64,000 bases of DNA from Candidatus Gottesmanbacteria bacterium (GTDB lineage Bacteria > Patescibacteriota > Microgenomatia > 2-02-FULL-39-11). Shown in pieces: positions 1-64,000 of the stretch. The notes beneath the pieces were generated by a model. It had not been told where the DNA came from. It ran no database searches and saw nothing but the letters and a program-made list of their open reading frames with translations. How positions within the stretch are numbered: the stretch's first letter is position 1; each line of letters opens with the position of its first letter. A program made the translations under genes and the position numbers. The stretch spans positions 1,357 through 65,356 of the forward strand of contig JACPKY010000001.1 in assembly GCA_016186795.1 (NCBI GenBank), written 5' to 3'.

Positions 1-2681
1 GCCGAGATGGTGAGATAACTGAAGAACCGGCGTGCGCAACGTGCGATGAATGTAGTGAACCCGGAACTCGAGATGCACGATCATCATCCCTTGCCCGAAA
101 TGAGTGTACTCCGGGAGGATGCGATGCTCCCCCGCCTGATGATACTGGCGATGGAACTGGTGATGACGATGGAACTGGTGGAACCGGAGATGGAAATTGG
201 TGCGGCGACACATCAGAAAAGCCGGTCACATGTCATGGAGACGTCCTTAATGGAGGGTGCAAGGATGAAACATACTGCGTAAAATCTTCTTACCAATGTG
301 CCGATAAATGGGCTATCAACAAGGATGATGCGTGTCCGGAACATAATTGTCCAGTCGATAAATCACAATGGCTTACCTGTCATGGGAAAGATACTGACAA
401 TGAATGTTTCGTCTGGTCATTTTGTGCAGAGGATGGTAAAAAATGTTCCGATACTACTTCCTTAACCGGAGAAGCTTTAGAAGATGGATCCTGCCCAGTA
501 AAAGGAAATGGAAGCGGTGAAGGCAAACCCCCAGAACTTGCAAATAAGGGAGAACCGGCAACAATGGAAGGGTACGTCACTATATTTAATTTTAATAAAT
601 CAGAAGTTGAAAAAGTTGTTGTTGAAAGATGTGAGATAGGAGGGGGATCGGAAACATGCAATGCTGATGGTGTCACGACGGTAAAAGTAAAAACCGTCAC
701 ATGGGATACGGCTGACGTTTCAATCTCTTTCTGGAAATTCTCTTTCACAACTGATAGCAAAGGGGGAAAAATTACCATCGGAGATACTGTTCGGATTCTC
801 AAGCCAACGGTTTTTGACAAAGACGGCAAACAGCTTGGCGAAGCAGATAAAGATGCAAGTGTTGCCTGTACATCAAACCCGTGCAGAACCAACTTTGCCA
901 TTGGTTTGGGTGTAGACCAATTTACCAAAGTTCCTATTATGACAGGCAAGATCATTATAGAGAACAAAGGTTCGATTCCAGTGACACATGTCTACGTTAC
1001 ACTCTGCGAAAAGGGCGGATCGTGTACTACTGTCGATGTCGCCCAAACTGGTCCTTCTGAGGTTGATGGAGACAAAAGCACGTATACGTATGATATTTTT
1101 ATTTTAGATCTCACCGACCCAAAACCACTTGATTTTTCCAAGACGTACATCGTGAAAGAAGTGGTGGTTGAGGATGCAGCCGGAAAAGAATTGGGGAAAT
1201 CCAAAGAAGGTGACCAGGAAGTAACAATTCTAACGCCTCCCAAAGATTTCCATATTATTATCGAATCTTCTGAAAATCAGACGCGAACTGCCAATGTCAC
1301 AATCAAAATTAAAAATTCAAAAAATAAACACTTTGCAAATACTATCTGGTTGGGAACAGAATGGTGTAACGATGATTTGACATCTTGTACGAGTGAAAAA
1401 ACAAACGAGACCTTTGAGGCAAATTCTCCCATGCTTCGAGCGAAACGATTTAACGCAACATCGGCAGGTGATGGGAATACGAAGATTCGTGCGTATATAA
1501 AAGAGTATAGTGAGGAAAGTGGTGGAGAATCTGCAATAACAACGATTCTCATCAGTAACGTAGTGAGCGTTACCCAAAAAAACCAAGACGTCACCCTCAC
1601 GCTTGACCTTGATAAAGAAGTCCAGGGTGCGACCGAGGGAAAAACAACAAAAGTTGAAGGAAAGATTCAGGTTATGGGGGAAGAACTCGGATTCTGGGGT
1701 AATTACCTTGCCGTTGGCCTTTTCGATGTCGATAATACCGGAACACCTTTAATCGAATTTTCAGATAACACGAGCAGATTTTTCCTCATTCAAAATAAGA
1801 AGGAGTTTGATTTCACATTCGATAATGTGCCGGTTGGCGCCAAAAAGGCTCTCATCGCCTTCCCATTTATAGCCAAAAATAACAGGACCGATGTCACCCT
1901 TGAAAAAATTGAGAAAGTAAAACAGTTTGATACGAATCGTATTCGGATTTTGAACTGTGCAAATCGAACTCCTGTGAAAAATATCTGTCACTTCCTTGTC
2001 GGTGAAACCAATACGAAATACGTAACCCATATCCTTTCGCCGAAAGATACCTCTATGTATGGCTGGCTAACTGTGGTTACCAATGACTCACCCCCAGCGA
2101 AATATACGAATGTCCGCGCTGTGATCGATGAGTATAGGGAAGACAAATCATTGGTGACAAACCAGGTCTTCCCCGCTCTAAATTTTCCCGCGTTTCCCTC
2201 CTTCACGCCGAAGACCGGATGGACTGCCTATACCACAGGATTTACAGGCGACTACACGAAAAATACTATTATCGCAGAAAAAACATACGGTCTGAAATTC
2301 GACATCGTTGAAGCTGCCGACGCGAACAAATTCTCAGATCCTGATAAAACCAACTACAACATCCCAGTCTGTGGGAAAAATAATAGCGGTACTATCGCTG
2401 GACCTTCCAAACAACAATGTTTGGTAAAACTCACTGACGGATACGGGTACATCGAATATGGAGTAACATTTTCCTCCGCCTCAACCGACAAGGCCAACTT
2501 CCCCATGATTGCATCGGTTGGAGGATCAACTAACGAATCGTTTGCTCGCGTCATCCAGGCAGTATCTATAGGAAGTATGGACGCTCTTGAGGTTTCGGCA
2601 TTTATTAGTCAACTCACGAGTACCCCCGGGATAAAGATACAGACCTGCCGGGCAGACTTGGGTGAATGTGACGTGCTCTAA
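1..2681 (+). CDS. Large Cys-rich secreted/surface protein, 5'-truncated by the window edge (Met at 564 in the ORF track is internal)
   Basis: The frame with codons starting at nt 3 is open, with no stop, from nt 3 to the TAA at 2679-2681. Hand translation of 3-563 gives ...CATCDECSEP...CHGDVLNGGCKDETYC...CPVKGNGSGEGKPPELANKGEPAT, continuous with MEGYV... It is Cys-rich with no recognisable catalytic motif. Confidence 0.6.
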   Translation, partial: RDGEITEEPACATCDECSEPGTRDARSSSLARNECTPGGCDAPPPDDTGDGTGDDDGTGGTGDGNWCGDTSEKPVTCHGDVLNGGCKDETYCVKSSYQCADKWAINKDDACPEHNCPVDKSQWLTCHGKDTDNECFVWSFCAEDGKKCSDTTSLTGEALEDGSCPVKGNGSGEGKPPELANKGEPATMEGYVTIFNFNKSEVEKVVVERCEIGGGSETCNADGVTTVKVKTVTWDTADVSISFWKFSFTTDSKGGKITIGDTVRILKPTVFDKDGKQLGEADKDASVACTSNPCRTNFAIGLGVDQFTKVPIMTGKIIIENKGSIPVTHVYVTLCEKGGSCTTVDVAQTGPSEVDGDKSTYTYDIFILDLTDPKPLDFSKTYIVKEVVVEDAAGKELGKSKEGDQEVTILTPPKDFHIIIESSENQTRTANVTIKIKNSKNKHFANTIWLGTEWCNDDLTSCTSEKTNETFEANSPMLRAKRFNATSAGDGNTKIRAYIKEYSEESGGESAITTILISNVVSVTQKNQDVTLTLDLDKEVQGATEGKTTKVEGKIQVMGEELGFWGNYLAVGLFDVDNTGTPLIEFSDNTSRFFLIQNKKEFDFTFDNVPVGAKKALIAFPFIAKNNRTDVTLEKIEKVKQFDTNRIRILNCANRTPVKNICHFLVGETNTKYVTHILSPKDTSMYGWLTVVTNDSPPAKYTNVRAVIDEYREDKSLVTNQVFPALNFPAFPSFTPKTGWTAYTTGFTGDYTKNTIIAEKTYGLKFDIVEAADANKFSDPDKTNYNIPVCGKNNSGTIAGPSKQQCLVKLTDGYGYIEYGVTFSSASTDKANFPMIASVGGSTNESFARVIQAVSIGSMDALEVSAFISQLTSTPGIKIQTCRADLGECDVL

Positions 2682-2686
2682 ATTCA

Positions 2687-5161
2687 ATGAACTTCCTGTC
2701 CCAATATCTCGACTGGCACTACATTACTGTTTGGGCAAAACTCTTCCTCATTTGGCGAAATCTCTTCCTTTTTCCCTGGTACTACTTCGGCGTCACCTAT
2801 CATCTTCGCAATCTTCTCTCTCCATGGAAACGACAGGTTGCCAAAAAAGGTGTTGGGCTTCGAGTTGGAGATATTTTAAGTGTACTAGGATTTAATCTCA
2901 TCTCACGAGGAATTGGAGCTTCTATCCGGACATTTACTATTCTCTATGGACTTGTCCTCATGAGTATTCTCGGAGTTTTCGGGGCTCTCCTTACACTTTC
3001 TTGGCTTTTTATCCCTTTTATCACTATTCCTTTCTACACTTGGCGGAGCAAAACTGACTTAGATGAAGTCAAAAAAATCCTTGGAAAAGCACATGGCGAC
3101 ATGGAAAAATTTTGTATTTATCTCTTTTCTCATCAAGTTAGCCGGTTTATTCTGTCGAGACTTGGTATCCATCCGGACTATGTCATTGACATGCTAAAGC
3201 AACTACCTGCAAAAAAGGAATCGATAAAGACCTATATCCCCAATGTGGAAAAGTTAAAAACTATTGCAGATTGCGTTATCCAAATATGCAAAGCGTATCC
3301 CCCCTTTGTTACTCTCTTTTCTCGCAAGAAAATTGACGCCAAAGATCTTGACGCCGTCGTAGCCTGGTACACCCGACTGAATACAAAACCATCAATGCCA
3401 CTTATTTTCGATTTGCCAAGAATTCAAGGACTCCCCTGTATTGGACATGCATGGAACTACGGATACACGGTTAGCCTTGATAGTTTCTCAAAGGATCTAA
3501 CGCGTTCCCCTTCTCCATATCCTTTTTTGGTTGGACGAGAAAAAGAGATTGAAGAAATGCAGCGAGTGCTTTTGAAAAATACAACCAATAACATCATTAT
3601 TGTGGGAGAACCGGGAGTTGCTCGCCATTTATTAGTCGAAACACTTGCTCACCGTATGCAAACAGGAGAAGTAATTCGACAACTTGCACGGCAACGAATA
3701 CTCTCTCTTGATATGCATTCTATTCTTGCTTCAAAACCCACAATTGCCGAGGCAAAAGGAGTGCTATCAGATATTTTGGAAGAGGGAACGCACGCTGGGA
3801 ACGTAAATGTCGTCATAGATGAAATAGACAAATATACCTCAAGTGGTGATGGAAGGATTGATCTGACAGATGTTTTGGAGAAATTTGCTGAAAGTTCGGT
3901 AGGAGTTATTGGAATTACAACCCCGAGTGAGTATCACCGATACATTGAGGTAAACGCCGTGCTGACGAAGTTATTTGAAAAAATTGAAGTTAAACAACCG
4001 CCACTTGCGACAGTACTTGAGGAACTTGAGCTTTCAATTGTCCCTGTGCTTGAGGCGAAACATCGAATCTATGTTACGTACCAAGCACTGAAAAAAGTAC
4101 TCGAGGATGCTGATAAGTATATAAGTAATACCCCATTCCCAGGGAAAGCTATTGAACTACTCGATCAAACAGCGGTGTACGTCGTAACCCAAAAGTTGGG
4201 ACACCTTTTAAAACCCAATCATGTTGATGAATTTTTGGCAAAAAAGCTTAATATCCCACTTGGAGACCTGAAATCTGGCGAACGGGAAAAACTTCTTAAT
4301 CTTGAAGAAGGATTGCACCAATATGTCATCAACCAACATGCGGCAATTGCTGCAATTGCATCAAGTTTACGAAGATCCAGACTTACCATTTCCAACCCAA
4401 ATAAACCTATTGGAACATTTCTTTTTTTGGGGCCAACGGGAGTTGGAAAAACAGAGACAGCCAAGGCACTTTGCCGAGTATACTACGGATCACCTGATTT
4501 TATGGCTCGATTTGACATGAGCCAATATCAAAAAGAGGAAGGAATTGAACGTCTTATTGGATCGGTCAAACTCGGTACTCCCGGAGAACTTACGTCGTAT
4601 CTTCGTTCCCGGCCATTTTCACTTATCCTCCTTGATGAAGTTGAAAAGGCGGATCCGCAGATCTTCAATCTTCTTCTCACACTTCTTGATGAAGGATACA
4701 TTACCGATGCATTTGGTCGACAAGTGAATGCCAAAAATACCATCATTATTGCAACGTCCAATGCCGCAGCTGAGTTTATCCGCCAAAACATCAATAAAGG
4801 AACTCCTACGAACACACTCCAAAAGTTAATTATTGAACACATTTTAACAGAAAAAATATTCTCTCCGGAATTTATTAACAGATTTGATGCAGCGGTCGTA
4901 TTCACACCTCTTTCTGAGGGCAACTTACGGGAGGTTGCCCGCCTGATGCTTGCAGATCTCAATAAGAGACTTCGTCCAAAAGAAATATCGGTTGCGGTCA
5001 CTGACGATCTTGTGGCAACGCTTTCCCAAAAAGGGTTCGATCCACAGTTTGGAGGACGGGCAATGAGAAGAACAATCTCGAGCGTGATTGAGGATCAGAT
5101 TGCCCAAAAACTACTTGAAGGAAACATCAAAAAAGGAGAAGAGATTCATATCACACTATAG
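2687..5161 (+). CDS. Clp/Hsp100-family AAA+ ATPase (ClpB/ClpC-like) with N-terminal transmembrane anchor and degenerate NBD1 Walker A
   Basis: N-terminal ~130 aa has several hydrophobic helices. NBD1 aligns to ClpB (VGREKEIEEMQRVLLKNTTNNIIIVGEPGVARHLLVETLAHRMQTGEV) but Walker A reads GEPGVARH instead of GEPGVGKT. NBD2 is intact (FLFLGPTGVGKTETAKAL; Walker B LILLDEVEKA; sensor IIIATSN). Confidence 0.7.
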   Translation: MNFLSQYLDWHYITVWAKLFLIWRNLFLFPWYYFGVTYHLRNLLSPWKRQVAKKGVGLRVGDILSVLGFNLISRGIGASIRTFTILYGLVLMSILGVFGALLTLSWLFIPFITIPFYTWRSKTDLDEVKKILGKAHGDMEKFCIYLFSHQVSRFILSRLGIHPDYVIDMLKQLPAKKESIKTYIPNVEKLKTIADCVIQICKAYPPFVTLFSRKKIDAKDLDAVVAWYTRLNTKPSMPLIFDLPRIQGLPCIGHAWNYGYTVSLDSFSKDLTRSPSPYPFLVGREKEIEEMQRVLLKNTTNNIIIVGEPGVARHLLVETLAHRMQTGEVIRQLARQRILSLDMHSILASKPTIAEAKGVLSDILEEGTHAGNVNVVIDEIDKYTSSGDGRIDLTDVLEKFAESSVGVIGITTPSEYHRYIEVNAVLTKLFEKIEVKQPPLATVLEELELSIVPVLEAKHRIYVTYQALKKVLEDADKYISNTPFPGKAIELLDQTAVYVVTQKLGHLLKPNHVDEFLAKKLNIPLGDLKSGEREKLLNLEEGLHQYVINQHAAIAAIASSLRRSRLTISNPNKPIGTFLFLGPTGVGKTETAKALCRVYYGSPDFMARFDMSQYQKEEGIERLIGSVKLGTPGELTSYLRSRPFSLILLDEVEKADPQIFNLLLTLLDEGYITDAFGRQVNAKNTIIIATSNAAAEFIRQNINKGTPTNTLQKLIIEHILTEKIFSPEFINRFDAAVVFTPLSEGNLREVARLMLADLNKRLRPKEISVAVTDDLVATLSQKGFDPQFGGRAMRRTISSVIEDQIAQKLLEGNIKKGEEIHITL

Positions 5162-5290
5162 AATCTTACCCATATTGTCTTCGATTTCAGTTTTTTGATA
5201 CAATATGAATCTATCGAGCGAGACGTAATAAATTTATTTCATAAATTCAAACGTCTCAGCCACGTTGTCCGATAGATATCGGACTTACGT

Positions 5291-5362
5291 GGCGCGTTGG
5301 CGAAGTGGTAACGCGGGAGTCTGCAAAACTTCTATGCGCCGGTCCGATTCCGGCACGCGCCT
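5291..5362 (+). tRNA. tRNA-Cys (anticodon GCA)
   Basis: Cloverleaf by eye: acceptor GGCGCGT/ACGCGCC, anticodon stem GGAGT/ACTTC with loop CTGCAAA (GCA), T-stem GCCGG/CCGGC. T-loop TCCGATT is slightly non-canonical. Confidence 0.7.
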
Positions 5363-5544
5363 CCCTATGTCAGTAGAACATGGCAGCCATGGATATACCG
5401 AAGAGGTATCTTTTACGAGTATTATCGCCAGTCTCTTTCTGGCGCTTCTCGTCATTCCTGAAGTTGCCGAAAAAGTCACAGAAACTGGTGATACCTTAAC
5501 AGGCCTTGCGGGACATGGTGGCCATCATTAATAAGGGGTAAGAA

Positions 5545-5616
5545 GGGTGACTAGTTCATTGGTAGAACGCTTTCCTGATAAGAAAGAGGTGCATGGTTCG
5601 ATTCCATGGTCACCCA
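5545..5616 (+). tRNA. tRNA-Ile (anticodon GAT)
   Basis: Acceptor GGGTGAC/GTCACCC with discriminator A, anticodon stem CTTTC/GAAAG with loop CTGATAA (GAT), T-arm CATGG-TTCGATT-CCATG. Confidence 0.85.
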
Positions 5617-5624
5617 CTAAATTT

Positions 5625-6719
5625 TTATAAATCCTTGGAGGATTCCTTCATTTTCCCGAGTATTTTTTCTGCCTCATCTCTTTCTGCAAATCTGGGTTGG
5701 GAGTAATTTTCGATAATGATTGGGAAAAATTCGATGTTTTTCAAACCACTTTTCCCAAATGTGTACCGTCCGATAACACCCTCTCTTGTTTCCTTCGACC
5801 ACATTTGGTCAAAGATGAAATTCCCGTGAGCGTAGGATATGAATTTCTCTTTATAGACTTCAACTCCTTGTACCCAATGAGGGTGATTACCGATGATAAG
5901 ATCGGCTCCGCTATCAATTGCTAAATGCGCAAGTTCAACTTGGCGAGAAGAAGGTTCTACCGTATATTCCGGACCGAAGTGGAATGCAACGATGACAAAC
6001 TCAACTTTCTTCCTCAATTTTTGAATTTGCTCCTCAACCGAAGTATTTTCTGCCCAGGAAATTCCTTTTTCCTCATGCCCAATATCATTAAAGCCTAAAA
6101 ACCCAAACGATTTACCTCGAACTTCCAGAGTTGCCTCATTTCCTACTCCCACGACATGCATACCATTCTCCGTAAGATACTTTTGTGTTTCGATACCGCC
6201 CTCATAGCCGTAGTTTCCACTATGGTTATTAGCAAGATTGACAACGTCAACTCCAGAAAAAGTAAGCCCCTCAACTGCTTTTGCACTCCCGCAAAAAATC
6301 ATTCCTTCATCTGTTGGTTGACAGGAAGAAAGAAGTGGTGTCTCTAAATTGATAAAGGTGATGTCTGCACTTTTGAGAAAACTGGAAGTTTTTTCAAAGG
6401 GAAACGTAAAATCATTTCGTTTCACCATCATGCTATTGACAGTCCGAGCAGGAAGAACATCTCCAGTTGTAATCAAAACATACTCGCCCGCTTTTTGTTC
6501 TTTTTTTTCATAGGGAGAAACGTAAGAAAAAATGGATTCAAACGGTGGTAACTGGTCTTTTTCAACGAACACGGAAATCTGTGGATTTCCCGTTTTGTCG
6601 GAAATACTTGGAGAGGAAAAAGGTACCGAAAGAGGGAAAAGTTTGAAAAAAGAAACCAAAAGAAATAGTATTCCAATAGAAATAAACCCTACTCCAATAA
6701 TCCGTTTCTTTTCACGCAT
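5625..6719 (-). CDS. CapA/PgsA-like metallophosphatase-fold protein (poly-gamma-glutamate/capsule synthesis family), N-terminal membrane anchor
   Basis: Motifs GDVLPARTVN, FINLETPL, VIVAFHFGPEY and DLIIGNHPHWVQG are typical of the CapA (PGA_cap) family. An N-terminal TM helix is present. Confidence 0.7.
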   Translation of the reverse strand: MREKKRIIGVGFISIGILFLLVSFFKLFPLSVPFSSPSISDKTGNPQISVFVEKDQLPPFESIFSYVSPYEKKEQKAGEYVLITTGDVLPARTVNSMMVKRNDFTFPFEKTSSFLKSADITFINLETPLLSSCQPTDEGMIFCGSAKAVEGLTFSGVDVVNLANNHSGNYGYEGGIETQKYLTENGMHVVGVGNEATLEVRGKSFGFLGFNDIGHEEKGISWAENTSVEEQIQKLRKKVEFVIVAFHFGPEYTVEPSSRQVELAHLAIDSGADLIIGNHPHWVQGVEVYKEKFISYAHGNFIFDQMWSKETREGVIGRYTFGKSGLKNIEFFPIIIENYSQPRFAERDEAEKILGKMKESSKDL

Positions 6720-6734
6720 GAGGAGAGTATATCC

Positions 6735-7115
6735 TTAGGCTTTTACTTGTACAAGCTGAAAATAATTTCCCTCGGGATCTTCAAAGGTTGCGATTTTACC
6801 ATAATCTTCTACATGATAGATTTTCTGAATAAGTTTCACCTTATTTTTAAGTAGTTTCTTTACTTCCTTCTCAATAGTATCAACTTCCAAATTGAGGATG
6901 AATCGTTCTGGATTTTTATTCTTCCCTTTCACTTTTGAGTGGTCTATGATGTAGATACAACTTCTTCCTTTCGCATCAAACCCATAGAGATGTTCTCCTT
7001 TCTCTCCCATTTCTGCTTCAAATGTCCGCTTAAGACCAACTCTCTTTTCATAGAACGATGCGAGTTTTTTGGCATTACTACTTCCGATAAGGACACTTTC
7101 TTGTCCTTTCACCAT
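6735..7115 (-). CDS. VOC/glyoxalase-bleomycin-resistance-fold protein
   Basis: 126 aa; the C-terminal ATFEDPEGNYFQLVQ and the overall pattern resemble the glyoxalase/VOC superfamily. Confidence 0.55.
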   Translation of the reverse strand: MVKGQESVLIGSSNAKKLASFYEKRVGLKRTFEAEMGEKGEHLYGFDAKGRSCIYIIDHSKVKGKNKNPERFILNLEVDTIEKEVKKLLKNKVKLIQKIYHVEDYGKIATFEDPEGNYFQLVQVKA

Positions 7116-7197
7116 AGGTCATCACCTCCTTTCGTAAATCAGATAGAGTGTGATCGAAATTAAAGAATATGTCAAGAGAGGCAAATGGAAGACAGTG

Positions 7198-7224
7198 TTA
7201 CTCAAAATAAATTGTTGGTTCTTC
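7198..7224. repeat. 27-bp direct repeat, copy A (TTACTCAAAATAAATTGTTGGTTCTTC); a duplicated 3' end (EEPTIYFE*) of the ParB-like gene
   Basis: Exact 27/27 match to 8165-8191. The reverse complement encodes EEPTIYFE-stop, identical to the C-terminus of CDS 8165..8995. Confidence 0.8.
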
Positions 7225-7529
7225 TCTCATTCAATAATAACCTATAGTTTGACTTGAAGGGCTCTATGTGCTAGTATTTCCAGTCGCGTCTTCTTGCATA
7301 ACTCACGCAATACAAAAGAGGACACAATACCTCTACTTGCCATACATCGGAAAAGTAGATCGTACATTAAAATTATCTTCCTCAATAAACAGAAAGAAGA
7401 AGTGAGATGGGAGGAGTGAAAAACACTTTTCCCACCTCACTTCTTTACCTGAGATTGAGGGAATCTCTCCCGGAAGGAACGCTGGGAACAGGGTGAAGGA
7501 GTATCTTACTAGCTCATCAGGAGGACACG

Positions 7530-7979
7530 ATGAAAAGTCTGTTCAGAACTGTTGTTGCAAGTATGGTGATAGCCATAATCATTATGGGGATCGGCTATCT
7601 CCTTTACAAAACAACCATCATCGCAAATCCCCCACTAACACCAGCATCGGTATCGCTTCTGACGACCGCGACGCTGGTGGCGACAAATACCGCCATACTG
7701 GCACCAGGCCAAAAGCTGGTGCTAGAAGGGTGGTACCTAGCACCGGTTATCCTAGGAAAATTCACAGTCCGCATGTCGGCAGGATACTTCACCATTGTCG
7801 ACGATGGTGGTGTCCTGACGATCAATGAAAGGATCAGACAAATCGGCAGTGAATACGAAGAGGTGGGAAACTGGACAATCCTGATTTTCGGGAAACCTGT
7901 CCATAATCCTATCAAGGCAAGACGACTGATTGACGGAAGAATCCAGGTCATCTGGATTGGGAACTACGCAATTCACTAA
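7530..7979 (+). CDS. Hypothetical membrane-anchored protein (N-terminal TM helix)
   Basis: 149-aa ORF with a hydrophobic N-terminus (VVASMVIAIIIMGIGYLLY), bracketed by hairpins sharing GAGGGAATCTC. No recognisable domain. Confidence 0.45.
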   Translation: MKSLFRTVVASMVIAIIIMGIGYLLYKTTIIANPPLTPASVSLLTTATLVATNTAILAPGQKLVLEGWYLAPVILGKFTVRMSAGYFTIVDDGGVLTINERIRQIGSEYEEVGNWTILIFGKPVHNPIKARRLIDGRIQVIWIGNYAIH

Positions 7980-8164
7980 GTTTCACCCGGCGATGTGAGT
8001 GAGGGAATCTCCCTCACTCACATAGTATAGTTTCCCAAAGGAGAGAAAATCGCATATAAGACACCGGCATGGATTGAAAGAGAACGAAGATACTATCTTC
8101 GCAATTATCTCATTTATTCAATTTCTCTTTCCATTACCTCGGTGTCTTTTTTTTGGGAAAAATC

Positions 8165-8191
8165 TTACTCAAAATAAATTGTTGGTTCTTC
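8165..8191. repeat. 27-bp direct repeat, copy B (genuine 3' end of the ParB-like gene)
   Basis: Identical to 7198-7224. Confidence 0.8.
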
Positions 8192-8995
8192 GTAGAGGCG
8201 GAAAGGTCTTTGCGAAAGGAGTTTTTCAAGAGATTCGTTTTGCTCTTTGATGGAAGCATTTTTTGAAAAAAGGGAAAGGGGGACGTTGACATTAAGACAC
8301 CTCCGCTGTATGAGATGACGTGTAATTCCTGCTGGGAAAAGCTCTCCCTTTCTCACAACATCAACGATCTGATGGCGGGTAAAGGTGGGGAAAACAACCA
8401 TCGTATTTGTCTCCGGGTGTTCCTCAAAAAGAATCACGAAATCATGGGCATTTGGATGCTGCGGTAAAACGTCTCTGACAATTCCATCTTTATACCAATC
8501 AACCATCTTGCGAAGCGTTTGAATTTTTTCGATGATTGTCCCACCGCTATAGAGAAAATAGACTTCCCCTTTTTTGTTTAACACCGTACAGATTCGCGCC
8601 TTCCCCTCCTCTTTCACATATCGGCTCCCGACGTAGTCAAAACTCCCTTTTTGAACTTCAACATGCATGTTCTCCATCTCTTGCAAAATTTGATGGTAAT
8701 CTCCATGAAAAAGATGGAGCCAGGATGCAAGTTCTACTGCCTCCTGATCGTTATAATCAATAATCTGCACTAGAATTGAGGAAAATCCCAACATCTTAAA
8801 GGCAGAATATCGGTTCATCCCGTCAAGTTGGAGAAATTTCTTATCATCGAAAGAGGCAACAATAACTGGATTGGCGAGGAAGCCGTCTTTTTTCAACTGC
8901 TCAACGAGTGGTAATGCCCGTGACTGATCGTATTCTTCGTGGGTGAGAATATCAGAAAGTGGAACAATTTGAAGATGAAAAATATCGGTTTTCAT
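8165..8995 (-). CDS. ParB/sulfiredoxin-fold domain protein, last gene of a serine-metabolism operon (candidate SerK-like serine kinase or non-canonical phosphoserine phosphatase)
   Basis: The N-terminal motif ...NPVIVASFDDKKFLQLDGMNRYSAFKMLG resembles the ParB/Srx DGxHRxxAxxxLG core. Its start overlaps the stop of the SerA-like gene upstream. Confidence 0.45.
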   Translation of the reverse strand: MKTDIFHLQIVPLSDILTHEEYDQSRALPLVEQLKKDGFLANPVIVASFDDKKFLQLDGMNRYSAFKMLGFSSILVQIIDYNDQEAVELASWLHLFHGDYHQILQEMENMHVEVQKGSFDYVGSRYVKEEGKARICTVLNKKGEVYFLYSGGTIIEKIQTLRKMVDWYKDGIVRDVLPQHPNAHDFVILFEEHPETNTMVVFPTFTRHQIVDVVRKGELFPAGITRHLIQRRCLNVNVPLSLFSKNASIKEQNESLEKLLSQRPFRLYEEPTIYFE

Positions 8996-9897
8996 ACGCT
9001 GAATTTTGGGTTTTCCTTTTTTAACACTCTCACGACATCTTGGGCAACAGTGATACTTGCCCTTTTGAGTGCCTCTTTGGTTGCAGCACCAATATGAGGA
9101 GTCAGTATAACATTTTCAAGAGATCGCCATTTGTAATTTTCAGAAAGTGGTTCTTGCCAGAAAACATCTAACGCTGCTCCAGCAATCTTTTTCTCTGATA
9201 AAAGGGAAAAAAGCGCTCTCTCATCAACGACTCCTCCTCGAGAGATATTGAGAAAATAAGCAGTGGGTTTCATTTGACGCAAAAGCGCCTGAGTAATCAT
9301 TTCTTTTGTTTCAGAATTTAGGGCAAGATGAACCGTCACAATATCTGATTGAGAAAAAAGTTGGGAAAGCGTGCATGATTTTTTATTTTTACTAAAAATC
9401 AGAGTCTTTGCACCAAAAGCCCGAACCAATTGGTCAACTTTTTTCCCAACATATCCATATCCCAAAATCCCAACTATTTTTCCATTGAGCTCTCCACCCC
9501 AAAATTCATCTTTTAACCATAACCCATTTTTCATTGAGGAAAATGCTTTGGGAAAGTCTCGAAGAAGGGCAATAATAAGTCCTACCGTAAGCTCTGCAAC
9601 AGAAATTGAGTTGGCATCGGGTGAATTAACGACAACGATTTTTCTTCCTCGGCATTCATCGACATCGATATTGTCATACCCACTCCCGATCCGAGCTATC
9701 ACTTTCAGGTTCTTCCCGGCTGTAATCACATCTCTTGTCACTTTTGTACGACTACGCACTAACAATCCGTCATATCGAGAAATTTCCTCAAGAAGTGTTT
9801 CTGCACGTATCGTTGGCTTGTAATCAAATGCTATGTGGTTATCCGTTAAATATTCCAAAGCAGTTTCATCAATAGGATCTGAAATTAAAACATTCAT
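8992..9897 (-). CDS. D-isomer-specific 2-hydroxyacid dehydrogenase (SerA-like 3-phosphoglycerate dehydrogenase / hydroxypyruvate reductase)
   Basis: Rossmann motif GILGYGYVGKKV and catalytic-domain pattern ...SDIVTVHLALNSETKEMI...ISRGGVVDE...HIGAAT are typical of the family. Confidence 0.8.
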   Translation of the reverse strand: MNVLISDPIDETALEYLTDNHIAFDYKPTIRAETLLEEISRYDGLLVRSRTKVTRDVITAGKNLKVIARIGSGYDNIDVDECRGRKIVVVNSPDANSISVAELTVGLIIALLRDFPKAFSSMKNGLWLKDEFWGGELNGKIVGILGYGYVGKKVDQLVRAFGAKTLIFSKNKKSCTLSQLFSQSDIVTVHLALNSETKEMITQALLRQMKPTAYFLNISRGGVVDERALFSLLSEKKIAGAALDVFWQEPLSENYKWRSLENVILTPHIGAATKEALKRASITVAQDVVRVLKKENPKFSV

Positions 9898-11012
9898 TAT
9901 TTTATTTCTACGAATGACTTTTTAAGTGCATCCAACACTCCATCAATATCTTTTTCCGAAACGTATCCCATATGGGCAACTCGTATAATTTTCCCTTTCG
10001 TTTCTCCCATGCCTCCTGCAAGTTCTATGTTGTATTTTTCTCGCAAAAGGTCAACCCATCTTTTTCCATCGACATTTTCGGGAAGGGTTATTGATGTCAC
10101 TGTTGGTGAAGCATCTTCATCATCTACAAAAAGAGTAAGACCTAGTTTTTTTATTCCACTCCGCAGATGATTCATTATCTGAATGTGTCTTTGAAATATT
10201 TTTTCCCTTCCCTCTTTTTTCATCATCTCAAGCGATGTATCAAGACCAAAAAGTGTTGTCACGGCGGGGGTTGCCGGAGTTTGGAATTTTTCTGCAAATT
10301 CTTTGTACAGTGAGATGTCAAAGTAGTAGTGCGGCATTTTTGCTGTTGCATGCCTTTCCCACGCATAAGGAGAAATCGAGATCATGGCGATCCCTGGGGG
10401 AGCCATCCATGCTTTTTGGGAAGCAGTTACCAAAACATCAATTCCCAAATCGTCCATCGGTAAATTTACAGCGCCAAGGGCGCTAATACTATCAACTAAA
10501 AGGAGTGGTTTTGACCTATGAGTTTTTACAAGCGGTGCAAGTTCGGAAATCCCATTGAGTACTCCCGTTGATGTTTCATTATGAGTAAAAAAAACTCCTG
10601 CCACATTATCGTGTTTTTCCAACGTCTGGTAAACCGTGTCTTTATCAACACTTTTTCCAACCGGAATTTTTACGTGATCAACGGTTGCCCCGAAACGAAT
10701 TGCAATCTCTGCCCAGCGATTTCCAAATTCTCCGCAGGTAAAGAAAATTAACTGATCCCCGGGCGAAAAGAAGTTGGAGACTGCCGCCTCAAGTCCTCCC
10801 ATCCCCGATGAAGTCAGTAAAAAAATATCGTTTTCTGTTTGGAAAAAATAGGCAAGATTTTCCGTGATCCTTTTTTGCATTTGTTCATACTCGTGTCCAC
10901 GATGATTAATCATTTGGCGAGATGTTGCGCTAAGAACTTCAACAGGAAGAGGGGTGGGGCCTGGGATGCGAAGATTCGTCCTAGATTTTTTATTCATGAG
11001 GATATAAATCAA
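9897..11012 (-). CDS. Class-V aminotransferase (phosphoserine / serine-glyoxylate aminotransferase family)
   Basis: N-terminal LRIPGPTPLP and the PLP-lysine motif TASQKAWMAPPG are hallmarks of the AGXT/SerC class-V fold. Its stop overlaps the start of the downstream dehydrogenase gene. Confidence 0.8.
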   Translation of the reverse strand: MIYILMNKKSRTNLRIPGPTPLPVEVLSATSRQMINHRGHEYEQMQKRITENLAYFFQTENDIFLLTSSGMGGLEAAVSNFFSPGDQLIFFTCGEFGNRWAEIAIRFGATVDHVKIPVGKSVDKDTVYQTLEKHDNVAGVFFTHNETSTGVLNGISELAPLVKTHRSKPLLLVDSISALGAVNLPMDDLGIDVLVTASQKAWMAPPGIAMISISPYAWERHATAKMPHYYFDISLYKEFAEKFQTPATPAVTTLFGLDTSLEMMKKEGREKIFQRHIQIMNHLRSGIKKLGLTLFVDDEDASPTVTSITLPENVDGKRWVDLLREKYNIELAGGMGETKGKIIRVAHMGYVSEKDIDGVLDALKKSFVEIK

Positions 11013-11029
11013 TTATGAACAAAAATTTG

Positions 11030-11473
11030 TTATGCTGCAATAGCCGGAGCAACAGGAGAATCTGATTCTTCATTTGGAATCTCATTGAGCCACCCATCAA
11101 TTGTTTTTTGCGTTACTTCCCATGCTTTAGGGCTAACGGTTGATTTGTATTGTGTAAGGAGATCTTTGACAATAGTTTCCATCTCTTCTAATGCGATTTT
11201 AGCGTTGGTTTCATCATTAAAAATATCTTTTGTTACTATAGAAATTTCTTGTAGGATTTTTTGTTGATCTTTTGAATTCTGAGCAATTCCTTTTTCCAAT
11301 TCTGAAAATTTATCAGATGGAAGTTTTTCAATAAAACGCAATAAAAAACTTGTAACAAATCTTTGAGATATTTTTTCAGAAAGTTCAGCTTTCTTTTCAT
11401 CTGAAGTAGCTGAAAGCCCGATAAAAAGCCCAATTATTCTTCTTAGAACTTTCAAATAGCTCTCCAAATTCAT
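11030..11473 (-). CDS. Hypothetical protein
   Basis: 147-aa ORF translationally coupled to the two upstream genes. No motif recognised. Confidence 0.4.
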   Translation of the reverse strand: MNLESYLKVLRRIIGLFIGLSATSDEKKAELSEKISQRFVTSFLLRFIEKLPSDKFSELEKGIAQNSKDQQKILQEISIVTKDIFNDETNAKIALEEMETIVKDLLTQYKSTVSPKAWEVTQKTIDGWLNEIPNEESDSPVAPAIAA

Positions 11474-12255
11474 AATGATTGTGCTCCCCCCATTTCAGCA
11501 GAACTCAAGAACGCTCTCATTCCATCTCTGGCTTGTCTCGCCGTGTCTCGTCTTACTACCCAGGTTGCTACCCTTGGAGCTATTTTGTCGATTCCTAAAA
11601 TAGCAGCAGGTCCTGCGAATGTTGAACCGATAGCTGTTGCAAGTAAACCGATCACACCTGCTTTCGACGCTTCACCAAATAGTTCACGTGATACTTGTCC
11701 TGGACCGCCAACTGCATGAAAAACAGCATCACCAACAAAAAGTGGAGCAACACAGGAGCCCAAAGTTGTAATGACAGAACCAGCAACAAGATTTATATTA
11801 TGAATTCTACTTGTAATTTGCTTCACTGCGGCAGGTGAAATAGGAAGGGACATAGCATGCAAAAACTTTTGTAGAACCGCAGCTCTCCCTGCTTCATCCA
11901 TGAATGGATTTATTTCTGTAAGAGCCTCTTGCAGAGCTAATACTTCACGATCTGGGGGCAATTGTTCAGCTCTACTACCGGGCTTAATGAGTGGTTCTGG
12001 CTGCTTTGACGGTTTATCGCTTGGACCGCCTGTTTTTGCATCCTTGCTAAATGCTGCAGTTAAGTCACTATAAACTTTTTTTAATCCTCCTGGAACTAAG
12101 TCATTCAAACGTGCTCGAATAGTGTTTGCACTCGCAGTAAAAGCTGCCGAATCAAATGGAGGCAGAGTTGTTCTCTTTTCAGGTGGGATCGTCCTCAGTC
12201 CTACCGGTTTAAGGTCGATATTTTTGACCGGCACTGGTAATGGTGCATCGATCAT
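11470..12255 (-). CDS. Hypothetical protein (Pro-rich N-terminus, Gly/Ala-rich hydrophobic C-terminus)
   Basis: 261-aa ORF overlapping its neighbours by 4 nt on both sides. Confidence 0.45.
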   Translation of the reverse strand: MIDAPLPVPVKNIDLKPVGLRTIPPEKRTTLPPFDSAAFTASANTIRARLNDLVPGGLKKVYSDLTAAFSKDAKTGGPSDKPSKQPEPLIKPGSRAEQLPPDREVLALQEALTEINPFMDEAGRAAVLQKFLHAMSLPISPAAVKQITSRIHNINLVAGSVITTLGSCVAPLFVGDAVFHAVGGPGQVSRELFGEASKAGVIGLLATAIGSTFAGPAAILGIDKIAPRVATWVVRRDTARQARDGMRAFLSSAEMGGAQSL

Positions 12256-12256
12256 A

Positions 12257-12658
12257 TTACACTAACTTCCCTCCTGGAGTTGACTGTACTGGTTGAGGTG
12301 GGGTAGATGATTGAGCGGGTTGAGGAGATTGCTGAGGTGGAGTTGAAGAAATGACTGCCGCAGTTTCTTTTTTCAAATCTTCCAAACTTTTTTGTGTTTC
12401 TTCCAATAATTTTTCTGTTTCGGCGTCTTCTTTTTTTGTTACGTATTCATTTAAAAGGGCCGAAAGTTCGGGAAATGTTGTTATGAGTTTGGTGACTGCC
12501 TCATGTGTTTTGTCATCAGTCATACCTTCATCAAGAATGTCTGGAACTGCTTTGGAGATTTCAGCGGCACGGTCTGGAGTCAATTTTTGTGCCTCCACTT
12601 CATCAAGAAGATACATCGCAATGTCTTTCATAATCTGCGATGCAAGAGTAAGATCCAT
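12257..12658 (-). CDS. Hypothetical acidic protein with P/Q-rich C-terminus
   Basis: 133-aa ORF, first in a string of co-directional genes. Confidence 0.4.
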   Translation of the reverse strand: MDLTLASQIMKDIAMYLLDEVEAQKLTPDRAAEISKAVPDILDEGMTDDKTHEAVTKLITTFPELSALLNEYVTKKEDAETEKLLEETQKSLEDLKKETAAVISSTPPQQSPQPAQSSTPPQPVQSTPGGKLV

Positions 12659-12768
12659 ATATCCATGGTTCCATAAATTTACCGACCTGTCAAGAAGTTC
12701 CCCATTAAAAAAACCGGTGGCATACTTTCTCCTGTTTGTGGATTATCCACGTACAAAAGAGGCTGATA

Positions 12769-13185
12769 TCACGACTCTCTCTTTGCAGCCCTCTTCATCC
12801 TGTCAGGATCCAACATCCAGTAGAAGTCAATCGTCTTTGCATCAGACGCCATAAGCTTGAGCACTTTCTCGAGTTTGGCTTGGTTGATGCTCTTCGTATA
12901 GATGCCGGTGCCGCGAGGTGTCTGCATTTCTAAAACATACATTGTCGTATGTGCACGGACTCCCCGGGAAAAAGCGGGTGGATTGTATCGTCTGAAGAAG
13001 GTTTCTTTCACCTGGAACTTGCCGCCTGCCAAATCCGTACCCACGCGATATTTATGCGGGGTTGTGGGTAATCGCTGACACTCTTTGGCAGCGGCGAGTG
13101 TCGGATGCTCGGTTCCGCAGATATTGCATATCCATCCGGGAACTCGCTTTGGTTTACTTCGCTGAAGCTTTTGGAGTGCTCTCAT
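12769..13185 (-). CDS. Hypothetical basic protein with a Cys cluster (CNICGTEHPTLAAAKEC)
   Basis: 138-aa ORF; possible Zn-ribbon. Confidence 0.4.
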   Translation of the reverse strand: MRALQKLQRSKPKRVPGWICNICGTEHPTLAAAKECQRLPTTPHKYRVGTDLAGGKFQVKETFFRRYNPPAFSRGVRAHTTMYVLEMQTPRGTGIYTKSINQAKLEKVLKLMASDAKTIDFYWMLDPDRMKRAAKRES

Positions 13186-13396
13186 CTTTACTCCTTTTGG
13201 AGAATCCTATATCCTGTTCCGATCGACCTTCAATCAGCTCATTTCATGCGCACCTCCTTTGTTTCATCGAATGAGAGTTAGAAAAAGAGAAAAAGGAAAT
13301 TTTAATGTACAACTAAATTCCAGCTATTAGGAATGTTATACTTCTAGGTTATAAATTAGACCGATAGAATACTACAAAATACGCGAGGTATCAAAC

Positions 13397-13427
13397 CCCA
13401 CAAAAAATCCGCCCTCAAAAGAGCGGA
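13397..13427. terminator. Hairpin repeat, copy 1 (CCCCACAAAAAATCCGCCCTCAAAAG + GCGGA)
   Basis: A stem TCCGC/GCGGA closes a CCTCAAAAGA loop. The first 26 nt are identical to 14117-14142. Confidence 0.5.
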
Positions 13428-13450
13428 AAATATGTTTGGGCGTGAGAATA

Positions 13451-13900
13451 CTAATTTAGATTCCTAAAGTCTATTCTAAATTCTTTCTTATATCCTTCAA
13501 ATGTTATTTTTGCTTGCTGAAAAATATCTTTTCGTCCCAAAATACACTTAAATGCATTCACGCCTTCTGCAATATTTATACTTAATCGAAATTCATAATC
13601 ATCAATCTTAGCAACCAAGTTAGGAAAAGTATGATAGACAAAATTTCCCGATGTTGTTAAACCGACATGTCTTGGTAGTTTTTGCCAATTTATATTTAGA
13701 GCATCTGCGATTACTGTTGATATCAACCCTTGTTCTCCACCAGAATCTACCAATGCAAAGGTTGGGAATTCAAAATTTCCATGTATAAAAGTCACTGGTA
13801 CAACAGGAGCAAGAACCCCTGTTCTCTCTAAACCTGGCAATAAACTATATTTTAAAATTAGCATTGGAAAATAAACCGACAAAGTTAGAATAGGTCTCAC
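13451..13900 (-). CDS. Retropepsin-like (clan AA) aspartic protease domain protein
   Basis: The motif FALVDSGGEQGLIS resembles the hydrophobic-hydrophobic-D-S/T-G-A active-site flap of retropepsin-like bacterial proteases. Confidence 0.4.
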   Translation of the reverse strand: MRPILTLSVYFPMLILKYSLLPGLERTGVLAPVVPVTFIHGNFEFPTFALVDSGGEQGLISTVIADALNINWQKLPRHVGLTTSGNFVYHTFPNLVAKIDDYEFRLSINIAEGVNAFKCILGRKDIFQQAKITFEGYKKEFRIDFRNLN

Positions 13901-14111
13901 CAGCAGGAAAATAATAAAGTTTTTCTTTATACTTTTTAGCTTTCTGCATGGTAGCCTTTAAGGTTTTTCCACTGAAGACAACATTTTCAAAATCACTTGA
14001 GATAGCAACCCAACCACTTTTGTATTTCTTTAAAAGCTTTATGAAATTGATTCTTTTATATTTCATAACTAAATTATAACAAAATAAAGCAGAGTATAAA
14101 ATATCTATCAA
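13845..14111 (-). CDS. Small hypothetical protein (KYKSGWVAISSDFENVVFSG; DUF5678-like pattern?)
   Basis: 88-aa ORF whose 3' end overlaps the protease gene. Confidence 0.3.
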   Translation of the reverse strand: MIDILYSALFCYNLVMKYKRINFIKLLKKYKSGWVAISSDFENVVFSGKTLKATMQKAKKYKEKLYYFPAGETYSNFVGLFSNANFKI

Positions 14112-14116
14112 ATTTT

Positions 14117-14156
14117 CCCCACAAAAAATCCGCCCTCAAAAGGACGGATTTTTTCT
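14117..14156. terminator. Hairpin repeat, copy 2, a bidirectional intrinsic-terminator-like structure (AAAAATCCG-loop-CGGATTTTTT)
   Basis: A 9-bp stem flanked by an A-tract and a T-tract, lying between the small ORF and the 16S 3' end. Confidence 0.55.
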
Positions 14157-14322
14157 TGCCTGTTAGACGACTTGCCCTGAGCGAAGTCGAAGGGTTAACA
14201 ATCAAAAAGTGGTAGGAAGAAAGTTTGATGTTATTTTTACTAATAAAAATTAAAAAATAACAAAAATATAAAAAATAGAAAGGAGGTGATCCATCCCCAC
14301 CTTCCAGTAGGGATACCTTGTT

Positions 14323-15173
14323 CATGTTGTTCCCATTATTTCTAAGGGCATGGACTATATCTTCATCCCGATTGAATCGGGAGCCAACGTGTAGTCTCTA
14401 CGGGGTTAACAATGTAGAAGTAACGACTGAAATTTATACTTCATGCACGGTAAGATATGCGATCTCATAAGTAAGAAGAGTTTCTTTGCATTTGATTTTG
14501 AAAACCAGAGATAATTTCCTTTGCTATCATGATAAATTGTAGCTTTTAAGCCAAAATTTCTATCAAGACAGTCTTGAAGTATCTGATTTCCTGATAAACC
14601 AAATGCATATGTACTTATACGTAACCACTCTCCTTGTTTCGTTCCATTTCCATCATCCATAAACCAAACAGCCAAACTACGCGCTGATACAAGTAGCTTG
14701 TGTATATCAGATGGAATAATTTTTCTATTCCTGGTATAGAAAAGTCTTTTCCATTCGGATAATTCCGGATGATAAATCGTTCGAAGAATAATCGAATTGT
14801 TATACGGATCAAAAGTAGGACCTTTTAATGTCCATCTCTTCCAGAATCTGTAGTGCCAATCGACGTACTCCGAAAAAAGAACTGTGTGTCGAATCTTAAA
14901 TCTAGCTAACATTCCAGAACGTGATGATTCAATATGTCCATCACCAAGAAGAGTACCTATCAAAATTTCTTTCTGAATATTTGTAAGGTGTAGATTTGCT
15001 CGATACTCTTTAAGATATCTGGTGTTAGTAGCTCCGTGCGTCATTGCAACTTCCCTCGGTATTATCCTCTTAACTCAAGATAGCTTAATACTACTTCTTA
15101 AGTCAATTAGGACTTCACCGATATAGTTAGATTTTTCTAACCAATTACTTGGTTAGGTCGCTCTATCTCTAGG
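14323..15173 (-). mobile_element. Intervening sequence (probable group I intron) in 16S rRNA carrying a homing-endonuclease ORF
   Basis: It splits the conserved AAGUCGU|AACAAGGU segment. The 5' exon ends in U and the insertion ends in G, matching the group I rule. It carries the LAGLIDADG ORF on the same strand. Confidence 0.7.
14406..15044 (-). CDS. LAGLIDADG homing endonuclease (intron-encoded)
   Basis: Two LAGLIDADG-type motifs, LIGTLLGDGHIE and LAVWFMDDGNG, in a 212-aa protein lying wholly inside the 16S insertion. Confidence 0.8.
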   Translation of the reverse strand: MTHGATNTRYLKEYRANLHLTNIQKEILIGTLLGDGHIESSRSGMLARFKIRHTVLFSEYVDWHYRFWKRWTLKGPTFDPYNNSIILRTIYHPELSEWKRLFYTRNRKIIPSDIHKLLVSARSLAVWFMDDGNGTKQGEWLRISTYAFGLSGNQILQDCLDRNFGLKATIYHDSKGNYLWFSKSNAKKLFLLMRSHILPCMKYKFQSLLLHC

Positions 15174-15729
15174 ACGACTTAGTCCCCATCGCCAAGCTCG
15201 GCTTTATCCCGATAAATCGGGACATCGGCCGCCCTTGACTTTGTTGGCTTGACGGGCGGTGTGTGCAAGACCCGAGAACGTATTCACCGCGACCTGCTGA
15301 TTCGCGATTACTACCGATTCCTAGTTCATGCAGTCGAGTTGCAGACTGCAATCCCAACTGAGACGAAATTTCAGAGATTTGCTTGCTGTTGCCAGCTTGC
15401 ACCTCGCTGTTTTTCGCCATTGTAGGATGTGTGTTGCCCACGGCATAAGCGCCGTGCTGACTTGACGTCGTCCCCACCTTCCTCCCCGACAAATGTCGGA
15501 GCAGTCTCGTTTGAAATATATAACAAACGACGAGGGTTGCGCTCGTTACCCCACTTAAGGGAACACCTCACGGTACGAGCTGACGACAGCCATGCAGCAG
15601 CTTTCCTATCATCCTTGCGGATGATCCCGATTTTCATCGGGACTAAACGATAGGATGTCAAACCGTGGTGAGGTCTTTCGCTTCGTCTCGAATTAAACCA
15701 CATGCTCCACCGGTTGTGCGGGTCCCCGC

Positions 15730-15763
<34 letters not shown>

Positions 15764-16588
15764 CCCCAGGCGGGGTGCTTAACGCGTTAGCTTACGTCAC
15801 CCATTCCGCTAAAAGCGCACATTATATATGTACGCGCTTGGCGGAACGGGTAACTAGCACCCATGCGTTTACGGCTAGGACTACGCAGGTCTCTAATCTG
15901 CTTCGCTCCCCTAGCTGTCATGCCTCAGCGTCAGAAGTTGGTTGGTTTCCTGCCTTCGCTCTTGGTGTTCCTTTCGATATCAACGCATTTCACTGCTACA
16001 CCGAAAGTTCCGGAAACCCCGCCAACCCTCTAGTCTACCCATCTCTCACCCATGATCCGGTTAAGCCGAACCATTTAAGGCAAGATGCGGTAAACCGCCT
16101 ACGCGATGCTTTACGCCCAATAAATTCGGATAACGCTTGCGCCCTACGTATTACCGCGACTGCTGGCACGTAGTTAGTAGGCGCTTATTCTCCAGACCTC
16201 GATGGTCTGGCAAAAGAGGTTTACATACCGAAATACTTCATCCCTCACGTGGCGTCGCGCGGTCAGGCTTTCGCCCATTGCCGACTATTCCTGGTTGCTG
16301 CCACCCGTAGGTGTATGGCCCGTATCTCAGTGCCATTGTGGCTGGTCGTGCTCTCACACCAGCTACCCGTCATCGCCTTGGTGGGCTTTTACCCAGCCAA
16401 CTAGCTGATAGGAGTAAGGCTCCTCTCGAAGCGGGCAGTGACGCCCTTTGCTCTTGCGAGAACATGCAGTATTACCCCGTCTTTCGACGAGCTATACTTC
16501 ACTTCGAGGTAGATTCCTTACTATTACTCACCCGTCTGCCGCTGACCCCTTGCGGGGCCCGCTCGACTTGCATGCCTAAGGCACGCCA

Positions 16589-16621
<33 letters not shown>

Positions 16622-16799
16622 AATAAAATCCTACCACAACGTGCTATTCCTAATTGAGGGAAAAAAACCCGCCAACGTAGCGGGATGTTGCTCCTTATTA
16701 CAGTTGATCGTTGCCCTTATTCCTTCTTTTTGTCGTTCCCCTCTATTAAATGAATATCTTGTCTGACTATACTAAAATCCTCCTTGAGTGTCAAGGGTT

Positions 16800-17567
16800 T
16801 TAGTCATTATCTTTTCGAAAGAGAAAAACAGGGAGGAAAATTCCCGAGAGAACTAAGATTCCACCGATTCCAAGAAGTGATACGGTTGTCTCAATGATTC
16901 CAGTTTTTGGAAGGTACGATACCGTTGGCCGCACTGTATTGGTGGGACATGGTGTTCCTCCCTGCCCAGGAGTTGCACCAGCCGCACATGTCGGACCAAA
17001 TGTTGGAGCAGTAGACGTTGGAGATGGAGTGATCGTACTTGCTTCAATAACATAAATACAGTTATTGACATCGGTAAGGATATTTGAAAGCGTCGACCCA
17101 TCTTTCTTCCCCCACACTTTGGCAACCCCTGGAGTTGTATCGTCGTTTGGTTGATAGAAGACAAAGTTAAACTGTGCCTGACCTGCTGCTTTTGCGGTAA
17201 ATTGTATCTGCCCGATGGAGGCACTTCCCGTCCATGCAGGCTGACTGCTTCCATAATCAAGAGTAATCTTCCCTAAGTTTGCATCAACGGTATTTGTCGT
17301 TGGCTGACCCCAGCTTGAACTGGTTGTGACAGGTGTTGATTGACTTGCCGCCTGGAGTGTATCCGTCGTATAGGTTGCGATGACATTTGCCCCAAATGCC
17401 TGAAATGTCCGCGTATCTAATAGGTAGTCAACTATGAGCGTATCACCGACGTTTATTGTCTTGGTTGAGGGAGAACACTTAAGGTTTGCGTCTGTTGCCA
17501 AGACGTGTGTTGGTGAAGCAACGAAAAAAAGAGAAAAGACAAAGAATAGTGTAAGAATTCGTATCAT
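16800..17567 (-). CDS. Cell-surface protein with signal peptide, cohesin-like beta-domain and LPKTG sortase sorting signal
   Basis: N-terminal signal peptide. C-terminus reads PTFGPTCAAGATPGQGGTPCPTNT...LPKTG + hydrophobic helix + RKDND. The VGDTLIVDYLLD...ANVIATYTTDTL pattern is cohesin-like. Confidence 0.65.
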   Translation of the reverse strand: MIRILTLFFVFSLFFVASPTHVLATDANLKCSPSTKTINVGDTLIVDYLLDTRTFQAFGANVIATYTTDTLQAASQSTPVTTSSSWGQPTTNTVDANLGKITLDYGSSQPAWTGSASIGQIQFTAKAAGQAQFNFVFYQPNDDTTPGVAKVWGKKDGSTLSNILTDVNNCIYVIEASTITPSPTSTAPTFGPTCAAGATPGQGGTPCPTNTVRPTVSYLPKTGIIETTVSLLGIGGILVLSGIFLPVFLFRKDND

Positions 17568-18082
17568 TATAATGTTGCGGTCACTCCACGCGTCCCTCCT
17601 AAGATATCTTCAAGCGATCCTTTTTCGAGTACTTTGGTCTTTCCACCTTCAATAAAAGAAAGAACTGTTGTTGTTGGAGTTCCTGAAACCTTCGGTTGGA
17701 CGGTAAATGAGGCGATAATCCCTGCACCGTTCTCTTCAAGTGGAATGGAAGAAAAAGAAAACGTTCCATTTTCCTGATTGTCAATTCCACCGGTTGTTGA
17801 GTAAGAGGGACCACCGGCAAGCGTTGAGGAAATTATCGTTATTTCTTGCGGATTATATTGGATAGTCGCATCAACTCCCGCAACCGAACGTTTCGTAGAT
17901 AGTGTTACCGTAATAGTACTTGGCGAAACAAATATCATTGAAAGCGATGCTTCGCCTTTTGTCGCACTCGCTTGTTGGTTGGTTAGTTGACCTCTTTGTC
18001 CAACAACAACTGCGGTCACGAGTATAGAAAGCACAAATACCGAAACGCCAGTATACAATGGAAGCCGTGCAAGTATTTTCAT
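17567..18082 (-). CDS. Secreted/membrane-anchored protein with cohesin-like pattern (VAGVDATIQYNPQEITI)
   Basis: 171-aa ORF with an N-terminal TM helix. The stop/start abuts the downstream gene. Confidence 0.45.
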   Translation of the reverse strand: MKILARLPLYTGVSVFVLSILVTAVVVGQRGQLTNQQASATKGEASLSMIFVSPSTITVTLSTKRSVAGVDATIQYNPQEITIISSTLAGGPSYSTTGGIDNQENGTFSFSSIPLEENGAGIIASFTVQPKVSGTPTTTVLSFIEGGKTKVLEKGSLEDILGGTRGVTATL

Positions 18083-18160
18083 AAAAGCATGGAATAACGT
18101 ACTCTCATACCATTATGGGTAAAAGATAAAATAATGTCAACAATTCTTCGGGGAATACTG

Positions 18161-19717
18161 CTAGTAAATAGCCGTTCCTTCGCAAGACTCTCCAATGACA
18201 GAGCCACCCCAGTCAACAAGAACAAATCCCTTGCGGTCAGTCGCTTGAAGAATTGGTGCAGGAACGGATACTGGTGCATCTAATCCTTCAAAAATAAGGC
18301 GTACGCGAAGTATCGTATCGGGATTTTCTGAAAGGGTGAGTTTCTCTTTTTCCTCAATTTCTGAAAGAGGTACAAACCCGACAAAATAATACGGCTTAGA
18401 CGTAAGTCTCGGAAGCCAATAGTCTAAAAAGTCTGCTCGTTCCTTTTCATTGAGCCCAAGTGATTTCAATATATCTGATAGTTTCGCCTCTCTTTCTTCC
18501 AGTGAGATAATCCACCCCTCTTTCGGTTTATATCCGTCATTGAGGTTTGCTTCATAGTAAAGATATGGGTACGATTGACCATCCGTTTTCAGTCTACCAT
18601 CAGGGAAACTTACGATATTCCATCCACTCCCATACTCAGGTATCGTTGTTGTGAGTTCACCCTTTGGGCTTACTTGGACTTCCAGTGCCGTTTCTTTTTC
18701 TGGATAGAGATAAATTGCGGGCTTACAAACTGGGGTAAAAACTGTCCAACTATCGACTACTCTGAATCGAAGCACTTTCAGCTGAAGTGAGGGATCTCGG
18801 CCTGAAAGAGTTGGAGGCTCCTCAGCTGATACACCATACACCCAGCTTTCTTTTGAATTCTTATCGCGAATATAAAATGCGCCAACATGGAAGTATATTT
18901 CATATATGTACCCTGTCCCATTAATCGTCGTTTCGTATTCACCGAATTTCCCAGCATCACCTTTGAGCGCTGGCTTAGGAATATTCTGCTCACTAATCTT
19001 TACAATGAAGTTTCCGTTTGGTGGAAAGGAATCAGGATCTTCCAATAGAAATTTCTCGTAATTTTCAAAATATGGATTCGTTGCTTCGTCTTTTATCACG
19101 TCCTTAAGAGGTATCGATTGAGGAGGAACGATATTCGTATTCTCCTCCGTAACTGGCACAAGGCCACCTGATTCTACACAGTTGGTAATATAGTCAGGAA
19201 GATTATCGAGGATCGTATCTCGTGCGTATATATCGAATACATAATTTTTGCCATTTTTCCCGCGAAATACTTCCACAAATTGTCGAATATCTTGTTCTTT
19301 ATAATTTGATGGTTCCCAATAAATTACTGTCCCGTCTTCCTTTTCTCCAACTATCCGGATAGCACTTCCAAGTTCGCATCTGCCGTTATACGGTGCTCCT
19401 TCCTTTTCTACTTTAAAGGGAATAAGTTCAACCCCTCGGCGTATTAATGTGTAATCACCGATAAGTCCATTCGGCGGATCGATCGGGGCATTTGTGCCAT
19501 AACACAAGGGGTGTGCGGGATTTACTACCTCGACTCGGTCAAGATCTTCTTTCGTTACAGAGAGCGTCACAGATGACTCCACCTGATAACATGACGCCTG
19601 CCAGAAATCGGAAGAAGAGGAAGGTGTCGGAGTTGCTGTAAGTGATGCGGTGGATGAAGATAATCCCCCAACGAGTGCCAAGAATGGGGCTAAGATTGTA
19701 AGGATAAAACTAAACAT
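18161..19717 (-). CDS. Secreted protein with conserved C-terminal domain shared with CDS 23133..25283
   Basis: Signal peptide and PT-rich segment. The C-terminal ~190 aa (C..PAIYLYPEKET...LGLNEKERADFLDYW...PYYFVGF...RKGFVLVDWGG) align to the C-terminus of the 716-aa protein. Confidence 0.6.
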   Translation of the reverse strand: MFSFILTILAPFLALVGGLSSSTASLTATPTPSSSSDFWQASCYQVESSVTLSVTKEDLDRVEVVNPAHPLCYGTNAPIDPPNGLIGDYTLIRRGVELIPFKVEKEGAPYNGRCELGSAIRIVGEKEDGTVIYWEPSNYKEQDIRQFVEVFRGKNGKNYVFDIYARDTILDNLPDYITNCVESGGLVPVTEENTNIVPPQSIPLKDVIKDEATNPYFENYEKFLLEDPDSFPPNGNFIVKISEQNIPKPALKGDAGKFGEYETTINGTGYIYEIYFHVGAFYIRDKNSKESWVYGVSAEEPPTLSGRDPSLQLKVLRFRVVDSWTVFTPVCKPAIYLYPEKETALEVQVSPKGELTTTIPEYGSGWNIVSFPDGRLKTDGQSYPYLYYEANLNDGYKPKEGWIISLEEREAKLSDILKSLGLNEKERADFLDYWLPRLTSKPYYFVGFVPLSEIEEKEKLTLSENPDTILRVRLIFEGLDAPVSVPAPILQATDRKGFVLVDWGGSVIGESCEGTAIY

Positions 19718-19889
19718 GGCAGTATATACTCATCATAGAATGGAATTTCAATAATAATCAATACCCCAATAACCAATTCCAATACTAACCAATACTACCA
19801 ATTCCCAATTTCCAAAAATACGTTTGGTTATTGGTCATTGGATTTTGGTGTTCATTGGAATTGGATGATTGGAAATTGATCATTAAAAA

Positions 19890-22466
19890 TTATTGTTTTT
19901 TATCCTCCTCAATCGTCATCTCTTCAACCACTTCTCCAGCTTTTTCCTCTTTCTTCTTTTTATCATCAATGGACAAAAGTGTCTCCTCCTCTTGGTCCTC
20001 AGTTGTCCCTTCTTCTTTTTCCTTCTTTTCTTCATCAAACGCTCTTTCGGCTGAAGCTGCCTTGGCTTTTTCTTGTTTTTGTTTCTTCTCATCCAGTGTC
20101 AAAAGCGTTTCCTCCTCTTCAAGAACTTCGCTCTTTCCCTCTTCTTTCGCTTTCTCTTTTAGTGCCAATTCATCAGAAATCTGTTTGGCTGCCTCAAGTT
20201 TTGCTTTCACATAGGCATAGGTTTCAACATCAGAGAACCCTCCCAAGAGAAGGAATGGTAAAATTTCTGCAATCTCGTCAAGCCCTTTTTGTTTCAGTTG
20301 CGGATTTGTACTTCCCAAAAGATGGGAAATGTTGGTAAGTTTTTTGATATCGCTTCCTAACCACTCATCTCTTGTTGATATGTTGGGTGCAAATGGAATT
20401 GGAGCTTCTCGGTAGTGCTTAAGCCACATATTTTTTACCTCCTCATAGTCTTCAAGAGAAACTTGGGTTGGAACGTCTTTTCCACCAATTGAAACTACTT
20501 TGGCAGGTTTGCCAGAAGTTGGCCTACCAAGACTGCTCGTTGCTTTCACAAAGGCAATCACTTCTTCCACCTTATCTTGACTGACCCCAGTTTTTTTCGA
20601 AATAGTCTCCGCAGTTGCTTTCTCTATCCCGAGTGATTGCAGAAGCGTAATAATTTGGGTAATCTGCTCTTCTTTGATTCCAACTTTTTGAGAAAGCGAT
20701 GTGACGGAAACGTTTCTCGCGATAACCGAAACGGATGGAACATTGACAGAAATAACTGGTCGAGTTGGTGCAAATGCTCCTTGCGTCTTTGCTCCAGCAA
20801 CTGATAGTCTTCCTCCCTCCATAACAACCTCGGAGGCAACTGTGGCGGAAGATGATGAAGATGACGTCGAAAGGACCTGTTTCGATTTCTCTGTATTGGT
20901 GGCGGTCAGTAATGTCTGTGCGACACGGTCTCCCGCTTGTGCCCGTGTTTCCAAAGCACTACGAAGCGTTGCGTATTGCTCCCTTTCTCTCGTTGAAGTA
21001 ATACGTTCTGGAGAAGAAAGCTTTTGCAGGGTTTGTTGAATTTGACTCCGTTTTTCCTGATTGAGTTCAAGTCGGGAGATATCGGAAAGCGACGAGACAG
21101 ATGTTTCAAGTGCCCGGGCAATTTCTGCAGTGTTTGTTCGGGAAATCTCTGCGATATTTTGGATATTTGTGTGTGTCACTTCTCTTATTTTTTCCTCGAC
21201 CCGTTGGCGAAACGGCAGTTCAACGGCTATACCGGTAGCTGTTGTGGGAGAAATAGGAAGTGTTGGAGTAGGTGGAGGATATTGCCGCATGCGCTCAAAG
21301 ATACTATTAAGAGTTGCGTTCCCAGCGGAAATTGCACCACAACAGTAATCTCTGAATATTCGAAGAAGGAGCCACGGCAAGATAATTGCAGTCCAGAGCA
21401 TGACAAGAGCGATAATATATTCTGCATACGTATCGACATAATTTGCCGAGTTTCCTGCAGCCAACGTTTGAGCTGGACCACCGTAGAGTATGTTTATTGC
21501 TGTTCGGTAAACTTGTCCGCTCGCGCTACACTCGGGACGGGGCATTCCTGCCCCTTGGCAGTTTGCCCGAGTAAAATCAAACGGAAAGGGAATCCCGGAG
21601 ACCCATACTTTCGTAAGTGTTGCCAAAAAAAGTGCAACCATTGGACCGTAAAATACCCACTGGAAAAATACCCCAATCCATATCCAGCCGACATTTCTGA
21701 TAAACACAAAGGGGATTAATAGTGCAAGAAATGGAGCAATAACGAGCAAAAACCAAAGGATGATTGTACGCAGAATAAGGAGAAGAGACATTATATAGTA
21801 CGTAAATGATGTTATCCGAACAATGAAAAGTGATGTATCCGCCATTTCTCTGTTTAACGGATTAATATCCCTATAGCCTACGAAGGTGGTATAGTTTTCT
21901 TCACTGTTGCCAGCCCCTGCAAAAACAACATTGAAAAGATCCTTCCCGCCAACATTTTCGATGAAAAAGCGCATGGTCACCTCGCTCAATTGAATAGTTC
22001 CCACAACCAAGACATATGAAAACGTCACAAAAAGGAGGATTCCTCCGATTCGATAAAAAAGTGAAGGAAGATTTGCTGTGGAAAAAGGTGATGCAATACC
22101 GCTAAATGTTGAACCAACGGATGCTCGTCTGGAAAGAACAATTCCTACACCAAATGCAACGATAACGAGAACGATAAATACATAAACGATGTTTCGAGAA
22201 ATAGACCAGACTTCAGCAAGAACCGGTGCTGTATGAATACCAGGATGAGTAAATACCCACCAGAGGAGTTGTCGTGCGCGATCGGCATTTTTTCCAACTG
22301 CAGTCACTTCCGAATCAAATGCCCATGTGGCTGAAGTTGTTGCCCCAAGTTGCGTGCCTTCGGCGGAAACGAACGTTGGAAAAACTGTTGCAAAAAGAAA
22401 AAAAATGAGGATAAAAATAGAGAGAATCCTAAGCGGCACTCCCCGCCTTGTGGGCAGAAAAACCAT
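19890..22466 (-). CDS. Large polytopic membrane protein with acidic/lysine-rich tandem-repeat C-terminus (possibly TrbL/VirB6-like; low confidence)
   Basis: Signal peptide, periplasmic segment, at least six hydrophobic helices, then a long low-complexity tail with repeats ETLLTLDEKKQKQEK / ETLLSIDDKKKKEEK. A nucleotide tandem repeat is visible at 19900-20130. Confidence 0.55.
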   Translation of the reverse strand: MVFLPTRRGVPLRILSIFILIFFLFATVFPTFVSAEGTQLGATTSATWAFDSEVTAVGKNADRARQLLWWVFTHPGIHTAPVLAEVWSISRNIVYVFIVLVIVAFGVGIVLSRRASVGSTFSGIASPFSTANLPSLFYRIGGILLFVTFSYVLVVGTIQLSEVTMRFFIENVGGKDLFNVVFAGAGNSEENYTTFVGYRDINPLNREMADTSLFIVRITSFTYYIMSLLLILRTIILWFLLVIAPFLALLIPFVFIRNVGWIWIGVFFQWVFYGPMVALFLATLTKVWVSGIPFPFDFTRANCQGAGMPRPECSASGQVYRTAINILYGGPAQTLAAGNSANYVDTYAEYIIALVMLWTAIILPWLLLRIFRDYCCGAISAGNATLNSIFERMRQYPPPTPTLPISPTTATGIAVELPFRQRVEEKIREVTHTNIQNIAEISRTNTAEIARALETSVSSLSDISRLELNQEKRSQIQQTLQKLSSPERITSTREREQYATLRSALETRAQAGDRVAQTLLTATNTEKSKQVLSTSSSSSSATVASEVVMEGGRLSVAGAKTQGAFAPTRPVISVNVPSVSVIARNVSVTSLSQKVGIKEEQITQIITLLQSLGIEKATAETISKKTGVSQDKVEEVIAFVKATSSLGRPTSGKPAKVVSIGGKDVPTQVSLEDYEEVKNMWLKHYREAPIPFAPNISTRDEWLGSDIKKLTNISHLLGSTNPQLKQKGLDEIAEILPFLLLGGFSDVETYAYVKAKLEAAKQISDELALKEKAKEEGKSEVLEEEETLLTLDEKKQKQEKAKAASAERAFDEEKKEKEEGTTEDQEEETLLSIDDKKKKEEKAGEVVEEMTIEEDKKQ

Positions 22467-22514
22467 GGTGATTTAACAATACCCAAAAGAGGAATGGAAT
22501 GCAATAGAAAAAAC

Positions 22515-23075
22515 TCAACTTGAACTTCTTTTTAGTTGTTCAATAATCTTGTATAACACGATTCCACAGGAAACCATGACATTCAGAGAGGTATTTACTC
22601 CAAACATTGGGAGTTCAACAATTATATCTGCAATATTGAGAACTTCTTTTGATACTCCATACGTCTCATTCCCGATAACAACCGCAACTGGAAATCCTAC
22701 TTTTAATTTTGAAATCGGAATACTATTTTTATGTTGTTCCACCGCTATTACTTTGAGATTTGATCCGCCAGCTGGCGGATGATTTTTGAGCTTGGAAATG
22801 GCATCCATTGTAGTGGAAACATACTCCCACTCTACCCACTTCCACGTATTTATTGAAGCTTTTTTAATCTTTGGATTCGGTGGTATCTCCGTTTCACCAC
22901 AAAGAAAAACTTTCTCAGCTGCCACTGCATCAGCAAGACGAAATATAGCACCGACATTGTACGTATCCAAAACATTATCACAAATGATAAAAATGGGGTT
23001 TCTGTGAATTTTTTTTATTACCTCAGGATCAGGATCTTGTGTTGTTCGTAATTCTGATGCTTTCAATCGTATCAT
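22515..23075 (-). CDS. SpoU/TrmH-family RNA 2'-O-methyltransferase carrying an in-frame palindromic insertion
   Basis: TrmH motifs VVIGNETYGVS and ELPMFGVNTSLNVMVSCGIVLY. The inserted segment is KNHPPAGGS. Confidence 0.8.
   Translation of the reverse strand: MIRLKASELRTTQDPDPEVIKKIHRNPIFIICDNVLDTYNVGAIFRLADAVAAEKVFLCGETEIPPNPKIKKASINTWKWVEWEYVSTTMDAISKLKNHPPAGGSNLKVIAVEQHKNSIPISKLKVGFPVAVVIGNETYGVSKEVLNIADIIVELPMFGVNTSLNVMVSCGIVLYKIIEQLKRSSS
22759..22789. repeat. Palindromic element copy 1 (TTTGATCCGCCAGCTGGCGGATGATTTTTGA), in-frame within the TrmH-family gene
   Basis: Perfect 18-nt palindrome ATCCGCCAGCTGGCGGAT; 29 of 31 nt identical to 30217-30247. Confidence 0.8.
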
Positions 23076-23132
23076 GGTGCGATTATAGCACCACCCTCTT
23101 TACTGTTTACATGAAATTTATGAAGTGGTATC

Positions 23133-25283
23133 ATGACATTGTTACCTATGGCGTCTCCTTTTTCGAAACCTTCACCCTTCCAGTCACCTCTTAGAACTGC
23201 AATCATCATTTTCGGCCTCCTCATTGGTGTTGGAGTCGGAGGGGGAGCAATTGTTACATCACTTAATTCTTCAAATCCCCAAACTTCCCCGTTATCTCAG
23301 TCACCGCTTACACAACTCATACAATCTGGTATCACACCAACCAGACCGGCAAACCCCTACAACGTTCTTTTTGCAAAATCTATGCAAGGGGCAACGGATC
23401 TTATGACAAAAGGGCCGTTTGATAACTCTTCAAAACTTGTTTCATCCTTACCTGACGCGATAAAACATATCAATTTCATTTCTCCATCTGAAATCATTTT
23501 CATCGATGAACTGAATGACAATGAGCATGGGAAGTCCATTAAGAAATATAATAGTGAGGATGGTTCAACGACAACACTTGTTGCCCTTGGACAAAGCACG
23601 TGGGGAATAGATGATGTCGTTTCTTCTCCCGATGGCACATACATCGCCTGGTGGGAAGTACAATTTACGAACCAAAATCAGCTTCTGGGAGGATTTTCCC
23701 GCGTTTTTGTGAAAAAAATTCTCCCTTCTGCTTCTGCCGCGATTCAACTTACCAATGAAGTTGCAACAGAGACTACTCCTCTTCACTATCCTCTCTTTTT
23801 CGACAGGAACAATAGACTCTATCTCGATACGTTTATACCAAATGGCGGAGGATTTTATCTCGGACTTTCGATCGTTGAAAATCCAGGAGCCAATGTTTTC
23901 ACTCCAATTCCAGACATGAAAGACGGGGACTATCTCTCTGATCCAGAACTTTCTCCTGATGGAACGAAAATTCTCTTCACCGCATATGATGGATCAGCTT
24001 CCTTCAAGTACACTTCAATAAGTGGACTTTCCGTCAACCGTACCTCAAATATCAACCCTAATCTCCTTGTGGTGAAAGATCTGACAACTGGTACAAAGCA
24101 GACTCTCCTCGGTTCATCAAATGGAGCACAGTACGTAAACCCGAAATGGTCAAATGATGGAACAATAGTAAGTTTCTTGGGATACCATCTCACTAGCCCC
24201 ACATCATCTCAGTACGACGGTGTATTTACGTTTCGTCTTACGGATGCATCGCCTCAGAAGGTAAATGGCATTACCTCATCACGGGTAAGACTTCTGTCAC
24301 TTACTCATACCGAACTCATTTGGGGAAAACCAACATCTGAGGTTGGAAGTTTAGGCCCAAAGTACGCTCCAATTCTTAGCCAAATCAATACAACAGATAT
24401 CATTTCAAACCAAACAACATCAATTCTTGCTGAACCTCTTATTCAGTATGTCAATATTTCTCCCGGAAACATATCGGGGAAAGAGGTAGCACAAAGTAAT
24501 AATTCAATACAATTTTCCTCCTTTAAACCAAAAATAGTTGCACAAAAAAGACAAGATCAGCAGAATGATCCACAAACTACTCCCAGTGTCACTCCAACTG
24601 GAGGGCCCACCGTAACTCCCGGGCCAACTTCAACTCCCGGACCATCACCTACTCCATGGACCAAACCGAAGTGCCGCGATTACTGTCAAATTCCAGAGCC
24701 AACCCCCCTCCCCCCTTCCTGCGTTGACTTCTCAAAATGTTATGATTCTCCGCTTTACCTCTATCCACAAACAGAAACGAACGTGAAGATACAAGTCTCT
24801 GGCGCAACACTTTTTTCTGACATTCCTGAAATGGAAAACAATTCATGGAACGTCAAAGCATACCCTGATGGAAAAATTAGAAGTCGCGGGGGCGAGTATT
24901 CATCAATTAACTATAGTTACATTGGAGATCCTCAACCCCCACCTCCATATGGCACTGTCGTTGATAAGAAAGATCTAGCAATTACTCTTAAGCGGTTTGC
25001 AGAGAAACTTGGTCTCAATGAGAAGGAGACAAACGATTTTGTTTCGTTTTGGACAAATACTCTTCCCACCACGCCATATTATCTTGTAAGTTTCTACCCA
25101 AAAGAGACTGCGCAAAAAATCATCCAGTATAGCATACGTCCTGAACCAAACTCATTTTTGCAAATTATCATGTACTTTAAACCACTTGAGTACAAAGTGA
25201 AACTTCCTCCTCCAACCTTTCCCAAATTTGAACGCAAAGGGTTTGTTGCCGTTGATTGGAGCGGTGTAGTTGATGATAAATAA
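23133..25283 (+). CDS. Secreted TolB-like (PD40 beta-propeller repeat) protein with PT-linker and conserved C-terminal domain
   Basis: PD40-like repeats (SPDGTYIAWWEV, SPDGTKILFTAYDGS, WSNDGTIVSF). A PT-rich linker precedes a C-terminal domain homologous to that of CDS 18161..19717. Confidence 0.65.
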   Translation: MTLLPMASPFSKPSPFQSPLRTAIIIFGLLIGVGVGGGAIVTSLNSSNPQTSPLSQSPLTQLIQSGITPTRPANPYNVLFAKSMQGATDLMTKGPFDNSSKLVSSLPDAIKHINFISPSEIIFIDELNDNEHGKSIKKYNSEDGSTTTLVALGQSTWGIDDVVSSPDGTYIAWWEVQFTNQNQLLGGFSRVFVKKILPSASAAIQLTNEVATETTPLHYPLFFDRNNRLYLDTFIPNGGGFYLGLSIVENPGANVFTPIPDMKDGDYLSDPELSPDGTKILFTAYDGSASFKYTSISGLSVNRTSNINPNLLVVKDLTTGTKQTLLGSSNGAQYVNPKWSNDGTIVSFLGYHLTSPTSSQYDGVFTFRLTDASPQKVNGITSSRVRLLSLTHTELIWGKPTSEVGSLGPKYAPILSQINTTDIISNQTTSILAEPLIQYVNISPGNISGKEVAQSNNSIQFSSFKPKIVAQKRQDQQNDPQTTPSVTPTGGPTVTPGPTSTPGPSPTPWTKPKCRDYCQIPEPTPLPPSCVDFSKCYDSPLYLYPQTETNVKIQVSGATLFSDIPEMENNSWNVKAYPDGKIRSRGGEYSSINYSYIGDPQPPPPYGTVVDKKDLAITLKRFAEKLGLNEKETNDFVSFWTNTLPTTPYYLVSFYPKETAQKIIQYSIRPEPNSFLQIIMYFKPLEYKVKLPPPTFPKFERKGFVAVDWSGVVDDK

Positions 25284-25763
25284 TGACAGCCACCCAACCG
25301 CTAATCCAAGTAATACTCCTCCAATAACATCTGATGGATAATGTTCACCCAGGTATATTCTTGAAAAAGCAATAAGAAAAGCAATTGTATAGTACAGATA
25401 GGAATATTTCTTATGCTTTTGCGAAAGTATATACGCTCCTGCGAAAGCAAGTGTTGCATGTGTTGAGGGAAATGAATAAGTCTGAAGGAAAGATGCTTCA
25501 GGGCGTAATCTTTGAAAAAGATTTTTTAATAAAAATTCTCCTCCCGTAATACTTCCAAAAAAGGCAACAATTAGTGCATCAAAAATCTTTTTATCCTCAA
25601 TCTCTTCAAACAGAAGTAGTATTCCTGCAATAACTACCCAAATAACTCCCCATGTTCCAACCCCTGATAAAAAGCGGAAGAAAAGTGTAAAGGGCGGGTT
25701 TATGAAATTGCCTTGGATAAAATTTATTATTCCGTAATCAAGTGCGAAGATGAACTCTCCCAT
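25152..25763 (-). CDS. PAP2-family membrane phosphatase (phosphatidic acid / undecaprenyl-PP phosphatase-like)
   Basis: The three PAP2 motifs KNLFQRLRP, PSTHA and SRIYLGEHYPSD are present, and the protein is multi-TM. Confidence 0.75.
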   Translation of the reverse strand: MGEFIFALDYGIINFIQGNFINPPFTLFFRFLSGVGTWGVIWVVIAGILLLFEEIEDKKIFDALIVAFFGSITGGEFLLKNLFQRLRPEASFLQTYSFPSTHATLAFAGAYILSQKHKKYSYLYYTIAFLIAFSRIYLGEHYPSDVIGGVLLGLAVGWLSLFIINYTAPINGNKPFAFKFGKGWRRKFHFVLKWFKVHDNLQK

Positions 25764-25797
25764 TACTTTTATTATAGAAGGTGATAGTAGTTATGTG

Positions 25798-26166
25798 TCA
25801 AACAGTGGGCGTTGCCTTAACCGTTGGAGTTGGAGAATTTGTGGCAGATGTCGTTGGCGCTGCCGTTACTGAAATAGGAGGAGATGTTGGTTTTTTCGTG
25901 GGAACTGCCGTTGGTCGCGCCTTTGGAGCTGCCGAGGGTGTTGATGTCGGCGTTGTTGGCGGAGGTGTTGGAGTGTAGTAAATGACGGTAACTACTGGTT
26001 CTTTGGGAACTGGAGAGATAATTTGTTTACTACCCCGTAGGAAAAAATAGAGTCCTCCTCCTAATAGCGCAATTATTAGAAGGATAATAAGGATAGGAAG
26101 GAAAGATCGTGTTGTTCGTGAACGCACAGGTTGGAAGGTATCACTCATACCTTTATTATATACCAC
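25798..26166 (-). CDS. Membrane-anchored Pro/Thr-rich protein
   Basis: 122-aa ORF with an N-terminal TM helix followed by a TPTPPPTTPTST low-complexity region. Confidence 0.4.
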   Translation of the reverse strand: MVYNKGMSDTFQPVRSRTTRSFLPILIILLIIALLGGGLYFFLRGSKQIISPVPKEPVVTVIYYTPTPPPTTPTSTPSAAPKARPTAVPTKKPTSPPISVTAAPTTSATNSPTPTVKATPTV

Positions 26167-26184
26167 TGGAGTGTAATGCCAAAA

Positions 26185-26649
26185 TTAGCGGTACTCGATA
26201 TCAAGTGCATCAATTTGTTTTTGGGTAAGTCCCTGGGATCGTATCCAAGAAACGGCATCGACCTGAAAGGACTGCGCATTCCCAGTACGTGTTACGATGA
26301 AAGCAAAATGTTCAACTGGTTCGGTTTTGAATGTCCTTGTTATTGAAAATGTTAAACCTGTATAGGGAGTTTTATTGGCAAGATAAATATCTGGCGTATA
26401 TGTTCGCATATAGAGTTCGTCTGTCTTTTCTGCCCCTTGTGGCTGTGTATCAGGCAAAAGTGTTGGCGATGATTTTATCTGTGGAGTATATGAAACAAAT
26501 GGGGGCGGTGTAGGTGTTGCAGGTAAAGTTTCTTTTTCTTTTTTTGAAGACCCAAAAAGTGATGAAACAATAATGATTATAAAAAGTATTACTGCGATAC
26601 CAAAAAGAAAAATAACTTTTCGTATATTCATGATGACTTTTGCAACCAT
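26185..26649 (-). CDS. Membrane-anchored hypothetical protein
   Basis: 154-aa ORF with an N-terminal TM helix. Confidence 0.4.
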   Translation of the reverse strand: MVAKVIMNIRKVIFLFGIAVILFIIIIVSSLFGSSKKEKETLPATPTPPPFVSYTPQIKSSPTLLPDTQPQGAEKTDELYMRTYTPDIYLANKTPYTGLTFSITRTFKTEPVEHFAFIVTRTGNAQSFQVDAVSWIRSQGLTQKQIDALDIEYR

Positions 26650-28454
26650 CCAATAATTTGCGGATATGATACTGGAATAATTCTATCATTTCTTACCTTT
26701 CCCCGTGGTCCCCAATTACCTTCAGCAACTCGGAATGATGTTGTTCCGTAGACTTCTACGACAAATCCTGTATGACCATCAGGGCTTGGTTTAAATCCGG
26801 AAACTTCAGGATCTATGGTCGTATCCCAAACAGCTAAATCTCCAACATTTGGACTAATTACATCTTTTTTAGCAACAAATTTATACCCCGCAAGTTGACC
26901 GCTTGTAAGGTTACGAATATCAACTGCTCGGTCAACTGCCGGAAGTATTTTACCGCTTTCATGAAGAAAAGCAGCGCGGGCAAATCCCACACATTGGATG
27001 TTGTCAAATTCACTTCCCACTCCATCGTGGAATGATTTAAGCTCGGTAAGAACACTATCCGAGTAAGGGGTTGCTACATCAGTATTTAGTCGATCCAAAC
27101 AGGAAATATTGACAACATTCACAATACCATCTGCAATATATGTTTTTCCATCATCATTAGTCACTTGCGCTTTACAATTTTTCTGAATGTCAGAAACAAG
27201 AAGATCAACTGATCCTCCTCCACCACCACCTGTATCACAATCATCCGGATACGTGCCATTGAGCAAACAGAAGTAAACTTTCGGTAGATTGTAGAAAAAC
27301 TGTTCATTTTCAGTACCTTTAAATTGGCACGTTTCATTTGATCCGATATCAACACCAAGAGCAAATTTGCACATAAATTGATCAATTGTCTTCGGGGTCT
27401 GTACATTACCGATAAGTCCAACAAACCGGGAAAGTTGTGCTTCAAATTTCTCCTGTTTTTGCGGGTCATTACAGGTAGTTTTCGGAAGCGAAACAACTCC
27501 TAAATCCCAAATGTCTTTTCCCAACCCGCAAGCATCTGACGCATGGGTCTCTTCAACCCAGATAGCAAGAACAAACAACGGATTCCACATATGGGGTGGA
27601 TCGGAGGAGTCAAACCCGTTTTTATAGGATGCATCAAACACTCTCCTCCATGAGTCTATAAGCGACGTCGGGTAGGTATTTTTGAATGTTGGAACAATCT
27701 GCGATTCCATTCTTCCTAAAACACCAGGAACGAGCTGATCAATTACTGTTGCTTTACTCTCATCTGTCTTATAGTACGGGATACCGACATATGATGTGTC
27801 ACTTGAGGTATCCGGAGGAAGAATTGGTGCTTCGAGAGGACCTCCTCTGATGATATTCCCACGACAAAGTCCTGCCGGAAGTACTGAACACTTTACAACT
27901 TCAAGGCTTCTAGCCATAGATTGATTTTCATCAAATAAACCAAGAACAGACTCGTTGCTAGCATTTGCAACGGTATCTTCCGATTTGATATTAAATGCTT
28001 GATTTTCTCTTACAACTTTCTCCCCGACTCCAAATGGAAAATTCGTATCGGCAAATTGTTGCGCTTCCTCTGATCCAATACCTATGAGTTGTTCAAGATT
28101 TTTTAAGATCTCGGCAAAGAAAGAAGGCAAATCTGTCGTCACGGCTTTTCCTTCAAGAATTGGGTTTTGCACACCCCGATTGATCGTATAACCACCAGCT
28201 GCCCCACCAACGGCTTGACTATCAGATTCTTGATTTTCAGATTGAATCGTCTCGCCTCCACTTGTCGTTGTGTTGGAAGATGCTTGCGGATTTTTCACCT
28301 CATCTCCAGCTTGTCCTGGGAGTCTCGTTTTGTAAATTCTTTCAAGTTCACGGCTTCGAGTACCAAGAATGTCGGAAAAATCAAGAGCAGAAACAGACGG
28401 GGGAAAGACTGCCAAGAGAAGAATCGCTATGCAGAGAAAGATGGGCAGGCGCAT
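26628..28454 (-). CDS. Secreted protein with C-terminal CHAP (Cys/His amidohydrolase-peptidase) domain
   Basis: Signal peptide. The C-terminus carries the CHAP catalytic pattern CVGFAR...GDLAVW...GHTGFVV...EGNW. Confidence 0.7.
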   Translation of the reverse strand: MRLPIFLCIAILLLAVFPPSVSALDFSDILGTRSRELERIYKTRLPGQAGDEVKNPQASSNTTTSGGETIQSENQESDSQAVGGAAGGYTINRGVQNPILEGKAVTTDLPSFFAEILKNLEQLIGIGSEEAQQFADTNFPFGVGEKVVRENQAFNIKSEDTVANASNESVLGLFDENQSMARSLEVVKCSVLPAGLCRGNIIRGGPLEAPILPPDTSSDTSYVGIPYYKTDESKATVIDQLVPGVLGRMESQIVPTFKNTYPTSLIDSWRRVFDASYKNGFDSSDPPHMWNPLFVLAIWVEETHASDACGLGKDIWDLGVVSLPKTTCNDPQKQEKFEAQLSRFVGLIGNVQTPKTIDQFMCKFALGVDIGSNETCQFKGTENEQFFYNLPKVYFCLLNGTYPDDCDTGGGGGGSVDLLVSDIQKNCKAQVTNDDGKTYIADGIVNVVNISCLDRLNTDVATPYSDSVLTELKSFHDGVGSEFDNIQCVGFARAAFLHESGKILPAVDRAVDIRNLTSGQLAGYKFVAKKDVISPNVGDLAVWDTTIDPEVSGFKPSPDGHTGFVVEVYGTTSFRVAEGNWGPRGKVRNDRIIPVSYPQIIGWLQKSS

Positions 28455-28472
28455 GAGTTAAGTATAACAAAT

Positions 28473-30575
28473 TCATTTTATGTCTTCTTTCTTCCATGAA
28501 GCATAGGTACATGTTGGGTAGTTGGAACATCCATAGAATTGTTTGCCTCGACGAGTTCTCTTTAAAACAATCTCTCCTCCACATTTCGGACATGCAATAC
28601 CTACCCTTTCGACAATGTTTTTGGTATATTTGCAACTGGGAAACGTACTGCATGCCAGGAACTTCCCGAATTTCGAGAGTCTAATAACGAGCGGATTTCC
28701 ACACTCTGGACACTTCTCATCTGTCGTACCTAAATCAACTTTTACTCTTGGAGCTTCCTTAAAGACTGTTTCAAGTTTCTTATGAAAAGGCCCGAAGAAT
28801 TGTCCGACAACATAATTCCACTCCTTCGTCCCGTTTGCGATATTATCCAAATCTTCTTCCATTTCTGACGTAAATCCAACATCAAAAATATCAGGGAAGT
28901 TAGTTACCAGAAAATCGGTTACACTCCTGCCAAGGTCTGTCGGATGAAATCTCTTCTCAATTTTCTCTACATACTTACGATCCTGGACCGTTGATATAAT
29001 TGGAGCGTACGTAGATGGCCTCCCTATTCCTTTTTCCTCAAGTGCTTTGATAAGCGATGCTTCATTAAATCGCGGAGGGGGTTGGGTAAATTTCTGTTGC
29101 GGAAGAATTTTTTCATATTGTAAATTCTCCCCAACTGTAAGCGGTGGTAATATTTTTTTATCTTCACCATTTGTTTCACTTTCCCTTACTTCCGTTTCTT
29201 TCCTCTCACCATCTACTTTGTATAATGATAACCAACCGGCAAACGTCATAACCTCTCCAGTTGCCCTCAACAGTGCTTCTTTTGAAGCCTTTCCAATCGC
29301 TTTTATTACAACTGCTGTCTGATCGAAAAGCGCTTCTCTCATTTGACAGGCAACGAATCGCTTCCAGATAAGACCGTAGAGGAGTTCCCCCTCCCGTCCT
29401 ATGGATGCTGGCACCGTCTCAATCTTCCCGATATTTTGTCCACCCAATTCTATTTTTTTCATGTCTGTTGGGTTTAATCGCCAAACGTGAGTTGGTCGAA
29501 TTGACTCGTGTGCCTCTTGAGCAACTTTTGATTTTGTTTTGTACAGTATTTGAGCATCGGGTAAATAGTGCGGGTACATGTTTTTAATAAACTCGCGTAC
29601 AGATGAGATTGCCTCCGCACTTATATTTGTCGAATCGGTTCGGTGATACGTAATAAGTCCTTGCTCGTAGAGAGACTGTGCCGCGTTCATTGTTTTTTTT
29701 GCACTCCAACCAAAACGATTTGCGGCAGTTTGTTGGAGAGTTGAAGTTATAAAGGGAGGAGAGGGAAAACGGCGTAATTCTTTTTTATCAACAGAATCGA
29801 CGGTATATGCTGCAGTTTTCAAAACTTCAATAATTCCATTTGCCTCATCCTGCGTATGAATCTCATATGATTTTCCATTCAGCTGAAAAAAACGGGCGAT
29901 GAAATTTTCTTCTTTTCCCACTTTTTCCAGTTGCACATCAATAACCCAATACTCAACTGGCTTAAATGCTTCAATCTCTCTTTCCCGATCGACAATTAAA
30001 CGAACAGCAACGGATTGGACGCGACCGGCAGAAAGCCAGCGTTTACCCAGTTTATTCCAAAGAAGTGGTGAGAGTTTATATCCAACAAGACGATCTAAGA
30101 CTCGTCTTGCTTGTTGGGCATCAACCAAATGCATATCAATACCACGAGGATTTTGCAATGCGTGATCAATTGCAGATTTTGTTATCTCATGAAATACGAT
30201 TCGTTGAAAGCGTCCATTTGATGAGCCAGCTGGCGGATGATTTTTGACTTCGTCTCTACGAAGCAGAGACGCCACGTGCCACGCAATCGCTTCTCCTTCA
30301 CGATCCGGATCTGTAGCAAGAATTATTTGTTCTGACTTTCCTGCAATATCTTTCAGTTCTTTAATCTTCACTTTCCTATTTGCAATCGGTTGGTACTGAG
30401 GAACAAATTCATATACATCCTTATCTTGAATTTTCTTATCCTGAATATGCACTCCTAATTTCTTAATCGGCAAATCGCGTATATGACCCATGGTTGCCTC
30501 AATTCGATAGCCTTTTCCTAAGAATCGAGACAATGTTTGCGCTTTGGTTGGTGATTCGACGATGATTAAATTCAT
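28473..30575 (-). CDS. topA: DNA topoisomerase I, carrying an in-frame palindromic insertion
   Basis: MNLIIVESPTKAQTL...GHIRDLP Toprim start, the DxDREGE motif (TDPDREGEAIAWHV), and C-terminal C4 zinc ribbons (CPECG...C..C; CPKCG...C..C). The inserted segment is KNHPPAGSS. Confidence 0.9.
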   Translation of the reverse strand: MNLIIVESPTKAQTLSRFLGKGYRIEATMGHIRDLPIKKLGVHIQDKKIQDKDVYEFVPQYQPIANRKVKIKELKDIAGKSEQIILATDPDREGEAIAWHVASLLRRDEVKNHPPAGSSNGRFQRIVFHEITKSAIDHALQNPRGIDMHLVDAQQARRVLDRLVGYKLSPLLWNKLGKRWLSAGRVQSVAVRLIVDREREIEAFKPVEYWVIDVQLEKVGKEENFIARFFQLNGKSYEIHTQDEANGIIEVLKTAAYTVDSVDKKELRRFPSPPFITSTLQQTAANRFGWSAKKTMNAAQSLYEQGLITYHRTDSTNISAEAISSVREFIKNMYPHYLPDAQILYKTKSKVAQEAHESIRPTHVWRLNPTDMKKIELGGQNIGKIETVPASIGREGELLYGLIWKRFVACQMREALFDQTAVVIKAIGKASKEALLRATGEVMTFAGWLSLYKVDGERKETEVRESETNGEDKKILPPLTVGENLQYEKILPQQKFTQPPPRFNEASLIKALEEKGIGRPSTYAPIISTVQDRKYVEKIEKRFHPTDLGRSVTDFLVTNFPDIFDVGFTSEMEEDLDNIANGTKEWNYVVGQFFGPFHKKLETVFKEAPRVKVDLGTTDEKCPECGNPLVIRLSKFGKFLACSTFPSCKYTKNIVERVGIACPKCGGEIVLKRTRRGKQFYGCSNYPTCTYASWKKEDIK
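30217..30247. repeat. Palindromic element copy 2 (TTTGATGAGCCAGCTGGCGGATGATTTTTGA), in-frame within topA
   Basis: A 23-nt block identical to copy 1 plus a shared TTTGAT flank. Confidence 0.8.
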
Positions 30576-30612
30576 TTAATTGATAACAAACCATTTTATA
30601 CTCCCTGTCAAG

Positions 30613-30658
30613 TGGCTCTCATCACATGAGAGCCATCCCGAGCCCGCCAGCTGGCGGG
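30613..30658. promoter_or_regulatory. Two adjacent palindromes in the topA / divergent-gene intergenic region: TGGCTCTCAT-CAC-ATGAGAGCCA and CCCGCCAGCTGGCGGG (element copy 3)
   Basis: Perfect inverted repeats read directly from the sequence. The second has the same CCGCCAGCTGGCGG core as the intragenic copies. Confidence 0.6.
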
Positions 30659-30717
30659 TCGAGGGATGATACAATATTAATTTCTCCCTTGACATTTTTT
30701 TTGCATAAACTATTCTT

Positions 30718-31872
30718 ATGCTATGCAAAAATTTTTGCTTCAAAAGAAAGCAAAAATACATAAATATTTCTACCATGCCTGTCCAGAATATTTCTAACGT
30801 ACTCCATACAAATATTTCAGCGACACCCTACCCGCAAGCACTACTTGCAGCACCTCCATGGAGTAGTTTTTTGAGACACAACGGCTACCAGGAACTTTCC
30901 AAAGAATTGAACCTTCGAATACTTCAGGATCTTGATACGATCGAGGCGCTTTGGGAGGAATTCTCTCCGAACCGTTCAGTGTTTGATACATGGGATGTAC
31001 GGAAATCTTTTTCTGATGCGTATAGGTTTCGTCCAAAAGCAATCACCATTGAAAAAAAACAAGGGAAAAAAAGGGAAACGGTTGGTGTCTTACCCCTTTG
31101 GTTTAATAGCGATGAAAATCCGGTTGGTGAGTCGAAATACTGTGATTGCAAAAAATTTGTCTGGTTCGGAAGTAATTGGCCTGAGGATAATGTTTTCCAT
31201 GTCAGAGACCCAGAACTTATACCTCTCCTTCTTATTGCTTCTCCAAAACCACTCGAACTTGCTTGTATCCGCTATGACCCAGATTATACGTTCCTTCAGG
31301 AATTTCCAGGGTTTTCAGATGAAGAAGAGAAGAAGTATTTTCTTGATCTTTCGTTTGTTTCCTCACTTGATGATTTTTTGACTCATTTGAAAAAGAAGAA
31401 GCGGTACAATCTACGGCGTGATAAGAAAAAAATTCTTTCCCTAAATCCCACAATTACAATCAATACACATTCTCACCTTAATGATCTTTTTTCCCTTAAT
31501 ATGAAGCGATTCAGAGAACTTTTCCCGGGAGATCCCGATGAATACTCTTCGTTTGAAGATGTCAGGCGGCAAAATGTATTTCGTAATCTTATCGCAAATG
31601 CAAGAAGTTATCAGTATCGGATCATTTCAACAGTTATCGAAGGACGCGTGTGTGCCGTTGAATTCGGACTTGTCCATCACAAAACGTACTATGCCTTCAA
31701 TGCTGGTGTTGATATCGGACACTACTCAGGTCTCGGAGTCTTTTCCAATTTGCTTGTTATTGAAGATGCATTAAATCTCGGATGTACAAAAATTGATTTT
31801 CTTGAAGGTGACAATCACTGGAAAGAATCCTGGCATTTAGATTCTGTAAGCCAATATCAGTTTATCAGGTAA
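30718..31872 (+). CDS. Hypothetical protein, possibly GNAT-fold (BioF2/CelD/FemAB-like) acyltransferase
   Basis: 384-aa ORF. The C-terminal half (YYAFNAGVD...DFLEGDNHWKESW) weakly resembles Acetyltransf_6-type proteins. The start may lie at an internal Met. Confidence 0.35.
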   Translation: MLCKNFCFKRKQKYINISTMPVQNISNVLHTNISATPYPQALLAAPPWSSFLRHNGYQELSKELNLRILQDLDTIEALWEEFSPNRSVFDTWDVRKSFSDAYRFRPKAITIEKKQGKKRETVGVLPLWFNSDENPVGESKYCDCKKFVWFGSNWPEDNVFHVRDPELIPLLLIASPKPLELACIRYDPDYTFLQEFPGFSDEEEKKYFLDLSFVSSLDDFLTHLKKKKRYNLRRDKKKILSLNPTITINTHSHLNDLFSLNMKRFRELFPGDPDEYSSFEDVRRQNVFRNLIANARSYQYRIISTVIEGRVCAVEFGLVHHKTYYAFNAGVDIGHYSGLGVFSNLLVIEDALNLGCTKIDFLEGDNHWKESWHLDSVSQYQFIR

Positions 31873-32950
31873 GTTGATATACCCCGTTTTCATTTTTCAC
31901 CGCTCCATTTAGCTCCATACGCGTAAGCACCTCTGCGATTTTACTTGCTGGTATGCCCATTCTTTGAACCAATGTGTCAAAAAGAAGTTGTTCGTAGCTT
32001 AGAAGTTCGAGAATTTTTTGCTCAACTGCATCTTCTGAACCTTTCTTTCCCATCACTTGAGGGTGAAACGAAATTCTTAACTGCGTCAAAATATCTTCGG
32101 CGGAGGTTGTAACGTACGCACCATCTTTCATAAGTTTTAAGGGGCCTTGGGAATTAATTGTGTTAATTGGCCCAGGGACTGCAAATACTTCTCTCCCTTG
32201 TTCGGCAGCAAATCCTGCAGTAATGAGTGATCCGCTATTTTCGGCTCCTTCTGTTACCACCACTGCCAGTGATAATCCACTTATAATTCTGTTTCGTGCA
32301 GGAAATGTTCCTTTCTCCGCATACCTGCCGGGTGGATATTCACTTACAACAACGCCAGATTCTTTCACGATACGCCAATAGAGCGTTGTATTGGTGACAG
32401 GATGAATAATATCAACACCGCATCCCAACACAGCAATCGTCCAACCACTATTTTCAATTGCTGTCTTATGAGCAACTGTATCGATCCCATACGCAAGTCC
32501 AGAGACGATCGTGCAGCCATTTTGTGAAAGTCCTTGGGTAATTTTTTCTGTCACAGTTTGTCCATAAGTGGACATTTTTCTCGTACCAACAACTGCGATA
32601 CAGACCCTCATCTCGGTAAGTCTTTGTACATCTCCACGGATATAAAGAATAATTGGCGGATCATGAATTTCTTTCAAAAGCTTGGGGTAGAGTTTATCGT
32701 GAATAGTCAGTGTCGTAATGTCTTTTTTGATAAGTTCGGATTGATAATCTTTCGGGGAAAAGTTTCTACGAAATTCCACGAACTGATCAACTAATTTTTT
32801 GCTCAAACCGACAGATAGAAATGTGTCTTTATCTCCATTCCATGCCTTTTCTGCCGACCCAAAGTAGTCCAATAGAAGTTTAAACCGGTGCGGGCCGATT
32901 CCAGGGAAAGCAGAAAATCCAAGAAAATACTTTTTTTCGCTTTCCTCCAT
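31865..32950 (-). CDS. dprA: DNA processing protein A (DprA/Smf)
   Basis: Conserved Rossmann-like DprA core (AVVGTRKMSTYG, IVSGLAYGIDTVAHK, GTFPARNRIISGLS) and C-terminal winged-helix tail. Confidence 0.85.
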   Translation of the reverse strand: MEESEKKYFLGFSAFPGIGPHRFKLLLDYFGSAEKAWNGDKDTFLSVGLSKKLVDQFVEFRRNFSPKDYQSELIKKDITTLTIHDKLYPKLLKEIHDPPIILYIRGDVQRLTEMRVCIAVVGTRKMSTYGQTVTEKITQGLSQNGCTIVSGLAYGIDTVAHKTAIENSGWTIAVLGCGVDIIHPVTNTTLYWRIVKESGVVVSEYPPGRYAEKGTFPARNRIISGLSLAVVVTEGAENSGSLITAGFAAEQGREVFAVPGPINTINSQGPLKLMKDGAYVTTSAEDILTQLRISFHPQVMGKKGSEDAVEQKILELLSYEQLLFDTLVQRMGIPASKIAEVLTRMELNGAVKNENGVYQLT

Positions 32951-33003
32951 AGCAAATTCTTAAGAAATTTTGCTGAACACAAATTGTATCCATTTATCGG
33001 TCA

Positions 33004-34737
33004 TTATCTCTCTCCAAACCATTTTTCTAAAATTCTTTTCGCAATTGGGGCTGCAACGTTACTACCTTCTCCACCTGCCTCAACCAACACTGTTACGCTA
33101 ATTTCAGGATCGGAAACGGGTGCAAAGACCGTAAACCAGGCATGAGTCCTACCTTTCGGATCACCAAATTCAGATGTACCGGTTTTACATGCGGTTGGTA
33201 TTTCAAAAACTGGTTTCCCAGAGGTAGTTGATTCGTACGTCTCCAAAAAATTAACTCCGTCAATTTTTAACTTTTCACTTTGCACTTTAAACTTAAACAG
33301 TGGCCATCCAGTTCCTCCAGGACTGCAGGCTTGTTTCATGCCTTCCCGAATAAGAGCAAGTACTTTCGGACTAATACCAAGATCTTGACAGCTACCTTTA
33401 TCCGTTTTCACAGTATGCGGTCGGCATAGCTTTCCGGAACTTGCAACAATATTTGTCCACGTGTTTACCTGAAGGGGGGTAGCCAAAATATCACCTTGAC
33501 CGATCGCTACATGGTAAGTATTACCAAGATACCATGGTTGCCCACGCTCCTTTTGTACCCAGGAAGGATCAGGCATTAGTCCCACTTCCTCACCATCAAT
33601 ATCAATCCCCAGACGGCTTCCCATTGCCATTTTTTTGGCAAAGTCTGCAAGTTTTTCTATTCCGAGTTCCTCTCCAACTTTGTAAAAGAATATATCATTG
33701 GACCGTCTTATTGCTTTGACAATATCGACCATTCCTTCCGTTTTTCCATATTGGTTAAAGTACCAGTTACCAAAAGAAAATTCTCCAACTTTTAAGACTC
33801 CGGTGTCTTCGATTTTCGTATTCTCATCAACTACCCCATACGTCAAGGCGGCTAAAGCCGTAATTATCTTAAAGGTTGAACCAGGAGGATATTGTCCAGA
33901 AATCGCTCGGTTAAAAAGAGGAGTTTTGGGGTTTTGAAAAATCGCATCAAGTTGATTTCCACTTATGAAAGCGTTTGGATCATATGCCGGCGATGAAAAT
34001 AAAAGAAGTACTTCACCGCTTTTTGGATTTGTGGCAATAACAGCGCCTGTTTTCCCTTCAAGAGTTTCAGCTGCTATTTTTTGCAGTCGACTGTCGATAC
34101 TTAATACGAGAGGTTTCCCTGGTATTGGATCGATTTTTCCTAAGGTTCTTATTTCATCCCCCAAAGCATCAACTTCAATAAGCTCTTTTCCAGATCGACC
34201 TTGCAGAAGTTCATCTTGCGATTTCTCGACGCCTCCCTTCCCCACGATATCACCAAGTCTTCGGATATTTCCTTTTTCGGCTTCTAACTCCTCCTTTGTA
34301 ATCTCGCCTGTATATCCGAGAACGTGGGAGGTAACTTCTCCAAACGGGTAATAACGGGTAACGCTTGTTCTAACTATCGAAGATGCTGTAGCTGGTTTTG
34401 TTTCAAAGAAATGTTCTCCGGATGAGGTGATAAACTCTGGAATATTTCGAACTAAGGGGATATTGTTCCTATCATAGATGATTCCGCGTGGGGCCGTAAT
34501 TTTCACTTCCCGAATACGATTTCCTTCACTTAAACCTCGAAACTTATGTCCCTCAAGAAGGGTCAAAAATATCAAACGGAAAAAAAGAATAAGAAAAAAA
34601 ATGGCAACACATACTGTGAGAATAATAAACCTATGAGAAAACTGCCATGACTGACTATCGAAATAGTGTCTTGATGATTTTCGTGTGGATGTTGACGCGA
34701 TTCCTTCAGAGAACACTGTTCCAAGAAAATTCTGCAT
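33004..34737 (-). CDS. mrdA: Penicillin-binding protein 2 (class B transpeptidase)
   Basis: N-terminal TM anchor, SXXK motif (GSTFKI), SXN and KTG(T) motifs. It sits directly downstream of mreBCD. Confidence 0.85.
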   Translation of the reverse strand: MQNFLGTVFSEGIASTSTRKSSRHYFDSQSWQFSHRFIILTVCVAIFFLILFFRLIFLTLLEGHKFRGLSEGNRIREVKITAPRGIIYDRNNIPLVRNIPEFITSSGEHFFETKPATASSIVRTSVTRYYPFGEVTSHVLGYTGEITKEELEAEKGNIRRLGDIVGKGGVEKSQDELLQGRSGKELIEVDALGDEIRTLGKIDPIPGKPLVLSIDSRLQKIAAETLEGKTGAVIATNPKSGEVLLLFSSPAYDPNAFISGNQLDAIFQNPKTPLFNRAISGQYPPGSTFKIITALAALTYGVVDENTKIEDTGVLKVGEFSFGNWYFNQYGKTEGMVDIVKAIRRSNDIFFYKVGEELGIEKLADFAKKMAMGSRLGIDIDGEEVGLMPDPSWVQKERGQPWYLGNTYHVAIGQGDILATPLQVNTWTNIVASSGKLCRPHTVKTDKGSCQDLGISPKVLALIREGMKQACSPGGTGWPLFKFKVQSEKLKIDGVNFLETYESTTSGKPVFEIPTACKTGTSEFGDPKGRTHAWFTVFAPVSDPEISVTVLVEAGGEGSNVAAPIAKRILEKWFGER

Positions 34738-34746
34738 TGTCCGTTT

Positions 34747-35172
34747 TTATAGTGAGAGTCGTCTCTCTCTCCCGAATCGTTTTAATACGTACTTGAGCGT
34801 GAAAAGAAACACACTACCAATCACGATAACTTCAATAAAGTAAAGAACATGCAAAGATTTATAGAAGAGAAAACTGTAAAAAACCGTCGCTCCAAAAAGA
34901 TAAAGAAGTTGGAAGAATTTATTTTGAAATTGTACTTTCTTGCTATATCTGGTGAGAAGAAAAAGAGTAGCGAGAAAATAAATACTCGACACTCCAATAT
35001 ATCTCATGGAAAAAAAGTCAAGGAGTAGGCCTCCCAAAAGCGCAATGAGCGCCGTCTCCTCGATACCCGAAACTGCAAAAATAAGAATAGTTACCAGCGT
35101 CAAAGGAAAAGGAAAAAGTGTCGCCTCAAGAAGAATACTCATACCGATAACGAATAGAAGAAAAAGTTTCAT
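34747..35172 (-). CDS. mreD: Rod shape-determining protein MreD-like (small polytopic membrane protein)
   Basis: 141-aa multi-TM protein immediately after mreC, overlapping it by 4 nt. Confidence 0.55.
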   Translation of the reverse strand: MKLFLLFVIGMSILLEATLFPFPLTLVTILIFAVSGIEETALIALLGGLLLDFFSMRYIGVSSIYFLATLFLLTRYSKKVQFQNKFFQLLYLFGATVFYSFLFYKSLHVLYFIEVIVIGSVFLFTLKYVLKRFGRERRLSL

Positions 35173-35930
35173 TGCGTCAAAATGACAAATACCGTTACTT
35201 CCCGCTTATAGTCCAGCGTAGGAATAATTGCTGCCTGTTTATAGACGGAAGAATCATCTGCATTGATATGTGCCGTTTTCCCGATAAGGAGATTTGGAGG
35301 AAAACCCTCTTCCCCACTTGTTATAACGGTGTCATCCTGAAACAATGGATCCTTTTGCAAAACAGTATTCAATGATAGTGTTCCTGATGCTCCTCCGACA
35401 ATCCCTCGAGTCTCACGGGATGTTTTGGCAGGAATTGCCGATTCAATATCTGTTGGGAGAAGAATCAAACTTCGATGCGTTTCAACCTGCAAAACTTTTC
35501 CAATCAAGACATTCCCATCAACAACCGTCATACCAACTTTTATACCACTTTCTAATCCTTTATCAATCTCCATATACCGTGAAATAGATACTACCGTTGC
35601 CGGAACAAATGAATAAGAAGGAGAAAGCGGTGCTTCAAGTTGCCTGCGAAGCGACTCGTTTTCGGCAATTACTTGCCGCATTCTCTCAGATAAATCAACT
35701 GTGTCACTTTTCAGTCGATCTCGCTCTTTTATCACCTCGGAAATCTGTGAGTAGGAAAAAATGAGCGTTCCAAAATTACCAAGGGAGTGTGAGACGGAAA
35801 ATACAGCGCGCTTCGTTATCTGTGGAATGAATGCAAGAGGATCTTTTACAAAGACCAATATCCCAAAAAAATCCAAGGCAAAAATAAAAAGTGCAATACC
35901 AATATAGAAGTGGATACGTGTTGCGTGCAT
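35169..35930 (-). CDS. mreC: Rod shape-determining protein MreC
   Basis: N-terminal TM, coiled coil (AENESLRRQLE), and C-terminal beta domain. Positioned between mreB and mreD. Confidence 0.75.
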   Translation of the reverse strand: MHATRIHFYIGIALFIFALDFFGILVFVKDPLAFIPQITKRAVFSVSHSLGNFGTLIFSYSQISEVIKERDRLKSDTVDLSERMRQVIAENESLRRQLEAPLSPSYSFVPATVVSISRYMEIDKGLESGIKVGMTVVDGNVLIGKVLQVETHRSLILLPTDIESAIPAKTSRETRGIVGGASGTLSLNTVLQKDPLFQDDTVITSGEEGFPPNLLIGKTAHINADDSSVYKQAAIIPTLDYKREVTVFVILTQ

Positions 35931-35936
35931 GGGAAT

Positions 35937-36992
35937 TTATTTTATCAACCCTCCTGTTACTCTCACTTTTTCCAACAGTTTATCATTTTCCAATACCAAA
36001 GCTGCCCCCCGAACGACACACGTGAGTGGATCATCGACAACCCACACCGGCATTCTCGTTGCCTCAGCAATCACTTTATCGATTCCCAAAAGTTGTGCTC
36101 CACCCCCAGAGAGTGCTATTCCCTGTTCTAATACATCACCGATAAGCTCAGGGGGAATCTCCTCAACAGTCTCATTAATTTTTTCTATGATTTGATTTAC
36201 AACAGGTGCAATTGCTTCTCGAACCTCACTTGAACTTAATTTCACTGATTTTGGGAGTCCGCTTTCCAGATCTCGACCGCGAACAACTGCATATTTTTCC
36301 TCTCTTGGCGAGAACGAAATACTCCCAATGGTCATCTTGACGTTTTCGGCTGAAGCAACTCCCAAAAGAAGTGAGTGTTTGAGTCGAACAAAGGATATGA
36401 TTGCTTCATCCATCTCATCTCCGGCAATCCGAAGAGATTTATTCAGAACAATTCCGCCGAGTGAAATGACGGCAATTTCTGTTGTCCCACCTCCAAAATC
36501 AATAACCATGTTGCCTTTCGCTTCATCGATTGGCAGCTTCGCGCCAAGGGCTGCAGCCATAGGCTCCTCAATCAAAAATGCTGCACGGGCGCCAGCGGAA
36601 AGAGCAGCGTCTTGGACGGCTCTTCTCTCTACCTCGGTCACACCCGATGGAATTCCAACAACCACTTTTGGACGAGGAATTGTGGGAACAATAAATTGTT
36701 TATCCTCATGGACGAGTGAAATATAATGTGCAAGCATAGCAAGTGTTCCGTCAAAATCGGCAATGACACCGTCTTTGAGTGGTCTGAAAGCCTCAATTTG
36801 TGAAGGAGTCTTCCCTACCATTCTTTTCGCCTCACTCCCAATAGCTAAAATCTTTTTGGTTTTTTTGTGACGAGCTACCACTGATGGTTCTCGAATGGCA
36901 ATTCCCTTCCCGGAAACATAGACGAGCGTATTTGCAGTACCAAGATCTATAGCTAAATCATGGCTGAAAAGTCCAAAAAAGAAGTCGAGCAT
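35937..36992 (-). CDS. mreB: Rod shape-determining protein MreB (actin homologue); start probably at the internal MLDFFFG... Met
   Basis: LAIDLGTANTLVYV phosphate-1 motif, plus DFGGGTTEIAV and LSGGGAQL motifs. Confidence 0.9.
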   Translation of the reverse strand: MLDFFFGLFSHDLAIDLGTANTLVYVSGKGIAIREPSVVARHKKTKKILAIGSEAKRMVGKTPSQIEAFRPLKDGVIADFDGTLAMLAHYISLVHEDKQFIVPTIPRPKVVVGIPSGVTEVERRAVQDAALSAGARAAFLIEEPMAAALGAKLPIDEAKGNMVIDFGGGTTEIAVISLGGIVLNKSLRIAGDEMDEAIISFVRLKHSLLLGVASAENVKMTIGSISFSPREEKYAVVRGRDLESGLPKSVKLSSSEVREAIAPVVNQIIEKINETVEEIPPELIGDVLEQGIALSGGGAQLLGIDKVIAEATRMPVWVVDDPLTCVVRGAALVLENDKLLEKVRVTGGLIK

Positions 36993-37095
36993 AAACGAAC
37001 CTATTGTAACAGAGACAAATTTCCTTCGAAAGAGAGAATTCTCACTCTTCACTTGTCATTCCTACTTTGCTACACTACAAACCTGTCAAGTAGTA

Positions 37096-38475
37096 ATGAT
37101 CAAAGAAATTGCTCAAACGGTGGGAAGAGTTTACGCTGACGTGAGATACGGAGTACTCCCTCCTACCACAGCCGTTTTTCACCGTGAAACAACTCCTTCC
37201 GATCTTGCCATAATTAGAAATACGCTTCTTGAACACCCTCAGTTGAGTTCCGTTATCACAAGGCGTTTCAGTAGGCTTAAGGAAGGGGCACTCATTGAAA
37301 TTACTCAACCATCCCCTGAAGTAGAGGATCTCATCCGCTTTTTTGCTCCCCCGCCTCCATATCTGTACTTTGAAGGGAAATCTCCAGCAAAACTGTTTCT
37401 TGAATATTGGCAAGATCGCCAAAAAACCGATTTACCTCCTCCCATTAATGATACTTTCCCATTTGCATCTCAAACGCAAGAATTTCTTGCAAGAATGTGG
37501 GTAGATTTTGCCTCCTTCCAAATGCAACCAGATGGAGATCTACCAATTCAATCAACATTTCCGCAAGAGTCAAAGCGACAAGAAATGTGGCTGCGCTTTT
37601 CCCAAAATTACAAATGGGCAACGCGTGCCATTCTTGCCGGATTTGGAACTGACATACGAAGGACAGGAGAAGGAAAAGCCCTCCACTCTCTCCGAACACA
37701 TGAGCGGGTAAAAAGCGATCCAATTAGCGAAATTATGCAAAATAACTGGATTGTCTATACTGCGCTTCTTGCAAGTATTCTCCATGATGCACCGGAAGAT
37801 CTCGAAAATTTCAGAATTACGAAATCCGAAAAACCACAGGAATACCTGATACAGTTTACTAAAAACAGAAAAGATATGGCTTTCCCTTTACTTCTATCGA
37901 CCCAAGAATTTACTCTCCTTCAAATGCAGCTTGATGCACTCACCACTCCCAAAGAGCTCGATACTCAACCTGAAGAACAAAAGACGCAAGAACAATTTCG
38001 TCATCTGAAACGAATGATAAGAAAAATTCATATCAAGTTTAAACAAGATGGAGTGCTTGCTTCCTATGTTACCTTACTCATTAAATTTGCAGATAGGGTA
38101 GACAATCTCTGTACTTACTATGTCCCGAAAGAAGGAAGCGATATCGTTATTGATCTCCGGGCAAAACTCCACGAAAGCGTCAGATTTTTTAAAGACTTGG
38201 AGAATCTTGCCAAAAAATTCCGCAAGGAACTTGTTTCGAACAAATCCGAAAAGATATTTCACTTCTCAGATTCGGTCATCAATTTCTGTCGGTATCTTCT
38301 CCTTGGTGGAAACTACCAAGAGTTATTTGGAAACGAACTAAGGAGATTTAGGGAGATGCGTGAAAAACTCGATGAGAATACGCAAGCAATTATTGATAAA
38401 AATTTTCTGATCCCTATGATATTCCCTGCTGGAAAATTGAAACCTGGTCTTATCTATAAAATACCGGAGGAGTAG
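37096..38475 (+). CDS. HD-domain protein with RelA/SpoT-type hydrolase motifs (stand-alone alarmone-hydrolase-like) fused to an unknown N-terminal domain
   Basis: ASILHDAPEDLENF (H-D...E-D) and LIKFADRVDNL (cf. LADRLHNMRT) are present. No synthetase motifs. Confidence 0.5.
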   Translation: MIKEIAQTVGRVYADVRYGVLPPTTAVFHRETTPSDLAIIRNTLLEHPQLSSVITRRFSRLKEGALIEITQPSPEVEDLIRFFAPPPPYLYFEGKSPAKLFLEYWQDRQKTDLPPPINDTFPFASQTQEFLARMWVDFASFQMQPDGDLPIQSTFPQESKRQEMWLRFSQNYKWATRAILAGFGTDIRRTGEGKALHSLRTHERVKSDPISEIMQNNWIVYTALLASILHDAPEDLENFRITKSEKPQEYLIQFTKNRKDMAFPLLLSTQEFTLLQMQLDALTTPKELDTQPEEQKTQEQFRHLKRMIRKIHIKFKQDGVLASYVTLLIKFADRVDNLCTYYVPKEGSDIVIDLRAKLHESVRFFKDLENLAKKFRKELVSNKSEKIFHFSDSVINFCRYLLLGGNYQELFGNELRRFREMREKLDENTQAIIDKNFLIPMIFPAGKLKPGLIYKIPEE

Positions 38476-38519
38476 AAAGAATAATTCTCATTTATGCCTA
38501 TTTCCTGTACAATAACAAC

Positions 38520-40616
38520 ATGATGCACCGTATCTGGAATCTCTCAGACCGACTCATACGGTACTTGTTTTACCTTCTGTTTTTCCTTGTTCCCTTAATC
38601 CTGTCACCATTAAACTACGAGTTGTTTGAGTATAACAAGATGATGGTGACATATGCCATAACGGTCGTCATTGTAAGCGCATGGGCCGTAAAAATGATTA
38701 CGGGCTCTGGATGGAATATCAGGCGTACCCCCCTTGATATCCCTCTTACCCTTTTTCTTTTCTCCCAAATTGTTTCAACTCTCTTTTCTATTGATCCACA
38801 CGTGTCTTTCTGGGGTTACTACAGTCGGTTTAATGGAGGCCTTCTTTCTACTATATCGTATATCCTTCTTTACTATGCGTTTGTATCTAACTTTCCCAAA
38901 AAAAACATCCATGTACTTCTTACCTCCATTCTTTCTTCTGCGGTTCTTGTTTCTCTCTATGCCATTTTGGAGCACTTCGGAATAGATCGCGACCTCTGGG
39001 TACAAGACGTACAAAATAGAGTCTTCTCAACACTCGGACAACCAAACTGGCTTGCGGCCTACCTTGTCACACTTATTCCTATGACGATAATACTTAGTGT
39101 CAATTCACTCGCAAAGGGTACCTTTTTATTTCGCTTCCTTGAATATGGAGTGTATCTTATCCTTACTCTCCTTTTTACCACTGCCCTCCTCTATACCAAA
39201 TCCCGCTCGGGAATTATTGCATTTTTTTGTGTACTCGCCATCCTAACTGCATTTTTCCTCTTCCAAAAAGAGCAACGGGTCAAACGGGGTATGATGCTTA
39301 TTGTTACCTCACTACTTGTTTTGGTCTATACAATTGGGACACCGTTTGAACAGCTAAAAATACTTTCACTTTCCTCGCTTCCATTTTTCAAGTCTTCAAA
39401 CCAACAAGAATACCAAATCCCTGTCAATTCCTCTTCATCTCTAATTGAGATAGGCATTACCGGATCGGGAACAATAAGAAAAATTGTCTGGAAGGGAGCT
39501 ATTGATATTTTTAAAAACAATCCTTTGATTGGAACTGGAGTTGAAACGTTTGCCCAAAGTTACTATCAGTATCGACCTGCCGAACATAATATGACGTCAG
39601 AATGGGATTTCTTATACAACAAAGCCCATAATGAATACCTGAATTTTGCTGCTACCTCTGGAATATTTGGTCTCGGATCATATACCCTTTTTATCCTTCT
39701 AACACTCATCATTTTTGCCAAAAGAATCCTAGCAGAAGTCAGTGGAGTGAAAAATTTAAAAAGTCCCGAGAGGTTCATCCTTGGAGTCGCCTGTGGATGG
39801 ATGTCGATTCTTATAACGAACTTTTTCGGTTTTTCTGTCGTAATCGTCCAACTCTTCTTCTTTCTTCTTCCAGCAATGCTTTTTCTTCCTTCTGAAGACG
39901 ATTCCCCCGTTGAAACAAAAAAAAGTGCGGGGGGGGTATTTCGTGGAATACTTCTGCTACTCACCTTCGCTTTGACAACATTTCTCCTCTTTACCCTTGC
40001 AAAATACTGGTATGCAGATGTTCTGTTTGCGCAAGGGTATCATCTTTCACGAAATCAAGAATATCTCGATGCGTATAAGTATTTGCAAAGCGCACTTATC
40101 CTAAATAAAAGCGAACCTTTTTACTACGACGAAATTGCGCATCCTATTTCACAACTTGCGGTCATTCTGACCGATGAGAAAAAAGCATCAGAGGCCGGAT
40201 ATCTGACGGAAGAAGCTATCGCTGCAAGTGATATAGCTCTTTCCATATCTCCCAAAAATGTGAATTTTTGGAAAACGCGCACCCGGGTCATGTATACGCT
40301 TACTGCAGTCGACCCGAAGTATCTCGATTTGGCAATTGATGCACTTTTAAAAGCGCAGATTCTTTCTCCAACCGATCCGAAAATCACCTATAATTTAGGC
40401 CTCCTGTATGATCAAAAAGGAGAGACGGAGAAAGCAATTTCCCTTTTAAACGAAACAATAATTTTAAAACCTGACTACCGCGATGCGTATATCGCACTGG
40501 CATATTTCTACGAAAAGGAAAAGAATATCCCAAAGGCGAAAGAGACTCTCCAGTTTATTCTGAACCATATTGCGTCCTCAGATAGCGAGGCGATAAAAAA
40601 ATTGAAAGAATTATGA
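38520..40616 (+). CDS. O-antigen ligase/Wzy_C-family polytopic membrane protein with C-terminal TPR repeats
   Basis: More than ten hydrophobic helices followed by TPR-like repeats (ITYNLGLLYDQKGETEKAISLLNETIILKPDYRDAYIALAYFYEKEK). Confidence 0.6.
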   Translation: MMHRIWNLSDRLIRYLFYLLFFLVPLILSPLNYELFEYNKMMVTYAITVVIVSAWAVKMITGSGWNIRRTPLDIPLTLFLFSQIVSTLFSIDPHVSFWGYYSRFNGGLLSTISYILLYYAFVSNFPKKNIHVLLTSILSSAVLVSLYAILEHFGIDRDLWVQDVQNRVFSTLGQPNWLAAYLVTLIPMTIILSVNSLAKGTFLFRFLEYGVYLILTLLFTTALLYTKSRSGIIAFFCVLAILTAFFLFQKEQRVKRGMMLIVTSLLVLVYTIGTPFEQLKILSLSSLPFFKSSNQQEYQIPVNSSSSLIEIGITGSGTIRKIVWKGAIDIFKNNPLIGTGVETFAQSYYQYRPAEHNMTSEWDFLYNKAHNEYLNFAATSGIFGLGSYTLFILLTLIIFAKRILAEVSGVKNLKSPERFILGVACGWMSILITNFFGFSVVIVQLFFFLLPAMLFLPSEDDSPVETKKSAGGVFRGILLLLTFALTTFLLFTLAKYWYADVLFAQGYHLSRNQEYLDAYKYLQSALILNKSEPFYYDEIAHPISQLAVILTDEKKASEAGYLTEEAIAASDIALSISPKNVNFWKTRTRVMYTLTAVDPKYLDLAIDALLKAQILSPTDPKITYNLGLLYDQKGETEKAISLLNETIILKPDYRDAYIALAYFYEKEKNIPKAKETLQFILNHIASSDSEAIKKLKEL

Positions 40617-41170
40617 TCGTAACCGTTCCTAATCCAGTACTTACTACACCGGCAAAACCTGTAACTTCGATCGACAGAAAGACTATTGGAATTGTGGAAC
40701 AGATGAAAAAGGAACTTGAGTCACAAGATAATCCCAGAGGAGTAGGACTTGCGGCACCTCAAATTGGAGTATCATTACAAATCTTTCTCACAAAACCCAC
40801 AGAAAGTTCTCCCATTGAAGTGTACTTCAACCCAAAAATCGTGTGGACCTCCCTTTCCAAAAGCGAAATTATCAGAAAAGGTGAAGGGAAATCGCTACGG
40901 AAAGAGAAACGGTTAGAAGGATGTCTGTCTATCCCCAATATCTGGGGACAGCTGAAACGTCCTATTAAGGTTCGACTCTCTTACATGGATATTGAGGGGA
41001 TTGGCAGAGAAAAAGAATTCGAGGGGTTTTTAGCAACACTCATTCAGCATGAAACCGATCACCTTGCGGGAATCCTCTTTACTCGGCGAATTTTGGAGCA
41101 GAATGGAAAGCTTTTTCGGATTGAGGAAGATGAAAAGGGGGAAGAAAAACTCGTACCAGTGGAATTGTAA
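40613..41170 (+). CDS. def: Peptide deformylase
   Basis: Motifs GVGLAAPQIG, EGCLSIP and HETDHLAG. Confidence 0.9.
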   Translation: MIVTVPNPVLTTPAKPVTSIDRKTIGIVEQMKKELESQDNPRGVGLAAPQIGVSLQIFLTKPTESSPIEVYFNPKIVWTSLSKSEIIRKGEGKSLRKEKRLEGCLSIPNIWGQLKRPIKVRLSYMDIEGIGREKEFEGFLATLIQHETDHLAGILFTRRILEQNGKLFRIEEDEKGEEKLVPVEL

Positions 41171-41174
41171 TACT

Positions 41175-42098
41175 ATGAAAGTCCTCTTCTTTGGTTCATC
41201 TCCCTACTGCCTCCCTCTTCTATCGACACTTTCGAAAAATACAAACCTCGTTGGTATCATTTCCACCACCAGGGAATCCTGGCAACAAAAAAAAGTTCCG
41301 GTTTGGACTGTACGAAATAAAGAGGAACTGAAAGGAACTGAAAGTAAAATTGCCTCTCTCCATCCAGATATCGCCATAGTTTCCGATTTCGGACTCATCA
41401 TCCCCAAAGAAATTTTTGAAATCCCAAAATACAAAACGCTGAATATCCATTTTTCCAAATTGCCCAAATACCGGGGCGCATCTCCCATCCAATACACTAT
41501 CCTTCATGGCGAAAAAAGTGTTTGGATTAGCGTTCAACTACTCAGAGAGACACTCGATACTGGAGATATCATCTGGCAAAAAGAAATTCCACTATTTGGT
41601 TTTGAAACGACTGGAGATCTCTATCCAAAACTTTTCGAAATCACCTCCAATCACATCACAGATATTTTACAGAGATTCATCCATGGAGAAATAATACCGT
41701 TAAGACAAAATGAAAAAGCTTCCTCCTACACAAGAAAACTGACACGGGATGATGGATTTCTGTCGTCTACCCTTTTTTTGGGTCTATTGAAAGGAGAAAA
41801 AATAAATTGGTCTAATTCTCAAGTGCTCTTTGAAGGGTTATCTGCGGAAGAAAATCCTACCAAACGGGTAGAACAAGCAGTACGGGCATTTTTTCCATGG
41901 CCTGGAGTATGGACGGAAATTCAAATAACAGTAAACAGTAAACAGTTAACAAAAAAACTAAAAATACTGAAAGCGCATCTTGAAGCAAGTAGACTCGTTC
42001 CCGACATTGTGCAACTGGAAGGGAAGAAACCGGTTTCCTGGAAACAGTTTTTAGAAGGATATCCCGGGACTATTGACAACCCATCTTCTTTCCACTAG
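41175..42098 (+). CDS. fmt: Methionyl-tRNA formyltransferase (start at the MKVLFFGS Met; the ORF-track start at 41049 is an upstream extension overlapping def)
   Basis: N-terminal formyltransferase fold (MKVLFFGS...; HFSKLPKYRGASPIQYTILHGEK), C-terminal domain, and classic def-fmt arrangement. Confidence 0.85.
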   Translation: MKVLFFGSSPYCLPLLSTLSKNTNLVGIISTTRESWQQKKVPVWTVRNKEELKGTESKIASLHPDIAIVSDFGLIIPKEIFEIPKYKTLNIHFSKLPKYRGASPIQYTILHGEKSVWISVQLLRETLDTGDIIWQKEIPLFGFETTGDLYPKLFEITSNHITDILQRFIHGEIIPLRQNEKASSYTRKLTRDDGFLSSTLFLGLLKGEKINWSNSQVLFEGLSAEENPTKRVEQAVRAFFPWPGVWTEIQITVNSKQLTKKLKILKAHLEASRLVPDIVQLEGKKPVSWKQFLEGYPGTIDNPSSFH

Positions 42099-42109
42099 TT
42101 TAGAACCAG

Positions 42110-42406
42110 ATGAAATATATTCTGCCACTCCTTTTTATTATTTGCATCGGAATTGTTTTACAAATTCATCCGGTAAAAGTCTCTCCTGCAAATGCTCAGC
42201 AACCAACATTTGGTCCCACGTGTGAAGCAGGTACAACTCCTGGGGTAGCTGCAACAACGTGTCCGACAAATACAGAAAAACCCACAGCTGTACCAAAAAT
42301 ACCGGTAACAGGGACAGGATCAACTCTTGTCATGGCGCTTCTCTCAGGTGGAATTTTTTTGGCAATTCTGGGAGTGGGGACGGTTGCTTTTACTGTGTCA
42401 CGGTAA
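42110..42406 (+). CDS. Small (98-aa) surface protein: signal peptide + conserved PTFGPTCxAGxTPG...TCPTNT Cys module + IPVTG sorting-like signal + TM + basic tail
   Basis: The C-terminal module is nearly identical in pattern to that of CDS 16800..17567. Confidence 0.5.
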   Translation: MKYILPLLFIICIGIVLQIHPVKVSPANAQQPTFGPTCEAGTTPGVAATTCPTNTEKPTAVPKIPVTGTGSTLVMALLSGGIFLAILGVGTVAFTVSR

Positions 42407-44084
42407 ATTCTGCCCACGTACATCCATACGTTATATTTCCATCTAACGGATTGAATGTTCCCAACTTCAGTGCATCGGAGGATAATGGATCAAAGGGAGT
42501 CGGAGTTGGCGTATCGGTCGGAAGTGGAGTACTTTGCGTTTTCGTTTGAGACGATCCAAAAATTCCTGAAAAAAGACTTGCGAAAAAGCCAAAAATCCCA
42601 CTTGGCGGCTGATTAACTGTTGACGCTGCCAAAACCTCCGGCATTCTTGGGGAAAATGCCAAGGGGTTACTTGAAGTTCTGTAGCCACAATTTATTTTTT
42701 CCTCTATTCTATATGATCCAGGTCCGGGAATTGTCGTCGACCACGTTGATGCATAGCGCCAAGCGGGAGGATCCGGTATAACAGTTGGACCAACGGCGGT
42801 AACTGTACCCGATTGTGCTGCAACACTTCCATCTCTTTTCAGCGTATACTCCATATTGAGTACCTCTGCCTTATTTATTGCCGGATTGGAAACTTTCCCG
42901 TATCCGGTAATGGCAAGTGGTGCACCTGTTGTAAATCCAGAACTTGCGGAAACATCAATCCCATCACATTCACAAAAGGGAGTAGGAGTAGCCGATGGTT
43001 GGACTGTTGCGGTTGGAGGAGCAAGTGTTGGAGTAGCAGTTGGAGCCGCACAGATACTTCCATTTGCTCCTGTGTAACAGATTGGACACTCTTCATCACA
43101 TTCATCGTCACTTGAACATGGCCCTCCGCATTGTACTGCAGTTGGAGTAGGCGTTGGCGTACCACTTGGTGCTTGACAAATATTTCCTGAATCTCCAGGA
43201 GCACAGATTGAGCAATCCTCGGGACATTCTGTAGAATTTGGGCCAGGTGTCGTACATGGAGCACCACACTGAGGGGGAGGGGTTGTTGTCGGTGTTGCAG
43301 TTGGAACAACATCGGCAATCCACTCGAAATCTAATTTGGTAAATTTGTCGTTATTGGCAATATCAGTAAAGCGCAAATACGCATTCCCTTGATCATCATG
43401 GAGTACAACACACTCCGACGTTTGATCATTTGGATCTGTTTTACAAAGTGGGTTATTGGGATCGTCTCGAAATTCCCAATGTCCTTGAGTAGATACACCA
43501 TCAGGAAGCTCTGATGCTGGTGGTGGACCGACTTTTAGCGTTGCTTTTTGATGGCGACAGCCAAAACAATCAGTCCTTTGGAAAACAAAGTTGATCTTCG
43601 ATGTGTCACTTGAATCGTACGTAAGTCCATCAGAATTCGTTTTACACGTGTAGTCTGGATTTTGTCCTTTATATCGGGAAATTTCAGGACTTGGAATCTT
43701 CGCTTCTTTTTTACAGTTTACTCGGGCTGCTGGATACCGCTTCGGAGTTGGAGTAGGATTGGGAGGGGGCGCCGGAGTAGTTGGGGGGTTCGGTTTACTT
43801 CCATCTGGTAAGAAAGTGTAGGAAAATTTGTCACCACTTTTGACGATTCTGTACCAGTTATCAACAAGTGGACACGCCTTATTTGTATCCGTATCTCGTA
43901 CGATTGTCCACCTCAATTCAACATTTTTCAAAAATTTCGTCAATCCATCGTGCTTGACATACGTATGTCCGGTGATAAAGGTCGATGCCTCAACCTTCCC
44001 TGGCGAAATTGCAGCAAAGGCAACACCAACAAACACAATCAACAAGTATCTACTAATTCGTTTCATATTCTTGGATTTTCTCAT
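42390..44084 (-). CDS. Secreted Cys-rich protein with tandem Cys-rich repeats and PT-linkers
   Basis: Signal peptide. Two tandem copies of the pattern C(G)(A/G)PC...EC(P/D)E(D/E)C(S/P)ICxxGxxGxIC(Q/A)AP, separated by TPTPTPT linkers. Confidence 0.55.
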   Translation of the reverse strand: MRKSKNMKRISRYLLIVFVGVAFAAISPGKVEASTFITGHTYVKHDGLTKFLKNVELRWTIVRDTDTNKACPLVDNWYRIVKSGDKFSYTFLPDGSKPNPPTTPAPPPNPTPTPKRYPAARVNCKKEAKIPSPEISRYKGQNPDYTCKTNSDGLTYDSSDTSKINFVFQRTDCFGCRHQKATLKVGPPPASELPDGVSTQGHWEFRDDPNNPLCKTDPNDQTSECVVLHDDQGNAYLRFTDIANNDKFTKLDFEWIADVVPTATPTTTPPPQCGAPCTTPGPNSTECPEDCSICAPGDSGNICQAPSGTPTPTPTAVQCGGPCSSDDECDEECPICYTGANGSICAAPTATPTLAPPTATVQPSATPTPFCECDGIDVSASSGFTTGAPLAITGYGKVSNPAINKAEVLNMEYTLKRDGSVAAQSGTVTAVGPTVIPDPPAWRYASTWSTTIPGPGSYRIEEKINCGYRTSSNPLAFSPRMPEVLAASTVNQPPSGIFGFFASLFSGIFGSSQTKTQSTPLPTDTPTPTPFDPLSSDALKLGTFNPLDGNITYGCTWAEFTVTQ

Positions 44085-44919
44085 TCAACCAATCATCATA
44101 GGAGGTAATCGTCCCGGATTTGTCCAAAACATGGTAAATACCCCAGAATCCTTCTTCGGGATCTTCATCTATCGATGGCCGATACAGTCCCAACATGAGA
44201 GGAGAAAATTCGGAAGGAGAAAGTTGCCAAAGGCGCACATTATCTGCCTCGCTTAAGTTGGAATCGATTGAAGTAGTTGCGTCTCGGCTTGGATATTTAG
44301 CGTAGGCATTGCTTTTGTAAATTGAGTCAAACTGGGAAAGACTCTCATCTTTCCTTATACGTTCTCCAGCTTCCTCCATCGTTATTCTTCCAGCAACTAT
44401 ATCTGCCCGGATTGCTTCCATTTTCTGCCGTGTAATCTCTTTTGCTTGAGAAAGAGGTACAGGAGGCTCAGGATTTCCTACATTAAACCAAATAAAAACA
44501 CCTTCAACGGTCATCTGCTGAACATCGTTTAAGATGAGTTCCTTTGCCCGTTCATACGCCTTATTGTATTCCTGTTGATTTTTGTTCGGTGCAAAGATTC
44601 TTTCATCAATTGGCATGAGATTTTTATTTTTTGCCTCCTCCAAAACCACAGTTTGCTCAATCAAAAATTTCTGCACGTCTTTTTTTTCGTCATTTGTAAG
44701 AGTGGAATACGTTTTTTGCGGATACTGGTTTTGAACCGAATACTCAATATCGGAAGGAGAAAAAATGTTTCTCCCGTATTGCTGATTTCCGGAAATAGTG
44801 GATTTGCGGCTTGACTCTTTTCCTGCCACCAGTAAGAAAAGCAGAGATATCGAAACTATCAGAACCACACCACCGATAATTGCCGCAATACGAAAATTTC
44901 TCCCCATGAGAGGATACAT
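44053..44919 (-). CDS. Membrane-anchored hypothetical protein
   Basis: 288-aa ORF with an N-terminal TM helix. Confidence 0.45.
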   Translation of the reverse strand: MYPLMGRNFRIAAIIGGVVLIVSISLLFLLVAGKESSRKSTISGNQQYGRNIFSPSDIEYSVQNQYPQKTYSTLTNDEKKDVQKFLIEQTVVLEEAKNKNLMPIDERIFAPNKNQQEYNKAYERAKELILNDVQQMTVEGVFIWFNVGNPEPPVPLSQAKEITRQKMEAIRADIVAGRITMEEAGERIRKDESLSQFDSIYKSNAYAKYPSRDATTSIDSNLSEADNVRLWQLSPSEFSPLMLGLYRPSIDEDPEEGFWGIYHVLDKSGTITSYDDWLNEKIQEYETN

Positions 44920-44962
44920 AAAATTATTATTTGCTTTACTTCAACTAAAGTCAAGAAGTATC

Positions 44963-45691
44963 CTATTGAAAATAGGAGGCAAAAACTCTTTGCACCATCC
45001 GAACCACAAGCTGATATTTACCCGACACAAGCAAAATGCCAAAAAGGAGAGTGATGCTTGCGGCAATTGTGGAAATGCCATGAAAAAGCCTTCGATTACT
45101 TTGGATTCGTGGGTAGACCGAGGGAAAAAGAAGTCCAGCAATGATAAAGGGAGTCCCAATTCCTAGAGAAAATATAAAAAGAAGGAGACTTCCCTCCCAT
45201 ACCGTTGTTTTTGATGATGCCAAAAGAAGAATTGGAGTAAGTGTGACCGATATACACGGGATCCAAGAGATCGCAGCAACGATTCCTGTGGCAAACGATG
45301 AGAAGAAACCCAAATGGGTGAGCTTCTTTTGTACATTCCACGCATAGTCAAACTTCAGAAATGATGTATGGATCACTCCTAATTGAGATAGTCCAAAAAA
45401 TATCATGATAATTCCACCTATGCGAAGGAGAAGACTTAAGTTCGCTTGCATGAAAATCCCGACAATACTTCCTGTGGCACCAAGAATCGTATAGACAAGG
45501 GCAAACCCGGAAACAAAAAGAAAACTATTTCCAATAATACGACTCCTGATATGACGTTCACTTAGTCCATACAGTTCTTGAAATGTAACGCCAGAGATTG
45601 CAGAAAAATAGGATGGAAGAAGCGGAAGAAGACAAGGAGCAATGAAAGAAATGAGACCCGCAATGTAGGAGGTCAAAAAACTTACGAGCAT
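44963..45691 (-). CDS. ccdA: Cytochrome c-type biogenesis / disulfide-reductant transfer protein CcdA (DsbD beta-domain family)
   Basis: IAGLISFIAPCLLPLLPSYFS (first conserved Cys in TM1) and a second Cys in WIPCIS; six TM segments. Confidence 0.75.
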   Translation of the reverse strand: MLVSFLTSYIAGLISFIAPCLLPLLPSYFSAISGVTFQELYGLSERHIRSRIIGNSFLFVSGFALVYTILGATGSIVGIFMQANLSLLLRIGGIIMIFFGLSQLGVIHTSFLKFDYAWNVQKKLTHLGFFSSFATGIVAAISWIPCISVTLTPILLLASSKTTVWEGSLLLFIFSLGIGTPFIIAGLLFPSVYPRIQSNRRLFHGISTIAASITLLFGILLVSGKYQLVVRMVQRVFASYFQ

Positions 45692-45697
45692 ACCATC

Positions 45698-46000
45698 TTA
45701 TATGAGTCTTAAAACCCGGAATATGACCACAGCAAAAAAAATAAAGAGAAGCGTTATCGTTATGGGAACAAAAAATGTGAGGAGAAGAGACGTTATGAAA
45801 AGAATAAGCAACGTATTTTCTTTTTCACTTCTGATAAATCCTTTTATAAGAAGAAATAGGATGGAAAGATAAATAAGTGTGGTAATACTACCGAAGGGAA
45901 GTTCCACTTTGTACAACCACCCCCCAACCAAAAGCGCAATTCCTAACAAGAGAAATACATCACGATCATGAAAGTAGAATGGACCAAGATAGAGACTCAT
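45698..46000 (-). CDS. Small membrane protein
   Basis: 100-aa ORF with three hydrophobic helices. Confidence 0.35.
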   Translation of the reverse strand: MSLYLGPFYFHDRDVFLLLGIALLVGGWLYKVELPFGSITTLIYLSILFLLIKGFIRSEKENTLLILFITSLLLTFFVPITITLLFIFFAVVIFRVLRLI

Positions 46001-46040
46001 ATGAATAAATCCATTGGATTTCTGCCTAGCATTATCCTAT

Positions 46041-46556
46041 CTATTTTCCAGAAAGAACACAACCCGTCTGTTGAGCAAAATACTCAAGGGGTATTACCCC
46101 GCTTATCATCCTTCCATCTGGAAATTCCCAGGTTGGATAACCTCGAATATTTTTCTCTTGGCAAAGCGCAACGTCTTCATCACAATCTATAAGAGTCAAC
46201 TCACTCACACTTTCTCCAAAAAGTTCTTTTTGTTTTGCACAATTAGGACAGGTTTTTGTCCCATACATAACAAGACCTTTTTGTGTCAGACAAGATGCAA
46301 ATGAACTATATACTTGGAGTGAAGTAGTCGGCACTGGGGAAAGACTGGATGGAGAAGGAGTAGGAATAGGTGAGTTGGCAAAGGGTAATTTTGTGAGAGA
46401 AATTATCTTTGCCCATGTGGAAGCGGCTTCTTTTATGAAATCCTGACGTACGGAAAATGTCCCTGATTCAAAAACAATATTTCCTAACACATAGGAAAGA
46501 AAAAGGGCACACGCTAAAGCAATTGCAACTTTAATAAATGGCACCCTTACACCCAT
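46041..46556 (-). CDS. Membrane-anchored thioredoxin-fold protein (CPNC active site)
   Basis: N-terminal TM helix. The C-terminal domain carries YGTKTCPNCAKQKELFGE...IRGYPTWEF (CxxC + cis-Pro loop). Probable partner of CcdA. Confidence 0.6.
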   Translation of the reverse strand: MGVRVPFIKVAIALACALFLSYVLGNIVFESGTFSVRQDFIKEAASTWAKIISLTKLPFANSPIPTPSPSSLSPVPTTSLQVYSSFASCLTQKGLVMYGTKTCPNCAKQKELFGESVSELTLIDCDEDVALCQEKNIRGYPTWEFPDGRMISGVIPLEYFAQQTGCVLSGK

Positions 46557-46593
46557 AGTTCCATACTATCAAATGTGGTAGGATGATTCTAGG

Positions 46594-46836
46594 ATGAGTG
46601 GGGAGAAACTTATCGATTGGTTTATATCCTTGACTGTTCCTCTTTTGTGGATATGGGTATTTTCTGTCGCTATATTTATTTGGTGGGTTTTTGTTGTTGT
46701 TCCTGACCAAACTCTCTTTGGTCCTACAAAGTTTTTGATGAAACTGAATATTTTCATCGGAATGACTTCATACATCCTCTCAATCTTTGCTACACTTACC
46801 TGTATAGTTCGGGATAAGACTCGCAAACCCAAGTAG
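46594..46836 (+). CDS. Small membrane protein (80 aa)
   Basis: Two hydrophobic helices; weak support. Confidence 0.3.
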   Translation: MSGEKLIDWFISLTVPLLWIWVFSVAIFIWWVFVVVPDQTLFGPTKFLMKLNIFIGMTSYILSIFATLTCIVRDKTRKPK

Positions 46837-46839
46837 AAG

Positions 46840-47121
46840 TTATTGGTGGTGCAAAAAAAGCCGGTGTGCCTCAGAGATTGTGAGAGAGAGTTCTTTATAG
46901 AAGAACGTTCGCAACTCTGGTGCTATCTCATCTACACGCTTCATGAGATCACGAATGGAAAAAAGAGGAACCAGGAAAAGCTTCCGTGAGTTTACCTGCC
47001 CTGTTGTATCAACAAGCGTATCCAGCTTGCGAATCATCTTTACTTTCACACTATTCACCACCCATTCTTCAATGGCAATTTTTTGAGAAGCAGGCAATTG
47101 AGAAAAACTATCATCAACCAT
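46840..47121 (-). CDS. Hypothetical protein
   Basis: 93-aa ORF. Confidence 0.3.
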   Translation of the reverse strand: MVDDSFSQLPASQKIAIEEWVVNSVKVKMIRKLDTLVDTTGQVNSRKLFLVPLFSIRDLMKRVDEIAPELRTFFYKELSLTISEAHRLFLHHQ

Positions 47122-47213
47122 AGTTCAAGAAAACCCACCTTGTACGGTGGGCTGTTATAAAGGTGTAAAATACCATAAATGAGGAATTTTTGCAAATATT
47201 ACGGGGTGTCTCT

Positions 47214-48686
47214 ATGACGAAAACATTTTCGAGCTTCTCCTTTGGCTGTCGGGTAAACCAGGCTGAAAAAGAAGCGCTTGATAGGCAGCTTCTTCTTGCA
47301 GGACTTACCCAAAACCAGCAAAATCCGGACGTGTATATTGTGAATACGTGCGCGGTTACACAAAAAGCTGAAAGGGAGGCGCGGCAGTTTATCTATCAAA
47401 CCACGCGGAAACTCCCAAAAGCAAAGATTGTTGTTACAGGATGTGCAGCCACAAAGTGGATCATTGAGAAAAAACCAATCAAAGAGGCAGACGTCCTCAT
47501 CCCAAACACTGTAAAAGAATTTGCTGCAAGCTTGATCCTGAAGCGCCTTGATGGCCAAAATAGGCTCTTTGCACCCAATTCTCACAGAGCAATTCTCCAA
47601 CTGGATAAGTTTTCACGATCAGGACGTTTTTTACTCAAAATTCAGGACGGATGCCATCGCTTCTGTACATTTTGTATCGTTCCATATCTTCGAGGATTAC
47701 CAAAATCGGTTCCAATCAGTGAAATTATTCAAACCATTAACATATATACAAATAAAAATAATTCTCCTTCTATTTCTCACGAAATAGGGTTCTTGGATAG
47801 ATCTTGTAAGCCGGAATACTCGGGAACACCTTCGGGAATTGACAGTTCCCGCTTTCCTTCTCGTATTCCGGCAACAATCTCTAATTCAACTGCACAAATT
47901 TCGCTCGAAACAGAAGGAGAATCTCAAAATAGCGTTATTAAAGAAGTTATCCTTACTGCAATCAATACAGAAGCGTACGGATACGATACGGGAGAATTAT
48001 TTATTCAACTTCTTGAGGCAATCATGGAAAAAACTGTCATAGAACGGGTGAGTTTTGGATCCATCCATCCGTGGAGCATCACCCAAGATTTCTTTGATTT
48101 CTACAAAAAAAGCCTTGATGAAGGAAGACTTGTAAAATTTTTCCACATTCCGCTCCAATCAGGATCCAATAAAACGTTGACTCTTATGAAACGGGGGTAC
48201 ACAAGAGAGGAATTTATTGAAAAACTGCAAACACTTACCTCAATTGATCCATTCACATATATAGGCACTGACATTATCACGGGATTTTTGGAAGAAGATG
48301 AGAAGGATTTTGCCGATACATACGAATTCCTTCGCGACTCCCCCATTTCTAAATTTCACGTTTTCCGCTTCTCCAGACGGGAAAAAACTGCAGCATATTT
48401 CATGGCAAAACGGCTGAAAAATGTTTCTCCCCAAATGAAAAAGAAACGGGCGAAGCTTTTAGGAGATCTTAGTCAAAAAAAGTATCAAGCATTTCTCCAA
48501 AAACACATCGGCAAAACATTTCCAGCACTTTTCCTGGAAAAAAGAGAAGGTGAACACCAATCAGTTCTTCTCGATAACCAAATACCGGCAAAAATTAAGA
48601 CGACGAAAAATAGAATAGGTGAACTTACTTCCGTTTCAATTACACAATATAAAAACTCGGAGCTCATAGGAAAATTAGTATCATGA
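47214..48686 (+). CDS. MiaB/RimO/MtaB-family radical-SAM methylthiotransferase (with a low-complexity insertion)
   Basis: N-terminal MTTase Cys triad (FGCRVNQ...CAVTQKAE...TGCAA), radical-SAM CxxxCxxC (GCHRFCTFCIVP), and C-terminal TRAM-like region. Confidence 0.8.
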   Translation: MTKTFSSFSFGCRVNQAEKEALDRQLLLAGLTQNQQNPDVYIVNTCAVTQKAEREARQFIYQTTRKLPKAKIVVTGCAATKWIIEKKPIKEADVLIPNTVKEFAASLILKRLDGQNRLFAPNSHRAILQLDKFSRSGRFLLKIQDGCHRFCTFCIVPYLRGLPKSVPISEIIQTINIYTNKNNSPSISHEIGFLDRSCKPEYSGTPSGIDSSRFPSRIPATISNSTAQISLETEGESQNSVIKEVILTAINTEAYGYDTGELFIQLLEAIMEKTVIERVSFGSIHPWSITQDFFDFYKKSLDEGRLVKFFHIPLQSGSNKTLTLMKRGYTREEFIEKLQTLTSIDPFTYIGTDIITGFLEEDEKDFADTYEFLRDSPISKFHVFRFSRREKTAAYFMAKRLKNVSPQMKKKRAKLLGDLSQKKYQAFLQKHIGKTFPALFLEKREGEHQSVLLDNQIPAKIKTTKNRIGELTSVSITQYKNSELIGKLVS

Positions 48687-48927
48687 AATACCCTATAAAT
48701 GAGTTGTCGGTAGATGAATGAATATCGCTTTTCAGATGACGAATCTCTTCCTCACCTCAAAAACGACGAGATGGTAAAAAACTGCAAGTAAGAGGCAAGA
48801 AATGAAAAAAGGTATAAATAAAAAAATATAAAATTATAATTGTAGTCTTGCCTTGCAAAATTCCAAACTGAAAAGAAAAAAACGCTCTTGTTTAGTTTTT
48901 CAAAATAAGGAAAATTGCAACTTGCAT

Positions 48928-48955
48928 GAGGTTTTGGCGCCATTGCCAAAACCTC
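48928..48955 (-). terminator. Intrinsic-terminator-like hairpin GAGGTTTTGGC-GCCATT-GCCAAAACCTC downstream of rpmB
   Basis: Perfect 11-bp stem, followed on the minus strand by a T-rich tract. Confidence 0.5.
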
Positions 48956-49338
48956 AAGTACGACGGGACGCGAGTGGTTAGATTTTAGTTTTTAATCGCG
49001 CGTCCAGGTGCGGCGGGATTCATTGGTTGGTAACTTTGCTCTTGCCTGGGATAAAAGTACTCCCAAGAGCGCAATAAGTGCCCCAACAACAACCACACCA
49101 GCAACCCACTCCTGTGGTGTTTGCGGCATCTCTCACCTCCTCGATGAGAAAAAAATTGGGAAACGCGCTTCGCGTTCCCGGCCAGTACGATAAAATATGA
49201 GAAAAGTGCAAAAAATACTAACTTAAAGGAGGTTACTACCATCTCGTTTTTAATGTGCTTTCATTATCCATCACAAATCAATCCCTACATTATATATATG
49301 AGTGAATAAAATGCAACGCGAAGGAGAATAAATGGGGA

Positions 49339-49680
49339 TCAATTTTTCTTCCCAACAATTGAGGCGATATCGAGGGCTTCTTTGGCTTTTTCTTTCTCAA
49401 TTTTGCGATCACTCTTCTCTACTTTCATGGATGGAAGCTTTGGAAGTTCGACTTTTGTCTCAGGTTTTGCTTTCAGAAGGAAGTAATTCCCTATCCTTCC
49501 ATCCTTTCGCAATCGTTTGATACAACTGGTACAAAAGAGGACCCGAATGCTTACTCCGCTTTTGAAAACTTTCAGTTTCTGAAGATTGGGAAGAAACAAT
49601 CGTCTTGTCCTGTTTTTGGCATGAGAGACGTTATGTCCGTAGTCTTTCCCTTTTCCGCAATTTTGACAACGCATGGCCAT
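49339..49680 (-). CDS. rpmB: 50S ribosomal protein L28 (with C-terminal Lys-rich extension)
   Basis: [33 protein letters not shown] matches the L28 N-terminal signature. Confidence 0.8.
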
Positions 49681-49755
49681 AATAAAATCAAATTTTGATC
49701 TTTGATATTTGAGATTTGATGCTATACTATATCAAACTACGATCATTTTCTCAAG

Positions 49756-50448
49756 ATGTTACTCACACTCCTTTTCCAAAATCCTTTCGCATTCGTTCTT
49801 ATTGCCGGACTTTTGGTTTTGGCTATCTCAATCCATGAATTTGCCCACGCATTTGTTGCTGATCGCTTGGGAGATCCGACACCGGGAGTTGCTGGTCGGC
49901 TCACTCTAAATCCAGCGGCTCACCTTGATCCTCTTGGGACACTCCTTCTTCTTTTTGCCGGATTTGGGTGGGGCAAACCAGTCCCCTTTGATCCATTTAA
50001 CCTCAAAGACCCCAGACGTGATAGTGCGCTTATCTCACTTGCGGGACCGCTTTCAAATATTCTCATTGCCATTCTCTCATCTCTCATTCTCCGAATGGTT
50101 CTTACGCTTCCAACAACGGGAGTTAGTTTTCTCTTTACAGATATTCTCGTTGGAAAATTCTATCCCCAAGAGCGTCTCTTTATCCCTGGATTTATTTACT
50201 TTAATGTCCTTCTTGCTGTATTTAATCTTATTCCAATTCATCCCCTTGACGGGTTCAAAGTCGTAGGGGGACTTTTACCCAAGAAGTATTATGACGACTG
50301 GATGAGTCTGGCTCGGTATGGAGTACTTTTCCTCCTTTTTCTTATCTTTCCATTTTTTGGATCCTCTCCGCTGTACACGCTTATTGGTCCCATTATTGGA
50401 ACCATCGTTTCAATTCTTATCCCGACACAAATAGGTGGAATAATTTAA
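49756..50448 (+). CDS. Site-2 protease family (M50) membrane zinc metalloprotease
   Basis: HEFAHAF (HExxH) in TM1 and NLIPIHPLDG motif. Confidence 0.8.
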   Translation: MLLTLLFQNPFAFVLIAGLLVLAISIHEFAHAFVADRLGDPTPGVAGRLTLNPAAHLDPLGTLLLLFAGFGWGKPVPFDPFNLKDPRRDSALISLAGPLSNILIAILSSLILRMVLTLPTTGVSFLFTDILVGKFYPQERLFIPGFIYFNVLLAVFNLIPIHPLDGFKVVGGLLPKKYYDDWMSLARYGVLFLLFLIFPFFGSSPLYTLIGPIIGTIVSILIPTQIGGII

Positions 50449-50563
50449 TAAATTTTCAAAATCCAAATGTCAAATCAAATCCAAAATCCTAAACTCAAAC
50501 ATATTTGGATTCTGAATTTTGCCAGCCAAAAAGCTGATTGATTTGTCATTTGACATTTGAGCT

Positions 50564-53251
50564 TTGGATTTTCTTCTTACTATGTGGTACACAAAACCTG
50601 CACGTGATGTTGTTGAGGAATTTAGGACGAATCAAACGTCTGGTCTGACCCTGAAAGAGGCGCTTAAAAGACTCCGACTATACGGCCCAAACATTTTGCC
50701 GGAACCAAAAAAACCACCCGTTATACTAAAACTCTTTGCACAGTTTAAAAATTTCCTCGTTATTATTTTAATTTTTGCCGCTATCATTTCATTCATTGTC
50801 GGGGATGCTTTAGATGCAATAGTCATTGCCGCAATTGTGCTTCTAAATGCCACCATCGGATTTATTCAAGAGGTGGGTGCAGAAAAAAATTTGGATGCCC
50901 TTAAGGCAACTGAAAAATTGAATGTGCTCGTTGTCAGGGATGGAGAAACAGAAGAACTTCCTTCTGAAAATCTTGTTCCCGGAGACATTCTTATCTTGGA
51001 AGAAGGAAGTAAAATCCCCTCCGATGGACGAATAATTGAGGCATATTCCCTAAAAATTGATGAAAGTATCTTAACCGGTGAATCGCTCCCGGTAACAAAA
51101 CGTGACGAATCAATCGTTGGAGAGCTTCCCCTTGGAGATCAGATAAACATGGTTTTTCGCGATAGTCAAATTGTTTCCGGACGGGGAAAAGCCGTGGTCA
51201 CAGCAACAGGACAACACACAGAGATAGGAAAAATTGCAGCTTTCTTAGGTACCCATGAAGATTCAGTTACACCTCTTACAAAAGAAATTGACGGTGTGGC
51301 AAAAATGCTTACCATTATTATTTCTGCAATTGCTGCCATGATTTTTCTTTATTCACTACTTGGCCAACTTGCCCTTTTTGAAAGTCTACTTCTTTCTATT
51401 TCTCTTGCCGTTGCGGCAATCCCCGAAGGACTGCCTGCAATTATTACTATTGTTCTTTCTCTTGGAGTAAAACGAATGGCCATAAAAAAAACTATAGTTC
51501 GAAAACTCCCCTCGGTTGAAACACTTGGAGGAATACGCATTATTGCAACAGATAAAACAGGCACTATAACTCAAAATAAAATCCGGGTAGTGGAGATCTG
51601 TGTTTCAGGTCAAAGGTACGTTCTCAAAACGCTTGAGGGGAAGACAACGTTTTTTGATGAAGAAAAACATATTATTAATCCTATTGCAAATCCTTTACTG
51701 GAAAAACTTATAACTATTGGCGTTGTGGCAAATAACGCGACGCTTCACGAGTCAAATAAGGATCGAGATGAACCAAAAGTTATCGGTGATACAACAGAAG
51801 GAGCACTCCTTCTTGCAGGAAGTGGAGTCGGAATTTCTTTTAAAAATATAAAACAAAATTATAAGCGCGTTTTTGAAGTCCCCTTCTCATCGGAACGAAA
51901 GCTGATGAGTGTTATTACAACAATTAATAACACAGATGACCACATGCTTTATGTAAAGGGCGCTCCAGAGGTTGTCCTCTCAAAATGTAAAATTTCAGAA
52001 ATTGAAAAAGAGGCAATCTTAGCTGATACGGAACTTTTTGCAAAAAAAGGTCTTCGAAGTCTAGCAATAGCGGAGAAAAAACTTTCCAAGAAAGATGTAA
52101 AGATTGCCCTTGAGGAGGAAATTCTTGCTGAAGAGGATCTTACATTTATTGGACTCGTCGGGATGCAGGATCCATTGCGAGCTGAGATAAAACCAGCAAT
52201 TGAGGCAGCAAAACTCGCTGGTATCAGAACAATAATGATTACAGGCGACCACCAAGAAACTGCCCGAACAATTGCTATTGAGGCTGGAATTACCACACCC
52301 TCCGATCCTGTTTATACGGAAAAAGATTTTGAGAGACTCACTGATGAGGAATTTAAGAAGCTTTTGATGGAAAATGCAAATGTCTTTGCCAGAATTTCTC
52401 CCATGGGTAAACTTCGCATTGTGGAAACTCTTAAAAAAATCCCCCACACCCATATTGCGGTCACTGGAGATGGCGTTAACGATGCTCCAGCTCTTAAGGC
52501 ATCACATATCGGTATTGCTATGGGCAGAAGCGGTACAGACGTTACCCGCCAGATTGCTGATATGGTTATTACCGATGATAACTACGCAACAATTATTGAT
52601 GCAATTCGGGAAGGCCGAGTGATATTTGCAAATCTGGTTAAATTTACTCGTTACCTTATCTCCTGCAACATATCTGAGGTTATTATCATCGCTTTTTCAG
52701 TCTTTTTTGTTATGCCCATTCCTCTTCTCCCATTGCAAATTCTTTGGATCAACCTTATTACGGATGGGCTCCCTGCTCTTGCTCTCGGAGTAGACCCTCC
52801 GGAATACGATGTCATGAAGCGACCTCCAAGAGATTTATCGTTAGGGATTTTACACCGCAAAAGATGGGCATATATGATTTCAGAAGGGATGGTAATGGGG
52901 GCAGGAGTTCTTATTATTTTCCTTTACAGTCTGACAAAATTCACACTTGTTGAGTCACAAACTATAGCATTTACTTCTCTTGCCCTTATGCAGCTTGTCC
53001 ATGCTCTCAACAACCGAAGTACTCGGGCATCTATTTTTAAGCTTGGTATTTTTTCTAACCCTTATCTCCTTCTTGCAATTGGCGTTTCTTTTCTCCTACA
53101 GCTTCTTGCGGTCCAAACGAACTTTGGAAACAGTATTTTTAAGACACAAGCTCTCACACTACCCGAATGGTTCCTTATCTTTGAAGGAGTACTGGCATTT
53201 TTTCTTCTTATTGAACTGAAAAAACTTCTCCGATTTAGAATACTGCCGTAA
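50564..53251 (+). CDS. P-type ATPase, type IIA (Ca2+/cation-transporting)
   Basis: TGES, DKTGTITQN, TGDGVNDAPALK, and ten predicted TM helices. Confidence 0.9.
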   Translation: MDFLLTMWYTKPARDVVEEFRTNQTSGLTLKEALKRLRLYGPNILPEPKKPPVILKLFAQFKNFLVIILIFAAIISFIVGDALDAIVIAAIVLLNATIGFIQEVGAEKNLDALKATEKLNVLVVRDGETEELPSENLVPGDILILEEGSKIPSDGRIIEAYSLKIDESILTGESLPVTKRDESIVGELPLGDQINMVFRDSQIVSGRGKAVVTATGQHTEIGKIAAFLGTHEDSVTPLTKEIDGVAKMLTIIISAIAAMIFLYSLLGQLALFESLLLSISLAVAAIPEGLPAIITIVLSLGVKRMAIKKTIVRKLPSVETLGGIRIIATDKTGTITQNKIRVVEICVSGQRYVLKTLEGKTTFFDEEKHIINPIANPLLEKLITIGVVANNATLHESNKDRDEPKVIGDTTEGALLLAGSGVGISFKNIKQNYKRVFEVPFSSERKLMSVITTINNTDDHMLYVKGAPEVVLSKCKISEIEKEAILADTELFAKKGLRSLAIAEKKLSKKDVKIALEEEILAEEDLTFIGLVGMQDPLRAEIKPAIEAAKLAGIRTIMITGDHQETARTIAIEAGITTPSDPVYTEKDFERLTDEEFKKLLMENANVFARISPMGKLRIVETLKKIPHTHIAVTGDGVNDAPALKASHIGIAMGRSGTDVTRQIADMVITDDNYATIIDAIREGRVIFANLVKFTRYLISCNISEVIIIAFSVFFVMPIPLLPLQILWINLITDGLPALALGVDPPEYDVMKRPPRDLSLGILHRKRWAYMISEGMVMGAGVLIIFLYSLTKFTLVESQTIAFTSLALMQLVHALNNRSTRASIFKLGIFSNPYLLLAIGVSFLLQLLAVQTNFGNSIFKTQALTLPEWFLIFEGVLAFFLLIELKKLLRFRILP

Positions 53252-53252
53252 T

Positions 53253-55523
53253 TTAGATAGAGTTCACCGTTAAACCAAAATTTCCTCCACTATCCCGTTG
53301 GTATTGCCCAGCTCCTTGTGATTTTGGCAAAGTAAAGATAATCCTTTGCGGTTCTTTGCCAAATTTTGCATGAGTTCTACTTCTGATATCTCTATCTAAA
53401 CTTCCTAAAATCTTTAATACTGCCGATCTACTAAAATCTTCTGGAGGTACAACATACACCTCAATTGTTGCAGATACATTCTCAGTATCATCTGAATAAA
53501 TTTCTCCTTCAATTGTGTTGTATCCACGATAGGCAATAGCATCAACAACTCTTGCAAGCCACCCAGGTTTGTTTTCCCGTGAAGGAACATCTACCCGAAC
53601 AACTATAAGTCGCTCTCTCGCTTCACTGAGTCTTCGTATAACATCGTTAAGTAAACCGTATGGGATAACATCAATTCCCACATCCACCAAGAAATTTGCC
53701 GGTTCTTCGCCATAGCGTGCCATGAGCTCATCTGTAAATCCATAAGTAACACTTAACCTTCGAGGAAGTCGGGCATGGAGGAAAAATTGCTGATTTAAAA
53801 TACTTCTCCCTCGATTTTCTGCTTCCTTTCTGATCCGCTGTTGTAAGTTAAATGCTGCCTCAAATTTTTCTTGTCCTTGACCTTCAAATTGTTGAATAAA
53901 GTTTTCATCTAATATTTCTCCAAATACACGCATAAGATATTCTGCTTTCCCAGTATCATCAGTACGAAAATATCCCAACCAATTGGGAGAAGCATAAATC
54001 GCCTCAGGATCTGTATGAATGGAAATTGTCCTGTCAGAAAATGAAGTACTCTCTCTATATTGGTCCGAAGTTGTGATAACCTCACCATCTTTCGTAATAG
54101 AGGCAATGTGGAGAAAATCAACATCTGAGACAGCCGCGGCGACTACATCAAAAATGGTTGCGTCATCTCGGACGTTCACCTCAACCTCCCTTCCATCAAT
54201 TTCAACGTTTACACGCATTAACCGCCCTTCAAGCGCAGCTAAAAGTCGAGCAACCTCCCTCGTAGAATCCTCTGATATAGCTTCTCCAACGCGTTCTTGA
54301 AGAGAATGAATTTTCAAAATACCTTCCTTACGCATACTTTCATCTATTTCCATATCAACCGTGAATGCATCCCGAATTGAAGCATATCGCCTACGATATG
54401 TATCTGGTGTTAGTACAGAAACGGCAACCGGGGCAAATTTTTGGCTATCCATTTCCATTAAATATGTTAAAGATTCATTGACAAGATTTCCATCAATTAA
54501 ATATTTCGGTAATTTATGCATGGAAAAACCCTCTGGAACGAAACGGGAAGATATGAGCCTTTTATATACCGACCATGTTTGCTCGGGAGAACCGTCAAAA
54601 AAGATGTCAAGATTGATAGGAAATTCAAGGGCAACGTCGCGATGACTATACTTTTCCAATGATATTCCTTGTCTAAATAGCCACCACAATCGCTCATAGT
54701 GGGGAGAATAGACGCGAATACGCGTGAGTGATTGCTCGGGAGAAAATCCGAGCTGTTGTGATACAAGATCCACAGCTTGCTCCATAGTAGTCGGAGAAAA
54801 TGAGGAATGCTCTGTTTCGATCTTTCCTAACGCATCTGGGTAGAGAACCCGGAGTGATCGTACGGTCACCTCATGTGCCATCTCATACATCCCAAGCTCA
54901 AGAAGAAGGGGGACATACACATCGAGTGATTCTCTGACAGTACGCCTCGCACTTTCCGGCTTGTGTTCCAGAAGTCCACCAATCGTCCGCAGGTTATGGA
55001 GTCTTTCCGCACATCTGGCAAGAGTTGCAAAAGGCTCATCAACCAACGATTTGATAAGTCCGGTCCGAAGACGACGGTCTCGCCCTTCTTCATCAACGAT
55101 TCCATCGGTAGTAAAATCACGTTTCGCTTGGCTTATATAACCAAGTCCTGGGATTATATCTTGTCCAAAAATTTCTCCTAACTCCCCAACTGTTATATCG
55201 GTATCCTCTGAAACGTCATGCAAAAGCGCATATACCAACGCTTTTGCAGGAAGATGATAGTCAGCAAGGATTCGGGCCGCCTCAATTGGGTGGGATGAGG
55301 AAGGAGATCTATCAAACCGGGGCTCTTTGTTTGAAACTGCCTGCATCATAAAAAGCCCAGCAGATTTCACCTTTTGATAATCGCCACTATCCACATGATA
55401 GACTTCGGGATGTTGGAGGTATTCAATAGACTGGAGGAAACTTGTCCAATACGGTTGTTCCGCTTCATTCGGAATGTAGTGAATAGATTCAATAAAATCT
55501 ATCTGTTCAGGGGAATCTTCCAT
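53253..55523 (-). CDS. RelA/SpoT-homologue (RSH)-like protein: HD hydrolase + TGS-like + ACT-like, without recognisable synthetase motifs
   Basis: ALLHDVSEDT and LARCAERLHNLRT (HD hydrolase). A TGS-like segment (REVEVNVRDDATIFDV) and a C-terminal ACT-like segment follow. No RxKxxxSxxxK / EIQIRT synthetase signatures were found by eye. Confidence 0.65.
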   Translation of the reverse strand: MEDSPEQIDFIESIHYIPNEAEQPYWTSFLQSIEYLQHPEVYHVDSGDYQKVKSAGLFMMQAVSNKEPRFDRSPSSSHPIEAARILADYHLPAKALVYALLHDVSEDTDITVGELGEIFGQDIIPGLGYISQAKRDFTTDGIVDEEGRDRRLRTGLIKSLVDEPFATLARCAERLHNLRTIGGLLEHKPESARRTVRESLDVYVPLLLELGMYEMAHEVTVRSLRVLYPDALGKIETEHSSFSPTTMEQAVDLVSQQLGFSPEQSLTRIRVYSPHYERLWWLFRQGISLEKYSHRDVALEFPINLDIFFDGSPEQTWSVYKRLISSRFVPEGFSMHKLPKYLIDGNLVNESLTYLMEMDSQKFAPVAVSVLTPDTYRRRYASIRDAFTVDMEIDESMRKEGILKIHSLQERVGEAISEDSTREVARLLAALEGRLMRVNVEIDGREVEVNVRDDATIFDVVAAAVSDVDFLHIASITKDGEVITTSDQYRESTSFSDRTISIHTDPEAIYASPNWLGYFRTDDTGKAEYLMRVFGEILDENFIQQFEGQGQEKFEAAFNLQQRIRKEAENRGRSILNQQFFLHARLPRRLSVTYGFTDELMARYGEEPANFLVDVGIDVIPYGLLNDVIRRLSEARERLIVVRVDVPSRENKPGWLARVVDAIAYRGYNTIEGEIYSDDTENVSATIEVYVVPPEDFSRSAVLKILGSLDRDIRSRTHAKFGKEPQRIIFTLPKSQGAGQYQRDSGGNFGLTVNSI

Positions 55524-55685
55524 AAAGATAAGGCATAATTATAGGATAAGTATACTCCAAGAAGCAAATATCCATCTGATTTGTTCCTACAGCTTGACAA
55601 AGAGGCTGTAATTATCTATTATAGGTTTTAATGAAGAAACTTTTTACACGAATTATCTCTACCCACCTTATTCTAATTCTTTCTT

Positions 55686-55744
55686 AAGGGGAAGGAGATT
55701 ATTGATTGAGTGAAAACCTTCCCCAAAGGGGAAGGTTTTTTTTG
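55686..55744 (+). promoter_or_regulatory. Putative attenuator: GGGGAAGG (55688-55695) can pair with CCTTCCCC (55717-55724) or that CCTTCCCC pairs with a second GGGGAAGG (55728-55735) to form a terminator hairpin followed by T8
   Basis: The sequence AAGGGGAAGG...AACCTTCCCCAAAGGGGAAGGTTTTTTTTTG lies immediately 5' of the 870-aa gene. Confidence 0.45.
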
Positions 55745-55747
55745 TGC

Positions 55748-58322
55748 TATGCCAGCAATTGAACGAGCACCATCTATCGAGCATCAATATAGTCCAGAAC
55801 TACAAATAGTGAGAATTCTCCCTTTGCAGATGGCTCATCCGGATGAAATTCGTGCGCAGTTACAATCTCAGCTTGACGGAGGTGATTTCAAACCATGGGA
55901 AACGGAAATGACATCTCTCTATATGACATTACGAGGCCCCGAAACCAAAACACCAAATACTGTCATGATGATCGGAGGAGAAATTCCAGAAAGTGATCCC
56001 CAAACCAAGAAGAAGGTAGGTCTTCATGAAGGAGCTCTACGAGTCCTTGCACGGTCTGCGCATGCGTATGGTGTGACAAACACTGACTTACGAATTATCC
56101 GTGAGAGAAAACCTTTTAGTTGGAATTCACCACGCGGGAGGATTTTTGCAAAAGAATTCGTTTTATCAACAGAAGTCCCACCTGATTTCGAACCGCTGGC
56201 TCTTGATCCGAAGACTCGGTATCATGCATTTCAGAAATTCACTCTTGGATCATTCAAGCGGCTACTGGCGAAAGAGTACATAAAAGTGAATGGGGAAAAT
56301 TATCGTCTTGCAGGAAACTTACGGGGAGATAAAAGAAACCGCCGGCAAGACCACCGCTTATCTGCAGATGGAGAAGATGTTGTAAAAACAAGAACCTCTC
56401 TTTTTGAGACATTGGAGAAATTCGAAATGGAAACACGACGTGAGGTTGCCTTGGCTCTTATCGATCAAGTGGTGCCAGATAAACGAATTTACTCTAACTA
56501 TTTTACTCCCTCGTGGAAAGAGAGGTGGAGAATGTCTTTTAGAAAATATACATTCGGATCAGACCGATCAAGAGCTGCATTTAGAGATCATTACAGAGAA
56601 TTTCTTATAGACTATGCTCAGAAAATTCTCCCCATTCGTTCTCCAGATGGCACTCCTCGCGATCTTTCTTCAAATTACGTTATCCGTGATCTCTGGAGAG
56701 CTGCTGAGGCAGTCTATCTTGGGAAACTCACTCGCTTCAATAGTCGACTTCCTATCCAAGGACCCCGAAGGGATGCAATAGAACCCAAACTTTTAGGAGC
56801 AAATAGCGATCAATATTATGAAGAATTATATTCCCACGGAAGTGAACGGTTTGGTCGTTACCTCAGGTTTCTTCAACAAGCACTCGAAACAGAAACCGCA
56901 TTGGCTACGTTTAAGAAACTTCTTGATGTTAGAAGACTCAAAACAGACCGAAGGTCTATCTCTAATGAGAAATTAAATGATAAAACGCAAACTGATCTTC
57001 TTAATTACGAACAGATTGTACGAACAGTCTATGAGGAATTTATGCAAAGCTTCCTCCCGAGCGATACATATGTTGCCTATGTAAGGGGTTATCCTGATGA
57101 AGACACTCGGTTAGGTCTATGGCGACGCATTTATGCGTCATACTCGCAAATGAATGATACGTTTATCAATTTTCTTACCACGAGTCCCGCAAGAAGACTT
57201 GCTTCTCACCCAGCTGTGACTGTTGGCCTTGATACCGCCATGTCAGTACAAAGCGACCAGCTCATTGAACATATCCTTGGTACATTTGGCATAAATCCAT
57301 ATAAAGTAGGAAACACTCTCCTTGATCGTGCAACTGCTCTGGAATATCGAAGGAAAATGATTGGAATAATGGAAGATATGGAAGATGTTAAACCTCACCA
57401 TGAAGAGCAAATTGCCCAAGATACGTACTTTCTTCGCGATGTCCTCATTCATCTTGCGAAACCGGGAACAACAATACAAAGATATTTACTTGTCTACGAT
57501 GAGAAAAAGGGAGTTGCGAAGCTTCTTGACCTGAAGACTCCATGGAAGGAAATTTCCGCTGAGATTATAAGACCAGTTGATGTTATCACCTGTCACATCG
57601 ATGGAATAGACGTTCAAGTTGCATATTATTTCGGTTCCAAACGGTATGAAGAATTAAAGAGAAAATCAATTGAACGAGATACTCCAGCAAGAAAAATACT
57701 CGATATCACCCGATTTGCTATTTTTATTGGAGATTTTGATACGTTCGGAAAATGGGTAGACGGTACTGAAAAAGATATCCGGAAACGTCTCGTTTACCAA
57801 CTTGAGGAACGTCTCCAAGAAATTGCACAAGATCCAAAGCTTTGTGGATACAAGTATACAGAAGATGTCGGAGAAGATAAAAAAAGAAAAGATGTCCTTG
57901 ACGGAGATACAGCAACCGCGGGAAGCGGTGCATCAAAAACCGGACTTCCCGCAATAAAGAAGTACATAACGCTGAAAATCACATCTCCCCTTCGGGATGA
58001 AGTGCAAACTCAAGAACTGCGGCTTATGCCAAGTGCACTCGCAGCAGTTGAATGGAACCTCGATACTGAATCATATGCCTCAGAACGACTACGGACAACA
58101 AAATTTCAAACTGCAAGAGAGGGCGAAAAAGTGCTTTACCAATATATGACATACCCTGTGACACGCATCCTCTGGCCACCACAGATTGAAGAGTTTCGAC
58201 TCCGATATATAAATCTCATGGAGGGGCCAAAGCCTCCTGCAACTCTTACCCGATGGAGACTTGCGGCTCTTCAATTTACAGAATGGTTAGAATCTCACAT
58301 TGTTCCGCCAACTGAAGAGTAG
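55748..58322 (+). CDS. Large hypothetical protein (start moved to the ATG at 55748; the ORF-track GTG start at 55710 reads through the terminator hairpin)
   Basis: About 858-aa ORF with no recognisable motif. Confidence 0.5.
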
Positions 58323-58327
58323 TACCT

Positions 58328-59095
58328 CTATTTCCCCAACTGTTGACACTTAATGACATCAAGACCGTTTATAATACCATTTCCATCAACATCATACTGG
58401 GAAACTGATGGCCATGTTGCAGAATTTTGACTACTTGCCCCGACATTCTCCTGCACTTTTTGGCAAAATGGACTTAATCCGCCAGTTGAAGTGGGAGAAG
58501 TTGCCACTGTTGGACCAATAGTAACTGAAGGAATCGTTATTGCTTTCGTAATCGTTGGAACGGTTGTCGGAATTGCAGTTGGTATTGCAGTCGGCAATGA
58601 ATCAATCTTCAAGGGTTTCGCAACACTTGTTGTAAAGGTCCAGGCAATACAGTTCTTTGTACAAATTCCTCCGCTTGAATCACAACGGATTTCACTTGTT
58701 CCGCCTGAACTACTCTTCCCGAATACAAGTTGATAATAATAGACAGTATTTGGCGTAAGAAGTGTCAAAGGTACATTATGTTCCTTTCCGGCAGATCCTT
58801 CAAGGGTAGAAAAGGTTAAATTTGCCTCATCGACCCCATATTCTACCCTTCCTTGGGAGTTTTCATCACTTGCCCATGAAATAACTGTACTATTTGGTCC
58901 AACTTGGACTGCTTGCACATTTTTTGCAGGACACGTTGATGCTCTGGCAAACATACCTGCAGCCATTTTGCCACCAAAGACTGTCGCAACTATAACAACA
59001 GCCAAAATACCAAGAAGTATGGCAAGTCTGCTATATTTTTTGAACTTTTCGAAACTGACATTTCCAATATGCAATGAAGGAAGCGGTAATTTCAT
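58328..59095 (-). CDS. Membrane-anchored FN3-domain protein with C-terminal dockerin-like Ca-binding segment
   Basis: N-terminal TM helix, FN3-like pattern (VQVGPNSTVISWASD...VEYG...LTPNTVYYYQLV), PT-linker, and C-terminal YDVDGNGIINGLDVIKC resembling a dockerin DxDxNGxINxxD loop. Confidence 0.5.
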   Translation of the reverse strand: MKLPLPSLHIGNVSFEKFKKYSRLAILLGILAVVIVATVFGGKMAAGMFARASTCPAKNVQAVQVGPNSTVISWASDENSQGRVEYGVDEANLTFSTLEGSAGKEHNVPLTLLTPNTVYYYQLVFGKSSSGGTSEIRCDSSGGICTKNCIAWTFTTSVAKPLKIDSLPTAIPTAIPTTVPTITKAITIPSVTIGPTVATSPTSTGGLSPFCQKVQENVGASSQNSATWPSVSQYDVDGNGIINGLDVIKCQQLGK

Positions 59096-59901
59096 AGAAG
59101 TAATAGAACTCCAACAACTGTTAATACAATTCCAATTCCCATGGCAGCAAATGTTGTTTCAACGGTCCCAGTTCTTGGAAGTTCAGAAAGTGTAGGAGTC
59201 GGTGTTTTTGTCGGTGTTGGGGTTCTGGTCGGTGTAGCAGTTGGAGTAATTGTCGGTGTGACTTGGCCTCCTCCAGGGGGTGTCGGGGTGGGACTCGTAG
59301 ATCCATCTCCACTTCCTACAGTCAAAGTGAGTGGTGAAAGCGGACACTGGATAATATCAGACGAATCCGAAGACCTATTAATATTGGAATCAGCGGTCGA
59401 ACCGGAAGTACAATCAAATGAAAGTTGTGTTGTACCTGCAGAAAGAGCAGTCAAAGAAATGGTTGCAAAAAGAGTATCAGTACTTGTGGATTTTGGACTT
59501 GAAATATCTTTTACATAACCACTCACAAGATATTTGTTGGTTGTACCTTCAACAATTTTCTGTAAATATGATGGGTAAAAACTTCCTGCGACAAATTGCG
59601 TTGTATTAACACTTAATTTGTTTGGATCAAAGAGTATCATCGCATCTGCATTGGTTGTTGATTGTCCTCCCGTATTAATGAGAATATTTACTTTCACCAC
59701 TCCCCCTGCTTCAAGTGTTTGAGATGGAACAAGTTCGAATTTCAGAACTTGCGCAGAAACTGCATTTATCCTTCCCGCAAGAAGGAAAAGGGTGCTTCCT
59801 ATAATAAATACTAGAAACAGTTTCGCCAAGTTCATATTATTGGATACTGACTTTTGCATTTTCGATCGCATCAACGATGTTTTTGGCTGTACCTTTCTCA
59901 A
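59092..59901 (-). CDS. Sortase-anchored scaffoldin-like protein: cohesin-like domain + PT-linker + LPRTG sorting signal
   Basis: Signal peptide. The cohesin-like pattern is GGVVKVNILINTGGQSTTNADAMILFDPNKLSV; then TPTPTPPGG...TPTPTKTPTPT, LPRTG and a hydrophobic tail. Confidence 0.5.
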   Translation of the reverse strand: MRKVQPKTSLMRSKMQKSVSNNMNLAKLFLVFIIGSTLFLLAGRINAVSAQVLKFELVPSQTLEAGGVVKVNILINTGGQSTTNADAMILFDPNKLSVNTTQFVAGSFYPSYLQKIVEGTTNKYLVSGYVKDISSPKSTSTDTLFATISLTALSAGTTQLSFDCTSGSTADSNINRSSDSSDIIQCPLSPLTLTVGSGDGSTSPTPTPPGGGQVTPTITPTATPTRTPTPTKTPTPTLSELPRTGTVETTFAAMGIGIVLTVVGVLLLL

Positions 59902-60436
59902 CTAACGTTGTATGGCTTGTCGAGTTTACGACAAAATCGAATGAAATTTCGGTATTCCCTGCTTTTATCGAACGAAATTGAATTGATGCCAGTGTCACAG
60001 GAGTAGTTACGGCAACAGTCTCTTTTGTCTGAAACCCAGTAATTTTGATAATTCCCTTTTCGTTGTCAATGATTTTCCGTGGATACGTAATAAAAAAATC
60101 ACTGGTCGTAATTGGAGATTCTGCGTTAAGGATTGATTCATCAAACTGAATGATTGCATCAGTCCCTGATAGAGTAAATCCTGGTGCATCAAAAATAATG
60201 GTAGCGGTAACGGTTTCTCCAACATACGTCTCTGATTTATCCAAGACGATCTTATACGTTCCTCGGGGAGGAATTGAGGGAACTATACCTTGTGAAGATG
60301 AACCGTTTCCGTTCGTAAGACGCAGATTCAACTCATTTTGTTTTTGCATGCGAAGCACAAGTGTCCCTATAAGTAAAACAACCAATACCACGAATACAAC
60401 AAGAATTTTTTTATACTCTGCCGCACCTCTATTCAT
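59837..60436 (-). CDS. Membrane-anchored protein with cohesin-like domain
   Basis: N-terminal TM helix. Pattern GETVTATIIFDAPGFTLSGTDAIIQFDESILNAES. Confidence 0.45.
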   Translation of the reverse strand: MNRGAAEYKKILVVFVVLVVLLIGTLVLRMQKQNELNLRLTNGNGSSSQGIVPSIPPRGTYKIVLDKSETYVGETVTATIIFDAPGFTLSGTDAIIQFDESILNAESPITTSDFFITYPRKIIDNEKGIIKITGFQTKETVAVTTPVTLASIQFRSIKAGNTEISFDFVVNSTSHTTLVEKGTAKNIVDAIENAKVSIQ

Positions 60437-60488
60437 AATTTTTTTATAATTTTTATAATGGTTATAATTTTTATAAAGTTATACGTTC

Positions 60489-61952
60489 TTATTCATCATC
60501 CGGTTTTGTTGCCAACGTATTGACAACAATGGCAATATCCTGACCACTAATTATTCCGTCATAGTTGACATCGGCAATATCAAGACTTCCCTCATCGGTT
60601 TTGGCATGGTTGGCTTCAATAAGAGACAGATCAACAACGTTTACTGTACAATCCTGTTTCCCGCCAGTATTGGGATCTGGAAGATCACCTGCTTCAAGCG
60701 CACCTTCATCACCTGACCAATCAAAGTCTTGGCTTGATGCTTGACCATCCTGCAAAACGATATACTGTGTCTCTTTCGTTGATCTTGTCTTTGGACCTTT
60801 AAGATAAAACGTATAATGATTTCCGCTTGTGATTCCATCAAGACTCACCCATCCATCATCGGTAACATGCGCAATGACAAATCCAGAGGGGGGTTCGGGA
60901 TCTATTGCGGAAACAGGCCAGTAGATGCCATTTTCATCGGCGCTCATAGGAATATAGAAATCCTTTCCTGCATTTCCTGCACTTTCACAACTATATGTTG
61001 CCCCAGAAAGTAACGATTCCTCATTTATTACGCGGAGTTTAAGGTAAAGGTCGGGATAATCACTAATATTTGCCAGTCTCGCCCTAAATCGGATAGATGG
61101 ATTATCTCCTCCGCCGTCTCCAGAACCAATATTTATAGTAAGTGGTGTCTTTTGTCCGACATCATAATTATAGTGTTCATTTCCAGAAGGAGGAGTTGGA
61201 GTAAGAGTTGCAACAGGTGTTGGAGTTCGTGTTGGGACAATCGATGGTGAAGGGGTTGGTGTACGAGTCGGAGTCGGTGAGCCGCTTGGCAAAAGTGAAG
61301 GCGTTGGAGTACGAGTGGGGGTCCCACTCCCTGCTGCCGGAACTGATGGGGTCGGAGTTTTCGTAGGTGTCGGAGTACCCGTTGATGTCGTAGTGGATAT
61401 TGTATAGGAAGCACTTTGTCCTGAGGTTGACACATCTGGAGCTTGACCGGGAATTCCTGCTTCTGTCACACGGGTACTCGTAAAGGAAACGGTAGCTGTA
61501 CCGAGTTGAATGCCTGATTTTACCATGTAGGAAATAGATGCAAACTCAATATCTGTTGAAAGTGATACGGGCGAAGTTCCCGCACTGATTGCACAGAGAA
61601 GCGTTACACTTGTTGCGCTTTGCGTTACAAATGGAGTTCCATTAAACGGACTAAGACATGAAGCAGACGAAACGGTTAATTGCTGTGGAATAGTCAAAAC
61701 TGCCTCGGCTCCACTGATATTTATCCCACGGGTTGCTGTTTTATGGAGTTTAATTTTTGCTTGGAATGATTGACTTGGGGTGTAACTTCCAGTTGAAGGA
61801 TTAAGCGTCAAATTCACTTCTCCACTGCCTGTTGCCTGTTTTCGGAGATCCTGCTGCTGACGGACAAGAATAAGTCCAATAAGAAGTCCCATGGCCAGTA
61901 ATGCAACAATTATAATTTGTTTTAAGTTTTTATCTTTTTTTATATTTTTCAT
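60489..61952 (-). CDS. Surface protein: N-terminal cohesin-like domain, PT-linker, beta-rich domain, C-terminal dockerin-like segment(s)
   Basis: N-terminal TM/signal sequence. Cohesin-like pattern GEVNLTLNPSTGSYT...AKIKLHKTATRGINISGAEAVLTIPQQLTV. C-terminal ...DIADVNYDGIISGQDIAIVVNTL. Confidence 0.5.
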   Translation of the reverse strand: MKNIKKDKNLKQIIIVALLAMGLLIGLILVRQQQDLRKQATGSGEVNLTLNPSTGSYTPSQSFQAKIKLHKTATRGINISGAEAVLTIPQQLTVSSASCLSPFNGTPFVTQSATSVTLLCAISAGTSPVSLSTDIEFASISYMVKSGIQLGTATVSFTSTRVTEAGIPGQAPDVSTSGQSASYTISTTTSTGTPTPTKTPTPSVPAAGSGTPTRTPTPSLLPSGSPTPTRTPTPSPSIVPTRTPTPVATLTPTPPSGNEHYNYDVGQKTPLTINIGSGDGGGDNPSIRFRARLANISDYPDLYLKLRVINEESLLSGATYSCESAGNAGKDFYIPMSADENGIYWPVSAIDPEPPSGFVIAHVTDDGWVSLDGITSGNHYTFYLKGPKTRSTKETQYIVLQDGQASSQDFDWSGDEGALEAGDLPDPNTGGKQDCTVNVVDLSLIEANHAKTDEGSLDIADVNYDGIISGQDIAIVVNTLATKPDDE

Positions 61953-62001
61953 CCTACTATATTAGCTTAGGCAATCTACTATCAGTTATCAAGGACCCAA
62001 C

Positions 62002-64000
62002 TTACTGCGAACAACTGCCAAAATTCTGCCTGAGTATTTCATAATCTGCGGTATTAATCATGTTGCTACCATCAACTACCAAATCGGGAGTATGCTGTCC
62101 TTGAGGAATACTAAGCTGACTGACTGGTTTGCCATAATTTTGTCTGAATAATTCCGCATCACTCGTTCTTATACATCCATCGCTTCCGCAATCGAGATTC
62201 CCCAATGATCCCCGTGGACAAGAAATAGCTGTTGGAGATGGTGTCGGTGTACGGGTTGACGAAGGTACAATACTTCCGGTTGGTACTGGAGTTGGACTCT
62301 TGGTTGGAGAAGGTGAAGAAGTCGGTGTCGGAGTTCTCGTTGGCGTTGGAGTAGGCGTTCTTGACGGTGTCGGAGTTCTTGAAGGTGTAACTGTTGGAGT
62401 AGGTGTTCTGGTGAGAGTAGGAGTTGGAGTTTTGGTCGGTGTCAAAGTCAGTGAAGGAGTAACACTGGCTGTAGGAGTTGGCCATAGACAGAAAATCTGC
62501 CGGGGATTTGCCCATGGCAGGGACACTTGGGTACCGGTCGGAATATCTTTCGCTTTCACCGTGATTGTATGAATTTTGGCATTTTTCAAAACATCGGGTG
62601 TATCAAATGAAAATCCATGGGTTGCAACTCCCCCGCAGGCATTTCCTACACCTATTTCTCGTCCTTTATCAGCTACTGTTGTTCCCAGAAACTGGTCACT
62701 TTCGTAGAAGTTTATATTGAGAGTTTGCTGATAATTATCCCCGTCACACGCCCAGCCGACAAATTTCTCACAGGTAGCAGAATCAAACGTTCCGATCGGT
62801 ACTGCCAGTGTTGGAGTTAGCGTTGGTGTATGTGTTGGTGTTGCAGTTGGATATGCTTTCCAGACTATAAATTTTTCCAACCCCACCCGTTTTCCTACCC
62901 CATCTGGATTGGATGGACTGACGACTCCTTTACTAATAACTTTAATCCTATGGGCAAAGGTTGTATCGGAAATTGGAAATTCAAATGATTCAAATCCCTC
63001 TACACCATAAAGATCAACACGACGTCTCACAATGAGCGTCTTTTGAGGATCTTGCTTTCGGATTGCAATAACTGCAATACCCGCACGGGGACCCTTGCGC
63101 AGAGTCACGCTTACCCTGTTTCCTTTAAATTTCAGTGCAACTACTCCTCTTTTATCATTTGTAAATCGGTATGTAGTATCGCCACTTCCTGCATCTTCCC
63201 ATACTCCGCGTAAATACTTTACTCGTTTACTATTTTCCTGATAGATTTTGCCAGTTGGATCTGCATCATCGTACGCTTCAGATCCATCCATTGCATCAAA
63301 GGCAGCCTCATCGGTAAGAGTATCAAATGCTTCATCAGGCTCCTCTGGTTCATCGGTCGGAGTAGGAGTTGCCGTCGGAGGACGAGGGGTAGGTGTACGA
63401 GTCGGAGTTGGTGGAAGTGGAGTCGGTGTTCTGGTGGGGATGGGAGTAGGTGTCCGAGTAGGGGTTGGCGGACGCGGGGTTGGAGTACGAGTTGGAGTTG
63501 GAGTACGCGTTACTGTCGGAGTTGGTGTGAATGTAGGATTTGGTTTCCAGACAGTAAATTTGTCGATCCCTACCCGTTTCCCTCCACCTGGATTATTCGG
63601 ACTCACCACACCTTTGGCAATAATTTTGATTCTATGGGCACTACTTAGATCCGAAATTGGAAATTCAAATGATTCAAATGCTCCCAGCTCTTGATATAAA
63701 TCTACTCGTTGCCGGTAGATAAGAACTCCATCAGATACTCTCTTAATCACAATAACACCTATTCCAGCACGAGGTCCTTTCCGCAGGGTCACTCTTACTT
63801 TGTTTCCCTTAAATCGGAGAGCCGCTACGGCCTTCACATCGTTTGTGAATTTATATGTAACGTTGTCCTCCGAAGCACTTGTCCAGGTTCCACGCAAGTA
63901 CTTCACTCGAGGATTTGTTTCTTCGTACACTTTCCCAGTTGAATTTGCATCATCAAAGTTTTCTGCGCCGTCCATGCGGTTCAGTTCAGCATCATCATCA
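62002..64000 (-). CDS. Large surface protein (N-terminus beyond window): at least two tandem ~150-aa repeat domains separated by PT-linkers, a Cys-containing domain, and a two-segment C-terminal dockerin-like module
   Basis: Repeat units KYLRG.W......Y.FTND...V.AL.FKGN.V.VTLRKGPRAGI.VI.I....FESFEFPISD...AHRIK.I.KGVVSP.NP.G.GKRVG..KF.VWK; the nucleotide repeat has a ~660-bp period (62.88 kb and 63.54 kb). C-terminal NLDCGSDGCIRTSDAELFRQNYG ... DLVVDGSNMINTADYEILRQNFG. Confidence 0.55.
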   Translation of the reverse strand, partial: DDDAELNRMDGAENFDDANSTGKVYEETNPRVKYLRGTWTSASEDNVTYKFTNDVKAVAALRFKGNKVRVTLRKGPRAGIGVIVIKRVSDGVLIYRQRVDLYQELGAFESFEFPISDLSSAHRIKIIAKGVVSPNNPGGGKRVGIDKFTVWKPNPTFTPTPTVTRTPTPTRTPTPRPPTPTRTPTPIPTRTPTPLPPTPTRTPTPRPPTATPTPTDEPEEPDEAFDTLTDEAAFDAMDGSEAYDDADPTGKIYQENSKRVKYLRGVWEDAGSGDTTYRFTNDKRGVVALKFKGNRVSVTLRKGPRAGIAVIAIRKQDPQKTLIVRRRVDLYGVEGFESFEFPISDTTFAHRIKVISKGVVSPSNPDGVGKRVGLEKFIVWKAYPTATPTHTPTLTPTLAVPIGTFDSATCEKFVGWACDGDNYQQTLNINFYESDQFLGTTVADKGREIGVGNACGGVATHGFSFDTPDVLKNAKIHTITVKAKDIPTGTQVSLPWANPRQIFCLWPTPTASVTPSLTLTPTKTPTPTLTRTPTPTVTPSRTPTPSRTPTPTPTRTPTPTSSPSPTKSPTPVPTGSIVPSSTRTPTPSPTAISCPRGSLGNLDCGSDGCIRTSDAELFRQNYGKPVSQLSIPQGQHTPDLVVDGSNMINTADYEILRQNFGSCSQ

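Follow-up and report, generated by a model that had tools for sequence, protein, structure and literature searches.

A gene labelled ParB in a Candidatus Gottesmanbacteria operon most likely encodes a serine kinase of a kind already described in some archaea

Three overlapping genes on the minus strand of a 64,000-nucleotide stretch of DNA from an uncultured Candidatus Gottesmanbacteria bacterium (the whole of which is called here the window) encode, in this order, a class-V aminotransferase, a short SerA-type dehydrogenase and a 276-aa protein that public databases label 'ParB N-terminal domain-containing protein'. The locus raises the question of what a ParB-like protein does beside these two enzymes, and in particular whether it takes the place of phosphoserine phosphatase (SerB), as the original prediction put forward, or acts as a serine kinase. 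The gene labelled "ParB" most likely encodes a serine kinase of the kind already described in some archaea, and the trio as a whole is best explained, with a probability a little above even, as one module that connects free L-serine and 3-phosphoglycerate through O-phosphoserine.

The three open reading frames are found in the order and at the places originally predicted. The aminotransferase gene (9897..10997, minus strand) encodes 366 aa; a start at a TTG at 11012 would lengthen its frame (9897..11012, 371 aa), but gene callers place the start on identical contigs at the ATG at 10997, which gives 366 rather than 371 aa. It is followed by the dehydrogenase gene (8992..9897, minus strand; 301 aa) and by the gene of the putative kinase (8165..8995, minus strand). 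As read from the sequence, the aminotransferase stop and the dehydrogenase start share one base, 9897, in a TAATG overlap (9895..9899, minus strand), and the dehydrogenase stop and the kinase start share the four bases of an ATGA overlap (8992..8995, minus strand). Because of these junctions, translational coupling is plausible, as had been anticipated. A scan for terminator-like sites also returns a 14-bp perfect hairpin (7993..8023), a candidate two-way terminator between the kinase gene and a convergent gene on the plus strand (7530..7979). This hairpin is weak evidence, because terminator-like sites in the region do not exceed the shuffled expectation, and it is uncertain whether it forms part of the operon.

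By its sequence, the third protein is a clear homologue of the serine kinases SbnI and SerK that falls in a separate subfamily and is not an equivalog of either. NCBIfam models of both kinases match it over its full length (SbnI, 6.5e-26; SerK, 6.6e-17) with scores well under the equivalog cut-offs (91.2 against 350 bits for NF033589 SbnI and 61.5 against 380 bits for NF053625 SerK), and a sequence search of the PDB returns SbnI (1e-16) and SerK (1e-7). The AlphaFold2 model of the protein (pLDDT 91.7) has its best Foldseek matches in SbnI (5uje, 5ujd and 6nr6; E 9e-18 to 5e-17, TM 0.66-0.81, 262-279 columns), followed by SerK 5x0b and 1vk1, a SerK-like Pyrococcus protein of unknown function (E about 1e-15 to 1e-16). 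Profiles, solved structures and predicted fold thus agree over the full length, in line with the bacterial SerK-like kinase that was among the functions initially suggested; the profile and structure searches, which could have placed the protein in an unrelated fold, return the SbnI/SerK fold, so that this reading survives. Together with the conservation of the catalytic residues, the full-length sequence and the predicted fold make it quite probable that the protein is a serine kinase, proposed here to be NTP-dependent and to act on free L-serine.

The protein comprises two domains, both encoded, like the motifs named below, on the minus strand. A ParB/sulfiredoxin-like nucleotide-binding domain occupies approximately residues 1-97 (8705..8995; the boundary, taken from the fold alignment, is approximate), and a domain specific to SbnI and SerK, which aligns only with the structures of these two proteins, occupies approximately residues 98-276 (8168..8704). 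The N-terminal domain contains His19-Glu20 (8936-8941) and the loop Asp58-Gly-Met-Asn-Arg62 (8810-8824), within the segment DGMNRYSAFKMLG (residues 58-70), and the C-terminal domain contains the motif PAGITRH (8315-8335), Arg232 and the invariant tail Arg266-x-Tyr268-x-Glu270 (8186-8200). Glu20 aligns with Glu20 of SbnI and Glu30 of SerK, and Asp58 with Asp58 of SbnI and Asp69 of SerK; we take this Glu and Asp to be catalytic, on the basis of the literature and of the PDB entries for E30A/E30Q. Conservation was followed in 130 family representatives, no two of them more than 50% identical, and in 67 fusions of a SerA-like dehydrogenase with the kinase domain (at least 67 such proteins, of 570-620 aa, are found, two of them labelled Chloroflexi). 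Glu20 and Asp58 are 99-100% conserved across both sets, and the kinase motifs of the fusions stay intact even at 23% pairwise identity. Among the 130 representatives, twenty positions reach about 92% conservation or more; the conserved set includes H19, E20, D58, G59, R62, Q77, W92 and H94 on the side of the N-terminal domain and, in representatives and fusions alike, P221, G223, T225, R226, R232, R266, Y268 and E270 in the C-terminal domain. Nearly all of these positions are common to SbnI, an experimentally proven kinase. The histidine of the DGxHR nucleotide-phosphate loop (SbnI H61, SerK H72) is replaced by Asn61, and R62 is invariant; in relatives, this position is mostly Asn, Thr or Ser and rarely His, with Thr in most fusions. 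Since the signature histidine is absent, nucleotide handling may differ.

The ParB/Srx-like N-terminal domain of the original prediction is borne out in so far as its motif can be located, but Pfam ParB_N by itself stays below its threshold (E 0.0067; 16.9 bits for a cut-off of 26.3), whereas the full-length match to the serine kinases lies far beyond chance. ParB, Noc and Srx structures cover only some 80-86 columns of the model, in the N-terminal domain. A canonical ParB, that is, a CTP-dependent DNA clamp, was considered and rejected on the sub-threshold ParB_N match, on the box, which reads DGMNR instead of GERRxR, and on the alignment of Noc and ParB with the N-terminal domain only. Neither Pfam nor NCBIfam gives a HAD match for the protein, whose fold is of the SbnI type, and Pfam DUF1015 does not match it at E up to 1.

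A different role would be that of a regulatory partner with no bulk kinase flux, which would mainly sense serine and control the short dehydrogenase in the manner of an ACT domain or, like SbnI, bind DNA as a regulator. The trio dehydrogenase lacks an ACT domain, the fusions place the kinase-like domain C-terminal to the dehydrogenase, where ACT is found in canonical SerA, the ATGA overlap suggests stoichiometric co-production, and SbnI itself is annotated as bifunctional, regulator and kinase. Against this, Glu20, Asp58, Arg62 and other active-site residues are invariant in the family and in its fusions, down to 23% identity, and the Pfam and fold searches find no helix-turn-helix or other DNA-binding domain in the protein, so a mainly regulatory role appears quite improbable. 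In a related variant, the fusions and the coupled pair alike would use the SbnI-like domain, in place of ACT, as the part of SerA that senses serine.

The other two genes bear on the substrates of the trio. The dehydrogenase matches Pfam 2-Hacid_dh_C (8.3e-51) and 2-Hacid_dh (3.6e-36), and its best NCBIfam model is that of D-3-phosphoglycerate dehydrogenase (PGDH; TIGR01327, 3.1e-92). Its score on this model, 310 bits, lies below the cut-off of 454, the match covering positions 1-305 of a model of 525 that includes the ASB and ACT domains, both of which are missing from the 301-aa protein. Among solved structures, it comes closest to the short PGDH 1wwk (2.4e-65), human PHGDH and 2ekl. In the alignment, R48, R69 and K129 occupy the positions of human R54, R75 and R135 (R135'), which we take to be the anion-binding residues that hold the substrate phosphate, and the motifs NISRGG, WQEP and TPHIGA align with human R236, E265 and H283, presumably the catalytic Arg/Glu/His. 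Being closest to true PGDHs and retaining the anion-binding residues, the enzyme probably acts on phosphorylated substrates.

The aminotransferase, to judge from its matches, is a member of the AGXT/SGAT branch of class V. It matches Pfam Aminotran_5 (E 2.6e-31) and has as its best solved relative 2dr1 (Pyrococcus PH1308, 4e-62), with serine-glyoxylate and alanine-glyoxylate aminotransferases next in order; no NCBIfam model is matched above its cut-off, and the curated SerC models (TIGR01364, TIGR01366 and NF003764) give at best 50.7 bits against a cut-off of 401. The SQK motif that had been noticed in it is present, with Lys195 (codon 10413..10415, minus strand) as the predicted PLP-binding lysine, a role that we assign by analogy with the SQK lysine of AGXT-family enzymes. 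From genomic context, the enzyme is proposed to be a phosphoserine:2-oxoglutarate aminotransferase: in the clusters of two related loci of the Candidate Phyla Radiation (CPR; L024 and L028), which also hold a SerB::SerA(ACT) gene, the class-V enzyme is the sole aminotransferase.

These affiliations bear on a further scheme of the original prediction, the non-phosphorylated route, in which serine would be converted into hydroxypyruvate and then into D-glycerate. In the version considered here, the ParB-fold protein would be a glycerate kinase of a novel type. The nearest characterised relatives of the aminotransferase (serine-pyruvate, serine-glyoxylate and alanine-glyoxylate aminotransferases) would suit this route, as would the membership of hydroxypyruvate reductases in the 2-hydroxyacid dehydrogenase family. 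The dehydrogenase, however, matches the PGDH model with 310 bits and that of glyoxylate reductase with 196, has PGDHs as its best solved relatives, keeps R48, R69 and K129 and, in many other bacteria, forms one protein with the kinase domain; besides, the conserved pocket residues of the third protein are those common to serine kinases, and canonical SerB::SerA genes adjoin the trio in relatives. The non-phosphorylated route is accordingly disfavoured and very unlikely, and a phosphorylated serine/3-phosphoglycerate module is the likely identity of the trio.

Within such a module, the SbnI/SerK-family kinase would phosphorylate the hydroxyl group of serine at the expense of a nucleotide, probably ATP or another NTP, with Glu20 acting as the base and the Asp58-Gly-x-Asn-Arg62 loop gripping the nucleotide phosphates. 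The class-V aminotransferase would then convert phosphoserine and 2-oxoglutarate into 3-phosphohydroxypyruvate and glutamate, and the short, unregulated SerA-type dehydrogenase would reduce 3-phosphohydroxypyruvate with NADH to 3-phosphoglycerate. The net effect would most likely be the assimilation of serine into glycolysis or gluconeogenesis, as proposed for the serK-PGDH-aminotransferase operons of Desulfurococcales. The substrates of each enzyme are inferred from homology and context, and the phosphate donor and the direction of flux are likewise deduced.

The opposite direction is that of the original prediction, in which 3-phosphoglycerate is converted into serine and the ParB-fold protein replaces SerB at the end of the pathway. 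It could do so as a kinase whose reaction is reversed (phosphoserine and ADP or AMP giving serine and ATP or ADP) or as a phosphatase evolved on the ParB fold. SerA-like and aminotransferase genes do stand together in an operon that, as predicted, contains no HAD/SerB gene, and a tblastn search finds no SerB-like stretch in the 64-kb window. Furthermore, the DUF1015 protein 'SerBK', whose fold is remotely SbnI-like and which is encoded in serA-serC operons, rescues an E. coli serB mutant, which indicates that kinase-like proteins can support serine synthesis, and the replacement of His by Asn in the nucleotide loop could mean altered chemistry. The comparison with relatives speaks against the replacement. 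In five related CPR loci (L006, L012, L024, L028 and L029), the trio directly adjoins a gene in which a SerB-like HAD-IB domain is joined to a second SerA; these fusion genes match TIGR00338 serB (99 and 76 bits) and have the DxDxT motif in the form DCDST or DFDST. Free-standing homologues of the HAD-IB domain, including one of a CPR bacterium (CPR3), are labelled phosphoserine phosphatase. Kinase and phosphatase therefore coexist in these relatives. At L024 and L028, the SerB::SerA(ACT) gene, which scores 633 bits on the E. coli-type PGDH model (cut-off 404), follows the trio on the same strand, so that kinase and SerB-like phosphatase appear to be co-transcribed there and would form a futile cycle unless regulated. 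The reverse kinase reaction has, moreover, an estimated Keq of about 4e-4, which cellular ATP/ADP ratios would worsen, and, since the PGDH step is already unfavourable, the route as a whole would be energetically uphill, as established thermodynamics suggests; the residues common to the proven kinase SbnI, finally, are all invariant. It is thus unlikely that the SbnI-like protein carries out the physiological last step of serine synthesis, whether by returning the phosphoryl group to a nucleotide (substrate-level phosphorylation) or by hydrolysis on a ParB/Srx fold. In that event, the missing SerB that recurs in many genomes would be accounted for by a mis-annotated 'ParB' family that is both large and widespread, its profile being matched, at E up to 0.001, by about 1,800 clusters at 50% identity.

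Flow from serine to 3-phosphoglycerate is, by contrast with this reverse route, at least evenly probable, and perhaps slightly favoured. It is supported by the equilibrium of the kinase reaction and by the SerB-like domains beside the kinase in the five relatives, as well as by the neighbours of the fusions and, by analogy, by the precedents in Desulfurococcales and Thermococcus kodakarensis. In Gottesmanbacteria and Roizmanbacteria, 27 of 29 informative loci, counted at species level, have the genes in the order aminotransferase-dehydrogenase-kinase, with no other conserved metabolic neighbour; the trio is also present in distant lineages (L040). A class-V aminotransferase lies directly upstream in four of nine fusion loci; two fusion loci have pgk, the gluconeogenic FBPase glpX and an aldolase as neighbours, and two others have aldehyde:ferredoxin oxidoreductase, peptidases and amino-acid enzymes. 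The evidence on direction comes from a handful of loci in other lineages.

Both arms of the module could also converge on O-phosphoserine as the wanted product, made from 3-phosphoglycerate by dehydrogenase and aminotransferase and from serine by the kinase, for a downstream consumer such as a phosphoserine-dependent cysteine synthase. In T. kodakarensis, SerK and the SerA route feed cysteine synthesis through phosphoserine, and SbnA receives phosphoserine from SbnI; in five metagenome loci of the wider family, a CysM and/or MoeB/MoeZ-like gene adjoins the kinase homologue, which supports phosphoserine as a product elsewhere in the family. Yet none of 34 CPR loci has a cysM, cysK or sbnA-like gene within 10 kb of the trio, nor does the sampled part of the window contain one, and the CysM-linked homologues belong to a separate subgroup of high GC, without linkage to either the dehydrogenase or the aminotransferase. 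A function in phosphoserine supply is therefore an unlikely reading of this trio, and conversion of serine into 3-phosphoglycerate is retained as the preferred one.

Among characterised proteins, the best match in sequence and fold over both domains is SbnI (Staphylococcus aureus and S. pseudintermedius; PDB 5uje, 5ujd and 6nr6), an ATP-dependent free serine kinase that also regulates staphyloferrin B synthesis. The two proteins have in common Glu20, Asp58, Arg62, Gln77, Trp92, His94, PxGxTR, Arg232 and the C-terminal R-x-Y-x-E, but their identity is only 22-24%, SbnI is encoded with SbnA and SbnB in a siderophore cluster instead of with SerA and an aminotransferase, and SbnI is a transcription regulator as well. 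Tk-SerK from T. kodakarensis (PDB 5x0b and others) is an ADP-dependent free serine kinase that connects serine with phosphoserine, cysteine and 3-phosphoglycerate. Its two domains fold in the same way, and its catalytic Glu (E30) and DG..R loop are conserved in the protein described here. The identity is 16-19%, SerK uses ADP where ATP or another NTP is the probable donor here, and Thermococcus serK lies outside any operon with serA or an aminotransferase gene.

The canonical SerA-SerC-SerB pathway involves the same intermediates and a SerA-type first enzyme, whereas here the dehydrogenase lacks ACT, the aminotransferase is of the AGXT type of class V and not SerC, and the third enzyme has a kinase fold instead of being a HAD phosphatase. 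The DUF1015 'SerBK' proteins of Clostridioides difficile, C. botulinum and Bacteroides thetaiotaomicron (GapMind 2026 preprint) likewise have a kinase-like, SbnI-related fold, and their genes accompany serA and serC where a genome or operon lacks SerB. They constitute, however, a different family, whose published likeness to SbnI is structural only, and it is to DUF1015 that the genetic evidence for serB replacement belongs.

The closest known arrangement is that of the serK-PGDH-aminotransferase gene clusters of Staphylothermus marinus and Desulfurococcus mucosus (Makino 2016, PMC5120207). In both cases, a ParB-annotated free serine kinase is clustered, or forms an operon, with a short 3-phosphoglycerate dehydrogenase and an aminotransferase, and the proposed role is the same, from serine via phosphoserine and 3-phosphohydroxypyruvate to 3-phosphoglycerate. 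These Desulfurococcales clusters are reportedly also the subject of work by Mori in 2021 (J Bacteriol). Unlike them, the trio described here belongs to a CPR bacterium, mesophilic and with a tiny genome; its kinase is nearer to SbnI than to SerK (91 against 61 bits), has Asn in place of the signature His and possesses the conserved C-terminal tail, and other bacteria fuse the dehydrogenase and the kinase. The trio would thus represent a bacterial counterpart of the Desulfurococcales serK operon, and its best reading is that of a further case, in a CPR bacterium, of a known type of serine-kinase operon.

The three genes are arranged in tandem on the minus strand and comprise the aminotransferase ORF (9897..11012), the dehydrogenase ORF of 301 aa in the middle (8992..9897) and the ORF of the 276-aa protein (8165..8995). 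According to the gene calls of identical public contigs, the aminotransferase starts at the ATG at 10997, which yields a protein of 366 aa. The junction sequences are TAATG and ATGA, so that the stop codon overlaps the following start codon at both. The three-gene arrangement of the original prediction is confirmed. A scan for promoters and terminators between 7900 and 13300 gave counts not above those of shuffled sequence. Directly upstream of the aminotransferase gene, three small ORFs without a family match occupy 11030-12658 on the same strand, two of them sharing a 4-nt overlap; they show no conservation beside the trio in other species.

The window has a GC content of 40-43%, a complete 16S rRNA gene and numerous ORFs without a family match, and its composition fits the Candidate Phyla Radiation (CPR). 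The 16S rRNA gene is located at 15107..16627 on the minus strand (Rfam, 1276 bits), and no 23S rRNA is found across the 64 kb. About 60 nt past the 16S 3' end starts a LAGLIDADG_2 homing-endonuclease ORF (14406..15044, minus strand; Pfam 9.8e-35), which is free-standing and outside any rRNA intron. Very large ORFs of 518-870 aa are present at 564-2681, 18161-22466, 23133-25283, 42390-44084, 55710-58322 and 62002-63975, and Pfam matches none of them at E up to 0.001; many of them show the hydrophobic N-termini typical of uncharacterised CPR surface proteins.

The NCBI entry identical to the 276-aa protein is named 'ParB N-terminal domain-containing protein' (Candidatus Gottesmanbacteria bacterium), which places the window in the CPR. 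Pfam ParB_N matches it at E 0.0067, under the curated cut-off, and the ParB resemblance of the sequence, taken alone, is real but marginal. Matches to serine kinases extend over far more of the protein, as NCBIfam SbnI aligns with residues 7-262 (6.5e-26) and SerK with residues 11-241 (6.6e-17), the equivalog cut-offs of these two models not being reached, and the solved structures of SbnI and SerK are matched at 1e-16 and 1e-7, respectively. An AlphaFold2 model built from 60 family members and no templates has a mean pLDDT of 91.7. Foldseek places this model first with SbnI (5uje, 5ujd and 6nr6; E 9e-18 to 5e-17, TM 0.66-0.81, 262-279 columns), followed by the SerK-like Pyrococcus 1vk1 and then by SerK 5x0b, while ParB, Noc, PadC and sulfiredoxin cover just its ~80 N-terminal residues. 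A true ParB partition role has been set aside, since DNA-binding and dimerisation domains are missing from the protein. The kinase identity that had been put forward as one alternative is thus upheld by full-length SbnI/SerK matches in sequence, structures and predicted fold.

Residue alignments pair Glu20 with SbnI Glu20 and SerK Glu30, the residue mutated in the crystal entries E30A and E30Q, Asp58 with SbnI Asp58 and SerK Asp69, and Arg62 with the DGxHR-loop Arg. The sole clear departure is Asn61, where this loop has His. A 60-member profile, run against 1.84 billion representative proteins, matched 1,803 clusters at an E threshold of 0.001 and 244 at one of 1e-30; most of the proteins are 270-300 aa long. 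Among 130 representatives, H19, E20, R26, P43, D58, G59, R62, Q77, W92, H94, Y168, R174, P221, G223, T225, R226, R232, R266, Y268 and E270 are 92-100% conserved, and SbnI has nearly all of these positions; at position 61, most members have Asn, many Thr and few His. From these sequence comparisons, we conclude that the family constitutes a separate, large, uncharacterised subfamily of the SbnI/SerK fold, in which the catalytic apparatus of proven serine kinases is kept. In the very diverse family alignment, no stretch was conserved well enough to scan metagenomes with, and a narrower alignment was used. A further fusion partner for the SbnI-like kinase fold is represented by protein P0280 from Herpetosiphonaceae (locus L041, 780-3350, plus strand), in which 856 aa combine a class I/II aminotransferase with an SbnI-like kinase domain; its gene adjoins that of a ParA-like ATPase.

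For the dehydrogenase, the best NCBIfam model is the 3-phosphoglycerate dehydrogenase (PGDH) TIGR01327 (3.1e-92), with the score under the full-length model cut-off because the ACT domain is absent. Among solved structures, it is closest to the short PGDH of Pyrococcus horikoshii (1wwk, 2.4e-65), human PHGDH and Sulfolobus PGDH (2ekl). Alignment to human PHGDH reveals the catalytic Arg, Glu and His, and R48, R69 and K129 correspond to human R54, R75 and R135, which we take to be phosphate-binding residues. A non-phosphorylated route of serine metabolism, also raised in the original prediction, is unlikely; the enzyme reaches 196 bits on the glyoxylate reductase model vs 310 on PGDH, and it keeps the phosphate-binding positions. 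Pyridoxal-phosphate synthesis of the PdxB/SerC type has been set aside, as the dehydrogenase scores no more than 114 bits on PdxB vs 310 on PGDH. The aminotransferase belongs to the AGXT/SGAT branch of class V, with Pyrococcus PH1308 (2dr1, 4e-62) as best solved relative and the SQK lysine at residue 195, and no SerC model of NCBIfam matches it above cut-off. On the basis of genomic context, it is proposed to be a putative phosphoserine aminotransferase. Read most simply, the trio would connect serine with 3-phosphoglycerate in three steps, by way of phosphoserine.

Scanning one genome for each GTDB species yielded 34 loci, which all belong to Gottesmanbacteria, Roizmanbacteria or unclassified Patescibacteria, some of them filed under an incorrect title. 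Of these loci, 29 have enough upstream sequence for a gene-order count. Aminotransferase, dehydrogenase and kinase follow one another in this order on one strand in 27 of the 29. The remaining two are L006, which has the dehydrogenase and the kinase on a contig that ends at the expected aminotransferase site, and L017, where the kinase stands alone and an intein/LAGLIDADG ORF replaces the other two genes. The replacing ORF in this Roizmanbacteria locus (6839-9340, minus strand) runs opposite to the kinase gene and encodes 833 aa, including intein-splicing and LAGLIDADG domains; synteny is otherwise conserved around the lone kinase gene. The trio is flanked by housekeeping genes (recA, recX, RNase Y, HU, mscL and smpB) that differ between the two lineages, and it therefore represents a conserved unit. 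Two tblastn pieces in different frames make up the dehydrogenase of locus L022 (~9138-9993) and the kinase of locus L036 (~10001-10856), which are either frameshifted pseudogenes or assembly errors.

In five of the 34 CPR loci, a SerB-like domain is encoded next to the trio. Loci L006 (221-2014) and L012 (3239-4969) have, on the minus strand, a gene for a 597-aa protein in which a SerA-like dehydrogenase (TIGR01327, 324 bits) precedes a C-terminal HAD-IB domain with the motif DCDST, best matched by serB TIGR00338 (99 bits). This gene is found beside the dehydrogenase-kinase pair, on the opposite strand, and in L012 it lies between the aminotransferase and the dehydrogenase. In L024 (10830-12755, plus strand), L028 and L029 (2644-4536, plus strand), a protein of 630-641 aa starts with a SerB-like HAD domain (76 bits, motif DFDST), to which an E. 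coli-type SerA with ACT is fused (NF008759, 633 bits, over the cut-off of 404). These are two distinct serine-synthesis fusion architectures in CPR, namely SerA-like plus SerB-like HAD-IB, and SerB-like HAD-IB plus SerA(ACT). Where homologues of the HAD domain stand alone, they bear the label phosphoserine phosphatase, and one such protein is from a CPR bacterium (CPR3). In L024 and L028, the SerB::SerA(ACT) gene lies ~10 nt behind the kinase gene, and aminotransferase, short dehydrogenase, kinase and SerB::SerA(ACT) all occupy one strand (~7900-12755, plus); the genes for a kinase and a phosphatase of one and the same metabolite are apparently transcribed together. The proposal that the 276-aa protein takes the place of SerB is not supported by these five loci, since the kinase is no SerB stand-in in these relatives; in the 64-kb window itself, no SerB-like gene is found, and the SerB-like domain of L006, used as query, gave no match on the 193,780-bp contig linked to the window's protein. 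The class-V enzyme is the sole aminotransferase in a cluster with canonical steps 1 and 3, an argument for phosphoserine as its substrate.

Fusions are strong evidence that dehydrogenase and kinase are functionally linked: in at least 67 different proteins of 570-620 aa, the kinase domain comes after a SerA-like dehydrogenase. Two of these proteins carry a Chloroflexi label, and JGI names others 'phosphoglycerate dehydrogenase-like'. Their dehydrogenase half next best matches canonical SerA proteins of 527 aa that have ACT (42-49% identity), and all conserved family motifs are intact in 67 of 67, with kinase-domain identity down to 23%. A class-V aminotransferase gene lies directly upstream of the fusion in four of nine loci (L038, L122, L125 and L127), and a non-fused trio also occurs in L040. 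Just upstream in L038 and L125 are pgk, the FBPase gene glpX and an aldolase gene; the neighbours in L122 and L127 encode aldehyde:ferredoxin oxidoreductase, peptidases and amino-acid enzymes.

Linkage to SerA and the aminotransferase across the whole wider family is ruled out by its largest environmental subgroup, which is high-GC and carries the motif VVLDGANR: an aminotransferase adjoins the kinase in none of 80 loci, and a weak dehydrogenase paralogue lies downstream in two. In five VVLDGANR loci (L043, L047, L068, L076 and L091), the kinase gene is adjoined by a CysM-type cysteine synthase and/or a MoeB/MoeZ-like adenylyltransferase, components of a phosphoserine-dependent cysteine route such as the mycobacterial CysM-CysO-MoeZ system. 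This suggests that the kinase supplies phosphoserine for cysteine synthesis in these organisms. Other high-GC members of the family adjoin a SufT-like gene.

The favoured working direction of the trio would be from serine through phosphoserine to 3-phosphoglycerate, because the PGDH reaction favours 3-phosphoglycerate, relatives have SerB-like domains in addition to the kinase and two fusion loci adjoin gluconeogenic genes. A further reason is the Keq of ~4e-4 estimated for serine kinase in reverse (GapMind 2026 preprint). Direction and mechanism are made less certain by the kinase and phosphatase of L024 and L028, whose co-transcription would be a futile cycle unless regulated, by the replacement of the signature His by Asn or Thr, and by a DUF1015 protein of remote SbnI-like fold that rescues an E. 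coli serB mutant (GapMind 2026 preprint).

Many proteins of Patescibacteria, Chloroflexota and other uncultured bacteria annotated as 'ParB N-terminal domain-containing' or 'hypothetical' most likely function as small-molecule kinases with serine as substrate, and the result corrects the systematic mis-annotation of a large family. The family also bears on whether kinase-fold enzymes can stand in for SerB, a question posed by the DUF1015 'SerBK' study; its members are small and soluble-looking, which makes this question directly testable. For CPR organisms, with very few metabolic options, the trio would offer a defined way to use serine from hosts or surroundings.

No account of the kinase family, the CPR operon or the dehydrogenase-kinase fusions was found in the searchable literature, and nothing relevant on SerK in Patescibacteria or Chloroflexi or on the serine metabolism of Gottesmanbacteria and Roizmanbacteria; the main text of a 2025 survey of ParB-fold fusions makes no mention of dehydrogenase or aminotransferase fusions. 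[quoted passage not shown] Among characterised proteins SbnI is the closest, and among known systems the serK-PGDH-aminotransferase clusters of Desulfurococcales. For these clusters and for the SerK route of T. kodakarensis, the same serine-to-3-phosphoglycerate role has been proposed as for the trio here (PMC5120207). The trio is thus a new bacterial case of a pathway type already known, and the biochemistry that it implies is known from archaea.

Follow-up and report, generated by a model that had tools for sequence, protein, structure and literature searches.

A 16-bp GC-rich palindrome recurring in unrelated genes and genomes of Microgenomates looks like an extremely small insertional repeat

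Introduction

The proteins of the candidate phyla radiation (CPR, Patescibacteria) are known for unexplained extra segments, and the lineage cannot yet be grown alone. In a 64-kb stretch of Candidatus Gottesmanbacteria DNA (64,000 nt; hereafter the window), nearly the same short sequence lies inside two unrelated housekeeping genes and, as a palindrome, between genes, which raises the question of how one sequence came to occupy these places. A first-pass annotation had proposed a miniature palindromic element, able to enter genes without breaking the reading frame and present intergenically as well. This proposal is borne out by the recurrence of the same 16-mer in many genes and genomes, while the size of the element and several of its supposed attributes had to be revised.

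Results

Three copies of the palindrome in the window

The first host gene (22515..23075, minus strand, PF00588) encodes a TrmH/SpoU-family RNA 2'-O-methyltransferase of 186 aa, which matches protein P0121 of Candidatus Gottesmanbacteria at 100% and has its best match among GTDB species representatives at 70%. The second is topA (28473..30575, minus strand), encoding a type IA DNA topoisomerase I of 700 aa; the database copy of TopA has a start that differs from that of the window reading frame. The organism is represented in the sequencing runs SRR12113424, SRR12113430, SRR12113383 and SRR12113384. A repeat search of the window (family D15) indicated that the 32-nt segment ATTTGATCCGCCAGCTGGCGGATGATTTTTGA of the TrmH gene (22758..22789, + strand sequence) is identical at 30 of 32 positions to ATTTGATGAGCCAGCTGGCGGATGATTTTTGA in topA (30216..30247, + strand sequence), so the reported common segment is real and one base longer than the 31-mer first described. 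Embedded in these segments are an intact 16-bp palindrome, TCCGCCAGCTGGCGGA, in the TrmH gene (22764..22779), read on the minus strand as H-PPAGG-S, and a decayed copy, TGAGCCAGCTGGCGGA, in topA (30222..30237), read as H-PPAGS-S. As had been claimed, both keep the frame on the coding (minus) strand (TrmH, KLKNHPPAGGSNLK; topA, EVKNHPPAGSSNGRF). The description of both as palindromes holds for the TrmH copy, which is an 18-bp perfect palindrome when 22763-22780 is taken, and fails for the topA copy, in which two adjacent substitutions have shrunk the palindrome to 10 bp (GCCAGCTGGC). The third, intergenic copy, CCCGCCAGCTGGCGGG, is present upstream of topA (30643..30658, sequence read directly) beside another perfect palindrome, as stated earlier; this neighbour, TGGCTCTCAT-CAC-ATGAGAGCCA (30613..30635), is unrelated and occurs only once in all the DNA compared. 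The intergenic copy forms the tip of an imperfect hairpin that is longer than the copy itself (30636-30666) and lies between divergent -35-like boxes of topA and an acetyltransferase gene (30718-31872).

This recurrence exceeds chance, in agreement with the initial assertion: a search for GCCAGCTGGCGG with at most one mismatch gave 5 strand-hits at 3 loci, all grouped inside 8 kb, against 0.13 expected, and five hits were reached in 0 of 100 shuffles. With 75% GC, the 16-mer stands out from the window, whose GC content is about 41%, and only 6 perfect GC-rich hairpins with a stem of at least 7 bp were found in the 64 kb, 2 of them being these palindromes. The TrmH copy is predicted to form a tetraloop hairpin with a stem of 7 bp (z about -4.4; dG -7.2 kcal/mol for DNA and -11.9 for RNA), and the hairpin potential of the topA copy is at chance level (z 0.17 as DNA and -0.81 as RNA).

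A dispersed family with a 16-bp unit

Because the copies elsewhere have only the 16-mer in common, the conserved unit is the 16-bp perfect palindrome and not the 31-mer proposed at first, nor the entire 32-nt segment. In the family consensus, TCCGCCAGCTGGCGGA, the stems are conserved and the 4 central nucleotides vary. Across 1.07 Mb of Microgenomates DNA, the core CGCCAGCTGGCG was the commonest perfect 12-mer palindrome (9 copies from 7 sources), and the TCCGCC stem with a 4-nt loop occurred 17 times, among 19 TCCGCC-stem hairpins from 17 sources, a density of about one copy per 55-80 kb of the sampled DNA. A metagenome scan for the 16-mer then gave at least 120 loci at distinct places. Among the matches listed, 99 of 124 metagenome copies lay on contigs below 50% GC, compared with 16 of 56 copies on the viral contigs used as a control (Fisher p 8.6e-11). 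With the taxonomy of most metagenome contigs inferred from GC content and a few hosts, the family appears to be typical of Microgenomates/Patescibacteria genomes.

On the low-GC metagenome contigs, 41 of 99 copies among the matches listed were inside long open frames, and the predicted reading of genic copies was uneven, with PPAGG favoured (PPAGG 23, RQLA 10 and SASWR 8; chi-square p 0.008). The hosts identified through Pfam were TopA (twice, in other loops), SecA, RecG, TsaD, Trp/TyrRS, CysRS, PheRS-alpha, MurB and a MerR-like protein, and the TopA of L023 is a further carrier. Around 96 copies nothing was conserved beyond a weak A(-1)/T(+1) preference, copies on one contig did not have similar flanks, and direct repeats of at least 8 nt flanked 6% of copies versus 1.3% of controls. 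Several distinct hairpin families coexist with the 16-mer, unrelated ones occupying the same loops, and its sister hairpins include CCTGCCTGCCGGCAGGCAGG and TCCCGAT-N3-ATCGGGA. In the closest relative genome (L208), different hairpins occupy the same TrmH and TopA loops, and the spacer upstream of topA, which is not conserved, carries an AT-rich palindrome in place of the 16-mer.

Some copies adjoin tRNAs or sit in broken tRNA fragments. A tRNA variable arm or intron was rejected as the source, as ARAGORN and Rfam call no tRNA spanning the palindromes; in the window, Rfam placed no RNA family at the palindrome sites and identified only the 16S rRNA and two tRNAs.

Extra residues in length-variable loops

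In TopA, the inserted residues are flanked by ..EAIAWH and RIVFHEIT, in a loop whose length ranges from about 8 to 50 residues across 120 orthologues, and the insert was found in 1 organism among them, the present one. In TrmH, a PAGG-type insert was found in 4 of ~200 orthologues. The carriers are not mutual nearest relatives, and their nearest neighbours lack the insert (P0126 versus P0166, 92% aa identity); an ancestral TrmH motif was therefore ruled out. Supportively, alignment to known structures left a 6-residue gap at 'hppagg' of TrmH (1zjr and 7edc) and a 9-11 residue gap at the inserted residues of TopA (6ozw and 1mw8). As expected from the earlier suggestion, the extra residues of both proteins thus appear to be lineage-specific, and genic copies in general sit in length-variable loops as extra in-frame segments that close orthologues lack. 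Of the KNHPPAG(G/S)S said to have been added, the presence of extra residues stands and the full length does not, the net gain being apparently about 4 codons and not the whole KNHPPAGGS.

Replacement of 4 bp at filled sites

Three pairs of filled and empty sites at 81-93% nt identity were compared. In the TsaD pair, where the site has no repeat tract, the empty sequence AAGAA[GTAT]GATGG corresponds to AAGAA[16-mer]GCTGG. In the TrmH pair L211 versus L005, the empty CTCA[AATA]TCAAAA corresponds to ATCA[16-mer]TCAAAA. The second TrmH pair, L210 versus L006, differs by a net +12 nt at 93% nt identity, and needs two further single-base changes to fit an exchange of 16 nt in for 4 nt out. Collectively, the three pairs, two of which lie in repetitive tracts where the alignment is ambiguous, all fit, two of them exactly, a model in which 16 bp would replace 4 bp of the target with a net gain of 12 nt (4 codons). 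No target-site duplication was seen in the three pairs. Once inserted, copies decay, as judged from those of topA, the TsaD gene of L213 and L005.

Heptamer-repeat tracts at the two host loops

In the orthologue DNA of related genomes, both protein loops are composed of (N)TCAAA(W) heptamer repeats, and on the coding strand the 32-nt TrmH segment reads CTCAAAA-ATCA, the 16-mer and TCAAAT-CTCAAA, that is, the palindrome plus flanking heptamer-type units. The TTTGAT / ATGATTTTTGA flanks are thus remnants of the heptamer arrays that make up the two loops in related genomes. This also disposes of the suggestion that TTTGAT is a target-site duplication, since it is heptamer-derived and the empty sites show a 4-bp replacement with no duplication. 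The 32-nt identity of the TrmH and topA segments would arise because both loops are built from the same heptamer sequence (..AAAAATCA, NNNN, TCAAAT..): either the same heptamer target may have been struck twice, or short-patch conversion may have occurred between copies with the repeats serving as homology.

Discussion

Origin of the copies

The three sites are probably copies, made by a sequence-specific writing process, of a very short GC-rich palindrome that is dispersed as a repeat. The 16-mer has the appearance of a so far undescribed insertional repeat of extremely small size; a literature search for the 16-mer sequence, the peptide or the phenomenon in CPR returned nothing relevant. The process would still be active across the lineage and writing new copies, because a neutral, decaying 16-mer could not remain identical in distant genomes. 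Our preferred guess is that a 4-nt staggered break is made, the overhangs are lost and a self-complementary 16-mer is joined in, or that an equivalent short-patch replacement takes place. Copies would then survive selection only where both the loop and the reading frame tolerate them. Such survival at the few permissive sites, and not targeting, could be why the same loops are used repeatedly.

An appreciable possibility, although not the one we favour, is that no dedicated mobility exists and that the copies spread only through gene conversion or ectopic short-patch recombination, or through short DNA fragments that are taken up and anneal at microhomology, the heptamer tracts providing the arms of homology; on this view the topA copy would be a conversion tract from the TrmH loop, or the reverse. 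This is consistent with the 9 nt and 7 nt of flank that the two genic copies share beyond the palindrome, where their identity ends, with the heptamer arrays of one unit type that make up both loops in relatives, and with an insertion that resembles short-patch replacement without duplication. Furthermore, dprA is present in the window, and therefore machinery for processing DNA taken up exists. However, most other copies are alike over the 16-mer only, the 96 copies compared have no conserved flanks, same-contig copies have none in common, and the TsaD site was filled without a repeat tract. Recombination would also require a donor, and it leaves the sharp 16-bp boundaries and the identity across lineages unexplained.

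It is unlikely that the 16-mer is a REP/REPIN-like element moved in the form of a single-stranded hairpin by some RAYT- or IS200/IS605-type Y1 (HUH) transposase whose gene lies elsewhere in the genome. The 16-mer does resemble such elements in being a short GC-rich hairpin repeat without target duplication, whose intact copy folds into a stable hairpin and which has several distinct hairpin families beside it, but its symmetry is perfect, it lacks a conserved asymmetric head (GTAG, for example), it is often intragenic and its copy number is low. In addition, IS200/IS605-type insertion leaves the target bases in place, whereas 4 bp are removed here, and no PF01797-type gene (Y1 transposase) was found in the 64-kb window, a small part of the genome. 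More broadly, no transposase, for which the first-pass annotation had advised a search, and no integrase, RAYT or restriction-modification gene was present among the 52 ORFs scanned in the window, which likewise offers no support for its proposed link to a PvuII-type restriction-modification system. A larger-transposon footprint or a palindrome-bounded cassette was also discarded, since the copies of L166 and L172, 1.2-1.9 kb apart, enclose ordinary genes.

We hold it quite unlikely that the 16-mer recurs by virtue of function, being under selection because a dimeric DNA-binding protein recognizes it (as an operator, a parS/NBS-like site or a DNA-uptake signal). The perfect 16-bp palindrome, whose half-sites are conserved around a variable centre of 4 bp, would suit such a protein, the copy upstream of topA is flanked by two divergent promoter-like boxes, three copies fall within 8 kb, and the place of a canonical parS is vacant in the window, where no site has fewer than 3 mismatches, a result that also rejects identity with canonical parS itself. 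Yet the positions are not conserved among orthologues or close relatives, the genic copies decay, known uptake sequences are far denser, insertion in protein loops and not substitution gives rise to the sites, and several unrelated hairpin families use the same loops. No ParB-family or obvious regulator gene stands beside the palindrome sites in the window. Finally, descent from an ancestral peptide motif, convergence by chance and an artefact of assembly or sequencing are all scarcely credible: some metagenome copies do lie at contig ends, where palindromes can disturb assembly, but the copies in unrelated genes agree at synonymous positions, close orthologues lack the motif, four independent sequencing runs yielded the same assembly of the locus, other copies are in frame in the interior of long contigs from many projects, and mutated, decayed copies exist.

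Implications

Reading the copies as products of a sequence-specific writing process would trace at least part of the extra protein segments of CPR to a concrete, countable DNA-level process, in which a few short GC-rich palindromes are written repeatedly into the same tolerant loops of essential proteins (TopA, SecA, RecG, TsaD, MurB, tRNA synthetases and TrmH). No standard transposition scheme accommodates a sharply bounded 16-bp unit whose insertion costs the target 4 bp and duplicates nothing, and this points to a novel pathway of insertion or repair. In practice, the inserts can mislead alignments, domain calls and marker-gene phylogenies, perfect palindromes may break assemblies, and filled/empty polymorphisms could serve as strain markers.

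A bolder version, which we consider doubtful, would be an active enzyme system throughout the Patescibacteria that makes 4-nt staggered cuts in AT-rich DNA and pastes in the 16-mer and its sister hairpins. If so, these would be the smallest mobile DNA units known, and they would provide a steady supply of 4-7-residue loop insertions in essential proteins, and of insertions in rRNA and tRNA regions, by a system possibly tied to the heptamer-repeat tracts of the same loops.

Comparison with known systems

Transposons and MITEs carry a fixed-length direct duplication at each copy, which the three filled/empty pairs of the 16-mer lack, and parS sites and operators keep a conserved position, whereas the present sites are absent in the closest relative and in most orthologues. 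HIP1 (GCGATCGC) of cyanobacteria, the Neisseria DUS and the Pasteurellaceae USS are, like the 16-mer, short, intragenic, found in preferred frames and conserved within a lineage, but they number about one per kb and arise by base substitution, in contrast to one copy per 55-80 kb arising by insertion. REP/REPIN sequences with their RAYTs, in enterobacteria and Pseudomonas, are likewise short GC-rich hairpins of multiple families without target duplication. Unlike the 16-mer, REPs are extragenic and imperfect, have an asymmetric conserved head and reach hundreds of copies; here the palindrome is perfect, 41 of the 99 low-GC copies listed lie in long open frames, and about 19 members were found in 1.07 Mb.

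Hairpin repeats are found in the organelle genomes of Volvox, a sponge and a placozoan (PMC2670323, PMC7813641), and coding palindromes in those of Nematomorpha (PMC6649704). Together with the GC clusters of yeast mitochondria, one of which lies in var1, these organellar elements share with the 16-mer a GC-rich palindrome in an AT-richer genome that is sometimes in frame within coding sequence, and presumably they spread through recombination or repair, with no transposase of their own. They differ in being usually 30-50 bp or longer and in residing in organelles, whereas the 16-mer is a perfect 16-bp unit in a free-living or episymbiotic bacterium; moreover, yeast GC clusters have characteristic AG/TAG flanking repeats, and the 16-mer has no constant flanking repeat.

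A further parallel is with the Rickettsia palindromic elements (RPEs), reportedly described by Ogata and co-workers in 2000. As with the 16-mer, RPEs are palindromic repeats at many non-homologous sites, in frame in unrelated essential protein genes at surface-exposed, tolerant positions; they are also found in RNA genes, fall into several families and have orthologues free of the insert and, like the 16-mer, no known mobilizing agent. RPEs are about 100-150 bp long and add 30-50 residues, compared with a unit of 16 bp adding 4 codons, and the 16-mer insert replaces 4 bp of its target, unlike RPEs. The families RPE-1..8 belong to Rickettsia (Rickettsiales), and the CPR 16-mer bears no sequence relation to them. 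With its 16-bp unit and its Gottesmanbacteria host, the 16-mer is therefore no member of the RPEs but is RPE-like in its working.

Near-identical palindromic segments in TrmH, topA and the topA upstream region

The first-pass annotation claimed that a near-identical segment lies within both the TrmH-family methyltransferase gene and topA, with a third copy of its core upstream of topA, and this was confirmed by direct reading of the sequence. The plus-strand segments at 22758-22789 in TrmH (ATTTGATCCGCCAGCTGGCGGATGATTTTTGA) and 30216-30247 in topA (ATTTGATGAGCCAGCTGGCGGATGATTTTTGA) are identical at 30 of 32 positions (repeat family D15), and the third, intergenic core copy is located at 30643-30658 (CCCGCCAGCTGGCGGG), adjoining an unrelated perfect palindrome at 30613-30635. 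Allowing at most 1 mismatch, the 12-mer core matched 3 loci in the window vs 0.13 hits expected from shuffles, and the whole window (GC ~41%) has just six GC-rich perfect hairpins whose stems reach at least 7 bp, two of which are these palindromes. Both genic copies are in frame on the coding strand, the insert region reading KLKNHPPAGGSNLK in the TrmH gene (22515-23075, minus strand) and EVKNHPPAGSSNGRF in the TopA gene (28473-30575, minus strand). The TrmH copy folds stably into a hairpin (-7.2 kcal/mol for DNA and -11.9 for RNA, z ~-4.4), and that of the topA copy has been lost (z ~0) owing to two adjacent substitutions. No Rfam family was matched at the palindrome sites. An NCBI Gottesmanbacteria entry matches the TrmH protein at 100% identity, and the best TopA and TrmH matches are all from Gottesmanbacteria, Microgenomates or Patescibacteria; judged by sequence, the source genome is a Candidatus Gottesmanbacteria (Microgenomates, Patescibacteria/CPR).

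Lineage specificity of the extra residues

Orthologue alignments bore out the proposal that TopA and TrmH gained their extra residues in a lineage-specific manner. The TopA loop from EAIAWH to RIVFHEIT varies from ~8 to ~50 residues in the 120 orthologues compared, and PPAG was found in this organism only. Related TrmH inserts occur in three other orthologues out of 120 (KDHPSAGGSK, KNPPAGGQMK and KINPPAGGEK), whose DNA carries the same palindrome with differing flanks. The four insert-bearing TrmHs are not mutual nearest relatives, and one of them (P0126) has a 92% identical neighbour without the insert. Relative to solved structures, a 6-residue alignment gap was observed at 'hppagg' in TrmH (1zjr, 7edc) and a gap of 9-11 residues in TopA (6ozw, 1mw8).

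The intergenic 16-mer sits at the tip of a longer, imperfect hairpin, and the fold that it makes with the neighbouring palindrome has -20.1 kcal/mol (z -4.6). It is positioned between two conserved divergent -35-like boxes and may have a regulatory role. In the closest available relative (L208; TopA and TrmH 72% and 75% identical in amino acids) the boxes are kept, and the spacer differs and contains an AT-rich palindrome, so the intergenic copy is lineage-specific too.

A dispersed family of 16-mer palindromes

In 1.07 Mb of Microgenomates DNA, CGCCAGCTGGCG is, in spite of its 83% GC, the commonest perfect 12-mer palindrome, with 9 copies in 7 sources. TCCGCC-N4-GGCGGA is common to the copies, the stems being conserved and the centre variable, and 17 of the 19 TCCGCC-stem hairpins, from 17 sources, have a 4-nt loop. 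The exact 16-mer was found at no fewer than 120 loci (at least) in metagenome contigs, and 99 of 124 copies among the matches listed are in contigs below 50% GC. Since the 16-mer is a 75%-GC word, this enrichment is the opposite of what chance predicts. An identical exact-match scan of viral contigs served as control and found 40 of 56 copies in contigs with at least 50% GC, where most are read as ..RQLA(E/D).. within ordinary coding sequence (Fisher p 8.6e-11 for the GC distributions, metagenome matches listed vs viral). Where low-GC contigs carry the 16-mer in long open frames, PPAGG is the preferred reading (23, vs 10 for RQLA and 8 for SASWR among the matches listed; p 0.008). By Pfam, ten PPAGG hosts were assigned: TopA twice (two further loops), SecA, RecG, TsaD, MurB, a MerR-like protein and the Trp/Tyr-, Cys- and Phe-tRNA synthetases (the last as alpha subunit); the TopA of a Levybacteria genome carries PPAGG at yet another loop. 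The first-pass reading of a dispersed palindromic element therefore stands as regards recurrence across genes and genomes, with the unit being the 16-mer and not the 31-mer.

Seven of the 120 metagenome loci listed have copies adjoining tRNA genes or inside broken or partial tRNAs (L104, L110, L133 at 3612, L135 at 797, L138 at 279, L169 at 1081 and L201 at 807), and no tRNA call spans the palindrome in them. L110 shows a truncated tRNA 5' half, then the palindrome, then a complete copy of the same tRNA, and L169 a pseudo-tRNA-Asn with two hairpins; CAGCTGG, the palindrome centre, is a D-loop motif of many tRNAs. A noticeable share of copies is situated at extreme contig ends, within ~100 nt in L113, L159, L174, L093, L104, L150, L203 and L180. 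If perfect palindromes break assemblies, as they may, assembly-based copy counts are underestimates. In contigs with two copies 1-2 kb apart, ordinary genes were found in between.

Sixteen nucleotides in place of four at the insertion junctions

The junctions were defined from three comparisons of orthologues with (filled) and without (empty) the insert. At the TsaD site the host reads LVKNPPAGGAGEV and relatives with 85-89% identity have LVK(K/N)Y-(D/N)GEV; in DNA, AAGAA[GTAT]GATGGAGAG (empty) corresponds to AAGAA[TCCGCCAGCTGGCGGA]GCTGGAGAG (filled). In TrmH, CTCA[AATA]TCAAAA of L211 corresponds to ATCA[TCCGTCAGCTGGCGGA]TCAAAA of L005, and L210 vs L006 (93% nucleotide identity) gives a net +12 nt at that position, plus two further single-base differences. 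The net gain was 12 nt in all three pairs, with no duplication in any; 16 bp stand in place of 4 bp exactly in two pairs and approximately in L006/L210. The Levybacteria TopA site likewise gained 4 residues. Across 96 copies, direct repeats of at least 8 nt flank 6% vs 1.3% in controls, enriched yet a minority, and no flank consensus emerged beyond a weak A(-1)/T(+1). A distant TsaD (62% identity; L213) has a decayed copy at the same codon and all closer relatives have none, which suggests either a site preference or very few tolerated sites.

The shared flanks are heptamer-tract sequence

In most of 80 related loci, drawn from species-representative genomes, the DNA of the TrmH loop consists of a few tandem 7-nt units whose sequence varies by species (CTCAAAT x4, GTCAAAC x4, GTCAAAA x4, ATCAAAT x4), and several TopA loops are likewise heptamer-built, as (AATCAAA)4, (AGTCAAA)4 or (AATGCAA)4. 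As the unit differs among species at the same loop, turnover or concerted evolution of the repeat, whose period is no multiple of three, is indicated. Arrays of period 7 are in strong excess: perfect ones of at least three copies number 26 in 1.07 Mb vs 0-3 for periods 5, 6, 8 and 9, and shuffled sequence has none. Long open frames hold 22 of these arrays. Microgenomates arrays, usually of ~4 copies and 27-34 nt, are strikingly common within coding sequence (for example L018 4308-4334, L043 10281-10310 and 6433-6465, and L042 7312-7343), and are similar to heptamer repeats described from cyanobacteria and from other bacteria (PMC4692102).

The window palindromes have the contexts CTCAAAA-ATCA..TCAAAT-CTCAAA in TrmH (heptamer remnants at 22752-22763 and 22780-22790) and GTCAAAA-ATCA..TCAAAT-GG in TopA. 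Because both sit amid heptamer sequence, their common flank of 9 + 7 nt is heptamer-tract sequence, and it was ruled out as part of the element. Nor did the TTTGAT flank hold up as a target-site duplication, as it belongs to the tract and the filled/empty pairs lack duplication. For the TrmH-TopA pair, one heptamer motif may have been targeted twice, or short-patch conversion may have acted between the two heptamer tracts, and the sequence fits either account equally. As a rival explanation overall, such conversion is possible though less probable.

Decay of copies and sister hairpins

Besides the topA copy, further decayed copies were identified in L005 and L213. This decay indicates that individual copies are not under maintaining selection, and the identity of the 16-mer across distant genomes points to continuing production of new copies. 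In the closest relative, the corresponding TopA and TrmH loops hold other hairpins: that of TopA is TCCCGATTCAATCGGGA, bordered by AGCTCAAAG repeats, and that of TrmH is GGGGACCCCTTGCA-GAAT-TGCAAGGGGTCCCC. Some other GC-rich hairpin was present in the TrmH loop of roughly a dozen species out of 80. Two species carry CCTGCCTGCCGGCAGGCAGG (read DLPAGRQG) in TopA, at the loop holding PPAGG in a third, and it occurs elsewhere too; the 21-mer CCCGCCCGCCGGCGAGGCAGG (ARPPARQ / RPASPAGG) occupies two different TopA loops in two species. TCCCGAT-N3-5-ATCGGGA has 14 copies in the DNA analysed, including one in the L208 TopA loop and two in the window, in the 16S gene and its intron (14366-14382 and 15625-15642). 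Such recurrent sister hairpins often occupy the same protein loops; family members were located in L015 (1805), L085 (7732, 19799), L070 (17504), L033 (18108), L024 (11964) and topA of L056 and L082.

Other features of the window

The 16S rRNA gene (~14281-16627, minus strand; Rfam match 15107-16627) is interrupted near its 3' end, a known CPR trait. The ~850-nt insertion follows ..GGGGACTAAGTCG (~15175) and encodes a LAGLIDADG_2 homing endonuclease (ORF 14406-15044), and the last exon (AACAAGGTATCC...GGATCACCTCCTTT) lies at 14325-14281; the window contains no 23S rRNA gene. Just downstream, two copies of a 32-nt terminator-like segment, CCCCACAAAAAATCCGCCCTCAAAAG(A/G)(G/A)CGGA, at 13396-13427 and 14117-14148 (94% identical, 721 nt apart), enclose an ORF (13451-13900) for which Pfam gave no match. 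The stretches 42400-43800 and 59100-63600 are densely occupied by degenerate repeats with 6/12/18-nt periodicity, of the GGAGTTGGAGT type (families D1-D4). The large minus-strand ORFs bearing them (42390-44084, 60489-61952 and 62002-63975, the second matching dockerin weakly) probably encode repetitive secreted or surface proteins. The cumulative GC skew falls steadily to ~54-56 kb and is then flat or rising (region ~54000-58000), a turn that could be a replication origin or terminus; dnaA, dnaN and parB were not found in the window.

Origin of the repeat and relation to known systems

Taken together, the 16-mer is likely a family of dispersed palindromic repeats that insert into Patescibacteria genomes, in which a new copy takes the place of ~4 bp, persists only where loop and frame tolerate it, and decays afterwards. 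Our preferred guess is that a 4-nt staggered break would lose its overhangs and then capture the self-complementary 16-mer; an equivalent short-patch replacement could serve instead. A REP/RAYT-type mechanism is unlikely, and a function as protein-binding site slightly more so, both being less consistent with the symmetry, intragenic location, non-conserved positions and decay of the copies. The first-pass annotation proposed looking for a cognate restriction-modification system or transposase, and none turned up in the window: the 52 window ORFs include no transposase, integrase, Y1 transposase, restriction-modification, ParB or DnaA gene, and the window no canonical parS. An ancestral motif or an artefact as origin is essentially excluded.

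Our literature search found no paper with the sequence or describing such insertion in CPR. What distinguishes the 16-mer is its minimal size, sharp boundaries and 16-in/4-out signature, its presence alongside heptamer tracts and a distribution spanning an entire candidate superphylum branch. Assessed as a REP, a MITE or an uptake sequence, it belongs to none of these classes. It resembles Rickettsia palindromic elements and organellar GC clusters as a selfish or neutral palindrome tolerated in frame in essential genes, but differs from both in size, sequence family, host and flanks.

Follow-up and report, generated by a model that had tools for sequence, protein, structure and literature searches.

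A run of five minus-strand genes (P1 to P5) at one end of a 64-kb stretch of DNA from a Candidatus Gottesmanbacteria bacterium (here called the window) raises the question of whether they encode a cohesin-dockerin system and, if so, what that system holds at the cell surface. The window was analyzed together with about 9 kb of flanking DNA. As far as computation can test, the results support a cohesin-dockerin locus that is non-cellulolytic and includes a single-cohesin scaffoldin anchored at its C terminus.

Organization of the locus

The five consecutive genes described in the first-pass annotation were all present as open reading frames (Table 1). The longer P2 ORF (59092-59901) is shortened by its database start to 59092-59835, and the N terminus of P5 lies beyond the window edge, its full length having been read in locus L001. 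The P3 stop codon and the P2 start are 1 nt apart, and P2 and P1 overlap by 4 nt. Past the window end lie a further cohesin protein, P6 (181 aa), and two proteases, of which the S8 enzyme bears a dockerin and the M4 enzyme does not; both terminate in Laminin_G_3 modules. P1 to P5 make up the downstream end of a larger cluster of same-strand genes with a conserved core cassette; four of its proteins (P6, P4, P3, and P2) bear cohesins. A hydrophobic helix is present at the N terminus of each of P1, P3, P4, P5, and P6, and none of these has a canonical signal-peptidase site. The window also encodes PBP2, MreB/C, and a FemAB-like gene, which provide an envelope context. As had been reported, no glycoside hydrolase was found among P1 to P5 or the window ORFs scanned. 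Hypothetical proteins of Candidatus Gottesmanbacteria match P2 and P4 with 100% identity.

Table 1. Positions of the genes and modules within the window
Feature	Position	Strand	Description
P1	58328..59095	(-)	255 aa: N-terminal membrane helix, FN3, Pro/Thr-rich linker, C-terminal Ca-loop module
P1 FN3 domain	58694-58924	(-)	
P1 C-terminal Ca-loop module	58331-58477	(-)	49 aa, two invariant Cys
P2	59092..59835 (database start)	(-)	247 aa: signal peptide, cohesin, Pro/Thr linker, LPRTG, hydrophobic tail
P2 cohesin	59311-59751	(-)	
P2 LPRTG	59167-59181	(-)	
P2 hydrophobic tail	59095-59166	(-)	24 residues
P3	59837..60436	(-)	199 aa: N-terminal membrane helix and one cohesin
P3 cohesin	59840-60259	(-)	
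P4	60489..61952	(-)	487 aa: membrane helix, cohesin, Pro/Thr linker, X module, dockerin
P4 cohesin	61398-61817	(-)	
P4 X module	60717-61100	(-)	beta-domain
P4 dockerin	60507-60698	(-)	two-segment
P5	62002->64000	(-)	753 aa in full: repeats, beta-domain, long Pro/Thr linkers, divergent dockerin
P5 repeat R1	63538-63999	(-)	
P5 repeat R2	62851-63342	(-)	
P5 third beta-domain	62482-62808	(-)	
P5 C-terminal dockerin	62005-62229	(-)	divergent
Q1	16800..17567	(-)	255 aa: signal peptide, cohesin-like domain, LPKTG, hydrophobic tail, FRKDND
Q2	17567..18082	(-)	171 aa: N-terminal membrane helix and weak cohesin-like domain

Cohesin domains of P2, P3, P4, and P6

The cohesin-like domains assigned to P2, P3, and P4 were borne out. 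Pfam Cohesin matched 7 of 21 members of the P2 family (best E value, 4e-9) and 8 of 10 members of the P3 family (best E value, 3e-10), and the P3-family profile matched the solved cohesins 3l8q and 5lxv (E value of about 2e-4). The window's own P2 and P3 fell below the Pfam Cohesin threshold; because the P2, P3, and P5 modules of the window all lie under Pfam thresholds, their assignment rests on family profiles. P6 matched Pfam Cohesin at 29 bits (cutoff, 24.1). The four cohesin families (P2, P3, P4, and P6) proved to be interrelated, with hhalign probabilities of 93 to 98%; the P2 family aligned with the P3, P6, and P4N families at 93 to 97%, and the comparison of the P3 and P2 families gave 97.3%. 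In structural searches with the P4 cohesin, cohesins ranked above every other fold, and the top matches included solved non-cellulosomal cohesins of Clostridium perfringens and Archaeoglobus fulgidus. A reading of the beta-domains as generic Ig folds unaccompanied by a dockerin match was rejected on this ranking and on the significance of the dockerin matches.

Dockerin-like modules of P4, P5, and P1

The dockerin of P4 was confirmed: the isolated module scored 24.7 bits against Pfam Dockerin_1 (cutoff, 22.9), 26 of 30 P4 homologues matched Dockerin_1, and the predicted model has three helices at 439-482, in the dockerin. With the whole P4 chain, the best PDB match was C. thermocellum CipA CohI9-X-DocII (4fl4, 3kcp), with a Foldseek E value of 2.8e-12 over about 457 columns. 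The two share a cohesin, an X beta-module, and a dockerin in the same order, but P4 has one cohesin, an N-terminal membrane helix, a disordered Pro/Thr linker of ~90 residues, and an insertion in dockerin loop 1; moreover, CipA is anchored via SLH-domain proteins, whereas none was seen at this locus. P4 is a candidate adaptor scaffoldin.

P5 contains the tandem repeats of ~150 aa noted previously, as two copies of 153 aa that are 62% identical. Its C terminus had been called a classic two-segment dockerin; the two segments are there, and profiles identify a dockerin, but the module is too divergent for that adjective and has no Pfam match. It aligned with GDANCD-type dockerins at an hhalign probability of 95.5%, and a joint P5/S8-type profile matched 17 solved dockerins at E values of <0.01 (best, 1.4e-7), the first clear non-dockerin appearing at 0.46. 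P5-class modules in syntenic small ORFs of loci L008 and L011 exceeded the Pfam cutoff (29.4 and 24.5 bits). In other genomes, the P5-type module is also carried by an S8 peptidase (P0084) and an NHL-propeller protein (P0083). Sequence comparison thus marks it as a portable module and as a second dockerin class of the locus, found on P5 and on the S8 protease outside the window. P5 may be a cargo or binding subunit. Loop 1 of the P4 dockerin and loop 2 of the P5 dockerin, as read from the sequence, are non-canonical.

P1 is the member with the expected FN3 domain (Pur_ac_phosph_N, 34.1 bits with a cutoff of 30; fn3 E value, 4e-4). The dockerin-like end also ascribed to P1 is not demonstrably a dockerin. 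Its module has a single EF-hand-like loop, DVDGNGIINGLD, a canonical 12-residue Ca loop that is one of only two canonical matches in the window, and the module profile matched calmodulin EF-hands (E value, 8e-5) about as well as dockerins (1ohz_B; E value, 1e-3).

Putative anchoring signals of P2 and Q1

P2 has a cleavable signal peptide (cleavage between ..AVSA and Q) and, as had been observed, ends in LPRTG and a hydrophobic tail. Across 21 homologues the motif is kept as LPR[S/A/T]G, with Leu, Pro, Arg, and Gly invariant or nearly so; position 4 is more often S or A than T, and there is no basic tail of the kind that classical sortase substrates have. A sortase is encoded in a Microgenomates genome (PMC7143001), and none was found in the window or any fetched related locus. 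The proposal that P2 is covalently anchorable is therefore upheld as to motif and tail but not as to a canonical signal or a sortase in these loci, so that sortase anchoring of P2 is a step that we infer. P2 is a candidate anchoring scaffoldin.

P2 resembles ScaE of Ruminococcus flavefaciens in having a signal peptide, one cohesin, a Thr/Pro-rich stalk, and a C-terminal LPXTG-type signal, and ScaE (2zf9) was among the structural matches of the P4 cohesin. As in the anchoring of the ScaB X-dockerin by ScaE (PMC12484212), an X-module-dockerin dyad, that of P4, is encoded beside P2. However, sequence identity is only 10 to 12%, and the present locus differs in its LPR[S/A/T]G motif without a basic tail, its lack of glycoside hydrolases, its CPR host with a tiny genome, and its set of only four single-cohesin proteins rather than multi-cohesin scaffoldins.

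Further cohesin-like, sortase-anchored proteins had been placed at 16.8 to 18.1 kb, which is consistent with Q1 but not with Q2. Q1, with LPKTG and a hydrophobic tail, matched LPXTG_anchor at the cutoff (15.9 bits) and Gram_pos_anchor (E value, 2e-3); its domain matched the P3-family HMM (E value, 7e-8), and hhalign related it to the P2 family at 90%. Q1 is a putative second, unlinked anchored cohesin. Q2 gave a weak Pfam Cohesin match (E value, 1.2e-3; 19.5 bits, below the cutoff), no match to local family HMMs, and no C-terminal anchor. Q2 lies directly upstream of Q1, an arrangement that mirrors the P3/P2 pair.

Conservation of the cassette

The order of the genes recurs in 16 other independent CPR loci, for a total of 17. 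The X-Doc gene is directly upstream of P3-P2 in all 11 loci with enough flank, and of the 16 loci with flank, 14 have a P1 homologue immediately downstream of P2. Dockerin-bearing genes lie upstream, S8 proteases among them in three loci. Locally, dockerins are carried by S8 proteases, an NHL propeller, beta-sandwich repeats, and small Cys-rich proteins; a glycoside hydrolase in or adjoining the cassette was found in 0 of 17 loci.

Proposed function and alternatives

We consider it probable that the conserved cassette is a cell-surface cohesin-dockerin scaffold of a CPR/Microgenomates bacterium that holds a protease and binding proteins. P2 would be exported via its signal peptide, after which its C-terminal signal would attach it to the envelope, through either sortase-type transpeptidation to peptidoglycan or a simple membrane tail anchor. 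It would then present one cohesin on a Pro/Thr stalk, as do ScaE and Sca2 of Ruminococcus bromii. The P4 X-dockerin would plug, in a Ca-dependent manner, into an anchoring cohesin, most likely that of P2, with P3 as the alternative. The P4 and P6 cohesins would capture proteins of the second dockerin class, namely, P5 and the subtilisin-like S8 protease; the beta-sandwich repeats of P5 are likely to serve in binding. P1, with its FN3 domain and single Ca loop, would be a constant accessory subunit. The likely cargo comprises binding proteins and a protease, not cellulases; S8 proteases that carry dockerins are known from cellulosomes (PMC12484212).

The modules might instead be true cohesin and dockerin homologues that do not pair, the proteins being self-anchored adhesins or wall-associated proteins clustered by co-regulation, with modules that act as Ca-dependent stabilizers or ligand binders. 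Most members have an N-terminal membrane helix of their own, and if these helices already tether the proteins, a capture-and-anchor hierarchy is less needed; several Ca loops are non-canonical, the P1 module resembles a plain EF-hand, and isolated non-cellulosomal dockerins of other ultrasmall bacteria have been taken as adhesin parts (PMC10066038). We nevertheless judge this unlikely, given that cohesin and dockerin genes in fixed order at 17 loci are hard to explain without interaction, that P4 repeats the Coh-X-Doc layout of a scaffoldin that works by pairing, and that the P5-type module has moved among unrelated domains, both catalytic and binding, like a targeting tag.

Little credence is given to a scaffold of a polysaccharide-degrading, cellulosome- or amylosome-like complex whose glycoside hydrolases, with matching dockerins, are encoded elsewhere in the genome. 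The view here spans the window and its flank, and Laminin_G_3 modules like those ending both proteases can bind carbohydrate (PMC10066038, ref. 41); against this stand the 0 of 17 loci with a glycoside hydrolase, the nature of the local dockerin carriers, and the glycoside hydrolases of one complete Microgenomates genome, which are without signal peptides (PMC7143001). A sortase-assembled pilus or fiber, with the LPXTG-type protein and its neighbors as subunits, would mean that the beta-domains are Ig folds of the pilin type and not docking sockets, and we regard it as very improbable.

Relation to other non-cellulosomal systems and implications

Cohesin-dockerin pairs outside cellulosomes had been described as only predicted, which is not the case. 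Non-cellulosomal systems have already been characterized: in the R. bromii amylosome (Sca1 to Sca4), Sca2 has a sortase signal and a cohesin shown experimentally to bind peptidase dockerins as well (PMC4611034). Like the present locus, the amylosome has few single-cohesin proteins; it differs in serving GH13 amylases in a Firmicute, whereas the local cargo here would be an S8 protease and binding-type proteins, the host is a CPR bacterium, and a single conserved cassette holds the genes. The solved non-cellulosomal cohesins of C. perfringens glycosidases (2vo8, 2w1n) and A. fulgidus (2xdh) are part of large enzymes or are stand-alone proteins, and they do not form a scaffold cassette that includes an anchored protein. 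In an ultrasmall CPR bacterium, a conserved cassette contains the "plug and socket" modules from which other bacteria build cellulosomes. If the proposed scaffold is correct, an ultrasmall cell would use it to concentrate a protease and binding proteins at its surface, and its role would be to attach to and digest proteinaceous or host-cell-surface material, not cellulose.

Gene layout and extent of the locus

An ORF listing confirmed the five consecutive minus-strand genes that the first-pass annotation had placed at 58328-64000, here called P1 to P5. P2 and P4 are identical (100%) to HYW55_00285 and HYW55_00295, hypothetical proteins of a Candidatus Gottesmanbacteria MAG, which places the organism in the CPR/Microgenomates. 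P3 and P2 lie 1 nt apart, P2 shares 4 nt with P1, and the other gaps are about 50 nt. A promoter and terminator scan across the locus gave counts no better than chance. Two fetched contigs with identical genes (L001 and L013) continue on the same strand beyond the window end, where they complete P5 and add further genes, among them a small cohesin gene (P6) and two proteases.

Features of the locus, its upstream extension and the rest of the window (window coordinates unless a related locus, L, is named)
Feature	Coordinates	Strand	Description
P1	58328-59095	-	ORF
P2	59092-59901, or 59092-59835 with the database start	-	ORF
P2-family C-terminal signal	59095-59181		also in homologues A1, L006-L022
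P3	59837-60436	-	ORF
P4	60489-61952	-	ORF
LVxQxQ(E/D)(I/L)Rx(K/R)A	61830-61865 (P4 residues about 30-41); L007 6819-7436; L008 6580-7626, 7715-9661		motif
P5	62002 to beyond 64000	-	ORF
P5 153-aa tandem repeat copies	62851-63342 and 63538-63999
Remainder of P5 (first item upstream)		same strand	753 aa full length; N-terminal membrane helix
P6 (next upstream)			181 aa; membrane helix and cohesin (Cohesin 29 bits; cutoff 24.1)
S8 subtilisin-like protease (next upstream)			852 aa; internal dockerin and Laminin_G_3
M4 thermolysin-like protease (next upstream)			856 aa; Laminin_G_3, no dockerin
Two small membrane proteins and one Cys-rich secreted protein (farthest upstream)
870-aa protein	55710-58322	+	convergent with P1
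Q1	16800-17567		signal peptide, cohesin-related domain, LPKTG, hydrophobic segment, charged end FRKDND
Q2	17567-18082		N-terminal helix; weak Cohesin match (E 1.2e-3)
LAGLIDADG_2 homing-endonuclease ORF; complete 16S rRNA gene	14406-15044; 15107-16627	-; -	E 1e-34 for LAGLIDADG_2
858-aa membrane protein	19890-22466	-	polytopic
608-aa protein	26628-28454	-	C-terminal CHAP domain
FemAB-like/GNAT gene, PBP2 transpeptidase, MreC, MreB	30718-31872; 33004-34737; 35169-37052	+; -; -

Upstream of the M4 protease, L013 1-1941 carries a Cys-rich secreted protein of 649 aa, in which CxxC/GGC runs are numerous, and a pair of small paralogues (195 and 211 aa) anchored in the membrane; none of the three has a Pfam match. 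On the other side of the locus, the 870-aa protein convergent with P1 is separated from it by 5 nt and gave no match in a Pfam search. A distant homologue (24% identity) occupies the same cassette-adjacent place in the related loci L008 and L009.

Cohesin domains of P2, P3, P4 and P6

Cohesins (Pfam PF00963) are nine-stranded beta-sandwich jelly rolls. Family profiles were needed to recognize them here, because searching Pfam, NCBIfam and the PDB with each of the five sequences by itself gave mostly sub-threshold results: P4 matched Cohesin at a sub-threshold E of 0.17, and P2 and P3 of the window had no Pfam Cohesin match. Among homologues, Pfam Cohesin was found in 7 of 21 members of the P2 family (44 to 69% identical; best E, 4e-9), in 8 of the 10 members of the P3 family, which come from syntenic loci (best E, 3e-10), and in 5 of 30 homologues of P4. 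Solved cohesins ranked first with the P3 family profile, and profile-profile comparison joined the families of P2, P3, the N-terminal cohesin of P4, and P6 at 93 to 98% probability. The AlphaFold2 model of P4, built with 30 homologues, had a mean pLDDT of 81.8, with every folded part above 90, and the cohesin fold could be told apart from generic Ig-like beta-sandwiches. The cohesin-like domains proposed earlier for P2, P3 and P4 were recovered by HMM in their families, their own sequences being sub-threshold. It is the families and the predicted structure, not the window proteins alone, that settle the cohesin question.

Dockerins and calcium modules of P4, P5 and P1

Dockerins (Pfam PF00404) consist of a duplicated F-hand Ca-binding loop plus helix. 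The two-loop criterion used called for a pair of Ca-binding loops in tandem, each 12 residues long with the pattern D-x-[DN]-x-[DN]-G-x-[IV]-x-x-x-D and each followed by a helix. The canonical loop pattern matched only twice in the whole window, in P1 and P4.

The dockerin proposed for P4 was borne out. Its isolated C-terminal 70 residues scored 24.7 bits on Dockerin_1 (cutoff, 22.9), and Dockerin_1 was found in 26 of 30 homologues. Of the two loops, the second (DVNYDGIISGQD) fits the canonical pattern and the first contains an insertion. In the model, a three-helix dockerin follows a beta X-module, and the best whole-chain PDB match was the CohI9-X-DocII end of Clostridium thermocellum CipA (4fl4, 3kcp; E 2.8e-12). 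The modeled cohesin-X-dockerin architecture and the CipA match together identify P4 as a candidate adaptor scaffoldin with one cohesin and an X-dockerin.

The C-terminal module of P5 (CPRGSLGNLDCGSDGCIRTSDAELFRQNYG...DLVVDGSNMINTADYEILRQNFG) has a near-canonical loop 1 (DCGSDGCIRTSD) and a degenerate loop 2, and its two helices were seen in a low-confidence model only. The module is portable: it also stands at the C terminus of an S8 peptidase (P0084) and of an NHL-propeller protein (P0083) from other metagenomes, at 53 to 60% identity. By hhalign it is related (95.5% probability) to a "GDANCD" class of modules carried by the adjacent S8 protease and by small syntenic proteins, two of which are above the Pfam cutoff. 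At E<0.01, a joint profile of eight P5/S8-type modules retrieved 17 dockerins of solved structure, 2y3n_B being the best at 1.4e-7; the first clear non-dockerin match came at E 0.46. Dockerin homology of the P5 module, annotated earlier as a classic two-segment dockerin, thus holds at the profile level, but "classic" is too strong because Pfam gives no match.

The C-terminal module of P1 is 49 residues long and contains a single canonical loop (DVDGNGIINGLD) as well as two cysteines and a tryptophan that are invariant. The Ca loop noted in the first-pass annotation is real, but its dockerin-like character was not upheld: Dockerin_1 scores were sub-threshold for both P1 (13.3 bits) and its orthologue in L007 (19 bits), and the match of the module profile to calmodulin EF-hands (summed E 8e-5) was no worse than that to the dockerin loop of 1ohz_B (E 1e-3). 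A helix precedes the loop, as in a full EF-hand; a second loop, which a dockerin would have, is absent, and hhalign found the module unrelated to the P5/S8 dockerin class (probability, 0.4%). On this evidence from sequence, we treat the P1 tail as a putative single EF-hand-like Ca module rather than as an established dockerin.

The 153-aa repeat of P5 had no Pfam match, and a PDB sequence search gave nothing better than E 1. A single copy of it precedes the NHL propeller of P0083. An AlphaFold2 model of the second repeat, the third beta-domain and the dockerin of P5, built from only 5 sequences, gave a low-confidence beta-sandwich (mean pLDDT, 50.5). A Foldseek search with this model returned just generic FN3/Ig tandems at TM <0.35, which were disregarded.

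Conservation of the cassette

Species-representative genomes and metagenome contigs were scanned with a P2 profile, yielding 16 further independent loci, all CPR-like, and a local HMM for each module was then run on every locus. The gene order is conserved: dockerin-bearing proteins, P6-type cohesin(s), a protein combining cohesin(s) or another domain with an X-dockerin, P3, P2 and P1. The X-dockerin gene lies directly upstream of P3-P2 in all 11 loci with flanking sequence; in one further locus it lies directly upstream of P2, and P3 and P1 are missing. P1 directly follows P2 in 14 of 16 loci. The periphery varies. The N-terminal part of the X-dockerin protein carries either a concanavalin-like domain or cohesins, of which there are one or two, the place of P5 is taken by other dockerin-tagged proteins, and an S8 protease with a dockerin is among the upstream proteins in three loci. 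A scaffold-and-cargo system would be expected to look like this, with a core that stays constant and dockerin-tagged proteins that change around it.

Four loci (L007, L009, L011, and L012) have a CPR-type cassette and CPR-like neighbors yet are labeled "uncultured Gammaproteobacteria bacterium" in third-party MAGs; these labels look wrong.

Anchoring of P2

P2 consists of a signal peptide, the cohesin, a Pro/Thr stalk, LPRTG and 24 hydrophobic residues that run to the C-terminal end. Its signal-peptidase site is canonical (AVSA|Q), with A and Q invariant in the family. Sortase substrates, as described by TIGR01167 and PF00746, have LPXTG, a hydrophobic segment and a positively charged C-terminal tail. 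P2 scored 13.1 bits on TIGR01167 (cutoff, 15.9) and lacks the basic tail. The family signal reads [LM][PK]R[S/A/T]G-x-x-E-x-T and then continues hydrophobic to the C terminus without a basic tail. In the 21-member alignment, the pentapeptide is LPRSG in 10, LPRAG in 5, LPRTG in 3, LKRAG in 2 and MPRAG in 1, so that position 4 is more often Ser or Ala than Thr; in more distant orthologues the motif reads IPQTG or LPNLG. As judged from these sequences, the signal appears non-canonical, unlike that of classical LPXTG substrates.

No sortase was found in the 64-kb window (motif scan and Pfam scans of 49 ORFs) or in the fetched related loci (motif scan). A sortase is reported from another Microgenomates genome (PMC7143001). 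Of the sortase anchoring suggested earlier for P2, the LPRTG and hydrophobic tail are present, but the basic tail and a nearby sortase are not. Given the non-canonical signal and the lack of a sortase in the window and fetched loci, covalent attachment to the wall is a plausible possibility rather than an established one, though sortases occur in Microgenomates; alternatively, the C terminus may simply be a membrane anchor.

The window also encodes a FemAB-like/GNAT protein, a PBP2 transpeptidase, MreC and MreB, from which it follows that the organism makes peptidoglycan; this may contain peptide cross-bridges. Peptidoglycan is the usual acceptor for sortase substrates.

A second cohesin gene pair in the window

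The first-pass annotation had placed further cohesin-like, sortase-anchored proteins at 16.8-18.1 kb, and this is supported for Q1 as a candidate anchored cohesin and for Q2 only as a weak cohesin-like domain. The Q1 domain is kin to the cohesins of P3 and P2 (HMM E 7e-8; hhalign 90%), and Q1 scored 15.9 bits on TIGR01167, exactly at the cutoff; its predicted sortase signal is more classical than that of P2. The Q2/Q1 order, a helix-cohesin gene and then a signal-peptide-cohesin-LPXTG gene, parallels P3/P2. No dockerin gene was found near the pair.

Two other nearby genes encode an 858-aa polytopic membrane protein, which belongs to no Pfam family and has an extended acidic tail rich in Lys/Glu, and a 608-aa protein whose CHAP domain is of the peptidoglycan-hydrolase type; both may be part of another envelope or secretion apparatus. 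The window also has a complete 16S rRNA gene, directly followed downstream by the LAGLIDADG_2 ORF, and two tRNAs; no 23S rRNA was detected anywhere in it.

Discussion

From the identities, architecture and order of these modules, we propose the following working model. P2 would be an envelope-fixed socket into which the X-dockerin of P4 plugs, P3 being the other candidate partner. Proteins with the second class of dockerin (the S8 protease and P5) would be held by the cohesins of P4 and P6, and P1 would be a constant accessory. The predicted outcome is a cell surface decorated with a protease and binders, serving attachment and extracellular proteolysis in an organism of minimal biosynthesis. 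In P1, P3, P4, P5 and P6, the N terminus has a hydrophobic helix that no canonical signal-peptidase site follows. These proteins may stay tethered to the membrane, and the complex could therefore be an array clustered in cis and not a hierarchy of capture. Directly after the helix, P4- and P6-type proteins share the conserved motif LVxQxQ(E/D)(I/L)Rx(K/R)A, which does not form a canonical signal-peptidase I site and may be a processing or sorting signal specific to the lineage.

The modules might instead not interact at all, the genes encoding independent surface proteins. We disfavor this reading, as the fixed co-location and the cohesin-X-dockerin layout speak against it. A sortase-assembled pilus was considered and rejected on the ranking of the cohesin fold and the absence of pilin features. 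The system may also be a true polysaccharide-degrading complex whose glycoside hydrolases are encoded elsewhere in the genome. Against this, no locus has a glycoside hydrolase. The absence of such an enzyme, remarked on at the outset, extended to the locus, the 9-kb upstream extension and the scanned window ORFs, with zero matches to glycoside hydrolase or CBM families; the pairing that defines a cellulosome, dockerin-bearing glycoside hydrolases with a cellulose-binding CBM on the scaffoldin, was found in none of these. The nearest dockerin-bearing enzyme is the S8 protease.

Cohesin-dockerin assembly is best known from cellulolytic Firmicutes. Among the closest known systems are the ScaE/X-dockerin anchoring of Ruminococcus flavefaciens, the cohesin-X-dockerin end of C. 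thermocellum CipA and the amylosome of R. bromii. P2 shares the layout of ScaE (R. flavefaciens) and Sca2 (R. bromii) (PMC12484212, PMC4611034), with a signal that is non-canonical. S8 proteases with dockerins are already known from cellulosomes (PMC12484212). The earlier statement that non-cellulosomal pairs are known from prediction alone does not hold (PMC4611034; the structures 2vo8, 2xdh, and 2w1n, all solved, were among the structural matches). The open-access papers searched contained no account of such a system from CPR bacteria. New here are the host lineage, the compact conserved cassette and the proposed protease and binder cargo, along with an unusual sorting signal and a pair of divergent classes of Ca module.

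To our knowledge, beyond type IV pili little is known of the means by which CPR/Patescibacteria adhere to other cells and feed on them. Tentatively, and as a doubtful proposition when all its parts are taken together, Microgenomates-type CPR may use a mini-scaffold that is dedicated to contact with hosts or prey and has been conserved vertically. This machine would comprise an anchored cohesin, a cohesin-X-dockerin adaptor and two further cohesins and would display subtilisin-like proteases and swappable binders (NHL propellers and the new 153-aa beta-domain) on an ultrasmall episymbiont. Its lineage-specific parts, for which there is no description from elsewhere, would include a Pfam-invisible, Cys-containing dockerin class, a disulfide-stapled single-EF-hand module on an FN3 protein, the QxQ(E/D)(I/L)Rx(K/R)A motif that follows the helix, and an LPR[S/A/T]G signal that lacks the tail and is recognized by a sortase specific to CPR or by a different enzyme. 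The cassette is a concrete, testable set of surface proteins, since its modules are small and soluble and can readily be expressed and assayed for Ca-dependent binding, and the divergent candidate pairs are possible orthogonal parts for designer scaffolds. The cassette would also extend cohesin-dockerin assembly to a deep-branching, minimal-genome lineage and to a proteolytic or adhesive role.
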